59,419 bases of DNA from a virus (IMGVR_UViG_3300048578_000449:1-59419); one strand, 5' to 3'; positions 1 to 59,419 are shown, numbered from the stretch's first letter. Translations and numbers: made by a program. The notes: generated by a model not told the origin, from the sequence alone.

Positions 1-62
1 CCGCAGGCCGCGTCACTCCACCTGGGGTCGGTCCGAACCCAACATTCACGGGGGCGCCCGCC

Positions 63-479
63 TCAGAGTCGGCCCCCGCCCCACCTCTTAACCTGCCCCC
101 TCCACCCCACCGCCCTCAGCACCTTCCGCAGCGGCCGCTCGCTCATCGGCTCGACCCCGTCGACGGCCTCCAGCGCGGCAATCTCCGCCTGAATGCGCGG
201 GGCGAGGTAGGTCAGCGCCAGGACCTGGCTCACCCTCGGCTGGCTCACTCCAAGCCGGCGGGCGAGCTCGCCCACGCCCTCGACCTCCCCCCGGTCGAGG
301 AGCCCACGGAGCTGGTGCCCCAGGGCCAAGAGGCGCGCCACATAGGCGGGGCGACGCGTGGATTTCACGCATCCCATCCCTTCACGCAGCGATTCGCGCA
401 TGGGCTTTCTTCGACTGTTCGGCGGCGGACGAAGCTGCGCGCGAAGAACGACGGGCTCGGCTTCAGGCGGCATGGTCAT
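63..479 (-). CDS. HTH-like accessory protein downstream of the serine recombinase (DUF2924/recombinase module)
   Basis: LALGHQL..LLDRGEV....ELARRLGVSQPRVSQVLALTYLAPRIQ resembles the small HTH proteins that follow such recombinases; overlaps the recombinase stop. Confidence 0.7.
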   Translation of the reverse strand: MTMPPEAEPVVLRAQLRPPPNSRRKPMRESLREGMGCVKSTRRPAYVARLLALGHQLRGLLDRGEVEGVGELARRLGVSQPRVSQVLALTYLAPRIQAEIAALEAVDGVEPMSERPLRKVLRAVGWRGQVKRWGGGRL

Positions 480-1824
480 GATCCCTACCGGCCAGAGCGT
501 CGCTCACCCAATCCTTCAAAGTGATCCGAACGTCACCGGTGGTCGAATCGACGTCGACGCGTTCGACAAGACAATGGACGACGCGGAGCCGGTTCACAGG
601 GAGCAGTCGGTCCCACGCCTGGTCAAGGCCACGCAACTGCTCGGCAATCCAAAGCGAACGGTGAACGACGGCCGCGTCCAGCCTGACGACTCCCCCGCGC
701 CCGGGCTCCTTCATTCTGCGCGCAACCGCAAACACTTGCTCGCGCACCAATCCTTCGATGTCCTTCGCCACCAGCGGACGTGAGGGACAGCTTCCGACCG
801 CTACCTTGTCGCGAGCGATGCACCGGTAATATCGATGTACGACAGAGCCCTTCCTCGTCGAAGATGGCGTCATCGAATAGCCACACGCCGCCCCGTCGTG
901 GCGGACGCAAGCGCAGTACAGCAGGCCCCGTAGAAGGTACGCGGGGTTGCGCTGCATTTGCGCATGTTCCCGACGACAACCGGGGCCCTCCTTCGTCGCG
1001 CGTTGCGCTTGCAATCGTTCGAAACGCTCACGCTCGATGAGGGGTTCGTGCTCGCCTTCGTGCAGTTCATCGCCCATGGTGACGTAGCCCGCATACACAG
1101 GATTGGTCAGCACGCGCGCCACCGCTTGCGGAGTCCAGGGTTGCCCCTTTCGCGTCGTGATCTTGCGAGCGGCAAGCTCGCGCGCAAGTGCGCAGTCGGA
1201 GCCGTCGCGCTCGTAAGCTTCCAGCAGCTGCTGCACCACTTGCGCCTCGGTCGGCTCGGGGAGAAGCTTGCGGCCTTCGACGCGATAGCCAAAGGGCACA
1301 TTCCCGCCGGTCCAGAGCCCCTTGCGACGCGAAGCGACCACCTTGTCGCGAATGCGTTCAGCGATCATTTGGCGTTCGAACTGAGCGAACGCCATCAGCA
1401 CATTGAGCAGCAGCTGTGCCATCGCATCGGAATCCGCTGAGAGGAAGGGCTGGGTGACCGACACGAAGTACGCACCCGCCTTGCGGAAACGCTCCATCAG
1501 ACTCGCAAAGTCGAGCAGAGAGCGACTCAGACGGTCAATCTTGTAGACCACCACGACGTCAACCTTGCCCGCTTCGACGTCCGCCATGAGTCGCTGAAAC
1601 GCCGGACGCTCCAGGCTCGCACCCGAAAACCCGCCGTCGTCGTAGCGCTGCGCAACCAACTCACACCCCGGCTGACCGCGGACGTAGCCCGCGCAGGCTT
1701 CCCACTGGGCGTCGAGCGACGAGAACTCCTGATCGAGCCCGTGGGTGGTCGACTTGCGGGTATAGATGGCGCAGCGCCGTTTCGGCGTCGGCCCCGCATC
1801 CGCGACTGGCGAGCGCCGTCTCAT
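463..1824 (-). CDS. Large serine recombinase (integrase): resolvase catalytic domain, recombinase domain and Zn ribbon
   Basis: AIYTRKST catalytic Ser motif, DDGGFSG, VVYKIDRLSRS, FAQFERQMIAER, GG.VPFGY, LTNPVYAG, Cys cluster LLYC..CG..M/YYRC. Confidence 0.95.
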   Translation of the reverse strand: MRRRSPVADAGPTPKRRCAIYTRKSTTHGLDQEFSSLDAQWEACAGYVRGQPGCELVAQRYDDGGFSGASLERPAFQRLMADVEAGKVDVVVVYKIDRLSRSLLDFASLMERFRKAGAYFVSVTQPFLSADSDAMAQLLLNVLMAFAQFERQMIAERIRDKVVASRRKGLWTGGNVPFGYRVEGRKLLPEPTEAQVVQQLLEAYERDGSDCALARELAARKITTRKGQPWTPQAVARVLTNPVYAGYVTMGDELHEGEHEPLIERERFERLQAQRATKEGPGCRREHAQMQRNPAYLLRGLLYCACVRHDGAACGYSMTPSSTRKGSVVHRYYRCIARDKVAVGSCPSRPLVAKDIEGLVREQVFAVARRMKEPGRGGVVRLDAAVVHRSLWIAEQLRGLDQAWDRLLPVNRLRVVHCLVERVDVDSTTGDVRITLKDWVSDALAGRDHDHAA

Positions 1825-2372
1825 GGTTGCGCCTCACTGTTGGTCGCTACACGAAAGAAAGCGAACCCGTTCCAACTCGTCCCGGTGATCTCGCGCGCGA
1901 GCGCCGAGAGCGAACCGTACACCTTTCCGCGGTACAGGAAGTCGTCCTCGCGAACCAGCACCTCGTGAGTCTCCCGTCGATACACCCTTCGGAGCACGGT
2001 GCCCTCAGGCGGAAGCCTCGGATCGCGAGGCTTTGGCGGTGGCGGTGGCGGTGCAGGCTTCAGTGGTCGAGGACGAAGCTGTCGAGGTCCCGCATCGAGC
2101 AACCGACGTCGCCACGGACGAGGCGCTTCTGCGGAGAGCGCCGCGAGCTTAGCAAGCGTCTCACTCGAAAGCCCACCGAAGGCTAGTTCCTGAATTCGCC
2201 AGGCAATGCTGCGAACCAGGTGCTGACGGTTCCGCGAACGCGTCGGTTCGTTGAAGACCTCGCAGTAGCGAGTGACGAGCTGGTTCACAGTCATGTTCTC
2301 AAGCTCAACGATCTCGGGGAGATCATCTGTAACTTGAGCGAGGTCTCGCTTGAGCGATGATTGCGAATTCAT
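1821..2372 (-). CDS. DUF2924 domain protein
   Basis: LVRSIAWRIQELAFGGLS; PEGTVLRRVY; FLYRGKVYGSLSALAREITGTSWNGFAFF; ATGA-type overlap with the recombinase. Confidence 0.88.
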   Translation of the reverse strand: MNSQSSLKRDLAQVTDDLPEIVELENMTVNQLVTRYCEVFNEPTRSRNRQHLVRSIAWRIQELAFGGLSSETLAKLAALSAEAPRPWRRRLLDAGPRQLRPRPLKPAPPPPPPKPRDPRLPPEGTVLRRVYRRETHEVLVREDDFLYRGKVYGSLSALAREITGTSWNGFAFFRVATNSEAQP

Positions 2373-2411
2373 GGTTCATACTGCCTTATCGAAGAGTCTT
2401 GCTCTTCGTCG

Positions 2412-2444
2412 CACAGCACGACTCGGTTCGAGACGATAAGCAAG
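2412..2444 (-). promoter_or_regulatory. Class-2 promoter-like motif CTTGC-N15-GAGTCGTG upstream of the DUF2924 gene
   Basis: Same 15-nt spacing as the copies at 21227, 23292, 57986 and 58463; most divergent copy. Confidence 0.4.
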
Positions 2445-2535
2445 CAAAGAGCGCCAAGCTGCCGACGTTCCGAAGGGCCAGTGTCGACATATGTCACCCG
2501 GGACCTCTCGGGCCTCGGTGAGCGACGGCTAAACA

Positions 2536-3228
2536 TCACGCAAAGGGATCTACTTCGGCGCTCGTTCCGCGCTCGTAACGGGCGAGCGTCGCTTCGAGTC
2601 GCTGCAAATCCGAGGCACGCAACTCACGCACACGCTGAACTCCAAGTTCGCCGAGCAGCGCGTCCACATCGGCGCGCGGCAGCGCCTTCATGCGTGTGAT
2701 GTATTCCCCTACGAGTGTGGGGTTCAACGGCGCGTCCTCGCTCATCTCTGATTCGGCAGACGTTTCGCCGTTAACGACGGCTTCAAGGTTGAACAACTCA
2801 GCGCGCGCGATTCGCGTCCGCAACTGCTCATCGATCTGCTGCTCAGGCAAAATTGAGTATCGGGTGCGCGAGTCGCCAGCGTCCCCATGACGTTCGATTT
2901 CGAAACTCCACCTGTCCAGGCCGTACTTCGAACGAACGACCAAAACATCCTTGAACCATTGCGTGCCGCCCTCGATCACCTTCATTGTGCCTTCGGGGAG
3001 CACGAAGAAGTTGATCGCCACCCGCAGACTCGGACGCTTCGCGTCAGCTGCATTCTTGGAATCGACGTTCTCGTATCGTTCACCATTCCAGATGACTTCG
3101 CGCGCGTACGGTTCGCCGCAGAAGACCCCTGTTACCTTGTCACCGTTGTTCGCCAGCCGGACGAAGATGCCGCCAGAGTTGGCGTGCTTCTCCGCGAGGC
3201 CTTTCGCTGCATCCCATGCATTTGTCAT
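2536..3228 (-). CDS. Putative single-stranded DNA-binding protein (gp32-like OB fold)
   Basis: FVRLANNGDKV..F.GEP; FEIERHG.AGDSRTRYSILP; acidic/aromatic C-terminal tail EVDPFA. Confidence 0.6.
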   Translation of the reverse strand: MTNAWDAAKGLAEKHANSGGIFVRLANNGDKVTGVFCGEPYAREVIWNGERYENVDSKNAADAKRPSLRVAINFFVLPEGTMKVIEGGTQWFKDVLVVRSKYGLDRWSFEIERHGDAGDSRTRYSILPEQQIDEQLRTRIARAELFNLEAVVNGETSAESEMSEDAPLNPTLVGEYITRMKALPRADVDALLGELGVQRVRELRASDLQRLEATLARYERGTSAEVDPFA

Positions 3229-3282
3229 TTATCGTCTCCTTGTCTTTCGCATCGCCCGCGGTCCTGTGCCCGCGAGTCCCAA

Positions 3283-4107
3283 TCAGGCGTGCCGTCCGAA
3301 AAACGAGCGCGTCCGTTCGACATCCGATGCGAGTGCGAGCAATCTCGACTCAACCATCGGGCGAAGCTGGCGGAGCGTCCGGCTGCGTTCGCGCTTGGCG
3401 CGAGCTAACACCATGGCAAAGGGCTCCGACGCTGCGTCCCAGGGGACATGCCCGTCACGAATGTACGTCTTGAGTGAGATTTCCTGCAGCCGTGTCGCCA
3501 CGACCAGCTCCAGCTTCCGGCGCGGCAACGACTGTCCGACGATTCGGAAGAGCAACTCGGCAGCATCGCACCGGTCCGCTGCGTTGAGCTTTTTCGGAAT
3601 ACGGTCCAAGAACAGCTCCTCGGCGCGCACCGTGCGCTCAAGTGTGCACTGCCACGCCTTGAGCGAGCGTTCCGCATTCAATCGACTGAACACGAATGCC
3701 CGCACACCTTGTCGAAGTCGCGTAGGCAGGTGACTCACGGCCGTCGGCTGAGTGGAGATGGCGACGAGAAAGCCGTCGAGGATCACCTGGTCGAGCTCGC
3801 CCGGGTCGTTCAGCTGTCCGCGGACGTGGCTTCGCAGCATCCGCAGCATCGGCGCGAAAGTGACCAACAGCATGGCGGCCCAAAAGCTCGTCCGCTTACG
3901 TTGGTGCATGCGCACGAGCACTGCGACCAGGTGGTTGCGCTGTGCGTATTCGCCGCAACCACGGCTCCGCAAGGTCGCGAGGATGCTGCTGCTATCCAAA
4001 TACCCGGCAAGTGCAGGTTCGAGTTTCGCTCCGAGTTCGAGATGCGCCCGCGCTCGTGCAGTACTAAGCTCCGCGCGCAGCCGCGCGAATAGTTCATCTA
4101 GTCCCAT
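3283..4107 (-). CDS. Sigma-70/ECF-like phage transcription factor (paralog 1)
   Basis: Region-2-like ELDQVILDGFL; region-4-like LARAKRERSRTLRQLR; GGAGG RBS; clear paralog of 17865..18653. Confidence 0.6.
   Translation of the reverse strand: MGLDELFARLRAELSTARARAHLELGAKLEPALAGYLDSSSILATLRSRGCGEYAQRNHLVAVLVRMHQRKRTSFWAAMLLVTFAPMLRMLRSHVRGQLNDPGELDQVILDGFLVAISTQPTAVSHLPTRLRQGVRAFVFSRLNAERSLKAWQCTLERTVRAEELFLDRIPKKLNAADRCDAAELLFRIVGQSLPRRKLELVVATRLQEISLKTYIRDGHVPWDAASEPFAMVLARAKRERSRTLRQLRPMVESRLLALASDVERTRSFFGRHA
3416..3447 (-). promoter_or_regulatory. Class-1 phage promoter GTCCCC-N21-TTTGC inside the sigma-like gene, facing ssb/DUF2924/integrase
   Basis: Minus strand GTCCCCTGGGACGCAGCGTCGGAGCCCTTTGC with exact 21-nt spacer. 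Confidence 0.6.
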
Positions 4108-4219
4108 GAGTGCCTCCGTTTCCGGCGGGAACGCGGCGCCATCGTGACCTTCAGATCACGTGCGCATGCGTGGGCCTCTGGGACCTCAAGCCGCTCGTGT
4201 TAGCTTTTGGAGCGGAGCG

Positions 4220-4429
4220 TCACGCTCCGACGGCATTCCCGGTCGGAGATGCTTCCGCTCCGACGACCACTTCGTTGATTTCTGAGCAACGTCGGCAGAC
4301 GGCCGTGACCGCTCCCGTCACGATGAACTGGGCCGACCTGTACTTAAGGTGCATACGACCGTATCGCTCAACCCCGATGAGCGTGCCGCATTGGCGGCAT
4401 CGCCACTCCCTTTCGGTTGACTGGTCCAT
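4220..4429 (-). CDS. Small Zn-finger protein, Mu Com-like regulator
   Basis: EWRCRQCGTLIG...AVCRRCSEIN (two CxxC); AGGAG RBS before ATG 4429. Confidence 0.65.
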   Translation of the reverse strand: MDQSTEREWRCRQCGTLIGVERYGRMHLKYRSAQFIVTGAVTAVCRRCSEINEVVVGAEASPTGNAVGA

Positions 4430-4699
4430 CCTAAAAACTCCTCGCCAGCGGCCGCTAACCACTGGACGAGACTGAGTTTCCTCACGGCGAGGAAGGATGG
4501 AGGGCGAAGGGAGGGAGGATCGAGGGAGGCGGCACCGAATCAGCTATGGCAGTAGCGCGTCGACGAACTGAGCCTTTCGAGTCGCTCTGTCTCCGGCTCG
4601 CCCAACTCCGACCCGCCCTGTAGCTCTGCTTTACCATCTGCCCATTGTTCTCGTCGCCCGTTGCAGAATCGCAGGCTTCTATCCTAACCTCCCAGGATT

Positions 4700-5483
4700 A
4701 TGGGCTTCCACTTTGGGCGCAACGTCGAACTCGGCAAACAAGCATCTATCGAGCTTAGCCAGAAGGGAACGAGCCCTTTTGGTGGAAGTGACCTCAACTC
4801 CGAGCCCGAGGGAACCCGGGCGAACATTGGACTTCCTGCAGGAGGCTTTTTCCACAGCTCGCGTCTGGAAGGTGCCTCCAAGCGACGCACGACGACCAAA
4901 GCGTCGACAATCAGCTGCCCCCCCCGTCGCCGCCCTTTTTCTAGTTATCTGGACGGGAGCCGCTCTAGTCGGATGTCAGGTTGCGGACGTGGACGGGCGC
5001 CAGCTCGTAGCTGCCGCGCTCCCGCTACTGACGATAGCGGTCCTATTCGTGATCGCGCGTTGGCTCGATAGCCGGAAGAGGAACAGCGCCCGTGCAGCTG
5101 CCGAAGCGGCAGCCGAGGAGCAGCAGCGCCAACAGGCAGTCCACCGTGCGGAGCAGCAGCGTCAACAAGCAATCCAGTATGCCGAACGGCAGCGTCTACG
5201 CGCTGAACAGGAACGAGAGATGAAGGAGCGCTGGACCTACCTCTGCAGTCGCTACGGTGAGGACGACGCAAGAAAGATTTGGGACAGGCGGCTATGGGTT
5301 GGCTGCACAACGGAAATGTTGTTCGAGATGTTGGGCGTACCGCCGGCGATGGACGAGCGAGTGCTGAAGACTAAGACAAAGCGCACCTATAAGTATCGCC
5401 CCGCAGGCATCAATCGATACGCTCTGCGCGTCTTCGTTGAGGACGACGTTGTAACCGGCTGGGCAGACAAGTCCGGCGACTGA
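4700..5483 (+). pseudogene. DUF4236-like N-terminus, two TM helices and a C-terminal globular domain; frameshifted at a C8 tract (4918-4925)
   Basis: ORF 4700 begins MGFHFGRNVELG...GTRANIGLPAGG (DUF4236-like); removing one C joins it to the 4713..5483 frame, giving 260 aa. Confidence 0.6.
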
Positions 5484-5551
5484 GCGTCGCCATACGAAGA
5501 ACGTACTGCGGAAGCGATCCCGTAGTCCGGACGTGCGAGGTTTCGGGTCGA

Positions 5552-6712
5552 CTACTGCTGCGAAGGTCCTATCGACGGGGAGTGCGGCGCTACAATCACC
5601 GCCCACCTCAATCCCTCCGGCGGCCGAAACACGAACCCCTTCGCCGCCGGCACGCTCCCCTTGATCGTGTGGATGGTCCGCCACTCGTAGCGCCCAAGCG
5701 CCACGTCAAGCTTCCTTCGGGCATGCTCCACGATCTTGTTCACGTGGCTTGCGGCGATCTGACGGAAATCCCCACGCCGTAGCGCTCGCCCTGCCGTGAC
5801 GAGCTCGACGATGGCCGCTGCCTCGTTGCGAGTGAGGACGACCTCCTCGTGACGCCCGTCGGGCGTTCGCTTCCCCGCGCGGACGCCTCCGCGCTTCACG
5901 ACAGCGGTCGTGTCGACGAACAGGTCGCACTGAGCCGCTTGATCCACGATCTGCCGGTATTGGGTCGCCGTCAGCTCTCGTCTCCCGCCGTTCTCGTGGA
6001 GGACGCAAACCGTCGGCTGACGGAAGACCCCGCTCAAGGCTTCCATTCCGGCCTGACGTCCCTCGGACGCAATGGGTCGCTTGAGGACGAAGCGGCCATC
6101 GACCAGCTCGAGAACCTCTTCGAGGATCACCAGTTCGGTGCACTGCCCCGGACGGAAGCGATCTTTGGTCGCGGTCGATAGCCATCGCCCAATGGGCACC
6201 ATAACGAAGGCGTCCCGTCGCATCGCAAGCCACGCTTCGAAGCCGGGAATTCCCGGCAGCAAGGCGAGAAACACGTCCCGCCGCCCGAGCTGCCCAATCA
6301 GGCTCGTTTCAGGGAAGCCTGCGTCACCCGTTTCGACCGGGCCCGAGATCCCGAAAGCCTGTCGAAGACGGTGGACGAGCGTCCCACGGGAGAGACCCAA
6401 GAGACGCACGTCACGTTCCGCCAGCCGAACCGACGGACAAAGTGATCCTCGACGACTGCACACGGCTCGGAGCGGATGCGCCGAACTGTCCGGTTGGCGT
6501 TCGACGAAGCGAGCGCAATCGGCCTCGACGGCATCATCGCACGGGTACCAGTCAGCGTCGCTCCGCACCTCGAGGACTCCCATCCGAACCAGCGACGCGA
6601 CGTTCGCCACCCCCAGCTCGGCTTCCCAGGAGACTGCGTGCAGGGTGGTTTCGGGAGATTGCTCGATGATGTTAAGCAGGGCAGCAACGGACGCGGCAGA
6701 CCCGGCGGTCAT
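5552..6712 (-). CDS. Hypothetical protein, possible C-terminal winged-helix DNA-binding region
   Basis: 386-aa ORF coupled (ATGA overlap) to the upstream ORF; LTRNEAAAIVELV...VNKIVEHARRKL. Confidence 0.6.
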   Translation of the reverse strand: MTAGSAASVAALLNIIEQSPETTLHAVSWEAELGVANVASLVRMGVLEVRSDADWYPCDDAVEADCARFVERQPDSSAHPLRAVCSRRGSLCPSVRLAERDVRLLGLSRGTLVHRLRQAFGISGPVETGDAGFPETSLIGQLGRRDVFLALLPGIPGFEAWLAMRRDAFVMVPIGRWLSTATKDRFRPGQCTELVILEEVLELVDGRFVLKRPIASEGRQAGMEALSGVFRQPTVCVLHENGGRRELTATQYRQIVDQAAQCDLFVDTTAVVKRGGVRAGKRTPDGRHEEVVLTRNEAAAIVELVTAGRALRRGDFRQIAASHVNKIVEHARRKLDVALGRYEWRTIHTIKGSVPAAKGFVFRPPEGLRWAVIVAPHSPSIGPSQQ

Positions 6713-7545
6713 GGCGCAGCCTCGCCCGAGGGCTCACGAATCAAAAATCCCGAGGACTCGAGGAATTCAGCGACCCGGCAACGCGCAGCCAAGTGACTAT
6801 ATCGGATCAAGTACGGGACACGCACGTCGACTGTGACCAGCTGCTGGGCCTCCCCAAGAGAGAGTTCCAAGCGAAACTCGCGTAGCTCGCGATGCCGGCA
6901 CAAGAGCTGCCCTAAGGGCGAATTCAGCTGCGAACCTAAATTGTTAGCTTTCCAGACGATTGTTTCCATGGTGCCTACCGCCTCGAATCGGAGCTGCCGC
7001 AAAACGGCAGACTTCACGGCTCCGAATTCGTTGGCGGTCAGGGCATCGGCACCACGTTCAACCAGCGGCCTACTCACGTATCGGCACGAGCGTCGAAAGA
7101 GTTGCTTACTATCTCCAAAAAATTCTCCGAGCCGCTGGCGGTAGCGTTCGCGCTCACGGTTGCAGTCGGTCGAGACCAACAAGTGCCCATCGGCTTTCAT
7201 TAGAACCAGAACGTCACAGCGTCCTGGACCTGGAATTCCGGTCGGCAACAAGCCGGGTTTGTGCTCCACGACCAGCTGGACAAGAGGGCCTGACTCCTCG
7301 ATAGACACGCGTGCCGAAACCATGGCGCCTTGCTGATGCATGGCCGTGATCGCCGCGGATAATCCATCAATGTCGAGTCGAGCCTGAACCAGACTCGGCC
7401 TCGCCGATTCGACAGCGGTGTACTCCACGAAAAAGACCGACGCGCTACATGCGCCCGGTCCACCGCCAGAAGCGGTCTGCGAGAGGTGGCTCTCGTCGGA
7501 AGAATGCGGTTCGGGAAAGACGTACGGCTTCACGTGGCCGCCCAA
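6709..7545 (-). CDS. Hypothetical protein (start uncertain, possibly N-terminally eroded)
   Basis: 278-aa ORF overlapping the next gene by 4 nt; weak TTG start. Confidence 0.45.
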   Translation of the reverse strand: MGGHVKPYVFPEPHSSDESHLSQTASGGGPGACSASVFFVEYTAVESARPSLVQARLDIDGLSAAITAMHQQGAMVSARVSIEESGPLVQLVVEHKPGLLPTGIPGPGRCDVLVLMKADGHLLVSTDCNRERERYRQRLGEFFGDSKQLFRRSCRYVSRPLVERGADALTANEFGAVKSAVLRQLRFEAVGTMETIVWKANNLGSQLNSPLGQLLCRHRELREFRLELSLGEAQQLVTVDVRVPYLIRYSHLAARCRVAEFLESSGFLIREPSGEAAP

Positions 7546-8077
7546 AGCTCACTAAGCGGAGCACCAACGCCCGCGGCATAGATAGCGTTAATCGACACTA
7601 CTGAAAAGGAAATGAGTTCCCCCACTCGCAATACCGGATTGAGTCTTCGAAGCCGAACGCGATCGTTGCACGCACTATTCCGCCGCACGACTACGCTACT
7701 AGTCAGTTGTCGAGCGTTACTTTCCTCAGCACCACTTCTCGCTCGGCATACGAGTGCTGACGCGCATAGTCACCCGCTTCTTTGGGGATCCGAAATGACT
7801 TACAGAAATTGGCGACTCAAGTCCCCAGTCGTGCGGGGCTACAGTGGAGACACTCGCAGCAAGGCTCCGCCCCTTGGAAGGGGCGCCCTCGACCGCGCGA
7901 GTGAACAGATTCGTTGATGCTAACGAATCGACGTCACTCTCAGCCACGCCTGTAGCGGCGCGTTCACGTGCCTACAGCGCACTCGGTGGCCCCCCGCCGA
8001 TTCGAGCACGGCCGCCCCTCATTCATCGCCCGCACTCGAGTTCGGAAAAGTTGGCCCGAAGATTTGTTGGCGAGCGC

Positions 8078-8111
8078 GTCCCCGGAGAAGCGCGGTTCCC
8101 CCCCCCTTTGC
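8078..8111 (+). promoter_or_regulatory. Class-1 promoter copy (23-nt spacer including a C9 tract) before the helicase remnant
   Basis: GTCCCC at 8078, TTTGC at 8107, GTG 11 nt after the first T. Confidence 0.55.
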
Positions 8112-8117
8112 CCGATC

Positions 8118-8225
8118 GTGAAGCCTCCATCCCAATTGGTTTCCGTCCACCTCCGCCCCTACCAACTTGATGCGATCGACCGGCTCAAGGGACGCGTCAC
8201 TCATCGGGCTGCGCGAACCTGGACA
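8118..8225 (+). pseudogene. Truncated duplicate of the helicase 5' end
   Basis: VKPPSQLVSVHLRPYQLDAIDRLKGRVTHRAART aligns with VSPKIEKAAVRLRPYQLDAITRLDTRVAHGARRV (9620); upstream DNA is also similar. Confidence 0.8.
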
Positions 8226-9254
8226 CTACTTGTGCGTGCTGCTTTCGAACTGCCAGGCAAATGACATGGGCGTAAGCGCACCGTCGCTTATCCGCCAAGG
8301 ATTAATCTCTCTCAACCGGCCACCTCGGGCCACGGGACCATCTCCATCGTCGGATACTGCGATTTCCGACACCACGATCAGCGCCGTGTTCTTGTGCGTC
8401 ATCGCATGCTCGACTTCGTTGCGGGTCAGAAGAACGGCTGAGCCGTCCTGCGTCGTTCCCTTGACCTCGACGTGCAAGGTCTCCCGGTCCATTCTGCACA
8501 ACAAGTCGAACGAGTGCGTTGCCGAGACGTCTTCAACTTGGAGCCATGTCTTCGACAAATGCCGACGAGCCACTTCCATCGCCCGGAGCTCGACGCAACG
8601 TCGAACGGCTGCTGTTGCGACAAAGCCCTGACTTCTTGGTCTTCTCTCGGGGACGACGACAGCACGCGTCTCAAGAGGTGCGCGACCATATAGCGACGGG
8701 AGAGGTGATTCTTCTCTCAGCGCTCGTTTTGCCTGCTCGATCGCGTAGGCATAGAGGAAGAGTCGATCCAGCATCGATCCGATGTCACCAGTGGAACCGC
8801 AATAGAACGGGAACTCAATTCCACCCAACGCGCTAGAAGCTTCACTCGCTTCTTGTTCAATTCGCTCACTTAGCTCAGCTCGCGATATCCGAGAACCTAT
8901 AGTCACGTCTCCTCGGTGATATAGGGCCGGGCAATCGTCGTCCTCAAAGCGAATACCGTCACCATTGAGCTGAAGGGATGCACCATCTCCGTCTGCGATT
9001 TCGGTTCCGCGAGGAATCACTTTGCAGATCAGGCTTCCGGGTGAGATGTATCTAAAGAACGCAAAAACGAACTCGAACTCGCTCTCATTTGGAGAGTAAA
9101 CCCAGCAGTTCACTGGATCATGGTTTCCGCTCGGCGCTCCGAAATGAACCCGACGCCGACGTTGCTGAACCACGCCTCGCGACGTTCGATATGGAAGTTG
9201 GGCGAGCGCCAACTTGACGCTCTTGACAAACTGCGCGGCGGCGGATCTTGCCAT
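8226..9254 (-). CDS. DUF3883 (NO VEIN C-terminal-like) PD-(D/E)XK nuclease domain protein; candidate defence moron
   Basis: C-terminal VELRAMEVA...VEDVSATHSFDLLC...HVEVKGTT...LLTRNEV; antisense to flanking genes; visibly lower GC. Confidence 0.78.
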   Translation of the reverse strand: MARSAAAQFVKSVKLALAQLPYRTSRGVVQQRRRRVHFGAPSGNHDPVNCWVYSPNESEFEFVFAFFRYISPGSLICKVIPRGTEIADGDGASLQLNGDGIRFEDDDCPALYHRGDVTIGSRISRAELSERIEQEASEASSALGGIEFPFYCGSTGDIGSMLDRLFLYAYAIEQAKRALREESPLPSLYGRAPLETRAVVVPERRPRSQGFVATAAVRRCVELRAMEVARRHLSKTWLQVEDVSATHSFDLLCRMDRETLHVEVKGTTQDGSAVLLTRNEVEHAMTHKNTALIVVSEIAVSDDGDGPVARGGRLREINPWRISDGALTPMSFAWQFESSTHK

Positions 9255-9581
9255 CGTTAGTGCAGACTATCATGAGTACTTCCTAACGTGTGCTCGAGTT
9301 GAACGCAGCACGAACGGGCGAGACGCATTCTGCGCGTCCGCCGCTCATGCCTGTTCCCTCAACCTGAAGCTCTCTCGGCTCACGGTAGAAAGTCAGAACG
9401 CAATCGGCGAGCGCCAGCACGAACCGGACGTCGGCGGTCGTTCCGTTCGCGCGGCCAACCATGCATGTCTTGGCCGCAGCTCTCCAGTCGAAGGCGCCTG
9501 GACCCCTCGCCATTCTCGTCTCAATGGATTCTCGACCCAGTTAACAGAGGCAAATTGGCCATGCGGTTTGTTGGCGAACGC

Positions 9582-9613
9582 GTCCCCGTCGGAGCTCGGT
9601 CCCCCTCCTTTGC
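9582..9613 (+). promoter_or_regulatory. Class-1 promoter, leaderless start of the helicase
   Basis: GTCCCC-N21-TTTGC; GTG at 9620, 11 nt after the first T. Confidence 0.7.
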
Positions 9614-9619
9614 TTCCTC

Positions 9620-11074
9620 GTGAGCCCAAAGATCGAGAAAGCCGCCGTCCGACTCCGCCCGTACCAGCTCGATGCCATCACCCGGCTCGACACACGCGTC
9701 GCCCATGGCGCGCGGCGCGTCCTACTGGTCGCGCCGACGGGCAGCGGCAAGACGATTCTCGCAAGCAGCGTAATCGTGAGTGCCGTGAGCGAAGGTCGCC
9801 GCGTGCTCTTCCTTGCGCACCGACGCGAGCTCATCAATCAGGCCTACCGCAAGTTACTCGAGTTTGGACTTCCGGCGCCTGCCGTGGGCGTCTTGATGGC
9901 CAAAGATCCGCGGCGCCGTCCCGGCGCTCTCGTGCAGGTGGCCAGCGTCGACACGCTGCGCAACCGCGCCAAACCAGGCGCGGACTTGGTGTTCACCGAC
10001 GAGTGCCACCGCTCCTTGTCGAACACCTACGTTCAGATCGCAAGAGACTACCCAAACGCGCTCCACATTGGGCTCACCGCGACGCCCTACCGCGCCGACG
10101 GCAAAGGGCTCGGAGATGCGTACGACGAACTCATCGTCGTTGCGAGCCCGCGACAACTCATCGACGAAGGATTCCTCGTCGAGCCGCGGGTCTTCACCGT
10201 GCCGTACGCGAAGCGACCCGATCTATCGAAGGTGAAGATCTCAAAAGGCGACTACGCCGTCGATGCGCTCGAACAGGCTGTCGACCGCGCCGGACTCGTC
10301 GGCAACATCGTCGAGCATTGGCTGGAACACGCACCGGGCATTCGAACGGTAGTTTTCCCGGTATCGGTGGCGCACTCGAAGCACATCGTGGAGCGGTTCG
10401 TTGGAGCCGGCGTCCGAGCGGAGCATCTCGATGGCGCAACACCTACGGCCGAACGCGATGCGATTCTCGCGCGTGTGGATTCAGGGGAGACACTGGTCGT
10501 CTCATCGGTGGGCGTGTTGTCCGAGGGCTGGGACCAGCCGAGCGTCAAATGCGCCATTCTCGCCCGCCCCACCAAATCCACGGGTCTCTACCTGCAGCAG
10601 GCGGGCCGCATTCTGCGGCCGTGGCAAAACCAGCCCGCCATCATCCTCGACCATGGTGGGTGCGCGCTCGAGCACGGCCTACCGCAGGACACGCGCGAGT
10701 TCTCGCTTGAAGGTCGCAAAAAGAGGAAGTCGACTGAATCTCTGTCGACCGTGCGCGAATGCCCGTCGTGTAACGCGGTCCTCAGCATCAACACGCGCCT
10801 CTGCCCGGTGTGCGGCTATCAACTTGTCGTCGAGCGCGAACTCCCTCAAGAGGAAGCCGGCAAGCTCGTCGAGGTACAAGCGGACACGTGGAAGTCGAAG
10901 CCGAAGTTCCCCTCCAGAACGAGTCCAGACTCGGAATACCGCGCCACGGTTGACACGCTTCGCATGGCTGCGCGCTTGGGCGGCCGGGTAAGTTGGGATG
11001 AGCTCGATCGCACGCGCGGTCCGAGTCCACCCGAGGCGCAGCAATTCTTGCCGTTCAAGGAGTCACCGACCTGA
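9620..11074 (+). CDS. SF2 DEAD/DEAH-box helicase with C-terminal Zn finger (phage YejH/UvsW-like)
   Basis: LRPYQ Q-motif, APTGSGKT, DECH, GLTATP, LSEGWD, QQAGRILRP, CPSC..CPVCG. Confidence 0.93.
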   Translation: MSPKIEKAAVRLRPYQLDAITRLDTRVAHGARRVLLVAPTGSGKTILASSVIVSAVSEGRRVLFLAHRRELINQAYRKLLEFGLPAPAVGVLMAKDPRRRPGALVQVASVDTLRNRAKPGADLVFTDECHRSLSNTYVQIARDYPNALHIGLTATPYRADGKGLGDAYDELIVVASPRQLIDEGFLVEPRVFTVPYAKRPDLSKVKISKGDYAVDALEQAVDRAGLVGNIVEHWLEHAPGIRTVVFPVSVAHSKHIVERFVGAGVRAEHLDGATPTAERDAILARVDSGETLVVSSVGVLSEGWDQPSVKCAILARPTKSTGLYLQQAGRILRPWQNQPAIILDHGGCALEHGLPQDTREFSLEGRKKRKSTESLSTVRECPSCNAVLSINTRLCPVCGYQLVVERELPQEEAGKLVEVQADTWKSKPKFPSRTSPDSEYRATVDTLRMAARLGGRVSWDELDRTRGPSPPEAQQFLPFKESPT

Positions 11075-11190
11075 CACCAAAACGTCCTTAGTAGCGCAGT
11101 ACCGCGAGCCTTTCGCGAAGAACCGCTCGTCATCTTGTCGATCAAGCTCACATCCAGATTGCCAACGTCGCAGCCGGCGAGGCCATCGTC

Positions 11191-14100
11191 ATGACCCGCG
11201 TGGCTGTTGCGCATCTAAAGTACTCCACCGGGTTCGAACCCGGTCGGGAGGAGAAAGCAAAGCCAAACTATCAAGTGCTAGAGCTGCGGCACGCGCTGGA
11301 ACGCGTCTACACCTCTGATGCGCATCTCGTCACGTACGTGGTGGACGGCCTTGAGAAGCAGCCACGCATCAACAAGACGGGCCTGCAGCATTACATGCAG
11401 ACCACCGGCAGGCGGCTCGCTGTCGAGTGCTTCTTCTGTGATGTTGACAATCCCGGACACGCGCCATGGACAGACGAACTTTATATGGACGCGGTCTTGC
11501 TTGACTCGAAGCTCGAGATCCTCTCGACGGCGGGCATCTACCATACGAGAGGCGGACGTCGCATTGTACAGCCCCTTGCCACACCGCTCGACGTCGAGGC
11601 GGCCGAGCCACATCTCAAGTACTGGCTCATCCGCCTTGCGGATGCTGGCCTCGCTGTGGACTTCGAATGCAAGGATTGGACAAGGCACTATCGAGTTCCG
11701 TACGTGCGTCGTGACGGCGTGGACGAGCGTCCGGCGTTTATCGATCTCACGCGGATGCGCCCAGTCGAGTTGCCGCCGCTGCCTGCAGTTCCACTCGACG
11801 ACCTGATGCCTCCCTGGGCGCGGAGGAAGAGGGCAAAGGCAAGTGGGTCAGCGCAGCCATTCTCACCAACCGACAAGATAGCGTTCGAGCTACAGCCGTC
11901 CCAAGCCATCATCCCGAAACACTGGCAGCCGGTCGTAGCTCCCGTGGCGGGTGCAATCGCGTCGGTGTTGACGCCCTGGCACGGTCTCTTTCTGACGCTG
12001 GCGGGCGCCATGCTTCGCCTGCGCATCCCTCCGGAAAGCATTGAGGCGCTCGTGGAGAGCATCTCGTTAGCGACTCACGCCGACGATAGGACGCAAGACC
12101 GCGTGAAATGTGCTCGGTCGACACTTGAGCGCTACAGCCGGGGCGAATCGCTTACGGGGCTGTCAGCGCTCAGAGCTGAGTGGCCCGAAGTTGCACGAGC
12201 GCTCGAGTCCGCTGTAGCCATGGTGCGTTTGGGCCCAGCAGGTAGATCTCCTAACGTTGCCGCCGACACGCGAAGTCTCACCGAGATCACCACCGCCCTC
12301 GAGGCCGCCATCGAACAGGCCCCCGTCGGGCTTACGGTCATCAAGGCTGAGTGCGGCCTCGGAAAGACGTATGCCGCGCTCCGGGTGGCCGCGAGGCGCG
12401 CGGTGAAGTCATACGCAAGCGAGCATGCCGCAGGGCTGCGCGCACCAACGGACTCAAAAACCGCCATCTCAGTCGACAAGAACAAGCTCGCGATTCAGTG
12501 CGCGACCGAGCTCGAGACGCTCGGACGCTCAAGCCAGCGCATCTTCGGGCCGCTTTCCCTGCTCGACGCCAATGGGACGCCCATCTGCAAGCTTCACAAG
12601 GTTGCGACGCCCCTCGTCGAAGGCGGGCAACGCATGCAATGGGAACTTTGCGAGCGACGCAACGGTGAAGCGAAGTGCAAGCATTACGACGAATGTCCGG
12701 CGCGCACAGGACAGGAAGGCGACTCACGTAGCCGCATCACTTTTGGCACGCATTCACTGCTCGGCGCCCTCGACGCCGAAGCAGGCTCGACAGGCCTACT
12801 CGTGATCGACGAGGTGCCGGAGTTCCTCGAGACCGTTGCGCTCAATGCCGAAGACCTCGAAGCGGCATTACTATCCGCGGGCACGTCGTTCGAGGCAACG
12901 TACGTTGCGGCGCTCATTCCAGTGCTCTCGGCTTGGTTCGAGTTCTTGAAGCAGGCGCCAGAAGGCGAATCGGTCGAAGCGAGCGAGGCCGCACGTCGCT
13001 TTGCGCATCGCATCCCACCTCACCTCCTCGCAAAAGCCCAGCGCAGCGCGCTGTTGCCTTCGGATGCCGACGCCGTCGAATGCGCCGCTCACACCCCTTT
13101 CCCGGAGAAGCACTGCGGCACGGCTCCCCCAATCTTGAAGCATTGGGTCGACATCGCTCTTGAGATCCCCGGTCAAGCCGCTCGGCTCGGGAAGATCTCA
13201 AAGGTCCTGAAGATAACCCACCACGCAATGGCAAGCGAATACCCGGTAGTGGTCCGGGTCGAAGAGCGACGCGGCAAACGCCAACTGCTCGTGACCTCCC
13301 CCCGTGAGGTGCTCGCACAGGCGCTCCGGCGTGATGGGGCTGTCGTCGTTGCCGACGCCAACGCGGACTTGCACCTGCCCATCCTGAGCCAGGTGGTGGG
13401 CTACGAGCCGCGCTACCACGTGTTCACGGCGCCCGACGGAGCGCCAATCCGGCGGACGATGATTCGCACCCGCAAGGCCACCCGCAAAGCATGGTTTAGG
13501 GCGGGCAAGCTCGATCCTGAGTCGTCGCTCGTCGAATTCGTACGGGCGGCGTTCGCGTGGCTCGAGGAAGACCCAAGCACGGCACTGGTTGGCATCGTCA
13601 CCGTCCCGGCGGTCGAGTGTGTCCTCTTGTACGCCGCGGGAATTGATGAGCCGAAGTGTCTCGCGGACTGGAAGTCCATGGGGCAGCCTAGGGAAGCGCT
13701 AGACGCGTTTTCGGCTGTTCTGGCCCCGACCCTCGACCCTTGGCGTCCGAAGCTTCTAACAGCCCACTATGGAGCAACACGGGGCCTAAACGACATGTCC
13801 CAGGCCGACGCCCTGATCACCCTCGGTGATCCGTGGACCAACTTGGGCGACGCCCGGAGCGATGCGGCGTTCCTGCAGCTGGGAGCGGACTGGGAGGCCC
13901 GCTACACGGCTCGATGCCGAGCCGAGCTCGAGCAGGCCCATGGCCGGCTGAGGACCGTCCACCGAACTGAGCCCGCCCGAGCGCTCCACGTCGGGGCCGT
14001 GATGCCGGGTGGCTCGGGATGGGCAATTGGGCGAGTGGATGTGCGTGAGTCGTCTCGCGATCACCGCACAGCTGACCATGCTGCGCACTCGGGAGAGGCG

Positions 14101-14268
14101 ATGACCGCCGAACAATTCGCACAGGCGGTCAACGTCCTCGGCGGCCTTCGAGCGGCATCCAGGATCCTTGGGTGCTCCCGTGGAACAGTCGCGAACTACC
14201 GGATCGGCAAACGTAGGATCCCGGACGAGATTGCGGAACGCGTGTTGCGAGCCACGCGCCAAGCGTAG
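11191..14268 (+). CDS. Large replication protein: AEP primase-like N-terminus, divergent SF2-type helicase region and C-terminal HTH
   Basis: FFCDVDN (DxD), IYHTRGGRR, KDWTRHYRVP; AECGLGKT, VIDEVP, EQAHGRLR; LGGLRAASRILGCSRGTV. Confidence 0.65.
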   Translation: MTRVAVAHLKYSTGFEPGREEKAKPNYQVLELRHALERVYTSDAHLVTYVVDGLEKQPRINKTGLQHYMQTTGRRLAVECFFCDVDNPGHAPWTDELYMDAVLLDSKLEILSTAGIYHTRGGRRIVQPLATPLDVEAAEPHLKYWLIRLADAGLAVDFECKDWTRHYRVPYVRRDGVDERPAFIDLTRMRPVELPPLPAVPLDDLMPPWARRKRAKASGSAQPFSPTDKIAFELQPSQAIIPKHWQPVVAPVAGAIASVLTPWHGLFLTLAGAMLRLRIPPESIEALVESISLATHADDRTQDRVKCARSTLERYSRGESLTGLSALRAEWPEVARALESAVAMVRLGPAGRSPNVAADTRSLTEITTALEAAIEQAPVGLTVIKAECGLGKTYAALRVAARRAVKSYASEHAAGLRAPTDSKTAISVDKNKLAIQCATELETLGRSSQRIFGPLSLLDANGTPICKLHKVATPLVEGGQRMQWELCERRNGEAKCKHYDECPARTGQEGDSRSRITFGTHSLLGALDAEAGSTGLLVIDEVPEFLETVALNAEDLEAALLSAGTSFEATYVAALIPVLSAWFEFLKQAPEGESVEASEAARRFAHRIPPHLLAKAQRSALLPSDADAVECAAHTPFPEKHCGTAPPILKHWVDIALEIPGQAARLGKISKVLKITHHAMASEYPVVVRVEERRGKRQLLVTSPREVLAQALRRDGAVVVADANADLHLPILSQVVGYEPRYHVFTAPDGAPIRRTMIRTRKATRKAWFRAGKLDPESSLVEFVRAAFAWLEEDPSTALVGIVTVPAVECVLLYAAGIDEPKCLADWKSMGQPREALDAFSAVLAPTLDPWRPKLLTAHYGATRGLNDMSQADALITLGDPWTNLGDARSDAAFLQLGADWEARYTARCRAELEQAHGRLRTVHRTEPARALHVGAVMPGGSGWAIGRVDVRESSRDHRTADHAAHSGEAMTAEQFAQAVNVLGGLRAASRILGCSRGTVANYRIGKRRIPDEIAERVLRATRQA

Positions 14269-14314
14269 GAATCGCGTCGTTCGCGACCTCGCGCAGTGAC
14301 CGCGTACAGCACGT

Positions 14315-14359
14315 GTCATCCGTGCAACCGGCGCGGACCGCGCCGGTTGCACGGATGAC
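14315..14359. repeat. Perfect 45-bp palindrome (22-bp arms, 1-nt centre)
   Basis: GTCATCCGTGCAACCGGCGCGG-A-CCGCGCCGGTTGCACGGATGAC. Confidence 0.95.
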
Positions 14360-14428
14360 GCGGTCCAGCCGACCGGACTCGCTCCTCTTGTGTGCCGAAG
14401 AAGTCTGTCCGCATCAGCAGTCAAGAGC

Positions 14429-14494
14429 GGCCAGTGTCCACAGCTTGACCTAACTAAAGATATTCTTAGTTAGGGTAGACCGTGAACACTGGCC
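14429..14494. other. Putative replication origin: nested inverted repeats around an AT-rich core
   Basis: GGCCAGTGTCCAC...GTGAACACTGGCC (12/13) enclosing CCTAACTAA-N8-TTAGTTAGG; directly downstream of the rep gene. Confidence 0.55.
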
Positions 14495-14662
14495 ACATGC
14501 GCATGCCCACCCGTGCGCGACGCACATGAGCTCACGCAGAAGACTCAGCACGTCGGCGGACAACAGGCACGTGGATCGTCGGACAGAGGACTGGGGTCTA
14601 CACGGCTCGAACTCGCGCACCGTCCACTCGCCCGAAAGCGCGAGACGAAAACAACGTTCGCT

Positions 14663-14694
14663 GTCCCCCACGAGCGTGGTCGGACCCCCTTTGC
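14663..14694 (+). promoter_or_regulatory. Class-1 promoter, leaderless start of 14701
   Basis: GTCCCC-N21-TTTGC; ATG at 14701, 11 nt after the first T. Confidence 0.7.
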
Positions 14695-14700
14695 CGCTGC

Positions 14701-15132
14701 ATGGGTCACGACTCTCTCACCGCCAAAGCTGTTCGCAAGTATATTGGCCGTGCCGGTGGCACGACCAAAGTCGCCAAAAGGCTCGCCGTACCCGTCGAGG
14801 ACGTCGTTCGATGGGCACGCGACGGACTCGATGACGAGGACCAAGCAATTCGACTCATGGACCTCGGGCAGTACCGCGTTTGCCGTTACGGCCTGCCTCC
14901 ACGCTGCAGGATTCTACTTCCCGGTGAGCTCGACCGACTCATTGGAAAGCTTGGCGGACTCAAGCAGACCGCTGAATGGCTGAAGGTTAGCCTACGTACA
15001 CTGCGGCGGTATCGCTCCGGTTCGTCAAACATGCCTGAGCTATCGGCTGAGAGGGTCCGGAAGGCACTGGATCAACGACTTGCATCGGGTGCATCTGCGT
15101 CCTCAATACACTCGTCGGGCGATGTCCCCTGA
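14701..15132 (+). CDS. Tandem-HTH DNA-binding protein
   Basis: IGRAGGTTKVAKRLAVP..DVVRW and IGKLGGLKQTAEWLKVSLRTLRRY; similar to the Rep C-terminal HTH. Confidence 0.65.
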   Translation: MGHDSLTAKAVRKYIGRAGGTTKVAKRLAVPVEDVVRWARDGLDDEDQAIRLMDLGQYRVCRYGLPPRCRILLPGELDRLIGKLGGLKQTAEWLKVSLRTLRRYRSGSSNMPELSAERVRKALDQRLASGASASSIHSSGDVP

Positions 15133-15155
15133 CACGCACCGTGTGACCCCTTTGC
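15124..15155 (+). promoter_or_regulatory. Class-1 promoter, leaderless start of 15162
   Basis: GTCCCC-N21-TTTGC; GTG at 15162, 11 nt after the first T. Confidence 0.7.
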
Positions 15156-15161
15156 CACCAT

Positions 15162-15740
15162 GTGCCCGATTCAAATCCTGGCCGCACCATCACCTGCCCG
15201 CACTTCCGGGCAATGCCGGGATCGAAGCGCTGCGTCGACTACATCCCGAACGGTTCTTGCGCTCGTCCCGATGAGTTCATGTGTGTCGAGTGGCTGAAGC
15301 TCAATCCTGCTTCGGCCACCCCCGCACCAGCTCGGCACCTCTCGAGCCCAGCGAAGCCCGTCGCTCGCGCTCTCTTCGGCAACCCCATCCCGGTCGCGCC
15401 TTCGCCACCGAACGGGCGAATCGCGCCGCCTAACTCGCGAGCCGTTTCTGGTCCACCAATCGCTGCCGCAACGAGCACCCGAGCTGAAACGCCCACCGTG
15501 CGCTCGGTCACCGAAGCGGACGTCGCGAGCTTCCGGGCGGCAGGCTTCGAGGTCTGCTTCGACACGGAATCGCTCGGCCCGATTTGGCTCGTGACCGAAT
15601 ACACGAAGGAAGACCGCACCGAGCTGAAGGTCGAGCACGCGGTCCTACTCGCAGCAGTGGGTTCTGTCTTCCCGGACGCGCGCATCACGGCGTTGAAGCG
15701 CCCCTCGGAGCACAAGGACGAGAAATCGACAGGGCCGTGA
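15162..15740 (+). CDS. Hypothetical protein (Cys-rich N-terminus, Pro-rich linker)
   Basis: CPHF..KRC..Y...GSCARPDEFMCVEW; promoter directly upstream. Confidence 0.6.
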   Translation: MPDSNPGRTITCPHFRAMPGSKRCVDYIPNGSCARPDEFMCVEWLKLNPASATPAPARHLSSPAKPVARALFGNPIPVAPSPPNGRIAPPNSRAVSGPPIAAATSTRAETPTVRSVTEADVASFRAAGFEVCFDTESLGPIWLVTEYTKEDRTELKVEHAVLLAAVGSVFPDARITALKRPSEHKDEKSTGP

Positions 15741-15750
15741 CGATTTGCGT

Positions 15751-15779
15751 GTCCCCTTTTTGCACCCGTCCCCCTTTGA
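15751..15779 (+). promoter_or_regulatory. Variant class-1 motif (GTCCCC-N18-TTTGA)
   Basis: Both half-sites present but spacing atypical; precedes the AGGAGG RBS of 15804. Confidence 0.35.
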
Positions 15780-15803
15780 CCTTTTTGAATCAGGAGGCCA
15801 ACT

Positions 15804-16976
15804 GTGAGTTTTTCCAATGAGCATCTCTCGTACTCGAGGCTCAGTCGCTTCGAGCAATGTCCGCTGTCGTTCAAGCTGCACTACATCGACCAATTGAAGT
15901 CCGAGCCCGGCGTGCCGCTCATCTTCGGCAAGCTGATCCATGCCGTCCTCGAGCGACTGCTGCGCGAGGTCATCGCGCAAGAGCACTCGGGTCCTATTGA
16001 GGAATCACGAGCCCTCAACCTGTACCACGAAGCATGGATCCTCTCGAAGCTGACGGGACTGGAGCTTTTCTCGGAGGGCTTCAGCATCATGCGGGAGTTC
16101 GTCCGGGAACAAGGAGTCATCAATCACCGCGACGTGCTCGCCGTCGAGCAAGAGTTTCACCTGCCCGTCGGGCCCTTCGACGTGCTCGGGTACATCGACC
16201 GGGTGGACTACGTGGATGCCGAGACGGTGGAGGTTACCGACTACAAGACCAACCACATGCTCTTCACCCGCGACGAGCTCGATTTCTCGCTGCAGATGAG
16301 TCTCTACGAGATTGCAGCTCGGCGGCTTTGGCCCTGGGTGAAGAAGGTCAAGCTCACGTTCTGGATGCTGCGGCACGGGCTGAGACAGACCACGACGCGC
16401 ACCCCCGAGCAACTCGAGGCTGCCCTCGCCTATGTGAAAGTGCTCGGCGAGCAAACGGAGACAGCGACCGAGTATCCTGCGCGGCTCAACCTCAACTGTT
16501 GCTACTGCGACCACCGAAAGCAATGCCCGGCGTACGCGGAGGCGTTGCAAGGCGGGCGGCAGTTCGAATGCGACGATCTGACCAACCTCGAAGCTGTCGC
16601 GAAGGAGCGTGAGGAAGTCGCGAAGCTCGTGAAGATCCTCGGCGCTCGCAAGGACGAGCTCGAAGACGTGCTCAAGACGCACCTGAAGGAGAAGCCGGAG
16701 CTGCTTCTCGGAGGCATGCGCTACAAGATGTACAAGACGACGAGTCAGGAGTATCCGCTCGAGCGCACCCTTTCGACCCTCGAGCAAGCCACGGGAGCGA
16801 CGCGAGACGCGTTGCTCGCAGAGGTCGGCTCGGTCGATAAGAAGTCCCTCGAGACGCTGCTGAAGCGGCTCTGCAAACAGCTCAACCCGTCGAAGTACAT
16901 GCTGCTCAGGGCGGAGCTCGATGCCAACGCGGAGAAGCGTCACGGTGCGCGGTTCTCCGCGCAGGAGGCTCGGTAG
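15804..16976 (+). CDS. PD-(D/E)XK (RecB/Cas4-like) exonuclease with Cys cluster
   Basis: HLSYSRLSRFEQCP; GYIDRVD..VTDYKT; LQMSLY; CCYCDHRKQCP. Confidence 0.88.
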   Translation: MSFSNEHLSYSRLSRFEQCPLSFKLHYIDQLKSEPGVPLIFGKLIHAVLERLLREVIAQEHSGPIEESRALNLYHEAWILSKLTGLELFSEGFSIMREFVREQGVINHRDVLAVEQEFHLPVGPFDVLGYIDRVDYVDAETVEVTDYKTNHMLFTRDELDFSLQMSLYEIAARRLWPWVKKVKLTFWMLRHGLRQTTTRTPEQLEAALAYVKVLGEQTETATEYPARLNLNCCYCDHRKQCPAYAEALQGGRQFECDDLTNLEAVAKEREEVAKLVKILGARKDELEDVLKTHLKEKPELLLGGMRYKMYKTTSQEYPLERTLSTLEQATGATRDALLAEVGSVDKKSLETLLKRLCKQLNPSKYMLLRAELDANAEKRHGARFSAQEAR

Positions 16977-17536
16977 TGGCCCTTGAGGCCACTCAGACGC
17001 CTACAGGTGCCAAGCCGCTTCTCGAACGAATCCAAACCCTCCCCGACGATGAACGCGCCATCGTCGAAACCCTCATCGAACGGCTCGAACTCGGTCGCCG
17101 TCACTACGGACCGTGGATTGTCGCTGACGGACGCGAATACCCGAGCGAAGCCTTCGCCGAGGTGATTGACTGCCTGCATTACTCGGCAGCCGAACTGCTG
17201 CGCCTGCGCCGTCTCGAACAGCAACGCCGGCGCCGAGTCTACGTGTGTCACCCGTATAGTGCAGATCCCCTCGGCAACACCGGGAAGGTGCGTCGCATCT
17301 GCCGACAGCTCGTGTTCGAAGGGGCGCTACCAATTGCGCCGCAGCTCTTCTTGCCCGCGTTCATCGACGAAGGCCTCGAGCGGGAGCTAGCGCTCACGTT
17401 GTGTCTCGAATTCGTTGACCTCGCCGACGAGCTTGGCGTCTTCGACACGCACATCTCAACCGGGATGGGGCTTGAGTGCGACCGCGCGAAGTCACGTCAG
17501 ATCCCAATCCGCAACCGAAAGCGAGGTGAGCCGTGA
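16976..17536 (+). CDS. Two-domain protein with a C-terminal DUF4406/nucleoside deoxyribosyltransferase-like domain
   Basis: VYVCHPYS...PIAPQL...DELGVF...ISTGMGLE. Confidence 0.6.
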
Positions 17537-17868
17537 CCGGTGCTGCCTCTCGCCGCAAGGGCGCGCAGTTCGAGCGCGAGCTGGTGCTCCGGTTCCGGGA
17601 AGCGATGCCGGAGGCGACCGTACGCCGCGGGCTCCAGTCTCGGGGCGGAAGCGAAGTTGCGGACGTGGACGTGCCGTGTTTCTGGCCGGAGGCCAAGCGA
17701 CACAGGCGCACCAACCCCCGCGAGGCGCTCCGACAGGCCGTGGACAACTGCCCTGCAGGACGGTGGCCCATTGGCGTCTGCAAGGACGACGGCGAGCCCG
17801 AGTTCGTCGTGATGCAGCTCGATGACTTTCTCGACTTGGTTCGAGAGTGGTGGGAGCGGCGCAAGTGA
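17533..17868 (+). CDS. Holliday junction resolvase (Hjc-like PD-(D/E)XK)
   Basis: [13 protein letters not shown]; ADV..P.FWPEAKR; [11 protein letters not shown]. Confidence 0.75.
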
Positions 17869-18653
17869 GCAACGCACTCAAAGCACTGACCGAGAGTCTG
17901 CGTTGCCACGCGCTGTCCACTCGGCATGCGCGCCGCTATCTGGAAGCACGCGAGCACCACGAGGTACTCGGTCGGTACACGAGTGCATCTGAAGTGCTCC
18001 GCGCGCTCGCCAACGAGCGCATGGACGGGTACGCGGAGCGAGAGCGACTCACGCGGGTGCTCCTCAGGGAGCATCAACGCTGCCCGAACGTCCTCTGGTC
18101 GAGCATGCTTATCGTCGCGTACTACCCGATGCTCAGCCGCCTTCGTTTCCGGCTCGTCAACGAGCGCATCTTGGGTGACGATCTGGACCAGCTGGTGCTC
18201 ATGGCGTTTCTCGGCACAATTGAGCACATCCAGCTCGATCGCAAGCCGGACCGGATCGCGATGCACCTGCGGCAGCTGACGACCAAGCAGCTGTTTCGCC
18301 TGGTGTCCTGGGAAGCCCGCGTCGACGCGCTCACTGACGACGAGGAGTCCGAGCTCTACCAGGTGTCGCAAAGCGAGCTCGTTACGCGAGACGATCTGCA
18401 CGGCTGGCAGATGATGCTCCGGGACATGCGGATGCGGTTGAGGAGAGACCTCGACGAGTCCGCCATTGGAACGATCGCCGCCACGGTCATCGGTCAGGAG
18501 GAGCTTCAGTCGTACGTGGCCCGAGCTTTCGACGAGTCGCCAGAAGAGCGTGAGCGGATCTATGAGCGCCTCAAGCGGCAACGCACGAGAGCGTTCGGGT
18601 ACCTGCGCGAGTTCGTTGGGCGAGAAGACGAGCTGTTCGAGCAAGGCGTGTAA
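17865..18653 (+). CDS. Sigma-70/ECF-like phage transcription factor (paralog 2)
   Basis: [45 protein letters not shown]; late-activator position before terS; GTGA overlap. Confidence 0.6.
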
Positions 18654-18656
18654 CCG

Positions 18657-19775
18657 ATGCCGAAGAAGAAAACCGCAGCGAAGAAGCTCGGTCGGCCCCG
18701 CAAGATCGTCGGCGGCAAGCTCTCGCATGCGGAGGTCGCAAAGGAACTCGTCGAAGGGATCGTCGTCATTGACGAGGGACGCGAGATGCGGCGCGTCCCG
18801 ACCTTGCGCGAGGTCGCCAAACGCTTCGGTGTCTGGCACAGCCTCATCGGCAAGATCGCACAAGCCGAGGACTGCCTCCGGAAGCACGAGCTTTACCGCC
18901 AAGCGCACCCCGAGCCCTTCGATGCGTACGACGAGTGGGAAGCTCGAAAGAAGGCAAAGGCGCGCCCGAAAGCGGCGCTTCGACCGGAACCGGAAGCAGC
19001 GCCAGAACCCATCGGCGGCGCGCCAGGCCTGCGCAAGCGCAAACCCGGCCACCCGAGCCGTCTCGATTGTCCCGTGCCGTGGAACGAGATCGATCGCCTG
19101 CTCGTGGTCGGGGAAAACATCGAGCTGCCCGACGGAACGCAGTCGACGCACTACCCGCCGCTACGCGAGCTCGGGCGGCGCTTCGGCGTGTCGCACTCGG
19201 CGATCGTGAAGTATTGGCAGGACCACCACTGTGAGCGACGGCGCGAGACGGCCCGCCAACGACTCATCGACAAGACCGAGGAAAAACTCATCGAACTTCG
19301 TGCGACGGCAATCGCGGTCTCGAAGGACGACGCGCTTCGGATCATCGACAAGTTCCTGGTGAAGTTCGAGCAAGCGCTCGATGACGATCGCGTGCGGTAT
19401 GACCTGCCGGCTGACTTCAGCACGATGGTCCGCCTGAAGGAGTTCGTCTCGGGCGGTCCGGACTCCCGTCAGGAGACGACGACGACCTTCACGCTCGAGA
19501 TGCTGCAGGAGCGCCACCAGCGGATGCTGCGTGACACCCGCGAGCTGTCCCCGGCGGAGATGGGTGTGGTCGATGCGTCGGGGCACGAGGTCACGCCTGC
19601 ACTCGAGACGAGCGAGGTGGACTCGGAAGTGGACAGCGACGACACGTTGGACCGCGATGCGGGTGAGGCGGAAGCCGATGCAGCCTCACTGTACCCCCCA
19701 GATCGCCCCTTCGAGGACGATGCCGGCCAACAGACCGACGGTGCCCCGGCTTTGGCCGACGAGGAGGAAACATGA
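18657..19775 (+). CDS. Probable terminase small subunit with a duplicated HTH and acidic tail
   Basis: PTLREVAKRFGVWHSLI and PPLRELGRRFGVSHSAI; helical oligomerisation region; upstream of terL. Confidence 0.6.
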   Translation: MPKKKTAAKKLGRPRKIVGGKLSHAEVAKELVEGIVVIDEGREMRRVPTLREVAKRFGVWHSLIGKIAQAEDCLRKHELYRQAHPEPFDAYDEWEARKKAKARPKAALRPEPEAAPEPIGGAPGLRKRKPGHPSRLDCPVPWNEIDRLLVVGENIELPDGTQSTHYPPLRELGRRFGVSHSAIVKYWQDHHCERRRETARQRLIDKTEEKLIELRATAIAVSKDDALRIIDKFLVKFEQALDDDRVRYDLPADFSTMVRLKEFVSGGPDSRQETTTTFTLEMLQERHQRMLRDTRELSPAEMGVVDASGHEVTPALETSEVDSEVDSDDTLDRDAGEAEADAASLYPPDRPFEDDAGQQTDGAPALADEEET

Positions 19776-20011
19776 GCGGTTCTCGGGTGATGCTGCCCGT
19801 CGGCCCGGTGCGGGAGCTCGTGCGTGTGGTGCGCGAGTTCGCTCTGCGCCTAGACGCCAACACCGATTCGGTCCCTGCAGTCCTCGAAGCGCAGCGCCTC
19901 CGCGCGGTCGAAGCGGTCGAAGCGGTCGGAGCGGAGCTCGACGGGGAAGACCGTCGACCGTCGCACGACGTCCGCTTGTCCCGCGCGGCCACCGAAGGGA
20001 GCGACGCGTGA
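19772..20011 (+). CDS. Small hypothetical protein
   Basis: ATGA overlap with terS; GAGGAGG RBS. Confidence 0.45.
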   Translation: MSGSRVMLPVGPVRELVRVVREFALRLDANTDSVPAVLEAQRLRAVEAVEAVGAELDGEDRRPSHDVRLSRAATEGSDA

Positions 20012-20060
20012 CCCGTGCCGCGCCGATGCAGCGGAAGCAGGGCGCCTACGCCGCAAGACG

Positions 20061-20510
20061 GCGCGTCCACCGTCCGTGTTCGGCGCGAAGTGGACGCGCG
20101 CTGGTCAATAAACGGTCTATTGCGCTGGCCATTGGACGGTCCCGCTCGGACCTCCGGCGCACCCGCACCCCGCGAACGTCCGCTTTTAGACAGAAGTGGC
20201 CGTTCGCGCGCAAACCCGCGGCAAAACACGCGAATCTTTGGGGGCCAACGTGGACCCATCGCGCGGGTCACGAACGTCCACTTTTCCCGCCGCGCGTGCC
20301 GATGGCGTCGCGCGAGGCCGTCCTGCCTACCTCGCCCCCGATGGTGCAGACGGGTGGGGGGGTGGTCGGACTTTCCCGGTCCATGGACCGGCTGCCCCCT
20401 TGCCTACCCCCGTTTTCGATAGGGTCTGCTCCCCGCAATTGTCCACTTTCAGCCGTCCCCGACCGGCAAGAAGTGGACAAGTCCAAAAGGGCCTCGGTCA
20501 ATTGTCCACT
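20061..20510. repeat. Array of GTCCAC(TT)-like motifs in both orientations around a 16-bp palindrome; candidate pac/cos or recombinase site
   Basis: IRs at 20061-70/20090-99, 20171-85/20194-208, 20439-48/20471-80; direct repeat CAATTGTCCACT at 20436 and 20499; palindrome CCGGTCCATGGACCGG at 20376-20391. Confidence 0.75.
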
Positions 20511-20553
20511 GCAAGTGACTTTTCGGGGCGAAATTCGCTCCCCGCGCCTGCGG

Positions 20554-21168
20554 TCAGCACGGCAGTTCCTGCACCACCCGAAGCAGATCTTCGTCCGAGC
20601 TGTGGGTGTAGATCATGGTCGACTCAATGGAGGCGTGCCGCGCGAAGCGCTGCGTGAGGCGGATGTCTTTGGTGCGGCGGTAGACGCCCGAACACGCCGT
20701 GTGCCTCAGGCAGTGAAAGTTGAATCGGCGCTCGAAGCCCGCGCGCTCCTGCCACAGCGCGAACGCGCGACGCACTTGCCGCGTCGAGAGTCGTCGACCG
20801 AGTCGGCTGAGGAAAAGCGGCGCATCCGGCGCGAGCACTTCGCCGGCTCGCTCGCGCAGCTTCAGCAACTTGTCGAGCTTCGCTCGCATCCCGTCCGAGA
20901 GAATGATCTCCTGGTGCGACGCTTCCTTGCTGGAACGCTTGAACACGCGCAAGGCGACATGGCGCGCGCAGCGAGCCCCGCCGCGCACATCGCCCACGTT
21001 CAGCGCCACAATCTCGTGCTCCCTGAGTCCGGTCGAGAGCGCCAGGCTCATGAGAACGTGATCGCGGAACCCGTCCTTGTGGCTACCGCTCACGCTAAGC
21101 AATCGAAGCACTTCCGTTTCGGTCAGCGTGCGAACAGGCCGTTTCACTGCCGTGGCGTAGGCGGGCAT
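20554..21168 (-). CDS. Minimal tyrosine recombinase (catalytic domain only)
   Basis: [24 protein letters not shown]...TMIY catalytic residues intact; AAGGAG RBS before ATG 21168. Confidence 0.9.
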
Positions 21169-21194
21169 CGAACAAGCTCCTTCGTTACGTCGCA

Positions 21195-21227
21195 CGTATA
21201 CAGGCTCGCGCGGCGACGCAATTCAAG
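21195..21227 (-). promoter_or_regulatory. Class-2 promoter-like motif CTTGA-N15-GAGCCTGTAT
   Basis: Upstream of the tyrosine recombinase; both half-sites identical to the 58463 copy. Confidence 0.6.
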
Positions 21228-21260
21228 CTTGTTCGAAGGTGACATCCGAAGGAACACGCG

Positions 21261-22691
21261 GTGCTCATCGTAGGTAAACGAGATCCGACCGATCTTGCCG
21301 GATGGCTCTCCACGGAGGCGGGATTCATCGAGAACCTGTGCCACTACGATGGCGAACCTGTCACGCTTGAGCCCTATCAGCGGAGGTTCCTCGACAACCG
21401 CTCGCGGTTCCGGTGGGTGACGAAAAGCAGACAGGTGGGGTTTTCGTTTCTCTTCGCGCTCGAAGCGCTCGCGCGAGCACACCTACGCGATGGCTACACG
21501 GCGGTGTTCGTCAGCTACAACATGGCCGACGCCCTCGAGAAGACCCTCATCGCCCGACAGGTCTTCGAGGAGATGCCACTCGCGTTTCAGAAGAAGCTCA
21601 TCACGGACGCGAAGACCGAGCTTGCCTTCGAGTCGCCCGGTCGCGGCAAACACATCTCGCGCATTCTCTCAGTGCCCTCGAAGGCCCCTCGAGGGAAACG
21701 CGGTGACGTCTACCTAGACGAATTGGCGCACATCCTCAACGACCGCGAGGTCTATCGAGGCTCGACGGCCCTCATCCTGCGTTCCAATGGGCAGCTCACG
21801 GGGTGCAGCACACCGCTTGGGCGACGCGGGATTTTCTGGGAGATCGCAACCGAGGAGCTGCGCAAGTACCCGCACCACTCGCGCATGAACGTGCCCTGGT
21901 GGCTGAGCACCGCGTTCTGCCACGACACGAAGCGCGCCGCGCTCGCAGCGCCGAACCTCACCACCGAAGAGCGCGTGGCCCTGTTCGGCAAGCCCACCAT
22001 CATCGAGCAGTTCGAGTCACTCGCTCTCGAGGACTTCCAGCAAGAGCTCGAGACGCTCTTCGTTGACGAGTCGTATAGCTTCTTCCCCTATGATCTGATC
22101 CTTCCCTGCACGAGCGACGACATCGTCGTGGTCGATGATCCTGCCGCGGTGCGCTCGCCGCTCGGACGTATCGTCGCCGGCTTCGACGTAGGCCGCACGC
22201 GCGACCGCTCCGAGCTTGCCGTCTTCGAACAGGTAGAAGACCGCTTCATGTGTCGCATGATGCGAACCTTCGTGAACACCCCCTTCGCCGAGCAGGAAGC
22301 GCAGCTTCGCTACCTGCTCGGGACGCTTCCCGTCGCGCGCCTATCCATCGACCGAAGCGGAATCGGCATGAACCTCGCCGAAAACCTGTCGCGCGACTTT
22401 CCCCAAGTTGTCCCCGAAAACTTCACTACGGAGTCGAAGGAGCGGTGGGCCACGGACTTCAAAATTCTACTTCAGCGTCGAGACGTGACGCTGGCGAAAG
22501 ATCGCGACCTGGTGGGTCAGATCCATTCCATCAAGCGTCGAGTTCTCGGCTCTGGGAAAGTGAGCTTCGATGCCGAGCGCACGAACCGCGGACACGCCGA
22601 CAAGTTCTGGGCAGTAGCATTGGCATGTCAGCGTGAGCGCACGCTCGGCAAAGGTCGAGGGGTGCAGGTGGGAGTGCGAGTGATTGGATGA
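21261..22691 (+). CDS. terL: Terminase large subunit
   Basis: [13 protein letters not shown] Walker A, YLDELAH Walker [31 protein letters not shown]. Confidence 0.95.
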
Positions 22692-22721
22692 TCGAGCTCG
22701 ACACTCCCCTCGCGCCCCCAG

Positions 22722-23189
22722 CTAGCGACGTTGGCCGTCCGCCATTCGCCAGACGCACTCGAGCAAGACGACGATCGCCTCGGATGCGGGAAGGTTAGCA
22801 TTCACGATGCGAGTTCGAACCTCGCGTCCGAATGCCTCCGACTCCCGCGAAAGCCCCACGGAGCCGAGTTTGGCCTTGGCCTGAGCTTCGACCGAGCCGT
22901 GTTCGTAGCCGAGGTCGAAGAAGCACTTCTCCCGCTCGCGCTGGGTCTCAGTTTGCAGGGATTCGAGTTCCAAAAACGTACTCGCGTCCGCGCCCATTGC
23001 GGCCGAAACCCGCTCCTGAAGGCGGACGATCTTGGCCCGAGTGGTCACATTTCCTAAACACTTCTCGACGGCTTCGTCGACCGGGTGCTGGTCGTTGGGT
23101 CCGCGATGGATCTGGTCGTAGTAACGACGCCATCGGACAGCAAACCGCCCCGGGTGGTGCGACGCACCCTTGTCTGATACCTTGTTCAT
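22722..23189 (-). CDS. Hypothetical protein (antisense moron between terL and portal)
   Basis: 155-aa ORF with its own class-2 promoter-like motif. Confidence 0.55.
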   Translation of the reverse strand: MNKVSDKGASHHPGRFAVRWRRYYDQIHRGPNDQHPVDEAVEKCLGNVTTRAKIVRLQERVSAAMGADASTFLELESLQTETQREREKCFFDLGYEHGSVEAQAKAKLGSVGLSRESEAFGREVRTRIVNANLPASEAIVVLLECVWRMADGQRR

Positions 23190-23259
23190 CGGTGAGCCTT
23201 TCTTTTCAAGGTTCGCCCACGGGTCCGGACGTTAGCAGCGTCGCGGGCCCATTTGCATG

Positions 23260-23292
23260 TCTAGTAACGCTCGTATCTCGAGCATAGGCAAG
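23260..23292 (-). promoter_or_regulatory. Class-2 promoter-like motif CTTGC-N15-GAGCGTTACT
   Basis: Same spacing as the other copies; upstream of 22722..23189. Confidence 0.5.
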
Positions 23293-23505
23293 CGACATTC
23301 GCGACGCATGCGATTCGATCGGCGCGGCGTCTGAAGCTGATTCGACGTCGCTCGAATTCCAGAAACGACCGAATCGCTCCTGCTGCATGGCGCACCTTGG
23401 ATGTCACTCGAACGGGGCGAGCGCGTTCGTCGCTGCATTCCGCCGCGCTCATGCACTCGCATCCCGCAGCGGCCGAGGTAGCTCATGATGAACGCCACGC
23501 CCCCT

Positions 23506-23537
23506 GTCCCCCATGGGCACGCCTCGACCCCCTTTGC
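23506..23537 (+). promoter_or_regulatory. Class-1 promoter for the portal/head operon
   Basis: GTCCCC-N21-TTTGC followed by N6-TGAG. Confidence 0.7.
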
Positions 23538-23628
23538 TCCTATTGAGTCGGCGTCGCGTTCGTCGCCAAGCCCAAGCCGTCCCATCTTGGCCGGAGCCGG
23601 CGCCGACTCAGTTTTGTCGAGGTTTTCC

Positions 23629-23835
23629 ATGCGTAGCGCCCTGAACCTGTTCCTCGTTTCGCTCAAAACACCGTTGGCGTCACCAACGCCTGGGCCCGAG
23701 TTCGAGGTCGAAGCCAAGACCGAGGACTACCTCCTACAGGCGGGTCGCGATCTGCTCGTGTCAAAGGGCTATCGCATCTGCGCACTCATGTTTGGCGTCA
23801 AAGGTCTCCTTGCCTACGTGGAGAAGGCGGAGTGA
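23629..23835 (+). CDS. Small hypothetical protein preceding the portal
   Basis: GAGG RBS before ATG 23629; GTGA overlap with the portal. Confidence 0.5.
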   Translation: MRSALNLFLVSLKTPLASPTPGPEFEVEAKTEDYLLQAGRDLLVSKGYRICALMFGVKGLLAYVEKAE

Positions 23836-25634
23836 TTGCAGACGACGCCGCTCGCGAGGCGAGCGCCAGCCTGGGAGTGATCCTGAAGGCGATGGTCGTT
23901 GGTTCAACTGTCGCAGATCCGGCCAGTCGCGGCGGTGGCGACAGCCAAGCCAACGCCTTCACCACAGCCGGCGCGCTGGTGCCACCGTACGAGCCCGATG
24001 TCCTCTGCACCCTGTTCGAGCACTCGAACTCGCTTCGCCAGAACGTCGACGCTTACGCAACGAACATTGATGGGTTTGGCTACCGCTTCGAGCCTGCCAT
24101 CGATCTCGAATCCGAAGACGCACAGCAGAAGGTCGCCGACACGATGCTGCTCGAGTTCGAAGCGGCTCGAGCCGCTGGGACGCTCCCGGTAGGCACCTCC
24201 CCCGCCCCGACCCCTGATCAGGTCGCCGCTCGACTCGAAGACCTCCGTCGCCTCGCACGAGCCGAGAAGGGTCGGCTCGAAGCCTTCTTCGACTTCTGCT
24301 GCTTCGACCATTCCTTCGTCGATTTGCGCCGCCGCACGCGACAGGACCTCGAAGTCACGGGAAACGCCTATTGGGAGGTACTTCGAGACGGAAAGGGTGA
24401 CGTCGCACGTTTCGTGTACGTGCCTGCCCATACGGTCAGGCTCATGCCAATCGATCGCGAGCCGACGGAGATGCAAGACCGAGTTCGCGTATCGCCGGTC
24501 ACCTTCGAAACGGTCACGTCCCGACGCCGCCTTCGCCGCTTCATTCAGATCCAAGGCTCCGAAGTCGTCTACTTCAAATCGTTCGCCGATCGCCGCGCCG
24601 TCTCGCGAGCATCGGGACGCATCTTCCCCGACGTTGCATCCCTCAAAGCCGAAAGCGCAGCTGACGCTCCTGCCACGGAGCTTCTACACTTCGCCATCCA
24701 CTCGCCGCGATCGCCCTACGGCGTGCCCCGTTGGGTGGGCACGCTGCTTTCGGTGCTTGGCTCGCGGCAAATGGAAGAGGTCAACTACCTCTACTTCAAC
24801 AACAAGTCGGTGCCCCCGCTCGCGTTGCTCGTGTCGGGAGGAAGACTCTCCGAGTCGTCGGTACCGCGCATCGAGCGCTTCATTGAAGAGAACCTCAAGG
24901 GCAAGTCGAACTTTCACAAGATCCTCATCCTCGAAGCCGATGGCGCAGGCGCTGGTGACGGCAGTCGAGCCAAGATTGAGCTACATCCGCTGACCGACGC
25001 GCAACAGAAGGATGCGCTCTTTCAGACCTACGACGAACGCAACATTGACAAGGTCGGCAGTTCGTTCCGTCTACCGCGTCTCCTTCGGGGTGAGACCAAG
25101 GATTTCAACCGAGCCACCGCCGAAAGTGCATTGCGATTCGCCGAAGACCAAGTATTCCAACCGGAGCGCGACGAGTTCGATTTTCTCATGAACCGTCAGA
25201 TCTTGGCCGATCTCGGCATCCGCTTCTGGCGCTTTCGCTCGCAGACGCCCGTCACTCGAGATCCAGAGCGAATGACGGAGATGGTCGAGCGGCTCGTGCG
25301 CGTCGGCGTTCTCACGCCCGAAGAGGGGCGCATGCTCGCGGGCGACATCTTCAATCGCGAGTTTCGCAAGATTGGCGACGATTGGACGAAGCGCCCCATC
25401 ACCCTCACCCTAGCGGGGATTCAGACCGGAGTGGAAGACCTGCGCACGCAAGGGGCGCAACCGGGCCTGCTCAACAACGCCAAGCAACTGCTCGCGTTGC
25501 GAGAGGAGTTGCGCCAGGAGGAGGCGCGTCTTTCCGACCGGCGCACGGAGCTCGCGCGTCAGTACGCCTCCCCCGAACGTCATTCGATACCTCGCGAGGA
25601 GTTCGAGCGCTGGTTCGAAGGGTCGCAGCCATGA
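23832..25634 (+). CDS. Phage portal protein (PBSX/XkdE-like)
   Basis: DLEVTGNAYWEV, YGVPRW, NYLYFNNKSVP, FRLP.LLRG, FNRATAE. Confidence 0.92.
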   Translation: MIADDAAREASASLGVILKAMVVGSTVADPASRGGGDSQANAFTTAGALVPPYEPDVLCTLFEHSNSLRQNVDAYATNIDGFGYRFEPAIDLESEDAQQKVADTMLLEFEAARAAGTLPVGTSPAPTPDQVAARLEDLRRLARAEKGRLEAFFDFCCFDHSFVDLRRRTRQDLEVTGNAYWEVLRDGKGDVARFVYVPAHTVRLMPIDREPTEMQDRVRVSPVTFETVTSRRRLRRFIQIQGSEVVYFKSFADRRAVSRASGRIFPDVASLKAESAADAPATELLHFAIHSPRSPYGVPRWVGTLLSVLGSRQMEEVNYLYFNNKSVPPLALLVSGGRLSESSVPRIERFIEENLKGKSNFHKILILEADGAGAGDGSRAKIELHPLTDAQQKDALFQTYDERNIDKVGSSFRLPRLLRGETKDFNRATAESALRFAEDQVFQPERDEFDFLMNRQILADLGIRFWRFRSQTPVTRDPERMTEMVERLVRVGVLTPEEGRMLAGDIFNREFRKIGDDWTKRPITLTLAGIQTGVEDLRTQGAQPGLLNNAKQLLALREELRQEEARLSDRRTELARQYASPERHSIPREEFERWFEGSQP

Positions 25635-25930
25635 AGGTCAAGCCCACCGATAAGCGGCCATGCAATCTCAAACGCGGCGAGGTGCGCCGCGTCTCTCAGG
25701 ACGTTCGATTTCCCTTGGTGGGTTATCACGTCTGCTGCCCGCGTTGTGGATTCGTGAGCGTCGCCTTCCAGAACCAAGATGGGATGATCATCACGGAAGG
25801 CGCCACGTCTGAGGCACTGACGTTTTCCCAACCGCTCACCTGCATCTACTGCGCAATTCTCATTTACATCGTTGACGGTGACGTCCGCCTGGAGGCAAAT
25901 GGCAATGAACGACATCTTGTTTTCCGATGA
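25631..25930 (+). CDS. Small Zn-binding hypothetical protein
   Basis: CCPRCG and CIYC; ATGA overlap with the portal. Confidence 0.55.
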   Translation: MKVKPTDKRPCNLKRGEVRRVSQDVRFPLVGYHVCCPRCGFVSVAFQNQDGMIITEGATSEALTFSQPLTCIYCAILIYIVDGDVRLEANGNERHLVFR

Positions 25931-26990
25931 CGCCCTGCTCACGGTGAGCGAGGCAGGGCTGTTCCTCGACGACGTCTTCGAGCGGCTACTCGCCTTGCCC
26001 TTGGCCAAGGCTTTCGACCTCGGGACCACACGGGACTTCGAGCGCGCCGTCTCGCTTCTGGGCGCCAAGCTCCGCGCGTCGAGCCGCAAGTCCGACGCGC
26101 AAGCGGTCAGGGACTCTCTTTCGGTGCTCGATGTCGATTGGCACGCAACACCCCCCGAGCAACGAAGCCGGCTCATCGCACGCGCCCTCTCGACCGCCGG
26201 CCGCGCGCTTGCTCCAGCCTTACGCGCCATCGAGGCGCCGCTCTCGAACGCGGCGAGTGCCGTGGTCTATGCCACGCGGACTGACAGCCGCCGTCGGCAG
26301 AAGCTCGTCATCGGCGCCGACTTCAATGCGCTTGATAGGCGCATCATGACTCACGTGGTTCGGTCCCAGGGCAACTTCGTCCGAGACGAGCACGGAAGGC
26401 GTCTCGACGACTTCGGTGAGCGAGCCCGAGAAATTGTCGCCATTGGACTCGAGCAGGGCCTCGGTCGAGACGACATTGCGCATGCCCTCCACTCGGCAGC
26501 AAGCGCGGTCTTTGTCTCCCGCTCGCGAAGCTACTGGAACGTCATCGCAAGCGCCTTTGTCGGCCAGGCTCGATCCTTCGCGCAGATGAGCAGCTACGCC
26601 GAGGCCGGCGTGCGGCGCTATGTTGTGGAGGCGGTACTCGATGAAGTCACGACACCCTGCTGCAGATTTTTGCATGGAAAGACATTTTCGGTGGGCGAAG
26701 CACTCAAGCGCTTCGATGCCATTGAGCGGCTCGATGCACCCGAGCGCATCAAAGTCGTGGCTCCCTGGATCCGTCAGGGCATGGACCCCGAGAGCCGTCG
26801 GTCCGTCCTCTACGTAAATAGCGCATCAGGGCGCGTCCCACTCGCCGAGGTGTTGCGGACCGGAAACGGTAACCACGACGACCTCGGCGAGTTTCGGGCA
26901 ATGATCAACGATCGCAAGCTCGGTGAGCTTGGGATCGGGTTCCCGCCGTACCACGGACATTGTCGAACGACGACGCTGGCGGTAGTCTAG
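25899..26990 (+). CDS. Minor head / head morphogenesis protein (MuF/SPP1 gp7-like)
   Basis: AVLDEVTTPCCRFLHGK...FPPYHGHCRTT; GGAGG RBS. Confidence 0.88.
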   Translation: MAMNDILFSDDALLTVSEAGLFLDDVFERLLALPLAKAFDLGTTRDFERAVSLLGAKLRASSRKSDAQAVRDSLSVLDVDWHATPPEQRSRLIARALSTAGRALAPALRAIEAPLSNAASAVVYATRTDSRRRQKLVIGADFNALDRRIMTHVVRSQGNFVRDEHGRRLDDFGERAREIVAIGLEQGLGRDDIAHALHSAASAVFVSRSRSYWNVIASAFVGQARSFAQMSSYAEAGVRRYVVEAVLDEVTTPCCRFLHGKTFSVGEALKRFDAIERLDAPERIKVVAPWIRQGMDPESRRSVLYVNSASGRVPLAEVLRTGNGNHDDLGEFRAMINDRKLGELGIGFPPYHGHCRTTTLAVV

Positions 26991-27076
26991 GATTTACCGC
27001 CGCCCAACAATCGCGCATACCACGCTGCGACGGCGAAGAGGGCTGAGCTTGCTACTCGAGCCTTCCTTGTTTGCTG

Positions 27077-27328
27077 TTACGCCTGGTTCTTTTTGGTCGA
27101 CTTGGCTCCCTTGTTGAGAGTTCTGCGCCCAGCGTGCCGAAGGCCCGCACCACGTCGTGGTGCGCCTACTCGTGGGGCGCGCGCCTGATGAACGTTTGTT
27201 TTGCTGCGTTGCCTTCTCGGGGATGCGAGCAGGAGATTGATCGAGTCCGCGAGGTGGCGCCCCAAGCGAATCATCGCGTCAATGTCGCGAACGGCTTCAA
27301 CAAAACTGCTCTCTTGAGTTGTCTTCAT
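27077..27328 (-). CDS. Possible small basic hypothetical protein
   Basis: Short antisense ORF in a lower-GC gap; weak support. Confidence 0.25.
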   Translation of the reverse strand: MKTTQESSFVEAVRDIDAMIRLGRHLADSINLLLASPRRQRSKTNVHQARAPRVGAPRRGAGLRHAGRRTLNKGAKSTKKNQA

Positions 27329-27537
27329 GTGAATACGAACAGCGAACGTCGCGCCCGCTGCCTTTCTGCGCGGCAATGTGGTCTGGACACGACTGCACGT
27401 CAACTGCGCGTTTTGACCAAGCACTTCATGCTTTCACGCCTATTTTACCGCCAGTAAGCGCGTCGAAGAATGGGAAAGAAGTGCTTATGGGTGTGGAAAG
27501 TCTGCAAATGCGTCTTGAGGGAAGTTACGATTTATTT

Positions 27538-27569
27538 GTCCCCTGGCAGCGCGCTCGCCCCCCCTTTGC
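27538..27569 (+). promoter_or_regulatory. Class-1 promoter for the protease/capsid operon
   Basis: GTCCCC-N21-TTTGC. Confidence 0.7.
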
Positions 27570-27587
27570 TCTTGTCGGAGCCCCAAG

Positions 27588-27809
27588 ATGTCCGACAACG
27601 CAAAGCCGAGCAGTCCCCCGACTGGGAACAGCGAAGCGCCGACCAATCCGACCGGTGAGCGAGAAGCTGCTGAAGCGCGACTGGCGCGCGAGCAGCAAAA
27701 GCCGACCGATTCAAAGGATGCCCCCGTAGTCTGGCCGCGCGACATGAGCGCACCCGAGACGGAAACGCCCGAGTGGGGCCGCGATCCGGACCGAGGCGAC
27801 CGTGGATAG
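27588..27809 (+). CDS. Small protein with a WPxD motif shared with the scaffold C-terminus
   Basis: GGAG RBS; VVWPRDM compared with the scaffold VGWPLDL. Confidence 0.55.
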   Translation: MSDNAKPSSPPTGNSEAPTNPTGEREAAEARLAREQQKPTDSKDAPVVWPRDMSAPETETPEWGRDPDRGDRG

Positions 27810-29178
27810 GCAGTGTGCGGCCGCGCTAGCTCGCGCCCGACGCGTTCTAGCGACTAAAAACAATCCCCTCGACGCCATCGAGAAGACCATCTGGGGCTCC
27901 CCCGCGGGTAAGAAGCGAATCGCGAATCGCCTCGCGGCGATGCTTCCCGCTCACGAGACGTACGTCGAACCCTTCGTGGGAAGTGCCGCGGTCCTGTTCG
28001 CCAAGGAGCCCGCTTCGGTCGAGGTGATCAACGACGCCGATCCGGAAATCGCTGAAGCCTATCGACTGGTGAAGGGGCTGAGTCGCCCAGCCCTGAACAA
28101 GCTTCGCCAGATGACGTGGACGGGCGATCCGGCGACCTTCAAGAAGCTCGTCGAGTCTCAGCCCACCGACGATATCGAGAAGCTTCATCGCTTCCTCTAC
28201 GTCACCCACTTCTCCTACGGCAAGCTTCGCGGCAAGAGCTTCAGCCCGTCGGGCGTAGGCGTCCACGCCAAGACCATCAGTCGCATCGAGCAGTTCGCGC
28301 CTCGCCTGCGGCACGTCAAGATCTACGGCGGCGACTACGAAGGGGTTGTCCGCAAGTACGACGGCAAGGACACAGTGTTCTTCCTCGATCCGCCCTACCC
28401 TGGCTACAACGTCGACGTCGGCGAGTCGGACTTCGACGAGGAACGCTTCTTCAAGCTCTGTAAATCCCTCAAGGGAAAGTTCCTCATCACGTATGGGATT
28501 CGAGGCCGCTTCCCAAAGATGGTGAAGGACTCGGACTTCTGGACGAAGCGGATCCGCACCCCTCGCACCATCTCCTCGATGCGTGGCGTGGGCGGTCCGA
28601 AGACGCTGACGCAACTACTCGTTGCCAACTACGAGCCGACAACCAAGGCACTCGCGGACGACTTCGAGTTGCTCGACTACGAGGTAGAGGAGCTCGAGGC
28701 GGAGTTCGCGAAGGACTCCACCCTCATCAAAGGTCTCGATCCGAACGACGAGCGCTACGTCCTCGGCATCGTGCTCGAGCCTGAGGTGGTCGACGCGCAG
28801 GGCGACATCTACTCGGCGGAGGAAATCCGCCAAGCCGCACACCGGTTCATGGAGGAGTTTGGCGGCCTCGGGTTGATGCACCGGATGCGGGTCAACGACC
28901 AGGTGAAGGTGCTCGAGACGTACTTGGCCCCGTCCGACTTCACGCTTGGCGAGACGACCATTCGCAAGGGCACGTGGCTGCTCGCCGTGCATGTGCTTTC
29001 CGACGAGCTCTGGGGTCGTGTGAAGGATGGCGACCTAACGGGCTTCTCCATCGGAGGCTCCGCACGTCGAGTGCCCGAAGGCGAGGCAGCGAGTTCGTCA
29101 CGACAACCCAACGCTGGAGCCACACCGAATGGCACGCCGCAAAACGCTCCTGCTTCACCGCGCACGGAGGCGACATGA
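27802..29178 (+). CDS. Fusion: D12-class N6-adenine DNA methyltransferase (Dam-like) and XkdF-like prohead serine protease
   Basis: [32 protein letters not shown]; then [35 protein letters not shown]. Confidence 0.88.
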
Positions 29179-30122
29179 GCACGCAACCCGAAAGCGATCC
29201 CGCGGTCAATCGCCTCCTCGACATGGTGGTCGAAGAGGTCTCGCTCGTCGATCGCGCAGCCAACAATCGCAAGTTTCTCATCGTCAAGAGGGACCACAAC
29301 ATGAACGAAGACACGGATATCGAGAAAGCCGATGGAGATAGTCCACCGGCAGAAGACGGGAGTGAGGGGCTGGGTGGCGGCTCGCCTCTGGGTGCGGCGA
29401 TTGCCGCTCTCGAAAGCCTGACCTCCATTGTGGAAGCGCTCGGCTCCCTTGGAGCCAATCGCGCCGACACGCGTCTCGCGGAACTCGCCCGAGAACTGCG
29501 TGACACTGCCGATCAGATCCTTTCCCAAGTGGGCGAAGGCGGCGAGGAGCAGCCCGCCGGAGACGGAGTTCCGAGCACGGACGACGCCTTGAACGCCGCC
29601 GAGGACATGCCCCCCATCGAAAGCCGCGCGAAGGCGAAAGCCTCCGGCGCCAAGAAGCCGCCTTTCGGAAAGAAGCCCACCGGCAAAAAGCCGGGGAAGA
29701 AGAAACCCGTCGAGCCCGACGAAGAGGACGACGAGACCGCTGACGACGAAGAGGACGACGAGACCGACGACAACTTCGCTCAAGCCAAAGCGGCACTCGG
29801 CAAGCTCACCGAGGCGCTCGGCGGCATGGGTCGCCCCGTGAATAAGGCGTCGTCGAAAGCGCCAACGACGGAAGGCAACACCGCCGAGCTCACCACCACG
29901 GTCACGAAGCTCACCGAGACTGTTCAGGCGCTCACCGAAACCGTCCAAGGCTTTCAGCAAAGACTCGGACGAGTCGAGAAGCACTCCGGTGTGCCCAATA
30001 GCGCGCCCCCGGCCGAACACGTCGCAAAGACGGTCGAAGCCGCCGTCGGCTGGCCTCTCGATCTCAACCACCCGATGGACCGCCAAAGCGTCGACAAGGC
30101 GGTCTCGTTTCACGACCTCTAA
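29175..30122 (+). CDS. Capsid scaffolding protein carrying the protease [10 protein letters not shown] strand at its N-terminus
   Basis: [27 protein letters not shown]; acidic/low-complexity and coiled-coil segments; directly before the MCP. Confidence 0.7.
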
Positions 30123-30145
30123 CCGCCGCTCGCCCCAGAACCACT

Positions 30146-31075
30146 ATGGACAACCGAACCGTTCTCGAAAAAGCCGATCTCGCGCTCGCCGATCTCACCA
30201 ACGGCGGCGGGCTCCTGCTTCCCGCGCAAGCGCAGAAGTTCATGCGCCTGCTCATCAAACAATCCATCCTGCTGCAGCAAGCCACGGTGGTGCCGATGGC
30301 ATCGCCGAAGCAGCAGACTTCCAAGATCAAGTTTGGAAGCCGCGTCCTTCGCCCCGGACAGGAAGCAACCGCGCTCACCGCGGCGCAGCGGGTGATCCCC
30401 GATCTGTCGCAAGTTGAGCTCGACGCCAAACTCTTCAAAGCCGAGGTCCGACTCTCCGACGAGGTGCTTGAGGACAGCATCGAACGCGGCGAGCTGCGGC
30501 AGACCATCATGGAGATGATGGCCGAAGCCATTGCTCGTGACATGGAGGAAGTCGTCATCAACGGGGATGTCGTCGCCACCGATCCGTTCCTTGCAACCCT
30601 CGACGGCATCCTCAAGCAGGCTACCAGCAACGTCGTCGACGCCGCCGGCACGCCAATGGCGAAGGAGCTGCTTCGCGATCTCCTGAAGACGCTCCCCTCG
30701 GAGTACCTGAGGGACAAGAGCCAGATGCGCTACCTCACCAGCGTCGATGCCGATCTCGACTATCGAGACTCGCTCGCCGAACGAGCCACCGCTGTGGGCG
30801 ACAAGTTCCTCGAGGGTGAGGCGCCGGTGCTCTACTCGGGCGTGCCGCTCCAGCCCATTCCGCTCTTCCCGGAAAACCTCGGCACCACGCAGGACCAAAC
30901 CAACATCCTGCTCTGCAACCCGAAGAACATTCACGTCGGGATTTGGCGGCAGATCCGAGTCGAGTCCGATCGGGACATCTCGGAAGGCACGCTCAAGATC
31001 GTCACCACGCTCCGGTTCGACGTGAAGTACGCGGAAGAAACCGGCGTCGCTAAAGCCATCAACGTGCGGCTGTAA
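30146..31075 (+). CDS. Major capsid protein (HK97 fold, XkdG-like)
   Basis: [42 protein letters not shown]. Confidence 0.92.
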
Positions 31076-31109
31076 CGGTCACGCCGCTAGTCCGTTTGCG
31101 AGAGGTCCA

Positions 31110-31499
31110 ATGGAAACACTACTGGTTCGACTGAAAGCGTTCGATCCCCGCCGTGGCCACGTGCTGCGTCGCTTCACCTACTCGGGCATCAAGTTCCAGC
31201 CGGAACGCGGCTGGTACCGGGTGGAGAAACAAGTCGCCGAATACCTGCGTGGCGTGCATCAGCAACCGAGCGACGCCTACACGCCGCTCGCCTTCGACGT
31301 GTGCACGGACGCGGAGGCGAAGGCGCTTGATGCCGCCGAGGCGGAGGAGACTCAGGTGAAGAAGGCCGCCTCCGACGACATCAAAGTCGTCCAAGCGCGC
31401 CCGACGGGTGCGGTAACGACTGAGGATTTGCCCAAGGCTACCTCCGCCACCGCTCACACGGACGACAACGCCCAGCGGCATCGCCGGGGGCGCGACTGA
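31110..31499 (+). CDS. Hypothetical virion-associated protein
   Basis: GAGG RBS; position after the MCP. Confidence 0.6.
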
Positions 31500-31500
31500 C

Positions 31501-32139
31501 ATGTACGCCTCGGTCGCCGATGCGCGAAGTGAAGGCATCACCGTGGCCGAGGCGTCCGACGAGCGGCTTCGGCTCCTGCTCGACGAAGCGACCCGCCTCA
31601 TCGATCGCGTGACGGGATGGTTCTTCGAGGCGCGCGACGCGTCCTATCGGCTCGACGGGCGAGGCACGCCGACCCTCGAGCTGCCCGCGCCTCCCATTCG
31701 TCTCACGCGCCTGACCATCCACGAGATCGAGCAGTCGCTTCGACCCATTGACCTCGTGGTCGTTGGGGCGCCCGTGGGCGCAGGCTTCACGTCGCCGAGG
31801 GTTTCGCTGCGCTGGGGCCGCTACTTTCCTCGCGGATACGGCAACGTCGGAGTCGAGGGGCGGTTTGGATTCACCGAGGAGGACGGCACTCCGGAGGGGC
31901 GCACACCGCTTGCGATTCGGAGGGCGTGCCTGCTGTTGGTACTGCGCAATCTCGCGCCCCTGGCCAGCGAAGACGCGGCGGAGGCTCGGTCGCAGTGGCG
32001 CGTCATCGAGGAGAGAACCCGCGACCAAAGCTACCGGCTCAATCCGCTGAAGTCGTCGTCGGCGTTGGCCACGGGTGATCCGGAGATTGATGAGTTGCTC
32101 TGGCCCTATGCGAGGCCGTCACAACTCGGTGCCGTATGA
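31501..32139 (+). CDS. Head-tail connector/adaptor (gp6/gp15-like)
   Basis: MYASVAD.R; [11 protein letters not shown]; [12 protein letters not shown]; [13 protein letters not shown]. Confidence 0.75.
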
Positions 32140-32669
32140 CTCGCGGACGTTTGATCTTCCGATTCCAGGCGGCGATTTGCCGGCTCGACACGGCCGCCAT
32201 GGCGTCCGATCCCGACGGCCCCGGAGCGCTCTTGTCCGGGTACGATGCGGATTTCAAGGAGCCCGTGCTCATCGACCGAGACGATGACGGCGTAGCGGAA
32301 CCCTTGCGTCGCGAGTTCCCCCAGGTGCTCGTCCCCTGCCAGGTGGAGCCGGAGGCCTTTGCCACTTTGCGCATGTCGAGTTCCGGCAACGCGCCACGCA
32401 GTGAGTTCAATCTGGTCTTGCACTTTCGTGACCTCGAACGCCTCGGCCTCGTCGATCCGGCAACGGGCGATGCCTTGATTCGTCCCAGTGATCGCCTGAG
32501 CGCGATCTACGACCGTCAGGGCGAGTTGGTGCAAGCCATCCGTACGCCCCCCGGCCTCTACGTCACCGAATCGCGACCGATTGGGTTTGGACTTCACCGC
32601 GCGCGCCCGCACCGGAACCTGCTGCTCGTCACGTTCCAAGACCGTCCAGCCACTCGGAGTTTTTCATGA
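32136..32669 (+). CDS. Head-closure/head-tail joining protein (putative)
   Basis: Position in the neck module; beta-rich; ATGA coupling. Confidence 0.55.
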
Positions 32670-32950
32670 AGCACGTTTCCACCCTCTTTCTCTCGGTCCT
32701 CGCGCTCGCCGTCGGTTGCCGCGCCTCGGACAACTGCGACCCCAATACGACGCAGTGCGCCGACAATGTCGCCGAGGTTTGCGACGCCGACCGCAACTGG
32801 CAGCCGCAGCTCGACTGCGACGACGTGGGCCGCAAGTCGAGCGCCGCTTTCAAGTGCGAGTTTGTCAGCGAAGACACCGACGATGGGCTCGTCGAAGGCC
32901 ACACCTGCGTCCCCGCAAACGTCGGCGGCGGGACGGGAGGCGCGTCGTAA
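32666..32950 (+). CDS. Small Cys-rich lipoprotein
   Basis: Signal peptide with lipobox LAVGC; six further Cys. Confidence 0.65.
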
Positions 32951-33594
32951 TGGGCCTCCTCAATTCACTGCCGATCATCGGCAAGTTCTTCGTCTCCCGC
33001 GAGCCGCGCTCGGAGCAGGTCACTGCCTTCTGGGCGTACATGCAGGCCCACTTCGGCACCAGCCTCCTGAACCAGCTCAACAACGCCGAGATCGATCTCA
33101 TCACCCAAGCGCTCGACACGATCCGGATTGGCGACCGCGCAAGCTTCCTCAATCGGTGCTCGCTTACCATCGGCAAGCGCATCTACGTCCCCTTCGAGCC
33201 CGGTGTGGCTCGGCCCGGATGGGATCTGTGGCGGCAGATGGTGCTCTGTGTCCACGAGCACCAACACGTCGTCCAGCACGAGCGGCTCGGCCTCGAGTTC
33301 GCCGCGCGGTACATGGCCGATCGCGCCGAGCGCGCCAACTACGAGGTCGAAGCGTTGCGCTCCGATCTCGAGCTCGAGTACTGGCGTACGCGCAAGGTGC
33401 CCTCGACCAAGGCGCTCGCGGAGCGCCTCTACAATTACGGTTGTCGCAAGGACGACGTAGCTTTTGCGGCAAAAGCCCTCTCGCTCGCGGCCGTGCCCGT
33501 GCGAAAGGGCGCCGTCGTCAACGAATCCTCGAAAGTTGCCCTCGACTGGCTGAATGAGCGCTCGGGCGAATTCGCCTTTCTCAGGAAGGGCTAA
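32950..33594 (+). CDS. Zincin-like HExxH metallopeptidase-fold protein
   Basis: LTIGKRIY; LCVHEHQHVVQ; downstream YEVEA Glu ligand; TAATG overlap. Confidence 0.65.
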   Translation: MGLLNSLPIIGKFFVSREPRSEQVTAFWAYMQAHFGTSLLNQLNNAEIDLITQALDTIRIGDRASFLNRCSLTIGKRIYVPFEPGVARPGWDLWRQMVLCVHEHQHVVQHERLGLEFAARYMADRAERANYEVEALRSDLELEYWRTRKVPSTKALAERLYNYGCRKDDVAFAAKALSLAAVPVRKGAVVNESSKVALDWLNERSGEFAFLRKG

Positions 33595-33600
33595 GCCACC

Positions 33601-34188
33601 GTGAAGCGCACCGGGAACTGGGCCTTGGCTCGTAGTCTGCTCGAATCGGGCCCAGCCCGGCTGCGCACCGCGGTGTCGACTGGGCTTCGCCAAGAGGCGC
33701 AGGCGCTCCGCAACGAAATCGTCCGAGGGCTCACGAGCCAGGCCCCCGGTGGAACCGCCATCGAGCCCGTCTCGCCACTGACGCTCGCCGCCCGACGTTT
33801 GGCCGGCTTCAAAGGCACCAAGGCGCTGATGGTTCGGGGTGATTTACGCAACGCCATCGTCGTCATCATCGACGGCGAGAAGGTGTTCGTCGGGATTTCG
33901 CGCAAGGCGCGGAGCCGGGACGGCCAGGCCCTCGTCGACGTGGCTCAGGTGCAGGAGTTCGGCGGCCCACCGGTGGTCATCCCCATCACACCGAAAATGG
34001 CCCGCTACCTGGGCAGGTTATTCAAGGAAGCCGGCAAGGAGCGCTCGGGCGGTAGCGGCACCGGCGTTGTCGTCGTGCAGGTCCCGGCGCGCCCCTTCCT
34101 GCGCCCCGCCTTCGAAGCGTTCCGTCAAGGCGCAAGCGACCGCTTCTTGCGTCGCGTCGCCCGAGAGATTTTCGGAGGGCGCCGCTGA
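33601..34188 (+). CDS. Virion morphogenesis/neck protein (HK97 gp10/Mu G-like)
   Basis: [13 protein letters not shown]; VQEFG; [11 protein letters not shown]. Confidence 0.8.
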
Positions 34189-35081
34189 TGGCCATCCCGA
34201 CGCTCATCTCCGTCGCCCCAGTTGACGGTCCCGCAAGCGGCGGAGACCTGGTCTGCCTGGTGGGGACCGGCTTTGCCCAGCGCGTCGCCGTCGCCTTTGG
34301 CGGCCAACCCGCAGCCGTTCTCGCAGTGCGCGACGAGGCGGGTTCGAGCGTCGTCGACGTACGAACCCCGGCGCATGAGGCGGCCGCGGTCGACGTCATC
34401 CTGCAGAACCTCGACGCATCGGGAACCCCCATCCCGGGCGAGGTCGCGACGATCCCGACGGCATATCGCTTCCTACGCTCGCGCGTCGCCGCCGAGAGCC
34501 ACCTCACGCGGCTCGTGCGGCAGCTCCTTCGGGAGCTCAAACGCCAGGTCCTCGCCAACGTCAGCACCACCGTCTCGGTCGACTACGACGACAGTCCCGG
34601 TAGCGGAATCATCGCGATGGCGACGGTGCCCTCGGTCGTGCTCTCGGGCCCTTCCCTGCGACAGAACCGATTCTACTCCTCCAACGTCGCGCTCGAGGAG
34701 CTGACCCAAAGCCCGAGCGGACCCGAATTCACGCGCCGCCGGCCCGCCTTCACTGTCGATCTCCTCTTTACCATCACGGTCACGTCAAGCCGCACCGCCG
34801 AGTTGCTCAACCTCATGGCCGCGCTCGCGACCTTCCTCAACCGCAATCGCTGGATCGCGCTCGACCGCGACCCCAGTGATCCAAGTGCAGGCCGCGTGCG
34901 GTGGGAGATGGATGCCGATGGAGAGGTGCGGACTCAGCTCGAGAACAAAAGCGATGTGCGCGCCTTCTCGTGGGCACTCGTCATTCGCGGATTCGATATC
35001 GACGAAGGCCTGCTGCTCGACCGCGCCCCGCCGGTCGAAGACGCAGACGTGCGCTCCCTTCCGCTCAAGGAGATCCAATGA
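34188..35081 (+). CDS. IPT/TIG-domain tail completion/terminator-like protein
   Basis: PTLISVAPVDGPASGG.LV.LVGTGF (IPT/TIG); position before the sheath. Confidence 0.6.
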   Translation: MAIPTLISVAPVDGPASGGDLVCLVGTGFAQRVAVAFGGQPAAVLAVRDEAGSSVVDVRTPAHEAAAVDVILQNLDASGTPIPGEVATIPTAYRFLRSRVAAESHLTRLVRQLLRELKRQVLANVSTTVSVDYDDSPGSGIIAMATVPSVVLSGPSLRQNRFYSSNVALEELTQSPSGPEFTRRRPAFTVDLLFTITVTSSRTAELLNLMAALATFLNRNRWIALDRDPSDPSAGRVRWEMDADGEVRTQLENKSDVRAFSWALVIRGFDIDEGLLLDRAPPVEDADVRSLPLKEIQ

Positions 35082-35428
35082 CCCAAGTCCTCACGAATCA
35101 ACGTCGCACCATGCTGATCTTCATCCTCCGCCACAAGGAGTACTGCGAGCGCGCAAAGACGTGCGCATGCGCAAAGGCGCGTCGCGGCAGACCTCCTGTC
35201 CCCTCGGCGCTCACACTGCCGGCTCTTGCCACTATCGAGGCGCCCGATGCGGTGCTGTCGGTGAAGGAAGTGCGAGACGCGATCCGTCGAGGTGATGTGA
35301 CCGCAAAAACAAAGGCGGAAGCGAAACCGGTCGCGCCTTCGTCCACCACCGCGTCGGTGCCTCAAGCGCACCCCGCTGTCACGCCCGAAGGCGCTGCCCA
35401 CTCCCCCAAGAAGAGAGCAAAAGAATGA
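35078..35428 (+). CDS. Hypothetical tail-associated protein
   Basis: AAGGAG RBS; ATGA overlaps on both sides. Confidence 0.6.
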
Positions 35429-36999
35429 GCCGAGAACTCCGAGCATCCAAGGTCATTGTCCAGGAAGAAGAACCTCAGATCCGAAGCGTGCCTTCGGCAC
35501 CGACCTCAGTCCACGGCGCCGTCGGCATCACGGAACGGGGCCCGATTGGGATCGCGACCCAGTGCATGTCCTTCGATGATTACGAGAGCAAGTTCGGAGG
35601 CTTCACCGCGGACTCAGACCTTGCGCTTGCGGCCATGGGCTTCTTCCAGAACGGCGGCAGCGAGCTCTGGGTCGTCCGCACGATGCACTACACCGATCCC
35701 GCCGACCCTTCGACGTTCACGGCAACACGGGCCGAGGCCAATATTGGCACCGAGACGGTGGCGATCCTGTCGGTTCGGGCGAGGGAGTTCGGGGCGTTCG
35801 GCAATCGGCTCCAGGTGGAACTCCGCGCGCCTTCCAGTGGACAAGTGGGCGCATTCGATTGCCTCATCCTCGACGATGGGGCCCATCGGGAGTCGTTCCT
35901 CAACGTCACCCTCGCGCCCAATGAGCCGCGCTACGTTGAGCGGGTCGTCAATGACCACCTCCTTGGGTCGGCGCTCGTTAGCGTCAGGGATTTGCGACCG
36001 GGTAGCGCACCGGAGCTGCCCCATGACGTGATCACGCTGAGCGGCGGCTCCGATGGCTTGGTGGACCTGAGCGATGCCGATTTCGTTGGGTCTCAAGCGG
36101 GCAAGACGGGGCTCTACGCCTTCGACAGCGTACAGAGCCTTGCCCTCCTGACAATCCCAGGACGCGCTACTCCCGCCGTGCACACCGCGATGCTGAACTA
36201 CTGCGAGACGGCGCGCGATGGGATGGTGTTCGCCATCCTCGATCCGCCCGCGAACGCAACCGCCACCGAGATGGTGACTTACGTGGCCAACACTGCTGCG
36301 CTCGAGGAAGCCAGCGAGTACGGCGCCATTTACTGGCCGCGCATCAAGGTCCTCAATCCGAAGAAGAGCGCCTTCGGTCCGTATGACCAAATCGTTGTCG
36401 CTCCCTCCGGACACATCGCTGGCGTCTTCGCTCGGACCGACGTCGCGCGTAGCGGCGGCGTGTACGACCCTCCAGCGGGAATCGAAGCCGGTCGGCTCTT
36501 CGAAGTCCTCGGCTTCGAAACGAACGAAGTTCTCGAGGAAGCCAAGCGCGACGTCGTCTACCCCCATCGAATCAACCCGCTGACGACCGAGCCGGGATAC
36601 CCGCGCTACATCGACGGCTGCCGCACGCTCCGGTCGAGCGGCAACTTCCCCTACGTTGCCGAGCGCCGTGGCGTCATTTTCATCGAACGCAGCCTCAAGG
36701 CGGCACTTCAGTTCGCGCGCCACAAGAACAACACCGAAGCGCTCCGCGCCCAGGTGCACCGCACCATCAAAGCGTTCCTGATGACGCAGATGAAGAATGA
36801 TGCGTTCCGCTCCAACGAACCCGGTAAAGCGTTCTTCGTGGATGTTTCTGATGCGATCAATCCTCCGAGTGAGGTATTCGCTGGTCGTCTCAACGCGCGC
36901 GTGGGCCTCGCCACGAACAAGCCGGCGGAGTTCGTGATTCTCAAGATCACTCAAGACACGCGCGCGCTCGATGCGGAGTTGGCCCAATCGAAAGGTTAA
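35425..36999 (+). CDS. Contractile tail sheath protein
   Basis: [52 protein letters not shown]. Confidence 0.95.
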
Positions 37000-37009
37000 G
37001 GGGCACGTC

Positions 37010-37462
<453 letters not shown>

Positions 37463-37507
37463 GAAGCTACCCAACTAGAGCCAACGCCTGGATACCGGGC
37501 ACGACCA

Positions 37508-38356
37508 TCAACACGTATCGCAGACAGCCATCCACGCGACGGTATAGGGCGAACACCATAAGGGATTGCCATAGTAGTCACTGCACGCCCAAACCCGTGC
37601 TGTCTCACCTTTGCACATCGGCGCGTCCACGCGCCTCCCGTTTTGGGCACCGGGTGGTGGTGGAGCACAATTGCACGGGGCAACTATTGCGCCTGTCTCG
37701 AATTCGAGACAAGTCTCTCGCCACTCGCTAGTACCGTCGGGGCATTCTGTCGTGCACAATTCGAACTGCGCTGCTCCGGACGGACACCGAGCTTCTGGTC
37801 GCCATGCCCCGGGGTATGCACCGTTGGGTTGCGCGGAGCAACTGCACTGAGTCACGATCTGACTCGTGTCATTTGCAATACACTGACCGCCCTCGCACGT
37901 GAATCCCTTTCCACAGATTCCGCAGGGCCGACCACACCCATCGTCTCCACACTGCTTTTGAGCGCAGCTGCCTGCACAAGCGACGCACGCTCCGTCGTTG
38001 CCACAGGAGAGTCCACCTGAACACCGACCACAGTTCCCGTCGCAACCGTCCGAACCGCAGCTCCTTCCCGTGCAGGACGTCGACGAGCACGAGATACATT
38101 GCCCTGACGATACGTCGTACTTGACGTCCTTACCCACGCACTCACAGTAGCCTTCCGGCGTGACCTCCTGGCCTGCCTGTGCACACCAAGCACTGTCTCT
38201 TAGGGATAGTTGATACGAGTCCGTAGCCTCATGACAAATCTTCGGATCCGGGTCAGGGTCGCATGCTACGCTTAGCAAAAATGCAACAGTAACGGCGAGC
38301 AATGAAAGTCGCATGCAACGTTTCGCTACATCTCGACTACTGAACTTTGAAGCCAT
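37508..38356 (-). CDS. Cys-rich lipoprotein with myxobacterial-type CGxDGCGxxCG repeats (moron)
   Basis: Lipobox LSVAC; CTGRSCGSDGCDGNCG and CAQKQCGDDGCGRPCG; duplicated C-terminal module. Confidence 0.75.
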   Translation of the reverse strand: MASKFSSRDVAKRCMRLSLLAVTVAFLLSVACDPDPDPKICHEATDSYQLSLRDSAWCAQAGQEVTPEGYCECVGKDVKYDVSSGQCISCSSTSCTGRSCGSDGCDGNCGRCSGGLSCGNDGACVACAGSCAQKQCGDDGCGRPCGICGKGFTCEGGQCIANDTSQIVTQCSCSAQPNGAYPGAWRPEARCPSGAAQFELCTTECPDGTSEWRETCLEFETGAIVAPCNCAPPPPGAQNGRRVDAPMCKGETARVWACSDYYGNPLWCSPYTVAWMAVCDTC

Positions 38357-38846
38357 CGGAGACCCAATCCTGACCGTCGAAGAGAGTCTGCACGAAATGG
38401 TTGCCTTCCTGAAGTGGTCGCAAATTGGCCGCTTCTAGCGGAACAGTCGCTTTGTCCTTGCAGCTTTCGAACTTCAGGAGACCGGTTGAGGCAGCAGCTC
38501 CGGTCTCGTAGTCGGCTACTGTGAATAGGTCTAGCGCCAGCTGATAGGTTCTGCACCTATCGTTTGGGTTTGTGAAGTCCACATCGCCCTTCACAACACG
38601 GCCAATGTATTGCAATGCCTCGATCAGGAACAGAATGGCTGTTTTAATATCCTCGGGTTCATCACATCCGGAGATTGACAGCGGAGCAACGAAAACCATT
38701 ATCAAGCGACCGCTGTCGCGCAACATGGTTCGGCGTGACATCACATCGGGCCGGCTCCGCACATCCGTAGCGAAGCGGCGAGCGCCATCGAACGCATCAG
38801 GGTACCGCGTTGGTGCAGAAGTGATCTCAATTTTAGGTCGACCCAT
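38337..38846 (-). CDS. Putative Tat-exported lipoprotein (moron)
   Basis: SRRTML twin-arginine-like motif, hydrophobic stretch, LSISGC; GGAGG RBS before ATG 38846. Confidence 0.55.
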   Translation of the reverse strand: MGRPKIEITSAPTRYPDAFDGARRFATDVRSRPDVMSRRTMLRDSGRLIMVFVAPLSISGCDEPEDIKTAILFLIEALQYIGRVVKGDVDFTNPNDRCRTYQLALDLFTVADYETGAAASTGLLKFESCKDKATVPLEAANLRPLQEGNHFVQTLFDGQDWVSDGFKVQ

Positions 38847-39057
38847 CGCGTCCTCCCGCGGGTTGCTATCCGCAATGACTCCTACGGACCGTTTACGCTG
38901 ATGATAAGGGCCTACATCGCCGCGCATCGTGTTGCCAAGGCATCCTTCACGACGCATCACTCCCGTGAACGACCAGCGATGACGCCACAGCGACCTAGAA
39001 CTGGATGCTCTCTATCGTCCCTCATTGGACAAATCCCGTTGAACCGAACTTCTTGAC

Positions 39058-39090
39058 GTCCCCTGAAGTGCCTTACGCCCCCCCCTTTGC
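39058..39090 (+). promoter_or_regulatory. Class-1 promoter (22-nt spacer with a C8 tract) restarting the tail operon
   Basis: GTCCCC at 39058, TTTGC at 39086, then N6-TGAG. Confidence 0.65.
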
Positions 39091-39108
39091 CTCTCTTGAG
39101 GCAATTGC

Positions 39109-39942
39109 ATGATCCAAATCATCTGCCCATCGGGCCTGACTGGACGTATCCGCGGAATGAAAGTGCGCGAGGAACGAATCCTCGCCGATCGCAAGCTCGC
39201 TAAAACGGGCGGACAAGTTGAACAGATTCTGAAGGCGTGTTGGGAGGAGACGCTCGACCCCGGGCCCTATGAGTTCGACGCACACGTCGACTGGGGTAAG
39301 GTGCTGCAAGGTGATCGCTTCTACGCCTTGATGCAGATCCGCATCCTGTCCTACGGCCCCGAGTATGCGTTCGCGGTCGGGTGCGAACACCGCAGCTGTC
39401 GCGCGCGGATCGAATGGGAACTCGATCTCAATGACCTACCGGTGCGCACGCTGAGCGACGAAAGCCGCGCCATCTTCCTCGCGGGCAATCGATTCAAGAC
39501 GACGCTGCCGGACGCCCATCGCCAAGTCGCGTTCAAATTGCTCACCGGTGCCGACGAGCGTCGCATGGCGCTTGCGCGCAAGACCGCCCTCGACCAACCA
39601 CTCACCACGATGCTCAACGTGCGAATCGACAGCATCGAAGGGGTCGATCCGAGGAGCAAGCGCCAATTCCTCGATGACCTCGCCATGTCGGATTTGTCAT
39701 TCTTGCTCGGCGAGTTCGACCGCGTAGATTGCGGCGTCGACACGAGCATCGATGTCGAATGCCCGGAGTGCTTCGGCACGAGCCGTATCGATCTCCCTTT
39801 CGAGAAGGGGTTCTTCCTGCCCGACAGGAAGCGGAGGAATGTGGCTCCGAGCAGCTCTTCCCCGACGTCGACACCGAGCACTGGCGAGAAGAGCTCTTCC
39901 AACTCTGCTGGCACCAACACGGCGGCAGCGGTCTCGGACTGA
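39109..39942 (+). CDS. Tail assembly chaperone (T4 gp26/gp51-like, Zn-binding)
   Basis: [19 protein letters not shown]; CEHRSC; CPEC; position before the tape measure. Confidence 0.7.
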
Positions 39943-40061
39943 CCTGGGACGCGGCGCTTGAGCTTTCGCTCGATGAGCGCCGCTGGCTGCTCGAGCGCAT
40001 CGAGCGGCAACGCGAACACGAGTCACGAGAGTTGGCAAAGGCGAGCAAACGTCGGAGGTAG
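39795..40061 (+). CDS. Putative -1 frameshift extension of the tail chaperone (G/GT-like)
   Basis: In-frame slippery heptamer C CCT TTC (39795-39801); -1 frame open to 40061 ([20 protein letters not shown]). Confidence 0.55.
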
Positions 40062-40064
40062 AGA

Positions 40065-42743
40065 GTGCTCAATCAAATGGGCCTGGGATTCGTGTTCACC
40101 GCGCGCGATCTGGCCTCGAATACCATCAACAATCTCGAGCGTAACTTCATGAGCCTCGACAAGCGGGTGGGGCTCGGAACCGAGCGCCTGCAGTCGAGTT
40201 TTCAGCAACTCGGGACGGGGCTAGCCGTCTTTAGCGCGGGCGCCGTCATGGTGGGCGGAGCCTTTGCACTCGCCAACATCTCAGGCGAATTCGAGCAGGC
40301 CATCGCTGCCGTCGGCGCCGTATCGGGAGCAACAACCGAGGAGCTACAGCAACTGCGCGACGCAGCCATCGAAGCCGGTGTCGCCACGCAGTACTCGCCG
40401 ACCGAAGCGACGCTCGGACTCCGTGACCTTGCCCAAGCGGGATTCAACGCGCAGGAATCCATCAAGCTCCTCATCCCGGTCCTTGACCTGGCAGGCGGCT
40501 CGCTGGGCGAGCTGTCACCGCAGCAAGCCGCTGGGCTCGCTGCGCAGGCCATGAAGGCGTTCAGCCTCTCCGCGGACGACGCGTCCATCTCCGTCGACCG
40601 AATGCTTCAAGCGGTCAATGTCTTCGCCCTGAACGCGTCCGAGCTTCCACTCGCCCTCGGCACGGCTTCCCGTGGTGCGCAGACCCTGAACCAATCGCTC
40701 TCCGAAACACTCATCTCGCTCGGCCTCGTCAAAAACGTCATCCCGAGTGTGGAGCGGTCATCGACGGCCGTTGCGGTCGCGATGGAGCGAATGGTCGATC
40801 CAAGCGTGCAGCAAAAGCTCAAGGGGCTAGGCGTGGAAGTCACCGACTCGCAACACCGTTTCCGCGCCTTCCTCGACATTGTCGGGGATTTGGCGCCGGA
40901 GCTCAATCGGATGAACGATGCGGAGCGCTCGTCATTCTTGCTGAAGACCTTCGGCACCGAGGCGCTCGGCGGCGTCAACGCCATACTCACCCAGTTGAAC
41001 GGCGGGATTCGTACGACCGCTGGCGTGACCGTCAAGGGTGCCGATGCCATCAAGTACCTGCGCGACCAGTTCGAAAACGCAGGCGGCACCGCCGCCAAGT
41101 TCCGCGAACAGATGCTCGATACGTTCGAGGGGCAGAAGAAACTCCTTCGAGGATCCCTCGAGACCCTCGCCATCGTCGCGGGCGAACCTTTCACCCAAGT
41201 CCTGAAACCCGTCGTGTCCGGCGTGGTCGACATGGTCAATGCGCTACTCGCGGTTTTCCGCGGGCTACCCGCGCCCGTGAAAAGGGCTTTCGCCATGTTT
41301 ACAGTCGCCGCTGGCACGGTGTTGTCGCTCGTCGGAGTGGCCATTACCGCCAAAGCGTCAATGGCTCTGCTCGCGATTGCGCTCAAGGCCGCGGGCATCA
41401 CCATGGGAGGATTCCTTGCTACGATCGCTCCCGCCGTCCTCGCTGTCGGTTTGCTTGCGGCTGCCGTTGCTGGCTTTGTACTTGCCTACCGGAGCAACCT
41501 CGGAGGCATCGCCGATTTCGCCAACGCGGTTTGGCAGAAGGTCACGCTTGCGTACCGGGGGCTCGCGCAGCTCTTCCAGCAAGGGGGATTCTCGGACGCG
41601 GTACGCGACGATCTCAACCGCGCCGAGAATCGTGGGCTCAAGGACTTCCTCATCAACCTGTACCTTTGGGGCAATCGCCTCCGAGTGTTCTTCAGCGGCA
41701 TCGCCGAGGGTTTTTCGAACGGACTTGTCGCCGCGCGCCCTGCCATTGACGCGTTCCTCGGAGCGTTGCGACTGCTCGGCATCGCGATGGGTTTTCTCTC
41801 GGACCGCGATGATGCCTCCGTTGCCGGCGCCAAGTTCGACGAGTTCGGGGCGACCGGCGTCCGAGTCGGCAATGCTCTAGTCAAAGTCGTCGAATTCCTC
41901 GTGCAGGTCATGACCGCCGTCGTGCGCGTGGGCGAAGGCATCGCGCGCAGCTGGCACATGGTGACGGCGAGTGCGGGACTCGTCACGAACGCCTTTGGCC
42001 AACTCGGCTCACAACTCAGCGATTCGATGACCTACCTGACGGGCACGAGCGACGCTGCGTCAGAAAATGGCAGCGCGTGGGTCAGCCTCGGAAACGTGAT
42101 CTCGGTCGTCATCGGAGTCATCGTATCGACGGTGGGCGTTCTCGTTGCGGCCGTTTCCGCGGCAACGGCTCTGATTAGCGCCGCGATTCAGACCGTGATC
42201 AGTATCTTCTCGGGCCTGGCCGACGTGGTAACCGCCGTCGTCTTCATCGTCGGCGGCATTATCAACGGCAGCTGGACGGATGTTTGGATCGGGATGAAGC
42301 TGGTCGTCTTTGGTGTGGTGGACGCCATCATGGGCACGCTGCTCGAACTAGCCGGTGCGATCGGCGGCACCATCGACGCGATTGCGGGCTTGTTCGGAAT
42401 GGACACCAAGATGCAGTCGGGCATGCGGACCTTCAAAGACATGCTCCACGAAGGCATGGCTTCGAGTTTCGGGGTTGAGGGGCTGACCTTCACCCCAGCC
42501 CGGTCGTCGCCCACCCGACCGGCGCAGCCGACTGACGTGCCGGGCGCACTTGGATCAATGCCTGCCGTCGCCGCGGCTCGAGCCATGAGCGCCCAAGCGC
42601 CAGCGGCAACTCCGGCGCCTGCGCCTCCCCAAGCGCCCGTGGTCGTGCAGCTGCAGGTGGACGGGCAAACGCTCGCGACCGCCGTGCACCGCGCCGACCA
42701 GGACTCCGCGGGTCGCGCCTTCTCCCCCGTGCCTTCGTACTGA
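40065..42743 (+). CDS. Tail tape measure protein (TP901 family)
   Basis: [25 protein letters not shown]; TQYSPTEA; Ala/Gly-rich helical repeats. Confidence 0.92.
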
Positions 42744-42750
42744 ATTCTTT

Positions 42751-43266
42751 ATGTCCTTTGACGCCGCAACCGTCCGTGCGCCCCGCTGCACCCTTGTCAA
42801 CGTATCCACCGCCGAGTCGATAGAGTGTCTCTTCAACCCGACGCAGCTCGCCGAGAAGCTGCAGGTCAATTGGAACCGCCTCGTCGTGCCCGGACTCTCG
42901 CACCAAGTGCTTCAATTCCAAAGCACGAGCAACGCTCAGCTTCCGAACGTCGAGTTCTACTTGGACCGTTTCTTCGCAACCGCGAATGGTTCGGACGCGA
43001 TCCTTCGCGAGTTCCGCGCTTTCCTCCGGTCGCTGACGGTACCGGTCGGCAGAACCGAAACGGTCGCCGCAACCGCGCCGCCACGTGTCATCGTCATTTG
43101 GCCCGAGGTGCTCACGCTCGAATGCGTCGTCGGAAGCGTCGAGTTTCAGTACCGCCAGTTCGGCGCCGACGGTCGGGTGCTTGTGTATACGGCGACAGTT
43201 GGGTTCGAAGCGATTTTGGACATGAGGGTGACGAGCGAGCCGCGCCGACGGCCCGGAAACCTATAG
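42751..43266 (+). CDS. Tail tube initiator / CIS tube-like baseplate hub protein
   Basis: [20 protein letters not shown]-like motif YRQFGADG. Confidence 0.75.
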
Positions 43267-43316
43267 CCTGTCTATAGTCATATTATTGGTTGCTGCGTGG
43301 CGGTTTCAGGCTATAG
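43261..43316. promoter_or_regulatory. 10-bp inverted repeat with three CTATAG palindromes; putative operator of the moron cassette
   Basis: CTATAGCCTG (43261-70) / CAGGCTATAG (43307-16), third CTATAG at 43272. Confidence 0.5.
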
Positions 43317-43787
43317 ATGCATTCTATGAACCCCTCGGACACGGATGAGATGGTCCTGCTACCTGTTCCTCGGCAGTATTATCGCGAGGTTGTGAGCCAT
43401 CTGGCGCACCTGATGGCAGCCGAACCCTCTGCCGAACCCACAAGCGCGAGCATTTGGACCGTCGAACAGATTGGACGCCTCGCGCGACAGCCGCTCAATC
43501 CCACTATCCGGGCAATGCTTGAGCTCGTCGCGGGCGCCCCGGACACGCGGTTTTGTTTGGCGGACGTTCAATCACGTGCGGGCACGGATTACGGGCAGGC
43601 GCGTGCACATCTCGCGGCATTCACGAAGCTCCTCCGTAAGCATTTCGACCGAGAGGATTGGCCTATCCGCGTCGAGCAAGGACCGGATGGCAAGCTCTAC
43701 TACCACGCCTCTCCTTACTTCGCCGAATGCTGGACTAAAACATCAAGCACAGCGCATCCATCGCACCCGAAAGGAAAACAGCCATGA
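43317..43787 (+). CDS. Winged-helix-like hypothetical protein (DUF6416-like), moron
   Basis: IRAMLELVAGAPDTRFCLADV...ARAHLAAFTK...WPIRV...YY. Confidence 0.55.
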   Translation: MHSMNPSDTDEMVLLPVPRQYYREVVSHLAHLMAAEPSAEPTSASIWTVEQIGRLARQPLNPTIRAMLELVAGAPDTRFCLADVQSRAGTDYGQARAHLAAFTKLLRKHFDREDWPIRVEQGPDGKLYYHASPYFAECWTKTSSTAHPSHPKGKQP

Positions 43788-44044
43788 CCAACGAAGCGAA
43801 CCAAGATCGACCGGAACACGTCGTCTACTTTCACTTGAAGCGAGATGCTTCCGAACCGAATACGCGAAAACCAGCAAAAGGATCAGGTATCGTCTACTTA
43901 ACGCTCTGCGGTCGTTGGGTCTACGACTCGATCGCCTCCGACGTGGATTGTCCCGATCGCTGGGTCACTTGCCCCAAGTGCGCGGAGCTAGATCCTCATC
44001 CCGAGTTCCGCGGTAGTCCTGCGCCGACGTTTGGTTCGCGGTGA
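43784..44044 (+). CDS. Small Zn-binding hypothetical protein, moron
   Basis: H...TLCG...VTCPKC; AAGGA RBS; ATGA coupling. Confidence 0.55.
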   Translation: MTNEANQDRPEHVVYFHLKRDASEPNTRKPAKGSGIVYLTLCGRWVYDSIASDVDCPDRWVTCPKCAELDPHPEFRGSPAPTFGSR

Positions 44045-44184
44045 CGCACGAAGCACTACAAGTGCCCCTATCGTCTCTTAGGTCCTAAGTCTCCGTATGC
44101 ATTCCGCGTTCAAGGTCACCGCTTGCGAGTACGTGGACAGGCCGACTAATCTCGAGCTCGACACCAACGCGGGAGCGTGTTGAC

Positions 44185-44586
44185 ATGGCATGGAATGCTG
44201 AAGAGATCATCCGCGCAATCGAAGAGACTACGGTGGGAAGCGGTAACCTCGGCGTGGTGAAGGTTGGCCGTACGAACAACTACGTTCGGATCTATGGCCC
44301 TTCTGTGGAGACAAAGAGTGGCGCGCCCTGTCTCGTCATCGAACGCTACAACGGAACGGTCGCGGTCAACGTCGAAAGCGTTGCTGGTGCGCTTCGTTTC
44401 GCGACGCGCCCGAAGGACAAGACCATCAGACAAGATCCACTTGGCGCTAGCTCAGGAGCTGTTGGAAATTTCGGCAGTGCAGATTGGGCGTTATGTTCGA
44501 AAGACGCTGAGCAGCGATACCTGACACTTTCCGACTACGCTCGCACGCTGGTCGGCGCCATGAAGGACGCCCCCGGTGCTTGGTGA
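44185..44586 (+). CDS. Hypothetical protein, moron
   Basis: 133-aa ORF with GGGAG RBS. Confidence 0.5.
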   Translation: MAWNAEEIIRAIEETTVGSGNLGVVKVGRTNNYVRIYGPSVETKSGAPCLVIERYNGTVAVNVESVAGALRFATRPKDKTIRQDPLGASSGAVGNFGSADWALCSKDAEQRYLTLSDYARTLVGAMKDAPGAW

Positions 44587-44667
44587 CGTCAGGGCGGAGA
44601 AAAACTACCCCGCCCACCCACCGCGACGCTGATTGCCGTCCTAGAATTCAACGTAGGTTCCAGCGTC

Positions 44668-45159
44668 TCATTGCGGCAGCCCCTTCTGGAGCTGATCGAG
44701 CTCCTGCTGATTTCGCGCGAGATCTGCTTCGAGCGACTTGTTCGCTTCCCATCGTCCACCCGTCTTGACGCAGTCAACCATCTGCTTGTCGACGAGCCTC
44801 GCAATGTAGTGGTGCATCGCCACATGCTTCTGATAGCAGGTGGCCAGAGCCACTTTACCAAGAGACGCACAGGATTGATTCAACGGTGTCGCCTTTTCGG
44901 CGAATTTTGCGATTGCCTCTGCTGGTACGTGAGGAGCAAAGTCCATGCACATAAGCAGCGTGGAATCCACGAACGCAGCGACACTCCGCGGTCCACCTGT
45001 TGCTTCGTTAGCAGAGCCTACCGACGGTGCCGACCCGCTGACTGCCGAAGCTTTGGGTGAGGCAGCAGAGCTCGCTGGCGCGCCGGTCTCGCGTCCCGAG
45101 GACTTCCCGCAAGCAACCGCGCACGCGAGCACTGGCAATAGCCATGCCTTCATAGTCAT
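44668..45159 (-). CDS. Lipoprotein, moron
   Basis: MKAWLLPVLACAVAC lipobox, Ser/Ala linker, Cys-containing domain. Confidence 0.65.
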   Translation of the reverse strand: MTMKAWLLPVLACAVACGKSSGRETGAPASSAASPKASAVSGSAPSVGSANEATGGPRSVAAFVDSTLLMCMDFAPHVPAEAIAKFAEKATPLNQSCASLGKVALATCYQKHVAMHHYIARLVDKQMVDCVKTGGRWEANKSLEADLARNQQELDQLQKGLPQ

Positions 45160-45246
45160 TGGAACTTCCAGAAAAAGCCGAGCGTGAAATCTCCCTCTTC
45201 CTCCCTCGCGACGTCAATGGCGAAACGTTGATTGCGCGTCGTGGGC

Positions 45247-45278
45247 GTCCCCTGCGAGCCGATGCTCAGCCCCTTTGC
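45247..45278 (+). promoter_or_regulatory. Class-1 promoter restarting the baseplate operon
   Basis: GTCCCC-N21-TTTGC-N6-TGAG; GTG at 45288. Confidence 0.7.
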
Positions 45279-45287
45279 CACCTTTGA

Positions 45288-45629
45288 GTGCCTCTTCAAC
45301 CCGGTTCCCGCCACGGTTTCACTCTCGGCGTACGCGACGAGCATGGCCGGCTGTACCTCACCGAGCGTGAGCCGTACGGCTTCGTCGAGCACCCTGACAC
45401 GCGCGAGCACGTCGTGGTGCAGGGCGACACCCTGTTTCACCTCGCGGGCCGCTATTTTGCGCCTTTGCCCCGCGCTTGCGGCTTTTGGTGGGTGATTGCG
45501 GACTTCCAACCCGATCCCATCATCGATCCGACGCTTGAGCTCGAGGTTGGTCGGAGGCTCTTCATTCCCTCACTGCGCGTCCTCACCGACGTGATCCAGG
45601 GCGAGGAGCGCCGGAGGTACGTCTCGTGA
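45288..45629 (+). CDS. LysM/tail-X baseplate protein
   Basis: HVVVQGDTLFHLAGRYF; WWVIADF; GRRLFIPS. Confidence 0.85.
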   Translation: MPLQPGSRHGFTLGVRDEHGRLYLTEREPYGFVEHPDTREHVVVQGDTLFHLAGRYFAPLPRACGFWWVIADFQPDPIIDPTLELEVGRRLFIPSLRVLTDVIQGEERRRYVS

Positions 45630-46903
45630 CCGGTCGGCGCGAGGCACCAGGCGTGAGAATCACGCTTCTCTCGAACGAGCGCGCTCCGAGCGGCGAGCGG
45701 CTCGATCTCGACGGCCGCATTCTCGGCTTCTCGTTCGAGGACTCGGTCAAGAAGGCCGACAAGGTCACGCTGCAGCTCGACAACTTCGACTTGAGCCTCT
45801 TCGAGCGTTCCGAGCTGGTGAGCGGCGCCATCGTCGAAGTCTGCTGGGGCTACCCCGGAAACATGTCTGCGCCGAGGCGCGTCGTGCTCAAGAAGTTCAA
45901 GGGGTTCGAGGTGCTGAGCTTCGAGGGACAGGCAACCAGCGTTCTGCTCAACCAACAGGCGCGAACCCGAGCGTGGAAGGGCAAGACGCGAAGCGACGTC
46001 GCGCGCGCCATCGCCGCGGAGCATGGTTTCACTGACCCAACGCTCGACATCGAAGAGACCCTCGTGCCCCTCGACACCATCAATCAGGTCGGGGAGACCG
46101 ACGCGCGGTTCCTCAAGCGCCTGGCTGCGCGAGATGCCTTCGACTTCTTCGTCGACGACCGGGGTTTTCACTGGCGGTCGCGCGATCCATCGACGCCGCC
46201 GACACACGTACTCACGTGGTTCTCGGACCCAGGGCGCGGAGACATCCTCTCCATTTCCGTTGAGTCTGACTTGACCCGCCGTGTCGGACGAGTGGACGTG
46301 AAAGGGCGCGACCCACTCACAAAGTCGAATCTGTCCTCGAGCTCGGCAAACAGCAACGTGGACCGACCGACCCTCGGCACCGTGGTCGAAGTAGTCGATC
46401 CGCGCACCGGTAGCACCTCGCTTCAACAGCGAAACGCGACCGCCACCATACAACCAAGCGCTGGCGCTGACGCGGCAAGCGCCGAGCGAGAGTCCGCCGC
46501 GCGCTTCCGCAAAGCAGAGCGGGACACCCTCAAGCTCTCCGTGCAGGTGGTTGGCGATCCAAGCCTCCGGGCGAAAACCGTCATTGAACTTCGCGGGATA
46601 TCGTCGCTATTGAGCGGAAAGTACTACGTGACGGAGGCCAAACACGCGATCTCATCCTCGGGGTACGTAGTCGATCTGAAACTGACGCGCGACGCAGGTG
46701 GACCGCGTGGCGCGGCCGCTGCTGCCAATGCGGGGCAAGCGCAGTCGGGTCAGCCCAATCGCAACGAAGCCGCCACCGGCGGCGCGTTAACCCCCGTCGA
46801 GGTCATCGATCACCGGACGGGTACGGCACGGGTCGAGTATCGGCGCAACGGTCAATCCATTGGCTCGAGCGATCCGGAAGCTCGCGTCATCAAACCGCTT
46901 TGA
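45626..46903 (+). CDS. Baseplate hub / late control D (GPD) protein
   Basis: FEDS.KKAD.VTL.LDN; [16 protein letters not shown]; VVGDPSLRA; SGKYYV. Confidence 0.88.
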
Positions 46904-46913
46904 GGGGACCTCG

Positions 46914-47492
46914 ATGAGCCAATTCGACGACGACACCGATTCCGACGACACCCGGCTCTTCGGTCTCTACATGGGCTACGTCACTGACCGTCGCGATCCC
47001 GAGCGACTGGGGCGCGTTCGGGTATGCGTCCCTGGGGTGCTCGAGCCAGAGAGCGCGTGGGCTTGGCCGCTCGGCACCGGGGGCGGAGGAAGCAAGGACA
47101 ACGGACTTTTCAACGTGCCCGAGGTGGGCGCCGAGGTTGGTGTCTTCTTCGACCAAGGAAGCATCGAACGCCCCCACTACCTTTCCGCCCATTGGGGCAA
47201 GCCTGGCGGGCGAAGTGAGCTACCCGAAGAAGCGCAACGCGACCCACCCGACAATCGAGTGCTCTCAACCAGGACGTTCCGCATTGTGCTCGATGAGACC
47301 GAAGGCTCACGCAGACTCCGCCTGACCAACAAGAAAACAGGCGACCACCTGGAGTTCGACGCCGAAGCCAACGCCATCACCCTCGAATCCACGACCGCCA
47401 TCACGCTTCGGGCCGTGGGCGCCATCTCGCTCGAAGCCACTCAAATCACGATTGCCGGCCGCGTCGTGCGGCCGATTGTCGATCCCATTTAG
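46914..47492 (+). CDS. Baseplate spike protein (gpV/gp5 OB-fold)
   Basis: [17 protein letters not shown]; [15 protein letters not shown]...P. Confidence 0.88.
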
Positions 47493-47503
47493 GCGAGGTC
47501 GTC

Positions 47504-48178
47504 GTGCAGCTGCCGATTTGCATCGAAATCCCACCCCTCGAAGACCCGTTCAAGCTGACGCTTCCCGGTGGCATCGAGATTGAGCGCGTCGATTTGCTCG
47601 AAATTGTGCAGCCGGCGCTCGCTCCGCTGATGCCCATCTTCCGCATCGTGGACACCATCGTCGCGCTATTCAATTGCCTGAAGGCCATCCCCGATGCCCT
47701 CGGACCACCTCCCGACCCCTCGGCACTGGCTGCGTGCCTCCCCGAACTCGCGAAGAAAATCTCCGAGCTGCTTCATCTCATGCCGCAGCTGTCCCTGCCG
47801 TACCTCGTCCGCGAACTCATCGGCCTCGTCATTGACGCCTTGAGCAAAACACGCATCGCACTCGTGCATCTTCAGGCGCAGATGCAGCAAATCTTAAAAG
47901 CGGTGGACCGCGCCACGGAACTTGGCGACGCCGGGCTGATGGCCATCACGGTCTGTGCGCAGACGAACGTCGCGCAAGAGGCAGCCAATCTAGGCAAAAT
48001 GCTCGCGAGCCTCGGCAAGATGATTGGCATCCTGAATCTCTTCCTTGGCATGCTCGGATTGCCCGAAGTCCCAAACCTGTCGCGCCTCGCGGGTCAACCC
48101 CTCGATACCGTCATCGAGCCCATCAATGCGCTCATCCACACTTTCGAGCGTGCGCAACGGGCGGTGCCGCTTCCATGA
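47504..48178 (+). CDS. Hypothetical helical baseplate-region protein
   Basis: GAGG RBS; coupled to the gp25-like gene. Confidence 0.6.
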   Translation: MQLPICIEIPPLEDPFKLTLPGGIEIERVDLLEIVQPALAPLMPIFRIVDTIVALFNCLKAIPDALGPPPDPSALAACLPELAKKISELLHLMPQLSLPYLVRELIGLVIDALSKTRIALVHLQAQMQQILKAVDRATELGDAGLMAITVCAQTNVAQEAANLGKMLASLGKMIGILNLFLGMLGLPEVPNLSRLAGQPLDTVIEPINALIHTFERAQRAVPLP

Positions 48179-48555
48179 GTCTGACCCTTCGCAATCTGCT
48201 CATCCCGTTTCGACGCGACAAGAAGCGCGACTTCGCGGTCGGAACGGCAGAAGCCTTGCTCGCCTCCAAGGTGCGGCAAGCGCTCTTGACCGAAGGCGAT
48301 ACGCCGCGGTCCTCGGGCGAGCTTCCCTGGCGGACGGCATTCGGAGCAGCGCTGGGGCTGCTTCGTCACCGAAGCAACGACGCGACGGTCCGAGAGCTCG
48401 CTCGGGTCTATGTCGAAGACGCGCTTCGGCGGTGGGTGCCGAACGCTTCCCTCATTGAATTCAGCGTTCAGCAAAATGACTCACAAGCGTTTCTCATCGT
48501 AAGAGTGACGGACCGACACTCGACCGTAGCGGTCAACGTTCCGCTCGGCAGCTGA
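48175..48555 (+). CDS. Baseplate wedge protein GPW/gp25
   Basis: LLT...GELPWRTAFG..L..L; ALRRWVP. Confidence 0.82.
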   Translation: MSLTLRNLLIPFRRDKKRDFAVGTAEALLASKVRQALLTEGDTPRSSGELPWRTAFGAALGLLRHRSNDATVRELARVYVEDALRRWVPNASLIEFSVQQNDSQAFLIVRVTDRHSTVAVNVPLGS

Positions 48556-48635
48556 CGCTCGGCGGCGCCAGGGGGAATGGCCGGAGCCCCCCTGTATGCC
48601 GCTCAAGCTCCCAAAGCGCGTTTGGGCGGCTTGCT

Positions 48636-49679
48636 TCACTGCAGATCGAACTTGATCCTTCGCAATACGTAGTCACGTTGCTTGCCGGCCTCGGCATGAA
48701 AGAGGAGCCATGCAGGGTCGCTTGCGTACTTGAATTGTAGGGCCGCAAATTCGCTCGCCGTGGTGTACCTGTCCCAGTCGACATTGCTGCCGTGCAAAGC
48801 CTGATTGCGCCACGCAAGCTTGTCATAGTGCCCCGAACTGAAGTAGCTCGGAAAGGTCTCAGTCCAAATCGTGGGTGAATTCTGACAATCAGAAAGGCAC
48901 TTGCGAATCTGCGCCTGTGGCATTGGGTTTGCCGGTGAGCCCACCTTCATGAGCCGAGAGAAGATCTCCTCTGCGGCCGCGAGAAACTCTTCGGTATTGT
49001 TGCGGGGTGACAACGATGTGGATGATGCGCGCCGATATCGCCATTGCAGGTGGCCCACGTCGGGCATTACTCCCGCTTCTGCATGGCCGATATCGGGCAA
49101 AATGTCCAACGCGGCCCTTTCGAAGAAGCCGAGCGGCTGCCACTCTCCGTCTTCGAACCGGGCTCGATCCTGAATATCGTTGTCATGAGCACTGTGGCGA
49201 CCAGAAAATCCCTGGTGCGCCCAGGTATCCGCAAATGAGTGCAGAGCAATACCCGTGCGTATCAGCGCGCGTTTTCTGTCCAAGCTACCGATGGAGGCAC
49301 TGCCCAATTGCGTCAGTGCGTTGTCGAGCAAGTCCGAAGCGATCTTTCCATTTGGCCTGACACAGTAGTCGTAGGCGCCGCTTCCTACGTACTCATCTCC
49401 GGGAACGAAGTGAAATGCGATGTAGATCAGACGCTGTACATCCTGGTTTCCGCACGTGAGGTACTGTAGACCGGAATGTGCGGTACAGACCGGCTCAAAG
49501 CGACCACCGATGTGCTGTTCTTCGGCCTCTGGCGGCGCGTTCTGGATAGCGATTGGTTTATGTTCAGTGGCGTCGTCGACGTACTGCGAAGCATACGCAA
49601 TCGTTTCGGCTTCGTCGGGCGAGAACCCAGCCTCTCGAGCCAGCGCCTTAATGCAATAGTAATGAAACAGTATGTTCAT
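48636..49679 (-). CDS. DUF6765-like Zn-dependent phospholipase C/P1-nuclease-fold protein, moron
   Basis: FHYY...AGF...IAYASQYVDDA; FHFVPG; GIALHSFADTWAHQGFSG; IGHAEA; antisense and lower GC. Confidence 0.65.
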   Translation of the reverse strand: MNILFHYYCIKALAREAGFSPDEAETIAYASQYVDDATEHKPIAIQNAPPEAEEQHIGGRFEPVCTAHSGLQYLTCGNQDVQRLIYIAFHFVPGDEYVGSGAYDYCVRPNGKIASDLLDNALTQLGSASIGSLDRKRALIRTGIALHSFADTWAHQGFSGRHSAHDNDIQDRARFEDGEWQPLGFFERAALDILPDIGHAEAGVMPDVGHLQWRYRRASSTSLSPRNNTEEFLAAAEEIFSRLMKVGSPANPMPQAQIRKCLSDCQNSPTIWTETFPSYFSSGHYDKLAWRNQALHGSNVDWDRYTTASEFAALQFKYASDPAWLLFHAEAGKQRDYVLRRIKFDLQ

Positions 49680-50147
49680 CCCCGTCTCCGTGCGATTGCC
49701 AGAACTCAGCACGTCTGCGAACCGCTCAAGTTCAATACAACACCAAGGATTCGTCTCGACAGTGGTTTCGAGGGGAGTGCTCCTCACGCGCCATCAGTTG
49801 CGTCTACTGGCGCGATGCTCGCTTGGGATTTCCGTTGGGAGTGACTGCACTTCTGACTGCGTCAACAAGCAGAGTCGATTGGAGCCTCACATCAACGCTG
49901 GACGCCGGACAAGAAGACATGAACTTTGGAGCAAGCCGTCCGCCGACCGCGCGATCGTAAGGCACGCAGTTCGAGCTGCCGATATTGGTCTACCCGCAGA
50001 CGTCCGGACCCAAGTGTTGGCCTATGAATTGGCTCAACACGGCCAAGCGACTCGTCGCGACGCAGCAGACCACTGTCATGCCCGACTCGGAAGACCGACC
50101 ACCGTCCTCACGATGTTGGGATAGCAGGTGCCCTTTCGGATACGCCT

Positions 50148-50179
50148 GTCCCCTGCCGGGCAGGCCAGGGTGCCTTTGC
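50148..50179 (+). promoter_or_regulatory. Class-1 promoter before baseplate J
   Basis: GTCCCC-N21-TTTGC. Confidence 0.7.
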
Positions 50180-50196
50180 CACCTTGAGGCATCCGC

Positions 50197-51708
50197 GTGG
50201 CCATCCTTCCCCCATCGCTCGACTACACGGACCGGGATTTCGATTCCCTTCGGTCGAGGCTCATCGAGCTCTTGAAGAGCGTCTTTCCGGAGTGGAGCGA
50301 TTTCGACGTGGCGAGCTTCGGCAACCTGATGCTCGAGATGTTCGCGTTCGTGGGGGACGTGCTCACGTTCTACCAAGACAACCTGGCGCGTGAGTCGAGG
50401 CTCGTGACGGCCACGCAGCGTCGCAATGTCATCGCGCTTGCGCGAATGCTGGGGTACCGACTCCGCGGGGCACGGGCTGCCACCGCCGAAGTGGAGTTGG
50501 TCCTTTCAGACATGCCGACCGCACCCGTTAGCATTCCTGCCGGCACGGTGGTCCGCACCGAAGAGGTCACCGAGCCCGTGCGCTTTCAGTTGCTGTCGTC
50601 GGTTATCATCCCGCCGGGTGTCTTGCCGCCTCAGGCGGTTGGGATAGCCGAGCACTCGGTGAGTCATCAGCAGTTTTTCGACGCGAAGGGGCGCGCCGAT
50701 TTCGAGATTTACCTCGACCACACGCCGTACCTGGATGACTCGGCAATCGTGTCGACGCCCCAGGGCGCCTTCACCCAAGTGCAGTCCTTTCTCGATTCCG
50801 GTCCCAACGACCGACACTTCCAGGTCACGGTCGACCAAAACGATCGCGCTCGCGTGAAGTTCGGAAACGGCGTCAGCGGCCTACAACCAAGCGGTACCGT
50901 CACCGTCGGATACAAGACCGGCGGAGGCCGAGAAGGCAACGTGGACGCGGGGCGCATTGTGGTGGTCGAGGGCGTCTTTGCGGACAGTTTTGGCCGTCCC
51001 GTGCAGGTTTCAGCACGCAACCGAAAGCCCGCCAGTGGCGGCACCGATCGGCAGTCGCTTGCGTCAGCCAAGCTGCTCGCGCCCGAAAGCCTCCGGGCAC
51101 TGACGCGCACGGTCTGCCGGGAGGATTTCGAAATCAACGCGCGTCGGCTACCGAGCGTCGCCCGCGCGCTGATGCTCACGTCCAATGAGGACAACAGCAT
51201 CGCAGAGAACGCCGGCATCTTGTACGTGATCCCACAAGGCGGTGGGCTTCCGACACCGGCCTTGAAGAATCTCGTACATCGACAGGTGACCGAGGTTTAT
51301 CCGTGCACGTTGACCTTTCAGGTGAGTGTTCAAGACCCGATCTACAAGGTCATCGACATCGCCGTGCGGGTGTTCTTTCGCCAAGGAGAGTCGCCCCAGG
51401 CGGTACGCGATCAGATCCGGAAGAATCTCGCGACCCACTTTCGCATCAGCGCGCCCGACGGGACTCCGAATCCGCTCGTCGACTTTGGCTTCAACGTCAA
51501 AGACGCAAGCGGCAACCCCGCGGGCGAAGTCACTTGGTCGGATGTGTTCAACGTGATCCGAGACACCCCGGGAGTGCGTAAGATTGGCGACTCGCGCCTC
51601 GATCTCACTCTCTGTGGACTGCCTGCCGACGTGAAGCTCGGACTTCGAGAATTCCCCTTCTTGGGCCAGATCACCATTCGCAACGGCGACAGCGGGGAGT
51701 TGGTCTAG
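50197..51708 (+). CDS. Baseplate J/gp47-like wedge protein
   Basis: [11 protein letters not shown]; [13 protein letters not shown]; KFGNGVSG..P; YKTGGG.EGNV; RTVCREDFE. Confidence 0.92.
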
Positions 51709-52256
51709 TGGCGCTACTCAATCCGAACTTCGCCGAAGAAGGCGCACGACCAGGACTCGCCGCGCATTGGGCGCTCGAGACGTCGACCGCGCTCGAGGAA
51801 ATCGCCGGCTTCGACGCTTCTCCCGAAACGGCCTGGGAGGGGTTCGAGCGCTGGCATGCGTTCATGGGAGACTTCGACACGCTTTCCAAGGTGCGAGCCT
51901 TCTTTGCACGGGCAACCGTCGGCTACGAGTCCTTCGATGGCGGGTGGAACAACGGCGTGTTCGTCGCAACGTTCAGCGAGGCCCAGCTCGAGCTCGCGAC
52001 CTTGAGCCCCACGGGCGCGGAAAGCTTCGACGCCGGTTGGTCGAACGGTGCATTCCTCAACGACTGGAGCGCGGTCGCGAGCATCCACGGCGCGTTCGAT
52101 GGGCAGCCCGTCGAGGACTTCGAGGACGGCTGGCGCGGCAACGAAGGTTACTTCCGCGACTGGTCCTCGGTGCACTCGAGCCCGGCCCGCTTCGACGGCA
52201 ACGCAGCCGAAACCGAAACCTTTGGCGGCGCGTGGACAGCCATCACTCACATCTAG
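51708..52256 (+). CDS. Hypothetical structural protein with about five E-x-F-[ED]-x-G-W repeats
   Basis: YESFDGGW, AESFDAGW, VEDFEDGW, TETFGGAW, WEGFERW. Confidence 0.6.
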   Translation: MALLNPNFAEEGARPGLAAHWALETSTALEEIAGFDASPETAWEGFERWHAFMGDFDTLSKVRAFFARATVGYESFDGGWNNGVFVATFSEAQLELATLSPTGAESFDAGWSNGAFLNDWSAVASIHGAFDGQPVEDFEDGWRGNEGYFRDWSSVHSSPARFDGNAAETETFGGAWTAITHI

Positions 52257-52265
52257 GAAGTCCCC

Positions 52266-52961
52266 ATGAGTGAAGCCGATTGGTCCTATCTCAACGACGG
52301 TCTCGATGTCGCCGCGGTCGATCGCGGAGTCACCGCGGGCGTGCCGCGCCCTCCGGGCGGCGGCAGTTTCGTATTCGGGTTCAACTCCCTCGCGGCCGTG
52401 ACCGGCGCGGTTGCGCTCTTCGCGAACCTCCCGAACTTCGCCCCCATGGGCAAAGGAGCCTCCATTCGTGGGTGCCTGCAGCGCGGTTCGGGAGGGGGCG
52501 CGACCGGGTTTTCACCCTTGCTATTCCTCAGCTGCCAAGGCACCTCCGTGAATGACAGCGCGTACCTTTTGGGGCTTTCCGACGATGACCCACACCGCGT
52601 CGTGCTGCGCAAAGGCGCCGTCGCCGCTGGCCTTCCCGACGAAGACGGCAGCGGCGTGCTGCTCAAGTCCGCGGCAAGCTTTGCCCAAAGCACGTGGCTT
52701 CACCTGCGGCTCGACGTCATCGTCAACACCAACGGCGATGTAGTGTTGCGGAGCTACTCGAGCGATCTGAATCTACACCCACTCGGCACGCTGCCGGATT
52801 GGCAACCCATCGCGGGCATGGCGGAGTTCATTGATGACCAGCTCGGTATCAATTCCGGTAGCCAACCCCTCACCTCGGGCCGCGGTGGATTCGGCTTTGC
52901 CGTCCGCGACGTCACGCGCCGGGCTTACTTCGACCATCTCGAACTGTACCGCCAGATCTGA
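52266..52961 (+). CDS. Hypothetical structural protein (beta-sandwich/lectin-like)
   Basis: WLHLRLDV...GRGGFG...YFDHL; AGGA RBS. Confidence 0.6.
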   Translation: MSEADWSYLNDGLDVAAVDRGVTAGVPRPPGGGSFVFGFNSLAAVTGAVALFANLPNFAPMGKGASIRGCLQRGSGGGATGFSPLLFLSCQGTSVNDSAYLLGLSDDDPHRVVLRKGAVAAGLPDEDGSGVLLKSAASFAQSTWLHLRLDVIVNTNGDVVLRSYSSDLNLHPLGTLPDWQPIAGMAEFIDDQLGINSGSQPLTSGRGGFGFAVRDVTRRAYFDHLELYRQI

Positions 52962-52964
52962 TCC

Positions 52965-53354
52965 ATGGCCCTTACGGCGTTCACGTCCCGATTGGGCATC
53001 AGCCAAGGTCGCATCCGGCAAGCCGATGACGTCGCCGACGGATATGCCTTCATCCTCGGAGACGCCGAACCCGGGCATTTCGCCGAGCTACAGCCGGGCG
53101 ACTACGTGCAGGTGTCGCAGAACACCGATCTGACGGACGTAGGGCTCGTGCGGGTGCGTTTTGCGCTGCGGGTGCCGAAGAGCACTCCACCGGGCTTTGC
53201 GTGGAACGCATGTCTCCTCATCGACCACGGGCGCGCCGCGGCCACCTCGGCTGCGCCGGGACGAGAGCGCGTGAGCTCGGAGCTTTGCGCCAATGTCTCG
53301 AAGCTCACCGGAATGCACGAAGTCAGCGTGCGGCTCGAACTCGTCCACCGGTAG
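52965..53354 (+). CDS. Hypothetical structural protein
   Basis: Tightly packed ORF in the baseplate/fibre operon. Confidence 0.55.
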   Translation: MALTAFTSRLGISQGRIRQADDVADGYAFILGDAEPGHFAELQPGDYVQVSQNTDLTDVGLVRVRFALRVPKSTPPGFAWNACLLIDHGRAAATSAAPGRERVSSELCANVSKLTGMHEVSVRLELVHR

Positions 53355-53360
53355 TCGCCC

Positions 53361-54695
53361 ATGCCAACGCTCGAGCTCCCCAGCCTCACGCTCTACGCCG
53401 TCGCCGCAGAGGCATCGACCGCACACCTGGTTCTCATCAACCGCAGCCCCGGTCCGGGGGAGGCGCAAGTACCGGTCGATTCGACCATCGAGCTTGAGTT
53501 GGTAGATCTCGGGACCGCGGGCGTCGCGCGTAGCCAGACGCGCGTGTTCGTCGGGGACGCGCTTGCCTTCGAAGGCGGTGGCGCGCCGGAGGTTCGTGCG
53601 GGCTTCGACGGACCGCGCGCGTCCGTTACCCAGGGTGCCGACCACCTGCGCATCGTGCTCGACCCAACCGTGCCGCTTGCGAGCCTCGCCATCGTATCGG
53701 TCCGCGTCGTGTCGGCCACAATGGACGGCCAGACGCTCGACGAGACCTATTCCTTCGAGATCGAGGACCGCATTGCGCCCCGGCTCGTCGCCGCGACCGC
53801 CACCAGCCCACGAACCGTTCGGATGGGATTCGACGAGGCCGTGCTCTTGCCGGAGGGCGCGAGCTTCGCGTTCCGCCCCCTGGGCGCCCCTGCCGTGCCC
53901 GTCGTGGCCGCCTCCGCGGCCTCAGACGACGCCGTGGTCACCCTGACCCTCGACACCGAGATGACCCCCGACGTCGCCTACGAGGCCGTCGCCATGGGCG
54001 TCACCGACCGCTTCGGCAACGCCGTCATGCCCCCGTTCGACCGCGCCGTCTTCGCCGGCTTTCGGCCCGCCATGCCGCCCACGCGCCGCTTTGACCTCTG
54101 GAGCATGCTCCCGAAGCACAACCGGCGCGATGACGTGACGGGCGATCTCAAGCGTTTCATTGCCTGCCTGCAGGAGATCGTCGATCTGCTTCTCGTCGAT
54201 GTCGATCGCTGGCCGGACATTTTTGACTTCGAGCGCGCCCCCGAAGCGTTCCTCGACTGCATCCTCGCCGATCTCGGCAATCCCTTTCCCTTCGAGCTAA
54301 ACACCCTCGGCCGGCGGCGGCTCGCCGCCATCCTCGTCGAGATGTATCGGCAGAAGGGCACTGCCAAGGGGATTCAGAACGCGGTGCGGTTCTTCCTCGG
54401 CATTGAAATCTCCGCCATCCTGCCCTTGAACGCCGACAGCCTGGTGCTCGGAGTCTCGCTGCTCGGCGTGGACTGGGTGCTCGCTCCATCCGATCGGTTT
54501 GCCCGCTACGCCTTCGACGTCGAGGTCGCTCGAGTGCTCACGGCAAGCGAGCGCTCGAAGCTCCGCGCCATCGTCGACTACCTCAGGCCGGCACACACCC
54601 ACTTCGTGAACCTCGTCGAGCCAACCGCCCTCGTGACGTCCGAGTTCTGGGACTTGGGCGTCAGCGAACTCGGGGTGACCACGCAATTGCACTAG
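53361..54695 (+). CDS. Baseplate wedge / tail protein I (P2 gpI-like) with N-terminal Ig-like domains
   Basis: LINRSPGPG (Big-like); APEAFLD.ILADLG; [10 protein letters not shown]; YLRPAHT. Confidence 0.82.
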
Positions 54696-54698
54696 GGC

Positions 54699-54730
54699 GT
54701 CCCCTAACAGCGGGGCGCGAGGCCCTTTGC
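54699..54730 (+). promoter_or_regulatory. Class-1 promoter before the tail fibre/lysis genes
   Basis: GTCCCC-N21-TTTGC-N6-TGAG. Confidence 0.7.
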
Positions 54731-54768
54731 CACCTCTGAGCGTCTCACGTCGGCGCCGCAACAATCGC

Positions 54769-56673
54769 ATGGCCGCCCGCCTCGACTACTTCTTCCGACA
54801 ACGAGTCACCGAAGCCGAGCTCGATCTCGGCTTCGAGCTGCTCGAGCAAGCCGACCGAAACCTGGCCGCAGACATTGGTCTTCACGGCGTGGTGAGCGGA
54901 GCGGTGCCATCACCGCATTCCCCAGTTGCCGACTTGAGCATCGACTTGACCGCTCCGGGGCGCGCCTACGACCACCTCGGGCAACGGATCTTCTTCGGCA
55001 CCGGACAGACCGTGGACTGCTCAGTCGATCTATCGGGGATCCCAACGGAGGTTGGATCGGCCGGAAACGAACGCTGGATGGGCGTCTTTCTGCGCTTTCG
55101 ACGCTTGCTCTCGGATGTGCGCACCGACGGCAACTCCCAGCAGGTGTACTTTCGGCGAGACGAATCCTTTGACGTAGTGGTGCGCCAGGCTGCCCAAGGC
55201 CCGATCGGCTCGGCACAAAAGCCGGCACTGGTCGAAGATGAGCTCCTGGTGTGCGACGTGCTTCGGCGCGCAGGACAGACCCAAATCCTGGCGAGCGACA
55301 TCGACACCTCGCGACGCCAAGCCTTCATCTTCGCCCAGGCAAACTCCATTGCGCTAGAAATCGCGCGCTGGTCGGTGCTGCGCCCCGCAGCAGCAACCGC
55401 GCAGGCCGCACTCGACGAAACGGACGCGGAGCTTGCGGCCCACTTCTCGGGCGCCGGACGCCGACACCCGGGAACGGCCATCGACGTGGCGCCGCGTGGG
55501 TTCGTGACGTCGAACACCGTGCAGGCGGCACTTCACGAGCTTATCGACAAGCTCACCTCGACCGCGATGAACGACTCGGGCGCGAGCCGCATCGGCGTCG
55601 ATGGGCTCGTCGGTAACCCCAATCTCATCGCCGCCGGCACGCTTCGCTCGCAGCTGCTCGCGCTGCTCGATCTCATCAACGGTCACGTCGCCAATCCGAA
55701 CGGTGCCCACGACGCTCGCGCCATCTCGGCGCAGCCCTTCGATTACGTTTCCGCGACGAACGTCCAAGCGCAGCTGAGCGAAGTCGTCGCCGATTTAAGG
55801 TCAACCGCGCCCAATGACTGCGGTTCCGATCGGGTGGGTGTTCAGGCCGTGTCCGGCGCGTCGTTCTCCGTAGGACCGGCTTCGCTCACGGGGGCCTTCA
55901 TCGGACTCATCCTCGCACTCGAGCGGCACACGTTGTTTGGCGCCCCAGCACATCCCTCGCGGGCCATTCTGCTCGACGACAACGCCGATCGATACGCCGG
56001 GAACACCGTCGCGGACGCCCTCCAGGAAGCAGGCTCAGCATTCGAAGGAGACCACTTCCGCGCCAACGAACCGAACCCGGGACAACACCGCACCATTCAC
56101 CAACCCGTCCTCGGTGGCGGACGAGTCCTCATCTGGGAATCGGCGGGGCAGGACACGGCCCGATCGCACCTCCGGGTCTACCTGGACGAGGACGGCGTGT
56201 GGTTCGTGTTCAACGCCGCTTGGGATGGCTCGGGCTGGCAGAAGCAAAGCCTATCCATCCCTGCTGGCGGCATGCGGATTTGGGGCGCGGGCATCGAGAC
56301 CTTCCACGAGAACAGCTCGAACGCCTCATTTCTCGGCTGGACCAACACGCTTCGCGTCGCACTCGACAACCCAACCAGCAATTCGGGATTCGAGTCTCGA
56401 GGTGTGATCCGCGAAGTTGGCCGATGCGGCAGTCGCATCCGCAACGCCGAAGCGGGCCAACGCACCCTTGTCACCGGACATGGCGTGACCTTTCGAACTC
56501 GCTTCGCCTCCCCGCCGTCGTCGGTGACGCTCACGCCGCTCTACGTCTCACCCAACACGCCGACGGCCACCGCGGACGCCATCACCGTCGATGGCTTTGC
56601 GTTTTGGATGAGCGCCAACGTTGCCACCAACGCCACCGCGCTTTGGGTCGGCACCTACACCGCGATTGCATAA
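54769..56673 (+). CDS. Tail fibre / receptor-binding protein
   Basis: RLDYFFRQRVTEAEL baseplate-attachment N-terminus; three H-x-x-x-A-I...VQAAL-like repeats; C-terminal lectin-like domain. Confidence 0.7.
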   Translation: MAARLDYFFRQRVTEAELDLGFELLEQADRNLAADIGLHGVVSGAVPSPHSPVADLSIDLTAPGRAYDHLGQRIFFGTGQTVDCSVDLSGIPTEVGSAGNERWMGVFLRFRRLLSDVRTDGNSQQVYFRRDESFDVVVRQAAQGPIGSAQKPALVEDELLVCDVLRRAGQTQILASDIDTSRRQAFIFAQANSIALEIARWSVLRPAAATAQAALDETDAELAAHFSGAGRRHPGTAIDVAPRGFVTSNTVQAALHELIDKLTSTAMNDSGASRIGVDGLVGNPNLIAAGTLRSQLLALLDLINGHVANPNGAHDARAISAQPFDYVSATNVQAQLSEVVADLRSTAPNDCGSDRVGVQAVSGASFSVGPASLTGAFIGLILALERHTLFGAPAHPSRAILLDDNADRYAGNTVADALQEAGSAFEGDHFRANEPNPGQHRTIHQPVLGGGRVLIWESAGQDTARSHLRVYLDEDGVWFVFNAAWDGSGWQKQSLSIPAGGMRIWGAGIETFHENSSNASFLGWTNTLRVALDNPTSNSGFESRGVIREVGRCGSRIRNAEAGQRTLVTGHGVTFRTRFASPPSSVTLTPLYVSPNTPTATADAITVDGFAFWMSANVATNATALWVGTYTAIA

Positions 56674-56675
56674 CC

Positions 56676-57071
56676 ATGCCCATCACCAAACTCGACACGC
56701 ATTCGTTATCTGTCTTTTGCGCCAATTGTGGCGCCGAGCGTGCGCTCGACGCCAGCGAAGTCACCTTCGATGCCGGCGAAACGGGGCTTTGCGAAGCCCT
56801 GCGTTTGCCGCCCTGCCGCGCCTGCAGTTCCGTCGAGCTCCTGCTGCCCTCGAGCCCAGGCGCGCCCGAGCGACCCGACCAAGGCTGCTACGGCCACCTG
56901 CATCAGCTCCTCGTGAACGAGGTACGCAACCGGATGAAGCATGACTCGTCCGATTCGACCGCTTCAACGAATGCGGAACTCATGCGTTGGTTCCCGGACG
57001 GCCTCGTTCTCGCAGTCCCGAGTGACTTCTCGTCGCAATTGGCTCCTCCACCGAAGGTCCCCTCACCGTGA
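56676..57071 (+). CDS. Zn-binding hypothetical protein (possible fibre chaperone)
   Basis: CANCG and CRACS; follows the fibre gene. Confidence 0.55.
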   Translation: MPITKLDTHSLSVFCANCGAERALDASEVTFDAGETGLCEALRLPPCRACSSVELLLPSSPGAPERPDQGCYGHLHQLLVNEVRNRMKHDSSDSTASTNAELMRWFPDGLVLAVPSDFSSQLAPPPKVPSP

Positions 57072-57331
57072 ACGAACTCAATCAAGTAGCGTCCTGGCTC
57101 GAGGCCACGAGTCCCTACGGCATCGTCGCCGTGCTCGGCTGGGCCTTTTGGCGAATCAACGAAAAGAAAGACGCCGCGCTTCGTGAACTCTACGCCGAAG
57201 TCGCTGCGCTCAGTCGCGCCCAAACCGAGGCTGTGACGAAGGTCGAATCCGCCCTTCTCGCTCTGAAAGACGCCATCACCGAACTCAAACCCGAGGCCCA
57301 CGCAGGCCGTTACTCGAGACCGGACAACTAA
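57068..57331 (+). CDS. Putative holin (single TM helix and coiled coil)
   Basis: PYGIVAVLGWAFW TM segment; directly before the lysin. Confidence 0.55.
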   Translation: MNELNQVASWLEATSPYGIVAVLGWAFWRINEKKDAALRELYAEVAALSRAQTEAVTKVESALLALKDAITELKPEAHAGRYSRPDN

Positions 57332-57979
57332 TGGCAAAAGGCACTCCCCCGACCCGACAATACCCCAACGAGAAGGCGCTTCGGCGCACCGCTGTCAACA
57401 TTGCCCGCTTCGCCTGCGACGGAGACCACGGTCGCGTGCTTGGTGATCCGGTCTTTGACATGGTGACCGAGGGACGCGCTAAGTTCCGAAGGTACAGCGC
57501 CTGCGGCGACTTTTATGCGCTAACGGGCGTTATGCACTAAGACGCATAACGACTTGGCTCAGTACCTTTTGGCGCAGCTCGGCGTTGCCGACGAAAGTCT
57601 CGTCAATCGCGACAGCGACGGCGGGTGCGAGGCATGGCGCACGGGCAAGAATCTGTCCCGTATCGTGTACCAAAGCGGAAGCGCCTTCGTGTGGACGAAG
57701 CCTAATCTGCAACCAAAGCCCGGTGACATCTTGTACGTGGCGATGCCGGAACACGTGTGCGTGCTCGAACATCTCGACGAGCCTGCCCGAACCCTCTCCG
57801 TGTTTGAATACGGGCAATGGGATAGCAAGACGAACAAGCCCTCCGGAAAGCGCAGCGTGCTCAAGTTCGGCGTGAGCGCAAAGGAGCTCAAGGTGGGCCA
57901 GCGGGTGCTGCGTGGCTGGCTCGATATCGCACGAATTCCAGGGTTGTTGCACCCGCCTGGCGATGACCGAATTGCGTGA
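57331..57979 (+). pseudogene. Endolysin-like Cys/His amidase-peptidase (CHAP/NlpC-type) interrupted by a 43-bp insertion
   Basis: Removing 57513-57555 restores YSACGDLAQYLLAQLG and a 201-aa ORF containing PGDILYV..PEHVCV. Confidence 0.75.
57507..57555. mobile_element. Miniature insertion: 37-bp core with TTATGCG/CGCATAA terminal inverted repeats flanked by CGACTT direct repeats
   Basis: CGACTT-ttatgcgctaacgggcgttatgcactaagacgcataa-CGACTT. Confidence 0.8.
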
Positions 57980-57985
57980 ATTCGA

Positions 57986-58018
57986 CTTGATAGGTCGCGT
58001 CACAAAAGCATGTATGTG
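57986..58018 (+). promoter_or_regulatory. Class-2 promoter-like motif CTTGA-N15-AAGCATGTATGTG
   Basis: Near-duplicate of the 58463 copy, including AATTCGACTTGAT.GGTCGCG. Confidence 0.65.
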
Positions 58019-58060
58019 CATCGCAACACGGGACACCGTCCCGAATCCCGGAGACACACC

Positions 58061-58327
58061 ATGAAGGTTCAAGAGCTCATCGACATCCTCTCGGAGCAAG
58101 ACCCAGAAGCCGAAGTCTTGCTCATGACACAACGTCACTACCCTTTCGAAAACACGCTCTACGGGGTCACCTCCCGGGCGGAGCTTAATGGGAATGATGA
58201 AGAGGACGAAGAGGAGGACACGTCCCCGGGCGGCGACCATCGCCCAAAGGCGACGGATGTGTTCCTGGTTGAAGGCACGCAGCTCCGCTACGGCAACGCG
58301 GACGCTTGGGGGTGCGCCGTCCGCTAG
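58061..58327 (+). CDS. Small acidic hypothetical protein
   Basis: MKVQELIDILSEQDPEAEV; GGAG RBS. Confidence 0.7.
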   Translation: MKVQELIDILSEQDPEAEVLLMTQRHYPFENTLYGVTSRAELNGNDEEDEEEDTSPGGDHRPKATDVFLVEGTQLRYGNADAWGCAVR

Positions 58328-58462
58328 TCGAAGCTCTACATTGCCCCTGCCCACCGGAACGAATCCTCGTTTCCGGCTTGGGCTCGTGGTTGTGGGGAAA
58401 TCAACGTGCGAATCGGCACCTTTACTCACCCCTCGCATCGCGTTCGATACTGCACAATTCGA

Positions 58463-58495
58463 CTTGATGGGTCGCGAAGTCAGAGCCTGTATGTG
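58463..58495 (+). promoter_or_regulatory. Class-2 promoter-like motif CTTGA-N15-GAGCCTGTATGTG (probably leaderless ATG at 58500)
   Basis: Repeat of the 57986 and 21227 motifs. Confidence 0.65.
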
Positions 58496-58499
58496 ACGC

Positions 58500-58715
58500 A
58501 TGAAAAGCAAGCCGGTCATTAACACCACGCTCGAGTTGATCGCCAAACGCTGCCTCGGTGTGGACACGCTCGAAACGCGCAAGTCCGACGCGCTCGAGTT
58601 TCGCGAAAACGGGATCTGGCAAATCAGCGACGCCCTCGAAGCGGCGTTCGCCGCAGGCTTCGCGGCAGCGGGCGGCGGCTCAAACGCCTCGAAGGCGGCA
58701 AGGAGGTCCCGATGA
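58500..58715 (+). CDS. DUF6900-like small phage protein
   Basis: IAKRCLGVDTLETRKSDALEF.E..IW.I.DALEAAF.AG. Confidence 0.75.
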   Translation: MKSKPVINTTLELIAKRCLGVDTLETRKSDALEFRENGIWQISDALEAAFAAGFAAAGGGSNASKAARRSR

Positions 58716-59419
58716 GTGCGCTCACCCGCCAGGCCATCCATACCCTCGAGTCTCTACGCCTGCCGGCCCTTCAGGCCCGTTACCAAGAGGTCATTGGAAG
58801 CCCCACGCGTTGCCCCAATCGAGGCTTCCTGGTGCGCAAGATTGCCGAGGCGCTCGCGGTTAGGGATACCGAGCGCGATGCTCCTACCCCGCCTTCGCCA
58901 GAGCCAGCCGAGCCACCCGGCATTGCCCCATCAACCGACGATTCCGACACCATGGGGGCGATCGAGCAGCACACCGAAGCCGACTCGCCGAGCACACCGG
59001 AGCCAACCGCACCGGAGCCAACCGAAACCGACGCACCGAACGCGCCGGAGCCGAGCGCACTACCCAAGCCTCCACGCGGCCGCTTCCGCGGTATGACCGT
59101 CGAGGAGCTGCAGCACCGGCACGTCGAAATCGTTGGGCGCCCCAGCGGCTCGGAAAACAAGGGCTATCTCGTCTGGAAGATCCGGGAAGCGGAGAAGGGA
59201 CACGTGCCGCTTGGCAAGCTCAACGGTCGCGGAAGTCGCGGCGAGCCCGCATGTGTAAAGGTACTGCCGCTACGCCTCGAGTCCGCCACCATCGCGCGGC
59301 TCGACGAAACGTGGCGCAAACACGGCATCAAGAACCGCACGGCCTTCCTGCGGAGCGCCATCGAACACTACGCGGAATATCTCGACCATTCCGCACACGC
59401 TGCATCTGCCAGCGAATAG
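58712..59419 (+). CDS. Protein with two DUF2924-N-like helical repeats and a C-terminal ribbon-helix-helix
   Basis: LPALQARYQEVIG.PTRCPNRGFLVRKI and MTVEELQ.RH.EIVGRPS.SENK.YLVWKI; VKVLPLRL....IARLD..W...G..NRTAFLRSAI. Confidence 0.7.
   Translation: MSALTRQAIHTLESLRLPALQARYQEVIGSPTRCPNRGFLVRKIAEALAVRDTERDAPTPPSPEPAEPPGIAPSTDDSDTMGAIEQHTEADSPSTPEPTAPEPTETDAPNAPEPSALPKPPRGRFRGMTVEELQHRHVEIVGRPSGSENKGYLVWKIREAEKGHVPLGKLNGRGSRGEPACVKVLPLRLESATIARLDETWRKHGIKNRTAFLRSAIEHYAEYLDHSAHAASASE

Follow-up and report, generated by a model that had tools for sequence, protein, structure and literature searches.

A DNA methyltransferase fused to an XkdF-type prohead protease in a myxobacterial prophage: a candidate cargo-bearing maturation protease

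Why should a DNA adenine methyltransferase be encoded in a single polypeptide with a prohead protease? The question is raised by an ORF in the late head operon of a provirus record from IMG/VR (IMGVR_UViG_3300048578_000449; 59,419 bp, the whole of which is referred to here as the window), where it lies between the gene for a MuF-like minor head protein and those for the scaffold and the capsid protein. A preliminary description of this DNA had proposed that the methyltransferase (MTase) is loaded into the head, cut free there and used on phage DNA, with the protease as a tag for loading. That reading is supported in part by the analysis presented here. In its favour are a single and real ORF, the absence from the record of any other match to five prohead-protease families, a fused portion that varies among relatives as a cargo would, and conserved lysines at the domain borders. 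One of the proposed cleavage sites, the IEKA motif of the scaffold protein, is not conserved.

The window has a G+C content of approximately 62% and a CheckV completeness of 56%. Judged by its gene content (recombinase, terminase, portal, MuF, scaffold, HK97-family capsid, adaptor, tail sheath and tape-measure genes; Table 1), it is a temperate myovirus-like element. The small ORF that precedes the fusion ORF matched no Pfam family; blastp matched it to ORFs at the same position in 18 related loci, most strongly over its last 29 residues.

Table 1. Features of the window and subdivisions of the fusion ORF. Residues are numbered from the GTG start.
Feature	Position	Strand	Remarks
Serine recombinase	463-1824	minus	
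PD-(D/E)XK nuclease			carried in the 59,419-bp record
Large terminase	21261-22691		
Portal protein	23832..25634	+	PF04860 and phrog_12
MuF-like minor head protein	25872..26990	+	PF04233
Small conserved ORF, 73 aa	27588..27809	+	directly 5′ of the fusion ORF; stop overlaps the fusion GTG start
MTase-XkdF fusion ORF	27802-29178	+	458 aa, GTG start
Leader, residues 1-28	27802..27885	+	predicted helix at 2-19, then a loop ending at K28, before T29
D12/Dam-type N6-adenine DNA methyltransferase domain, residues 29-282	27886..28647	+	PF02086
Linker, residues 283-310	28648..28731	+	from K282|A283 to K310|G311
XkdF-type prohead protease domain, residues 311-426	28732..29079	+	PF14550
Low-complexity C-terminal tail, residues 427-458, plus stop codon	29080..29178	+	pLDDT below 50
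Scaffold protein, 315 aa	29175..30122	+	residues ~10-39 (29202-29291) highly conserved; then low-complexity/coiled-coil-like
Major capsid protein, HK97 fold family, 309 aa	30146..31075	+	PF05065 and phrog_1623
Adaptor, tail sheath and tape-measure protein			encoded in the same record

The preliminary description had recognized a D12/Dam-type MTase followed by an XkdF-like protease in one ORF of the head operon, and Pfam searches confirmed both domains and their positions. PF02086 (D12 MTase) matched residues 36–231 with 58.8 bits (cut-off 22) and PF14550 (XkdF; Peptidase_S78_2) matched residues 313–423 with 106.3 bits (cut-off 24); the six-frame matches scored 60.4 and 109.4 bits, respectively, and each family matched once in the record. 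No internal stop was present in the fusion match. In the database gene call the product begins at M47 (412 aa). The GTG at 27802 is the better-supported start codon: relatives conserve residues 1–46, a stretch that contains the earliest conserved residues of the MTase core; a GAGG word is situated 5′ of the GTG at the usual distance; and 7m6b, a stand-alone MTase, has its first residue only three positions ahead of the one aligned with T29. At the other end of the gene, the stop codon overlaps the scaffold start codon (ATGA) and a GGAGG word falls within the last codons. The fusion and scaffold genes are probably translationally coupled, which would explain the conserved '...EAA' C-terminal end in relatives. 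Separate proteins made from an internal start, an eventuality raised in the preliminary description, left no sign between residues 264 and 323, which is not, of course, proof. This interval contains no in-frame ATG, GTG or TTG bearing a Shine–Dalgarno-like word; the sole such codon in it is a TTG at L290, without that word.

The MTase looks, from its sequence, catalytically intact. The EPFVGS motif (residues 56–61), which we take to be the AdoMet-binding motif I, precedes DPPY (residues 196–199), presumably the catalytic motif IV. F58, G60 and D196–Y199 are invariant in 59 aligned relatives, and this invariance of the AdoMet-binding and DPPY motifs argues for selection on catalysis. In the structural model, pLDDT is mostly above 90 in the MTase domain. 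Its best Foldseek match was 7m6b_A (Mcbe1; E 3.4e–13, TMt 0.80), and E. coli Dam chains matched at TMt 0.73–0.77. Dam-type MTases were the sole matches to the fusion protein in a sequence search of the PDB. E. coli Dam (2g1p), T4 Dam (1q0s), DpnM (2dpm) and Mcbe1 (7m6b) share the fold and motif order of the fusion MTase, but they are stand-alone enzymes, with only 15–19% identity to it in structural alignments. PF01555 had no match in the 59-kb record. GATC occurs at 1.32 times expectation by simple word counts, a value that is uninformative as to the MTase target.

In the protease domain, H360 and S416 show no variation across 56 XkdF sequences and are candidate catalytic residues. The domain modelled alone has a pLDDT of 75, with confidence only moderate around S416. 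Its top match in VIA-align, and the only chain with Z ≥5 among the 48,161 compared, was T4 gp21 (5jbl; Z 6.2, rmsd 4.0, 106 aligned), a weak match; the same protein was ranked first by Foldseek, also as a weak match (E 0.04, probability 0.99), and the VZV protease was the second structural match (Z 4.2). The model thus fits the assemblin/prohead-protease fold, which is weak evidence. No solved XkdF relative was found by sequence search of the PDB. Apart from the single PF14550 match, the 59-kb record gave no match to PF04586, PF01343, PF00574 or PF03420 at E values up to 1. On these searches, the fusion is the only recognizable head-maturation protease in the record; since the record is 56% complete, a second protease could lie outside it.

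The design recurs commonly in related viruses. Both Pfam domains were found in all 120 of the relatives listed, from 561 significant matches, and 395 relatives are encoded in species-representative genomes, which include complete chromosomes of cultured strains. Among the best 80 of these 395, 61 are named as myxobacteria, 10 go no further than 'Deltaproteobacteria' and nine have other or unspecific labels. Cultured, non-pathogenic carriers include Myxococcus xanthus and Corallococcus strains with complete genomes; M. xanthus AM003, Corallococcus coralloides KYC2213 and Myxococcus sp. Y35 are examples. Most of the relatives that bear a name are prophages of Myxococcota, and the element is a myxobacterial prophage. 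Most of the nine relatives with other labels are metagenome bins, for which mis-binning is possible. Portal, MuF, [x]-XkdF, scaffold, capsid, small protein and adaptor follow one another in this order across 76 related viral loci; a capsid homologue was found downstream in 66 of them, and five of the other ten end too early.

When the whole protein was compared by tblastn with 50,697 phage records, a set that may lack near relatives of the window, none matched with a coverage of at least 80%, and the best match (Pseudomonas phage Phipami28) was to a stand-alone MTase. A megablast search with 10 kb of the head module gave no match. Lactococcus P335-type phages were considered as an isolated example, their XkdF gene being annotated as 'DNA methyltransferase' in GenBank, and were rejected, as the product in phage 28201 matches PF14550 only.

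The domains fused N-terminally to XkdF-like proteases, a survey of which had been suggested in the preliminary description, are of several kinds. The XkdF part alone, compared with 1.84 billion cluster representatives, gave 6,065 matches. In the best 150 of these, the chain ends no more than 40 aa past the domain in 128 and has at least 150 aa ahead of the protease in 123 (median, 387 aa). Pfam matches to cargo in the same 150 (E values up to 1e–5) were D12 MTase (28), InPase (25), DNA ligase (9) and Tad3 (3). Relatives of approximately 720 aa, five of the 13 sequences aligned, carry two MTase domains; an interpretation of them as MTase–XkdF–scaffold fusions was rejected on the basis of that alignment. 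One locus (L036) has four MTase stretches and a Tad3 Thoeris-inhibitor domain fused to XkdF, two others (L053 and L066) have DNA ligase as cargo, and another (L050) has an MTase ahead of the protease and InPase behind it. Some distant relatives contain long stretches without a Pfam family. Across these sequences, the part ahead of the protease varies like a cargo.

The scaffold gene provides a potential route into the procapsid. Residues ~10–39 of the scaffold protein are far more conserved than the remainder, with R13, L14, V22, V25, D26, A29, N30 and K38 invariant in 30 sequences, and this segment matches the N-terminus of phrog_3017, annotated 'head maturation protease'. In the canonical XkdF protease-scaffold (gp33 of Lactococcus phage 28201, NC_031013; phrog_3017), the same PF14550 domain occupies the same place in the head module, with portal and MuF ahead of it and the capsid gene behind, and the conserved segment is of the same type (V-S-x-V-D-x-A-A-N ... 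F-x-h-x-K). The order of the parts differs. In gp33 the segment (residues 8–27) precedes XkdF (39–155) in one chain, followed by scaffold and without cargo, and one of the related loci (L078) is alike; the window instead has cargo, XkdF, stop/start, segment and scaffold, in that order. Six-frame translation of the record revealed the segment once, at the scaffold N-terminus, and not in the fusion ORF. Of the 76 related loci, 66 have it downstream of XkdF in another ORF, one has it upstream in the same ORF, and nine lack it by pattern. In the best 150 of the 6,065 XkdF representatives it was never upstream, and in five it was downstream in the same chain. Judged by these comparisons, the arrangement is a variant of the canonical in-chain order, in which the segment follows XkdF and resides on the next gene.

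A complex of the XkdF part with scaffold residues 1–65 was predicted with a score of 0.65, versus 0.06 for the best of three controls, the score being the model's own confidence. Among solved complexes, 58 of 80 attained that mark, as did two of 110 mismatched pairs; these counts calibrate only roughly, since custom alignments were used. The runs agreed in at least 86% of contacts, with a partner pLDDT of at least 52. The predicted interface comprises scaffold residues 10–27 and 34–37 and protease residues 410–427 and 354–360, including S416 and H360. Docking of the protease on the scaffold's N-terminal segment is supported, though not demonstrated, by this prediction; such docking would explain the entry of the fusion into the procapsid.

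The preliminary description had also listed short hydrophobic-x-K-[A/T] motifs around the MTase and near the N-termini of other head proteins. All are present: AIEKT at residues 25–29 and TTKAL at 280–284 of the fusion, ILKA in portal, LAKA in MuF, IEKA in scaffold and LEKA in capsid. Not all are equally conserved: portal K19, MuF K46, capsid K9 and the borders K28 and K282 are conserved in alignments of relatives, and K51 of the scaffold motif is not. In 59 relatives of the fusion, K28 and K310 are invariant and K282 and T29 are each at least 90% conserved. The full word h-x-K-[AGST] is kept at portal K19|A20 in 88% of 33 rows, at MuF K46|A47 in 95% of 41 rows and at capsid K9|A10 (LEK|A) in 96% of 55 rows. 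At a threshold of at least 80% of rows, a single such site is conserved in portal and a single one in MuF; the capsid protein has two conserved sites, K9 and K98.

The h-x-K-[AGST] motif was defined after the sequences had been looked at, and TerL, a control not expected to be a substrate of the protease, also has one conserved site (K55, 92% of 13 rows). In view of that control, the number of conserved sites is no higher than chance. Only the position of the sites is suggestive: portal K19 and MuF K46 are situated where variable N-terminal sequence becomes conserved, and in multi-domain relatives Lys-small pairs flank each MTase unit on both sides and recur immediately ahead of XkdF. In the model, K28, K282 and K310 fall in low-confidence loops or linkers, and the stretch at residues 297–313 is disordered (pLDDT below 50). 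The border lysines could also be features of the MTase subfamily that were copied along with the domain. No published account of where XkdF-type proteases cleave was found, and the literature on ul36 and on N-terminal sequencing yielded no usable data on capsid processing. It is reasonable, but unproven, to regard the Lys-small sites as candidate processing sites.

Taken together, these data may be accommodated by a gene for a cargo-bearing prohead protease, which is recruited by the scaffold, trims head proteins and itself, and leaves the 254-residue MTase in the head; we consider this reading about as likely to be right as wrong. The XkdF domain would bind the scaffold's conserved N-terminal segment and so be drawn into the procapsid during assembly. 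With that segment situated after the protease rather than before it, the N-terminus of the protease would be free to bear cargo. Inside the procapsid, the protease would cut after conserved lysines, the candidate cuts being K28|T29, K282|A283 and K310|G311 in its own chain, K19|A20 in portal, K46|A47 in MuF and K9|A10 in capsid. The freed MTase of 254 residues would be too large to leave through the capsid pores. More speculatively, it may be ejected with the DNA and methylate the incoming genome or otherwise counter restriction early in infection. Encapsidation of the MTase is thus something we infer, and its injection is speculation. A more elaborate version envisages a two-piece device, in which a scaffold-borne segment docks, and perhaps activates, XkdF, and the N-terminus of the protease is a socket for Dam-type methylases (from one to four of them), Tad3, DNA ligase or InPase, the lysine-cut cargo being delivered and methylating the incoming genome. 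In that full form the proposal is rather doubtful.

Several other explanations must be considered. The MTase may act in the cytoplasm, the fusion tying its synthesis to late head expression so that progeny DNA is methylated before packaging, with the copies in procapsids degraded or functionless. Late co-expression from the head operon suits a pre-assembly cytoplasmic enzyme equally well, and the domain appears catalytically intact within the precursor. Nor does the Tad3 cargo distinguish delivery from cytoplasmic action: it would also be sensible in the cytoplasm when capsid proteins appear, as some Thoeris systems are reported, in an editorial (PMC13728456), to be triggered by major head proteins late in infection. 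Co-expression does not, however, necessitate a covalent fusion, and the fusion, the flexible linker and the border lysines have persisted over hundreds of diverged relatives and many cargo types. In addition, the protease must enter the procapsid, so whatever is fused to it enters too, unless cut off first. We regard cytoplasmic action as less likely than the cargo reading, but as its principal alternative.

A role for the MTase domain inside the head that is structural or concerned with DNA handling (binding or organizing DNA), rather than with catalysis in the next host, has some appeal in that one to four MTase copies can be chained in relatives. Internal head proteins with structural roles are known from other phages. 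The invariance of the AdoMet-binding and DPPY motifs in the 59 relatives argues against such a role, which seems to us improbable. That the fusion is an artefact, whether a frameshift of sequencing or assembly or two genes read as one, can be given hardly any credence. A sequencing error, of which the preliminary description had warned, is ruled out by the two domains being present in 120 of 120 listed relatives, which derive from independent contigs; the occurrences in species-representative genomes, including the complete chromosomes mentioned above, and a match without an internal stop also count against an artefact, and the gene call that starts at M47 alters only the N-terminus.

The cargo-bearing protease, if such it is, has partial precedents. 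The DNA methyltransferase DarB of phage P1 forms part of the phage head and shields the injected DNA against restriction. A very large MTase-helicase of the EcoKI type, it requires other Dar proteins, rather than fusion to a protease, for its incorporation. DarB is therefore a precedent for a virion-delivered methylase, without sequence relationship to the D12 domain described here; the fusion ORF contains no helicase of the DarB-type methylase-helicase dyad, PF02086 and PF14550 being its only matches. The internal proteins of T4 are separate proteins with an N-terminal capsid-targeting peptide that is removed by gp21, which cuts after Glu. The likeness to these lies in a cargo that is targeted to the prohead and trimmed by the prohead protease, as is proposed here, but here cargo and protease share one covalent chain, and the candidate cuts come after Lys.

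A broader class, the phage-type polyvalent proteins, was described by Iyer, Burroughs, Anand, de Souza and Aravind (2017, J Bacteriol, PMC5512222), whose text also summarizes P1 DarB. According to that text, assemblin-like peptidases are always C-terminal in phage polyvalent proteins and probably process them during assembly, and the proteins are predicted to be incorporated into the virion and delivered with the DNA. The use of the protease as a cargo-loading tag is thus a reasonable idea, but not a new one (PMC5512222). Like the polyvalent proteins of that text, the fusion combines disparate domains in one late-gene polypeptide, with XkdF last, and the InPase domain reported there is also a common cargo in the XkdF clade. 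The methylases of which the text speaks are EcoKI/TaqI-like and nearly always accompanied by an SF2 helicase and LPD36, whereas the fusion has a D12/Dam domain and no helicase. The name 'XkdF' is absent from the text of PMC5512222; the D12-assemblin architecture may be in its figures or external files. The same text, as far as it was available, makes no mention of the relocated scaffold segment or of Lys-small sites. No description of a D12-XkdF fusion was found in the literature, reports on myxophage methyltransferases included. The relocated segment with its predicted docking, the conserved lysine sites and the D12-XkdF clade of Myxococcota prophages may be new.

Since the fusion family has cultured myxobacterial carriers, the prediction made for polyvalent proteins in the text of the 2017 article (PMC5512222) could be tested directly in these organisms. 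Phage engineering could take an interest in the pair formed by the protease and the scaffold peptide, which would represent a simple natural cargo-loading system for HK97-fold capsids. Should the methylase indeed travel in the capsid, each newly infected cell would receive a DNA-marking enzyme from the phage itself, an anti-restriction strategy for which DarB of P1, which is unrelated, is the sole documented case so far.

The arrangement of methyltransferase (MTase) domains and the XkdF protease domain was found to vary among the loci compared with the window; the coordinates of the features concerned are listed in the table below. The relative at locus L036 also carries a domain of the Thoeris inhibitor Tad3 (PF25185, 34.6 bits). 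At locus L040, one ORF carries three MTase domains and a second ORF, approximately 400 bases away, holds the XkdF domain; these may be separate genes, or the products of a frameshift or a broken copy. It is apparent from the relative at locus L050, in which InPase follows XkdF, that a cargo position behind the protease is also possible.

Features of the window and of related loci
Feature	Location	Strand	Remarks
1,491-aa relative, measured between stop codons	L036:1153-5625	+	Four D12 MTase stretches, Tad3, C-terminal XkdF
ORF with three MTase domains	L040:956-3580		
Separate XkdF ORF	L040:3999-4463		
XkdF relative	L050:2900-5287	+	InPase after XkdF domain
XkdF-scaffold gene, Lactococcus phage 28201	L080 (NC_031013) 4878-5927		
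73-aa ORF	Window 27588-27809	+	3′ end 8 bases into fusion gene
1,025-aa ORF	Window 11191-14268	+	No Pfam family
580-aa ORF	Window 19531-21273	+	No Pfam family, no PHROG
648-aa ORF	Window 54727-56673	+	No Pfam family
Large serine recombinase	Window 463-1824	-	Resolvase, Recombinase and zinc-ribbon domains

At three related loci (L041, L044 and L065), the scaffold gene bearing the conserved segment is set apart from the XkdF ORF by 1.5 to 4.2 kb of intervening sequence; the two genes are therefore not adjacent everywhere. LAGLIDADG_3 and Hint_2 were each matched by one of the 75 XkdF-bearing cluster representatives in alignment A3 (matches counted across the whole set), a possible sign of an intein in an XkdF protein of this kind.

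Elsewhere in the window, the 73-aa ORF that overlaps the start of the fusion gene matched no Pfam family, and its last 29 residues are conserved in the equivalently placed ORFs of 18 related loci. The 580-aa ORF overlaps the start of the terminase gene and may not be a real gene. Encoded close to an end of the record, the serine recombinase probably serves as the integrase of the prophage.

The XkdF-scaffold gene is labelled 'DNA methyltransferase' in several GenBank records of P335-type phages related to phage 28201, and phrog_1530 is labelled likewise. Judged by domain content, the GenBank annotation looks mistaken, because PF14550 was the only Pfam match of the phage 28201 product.
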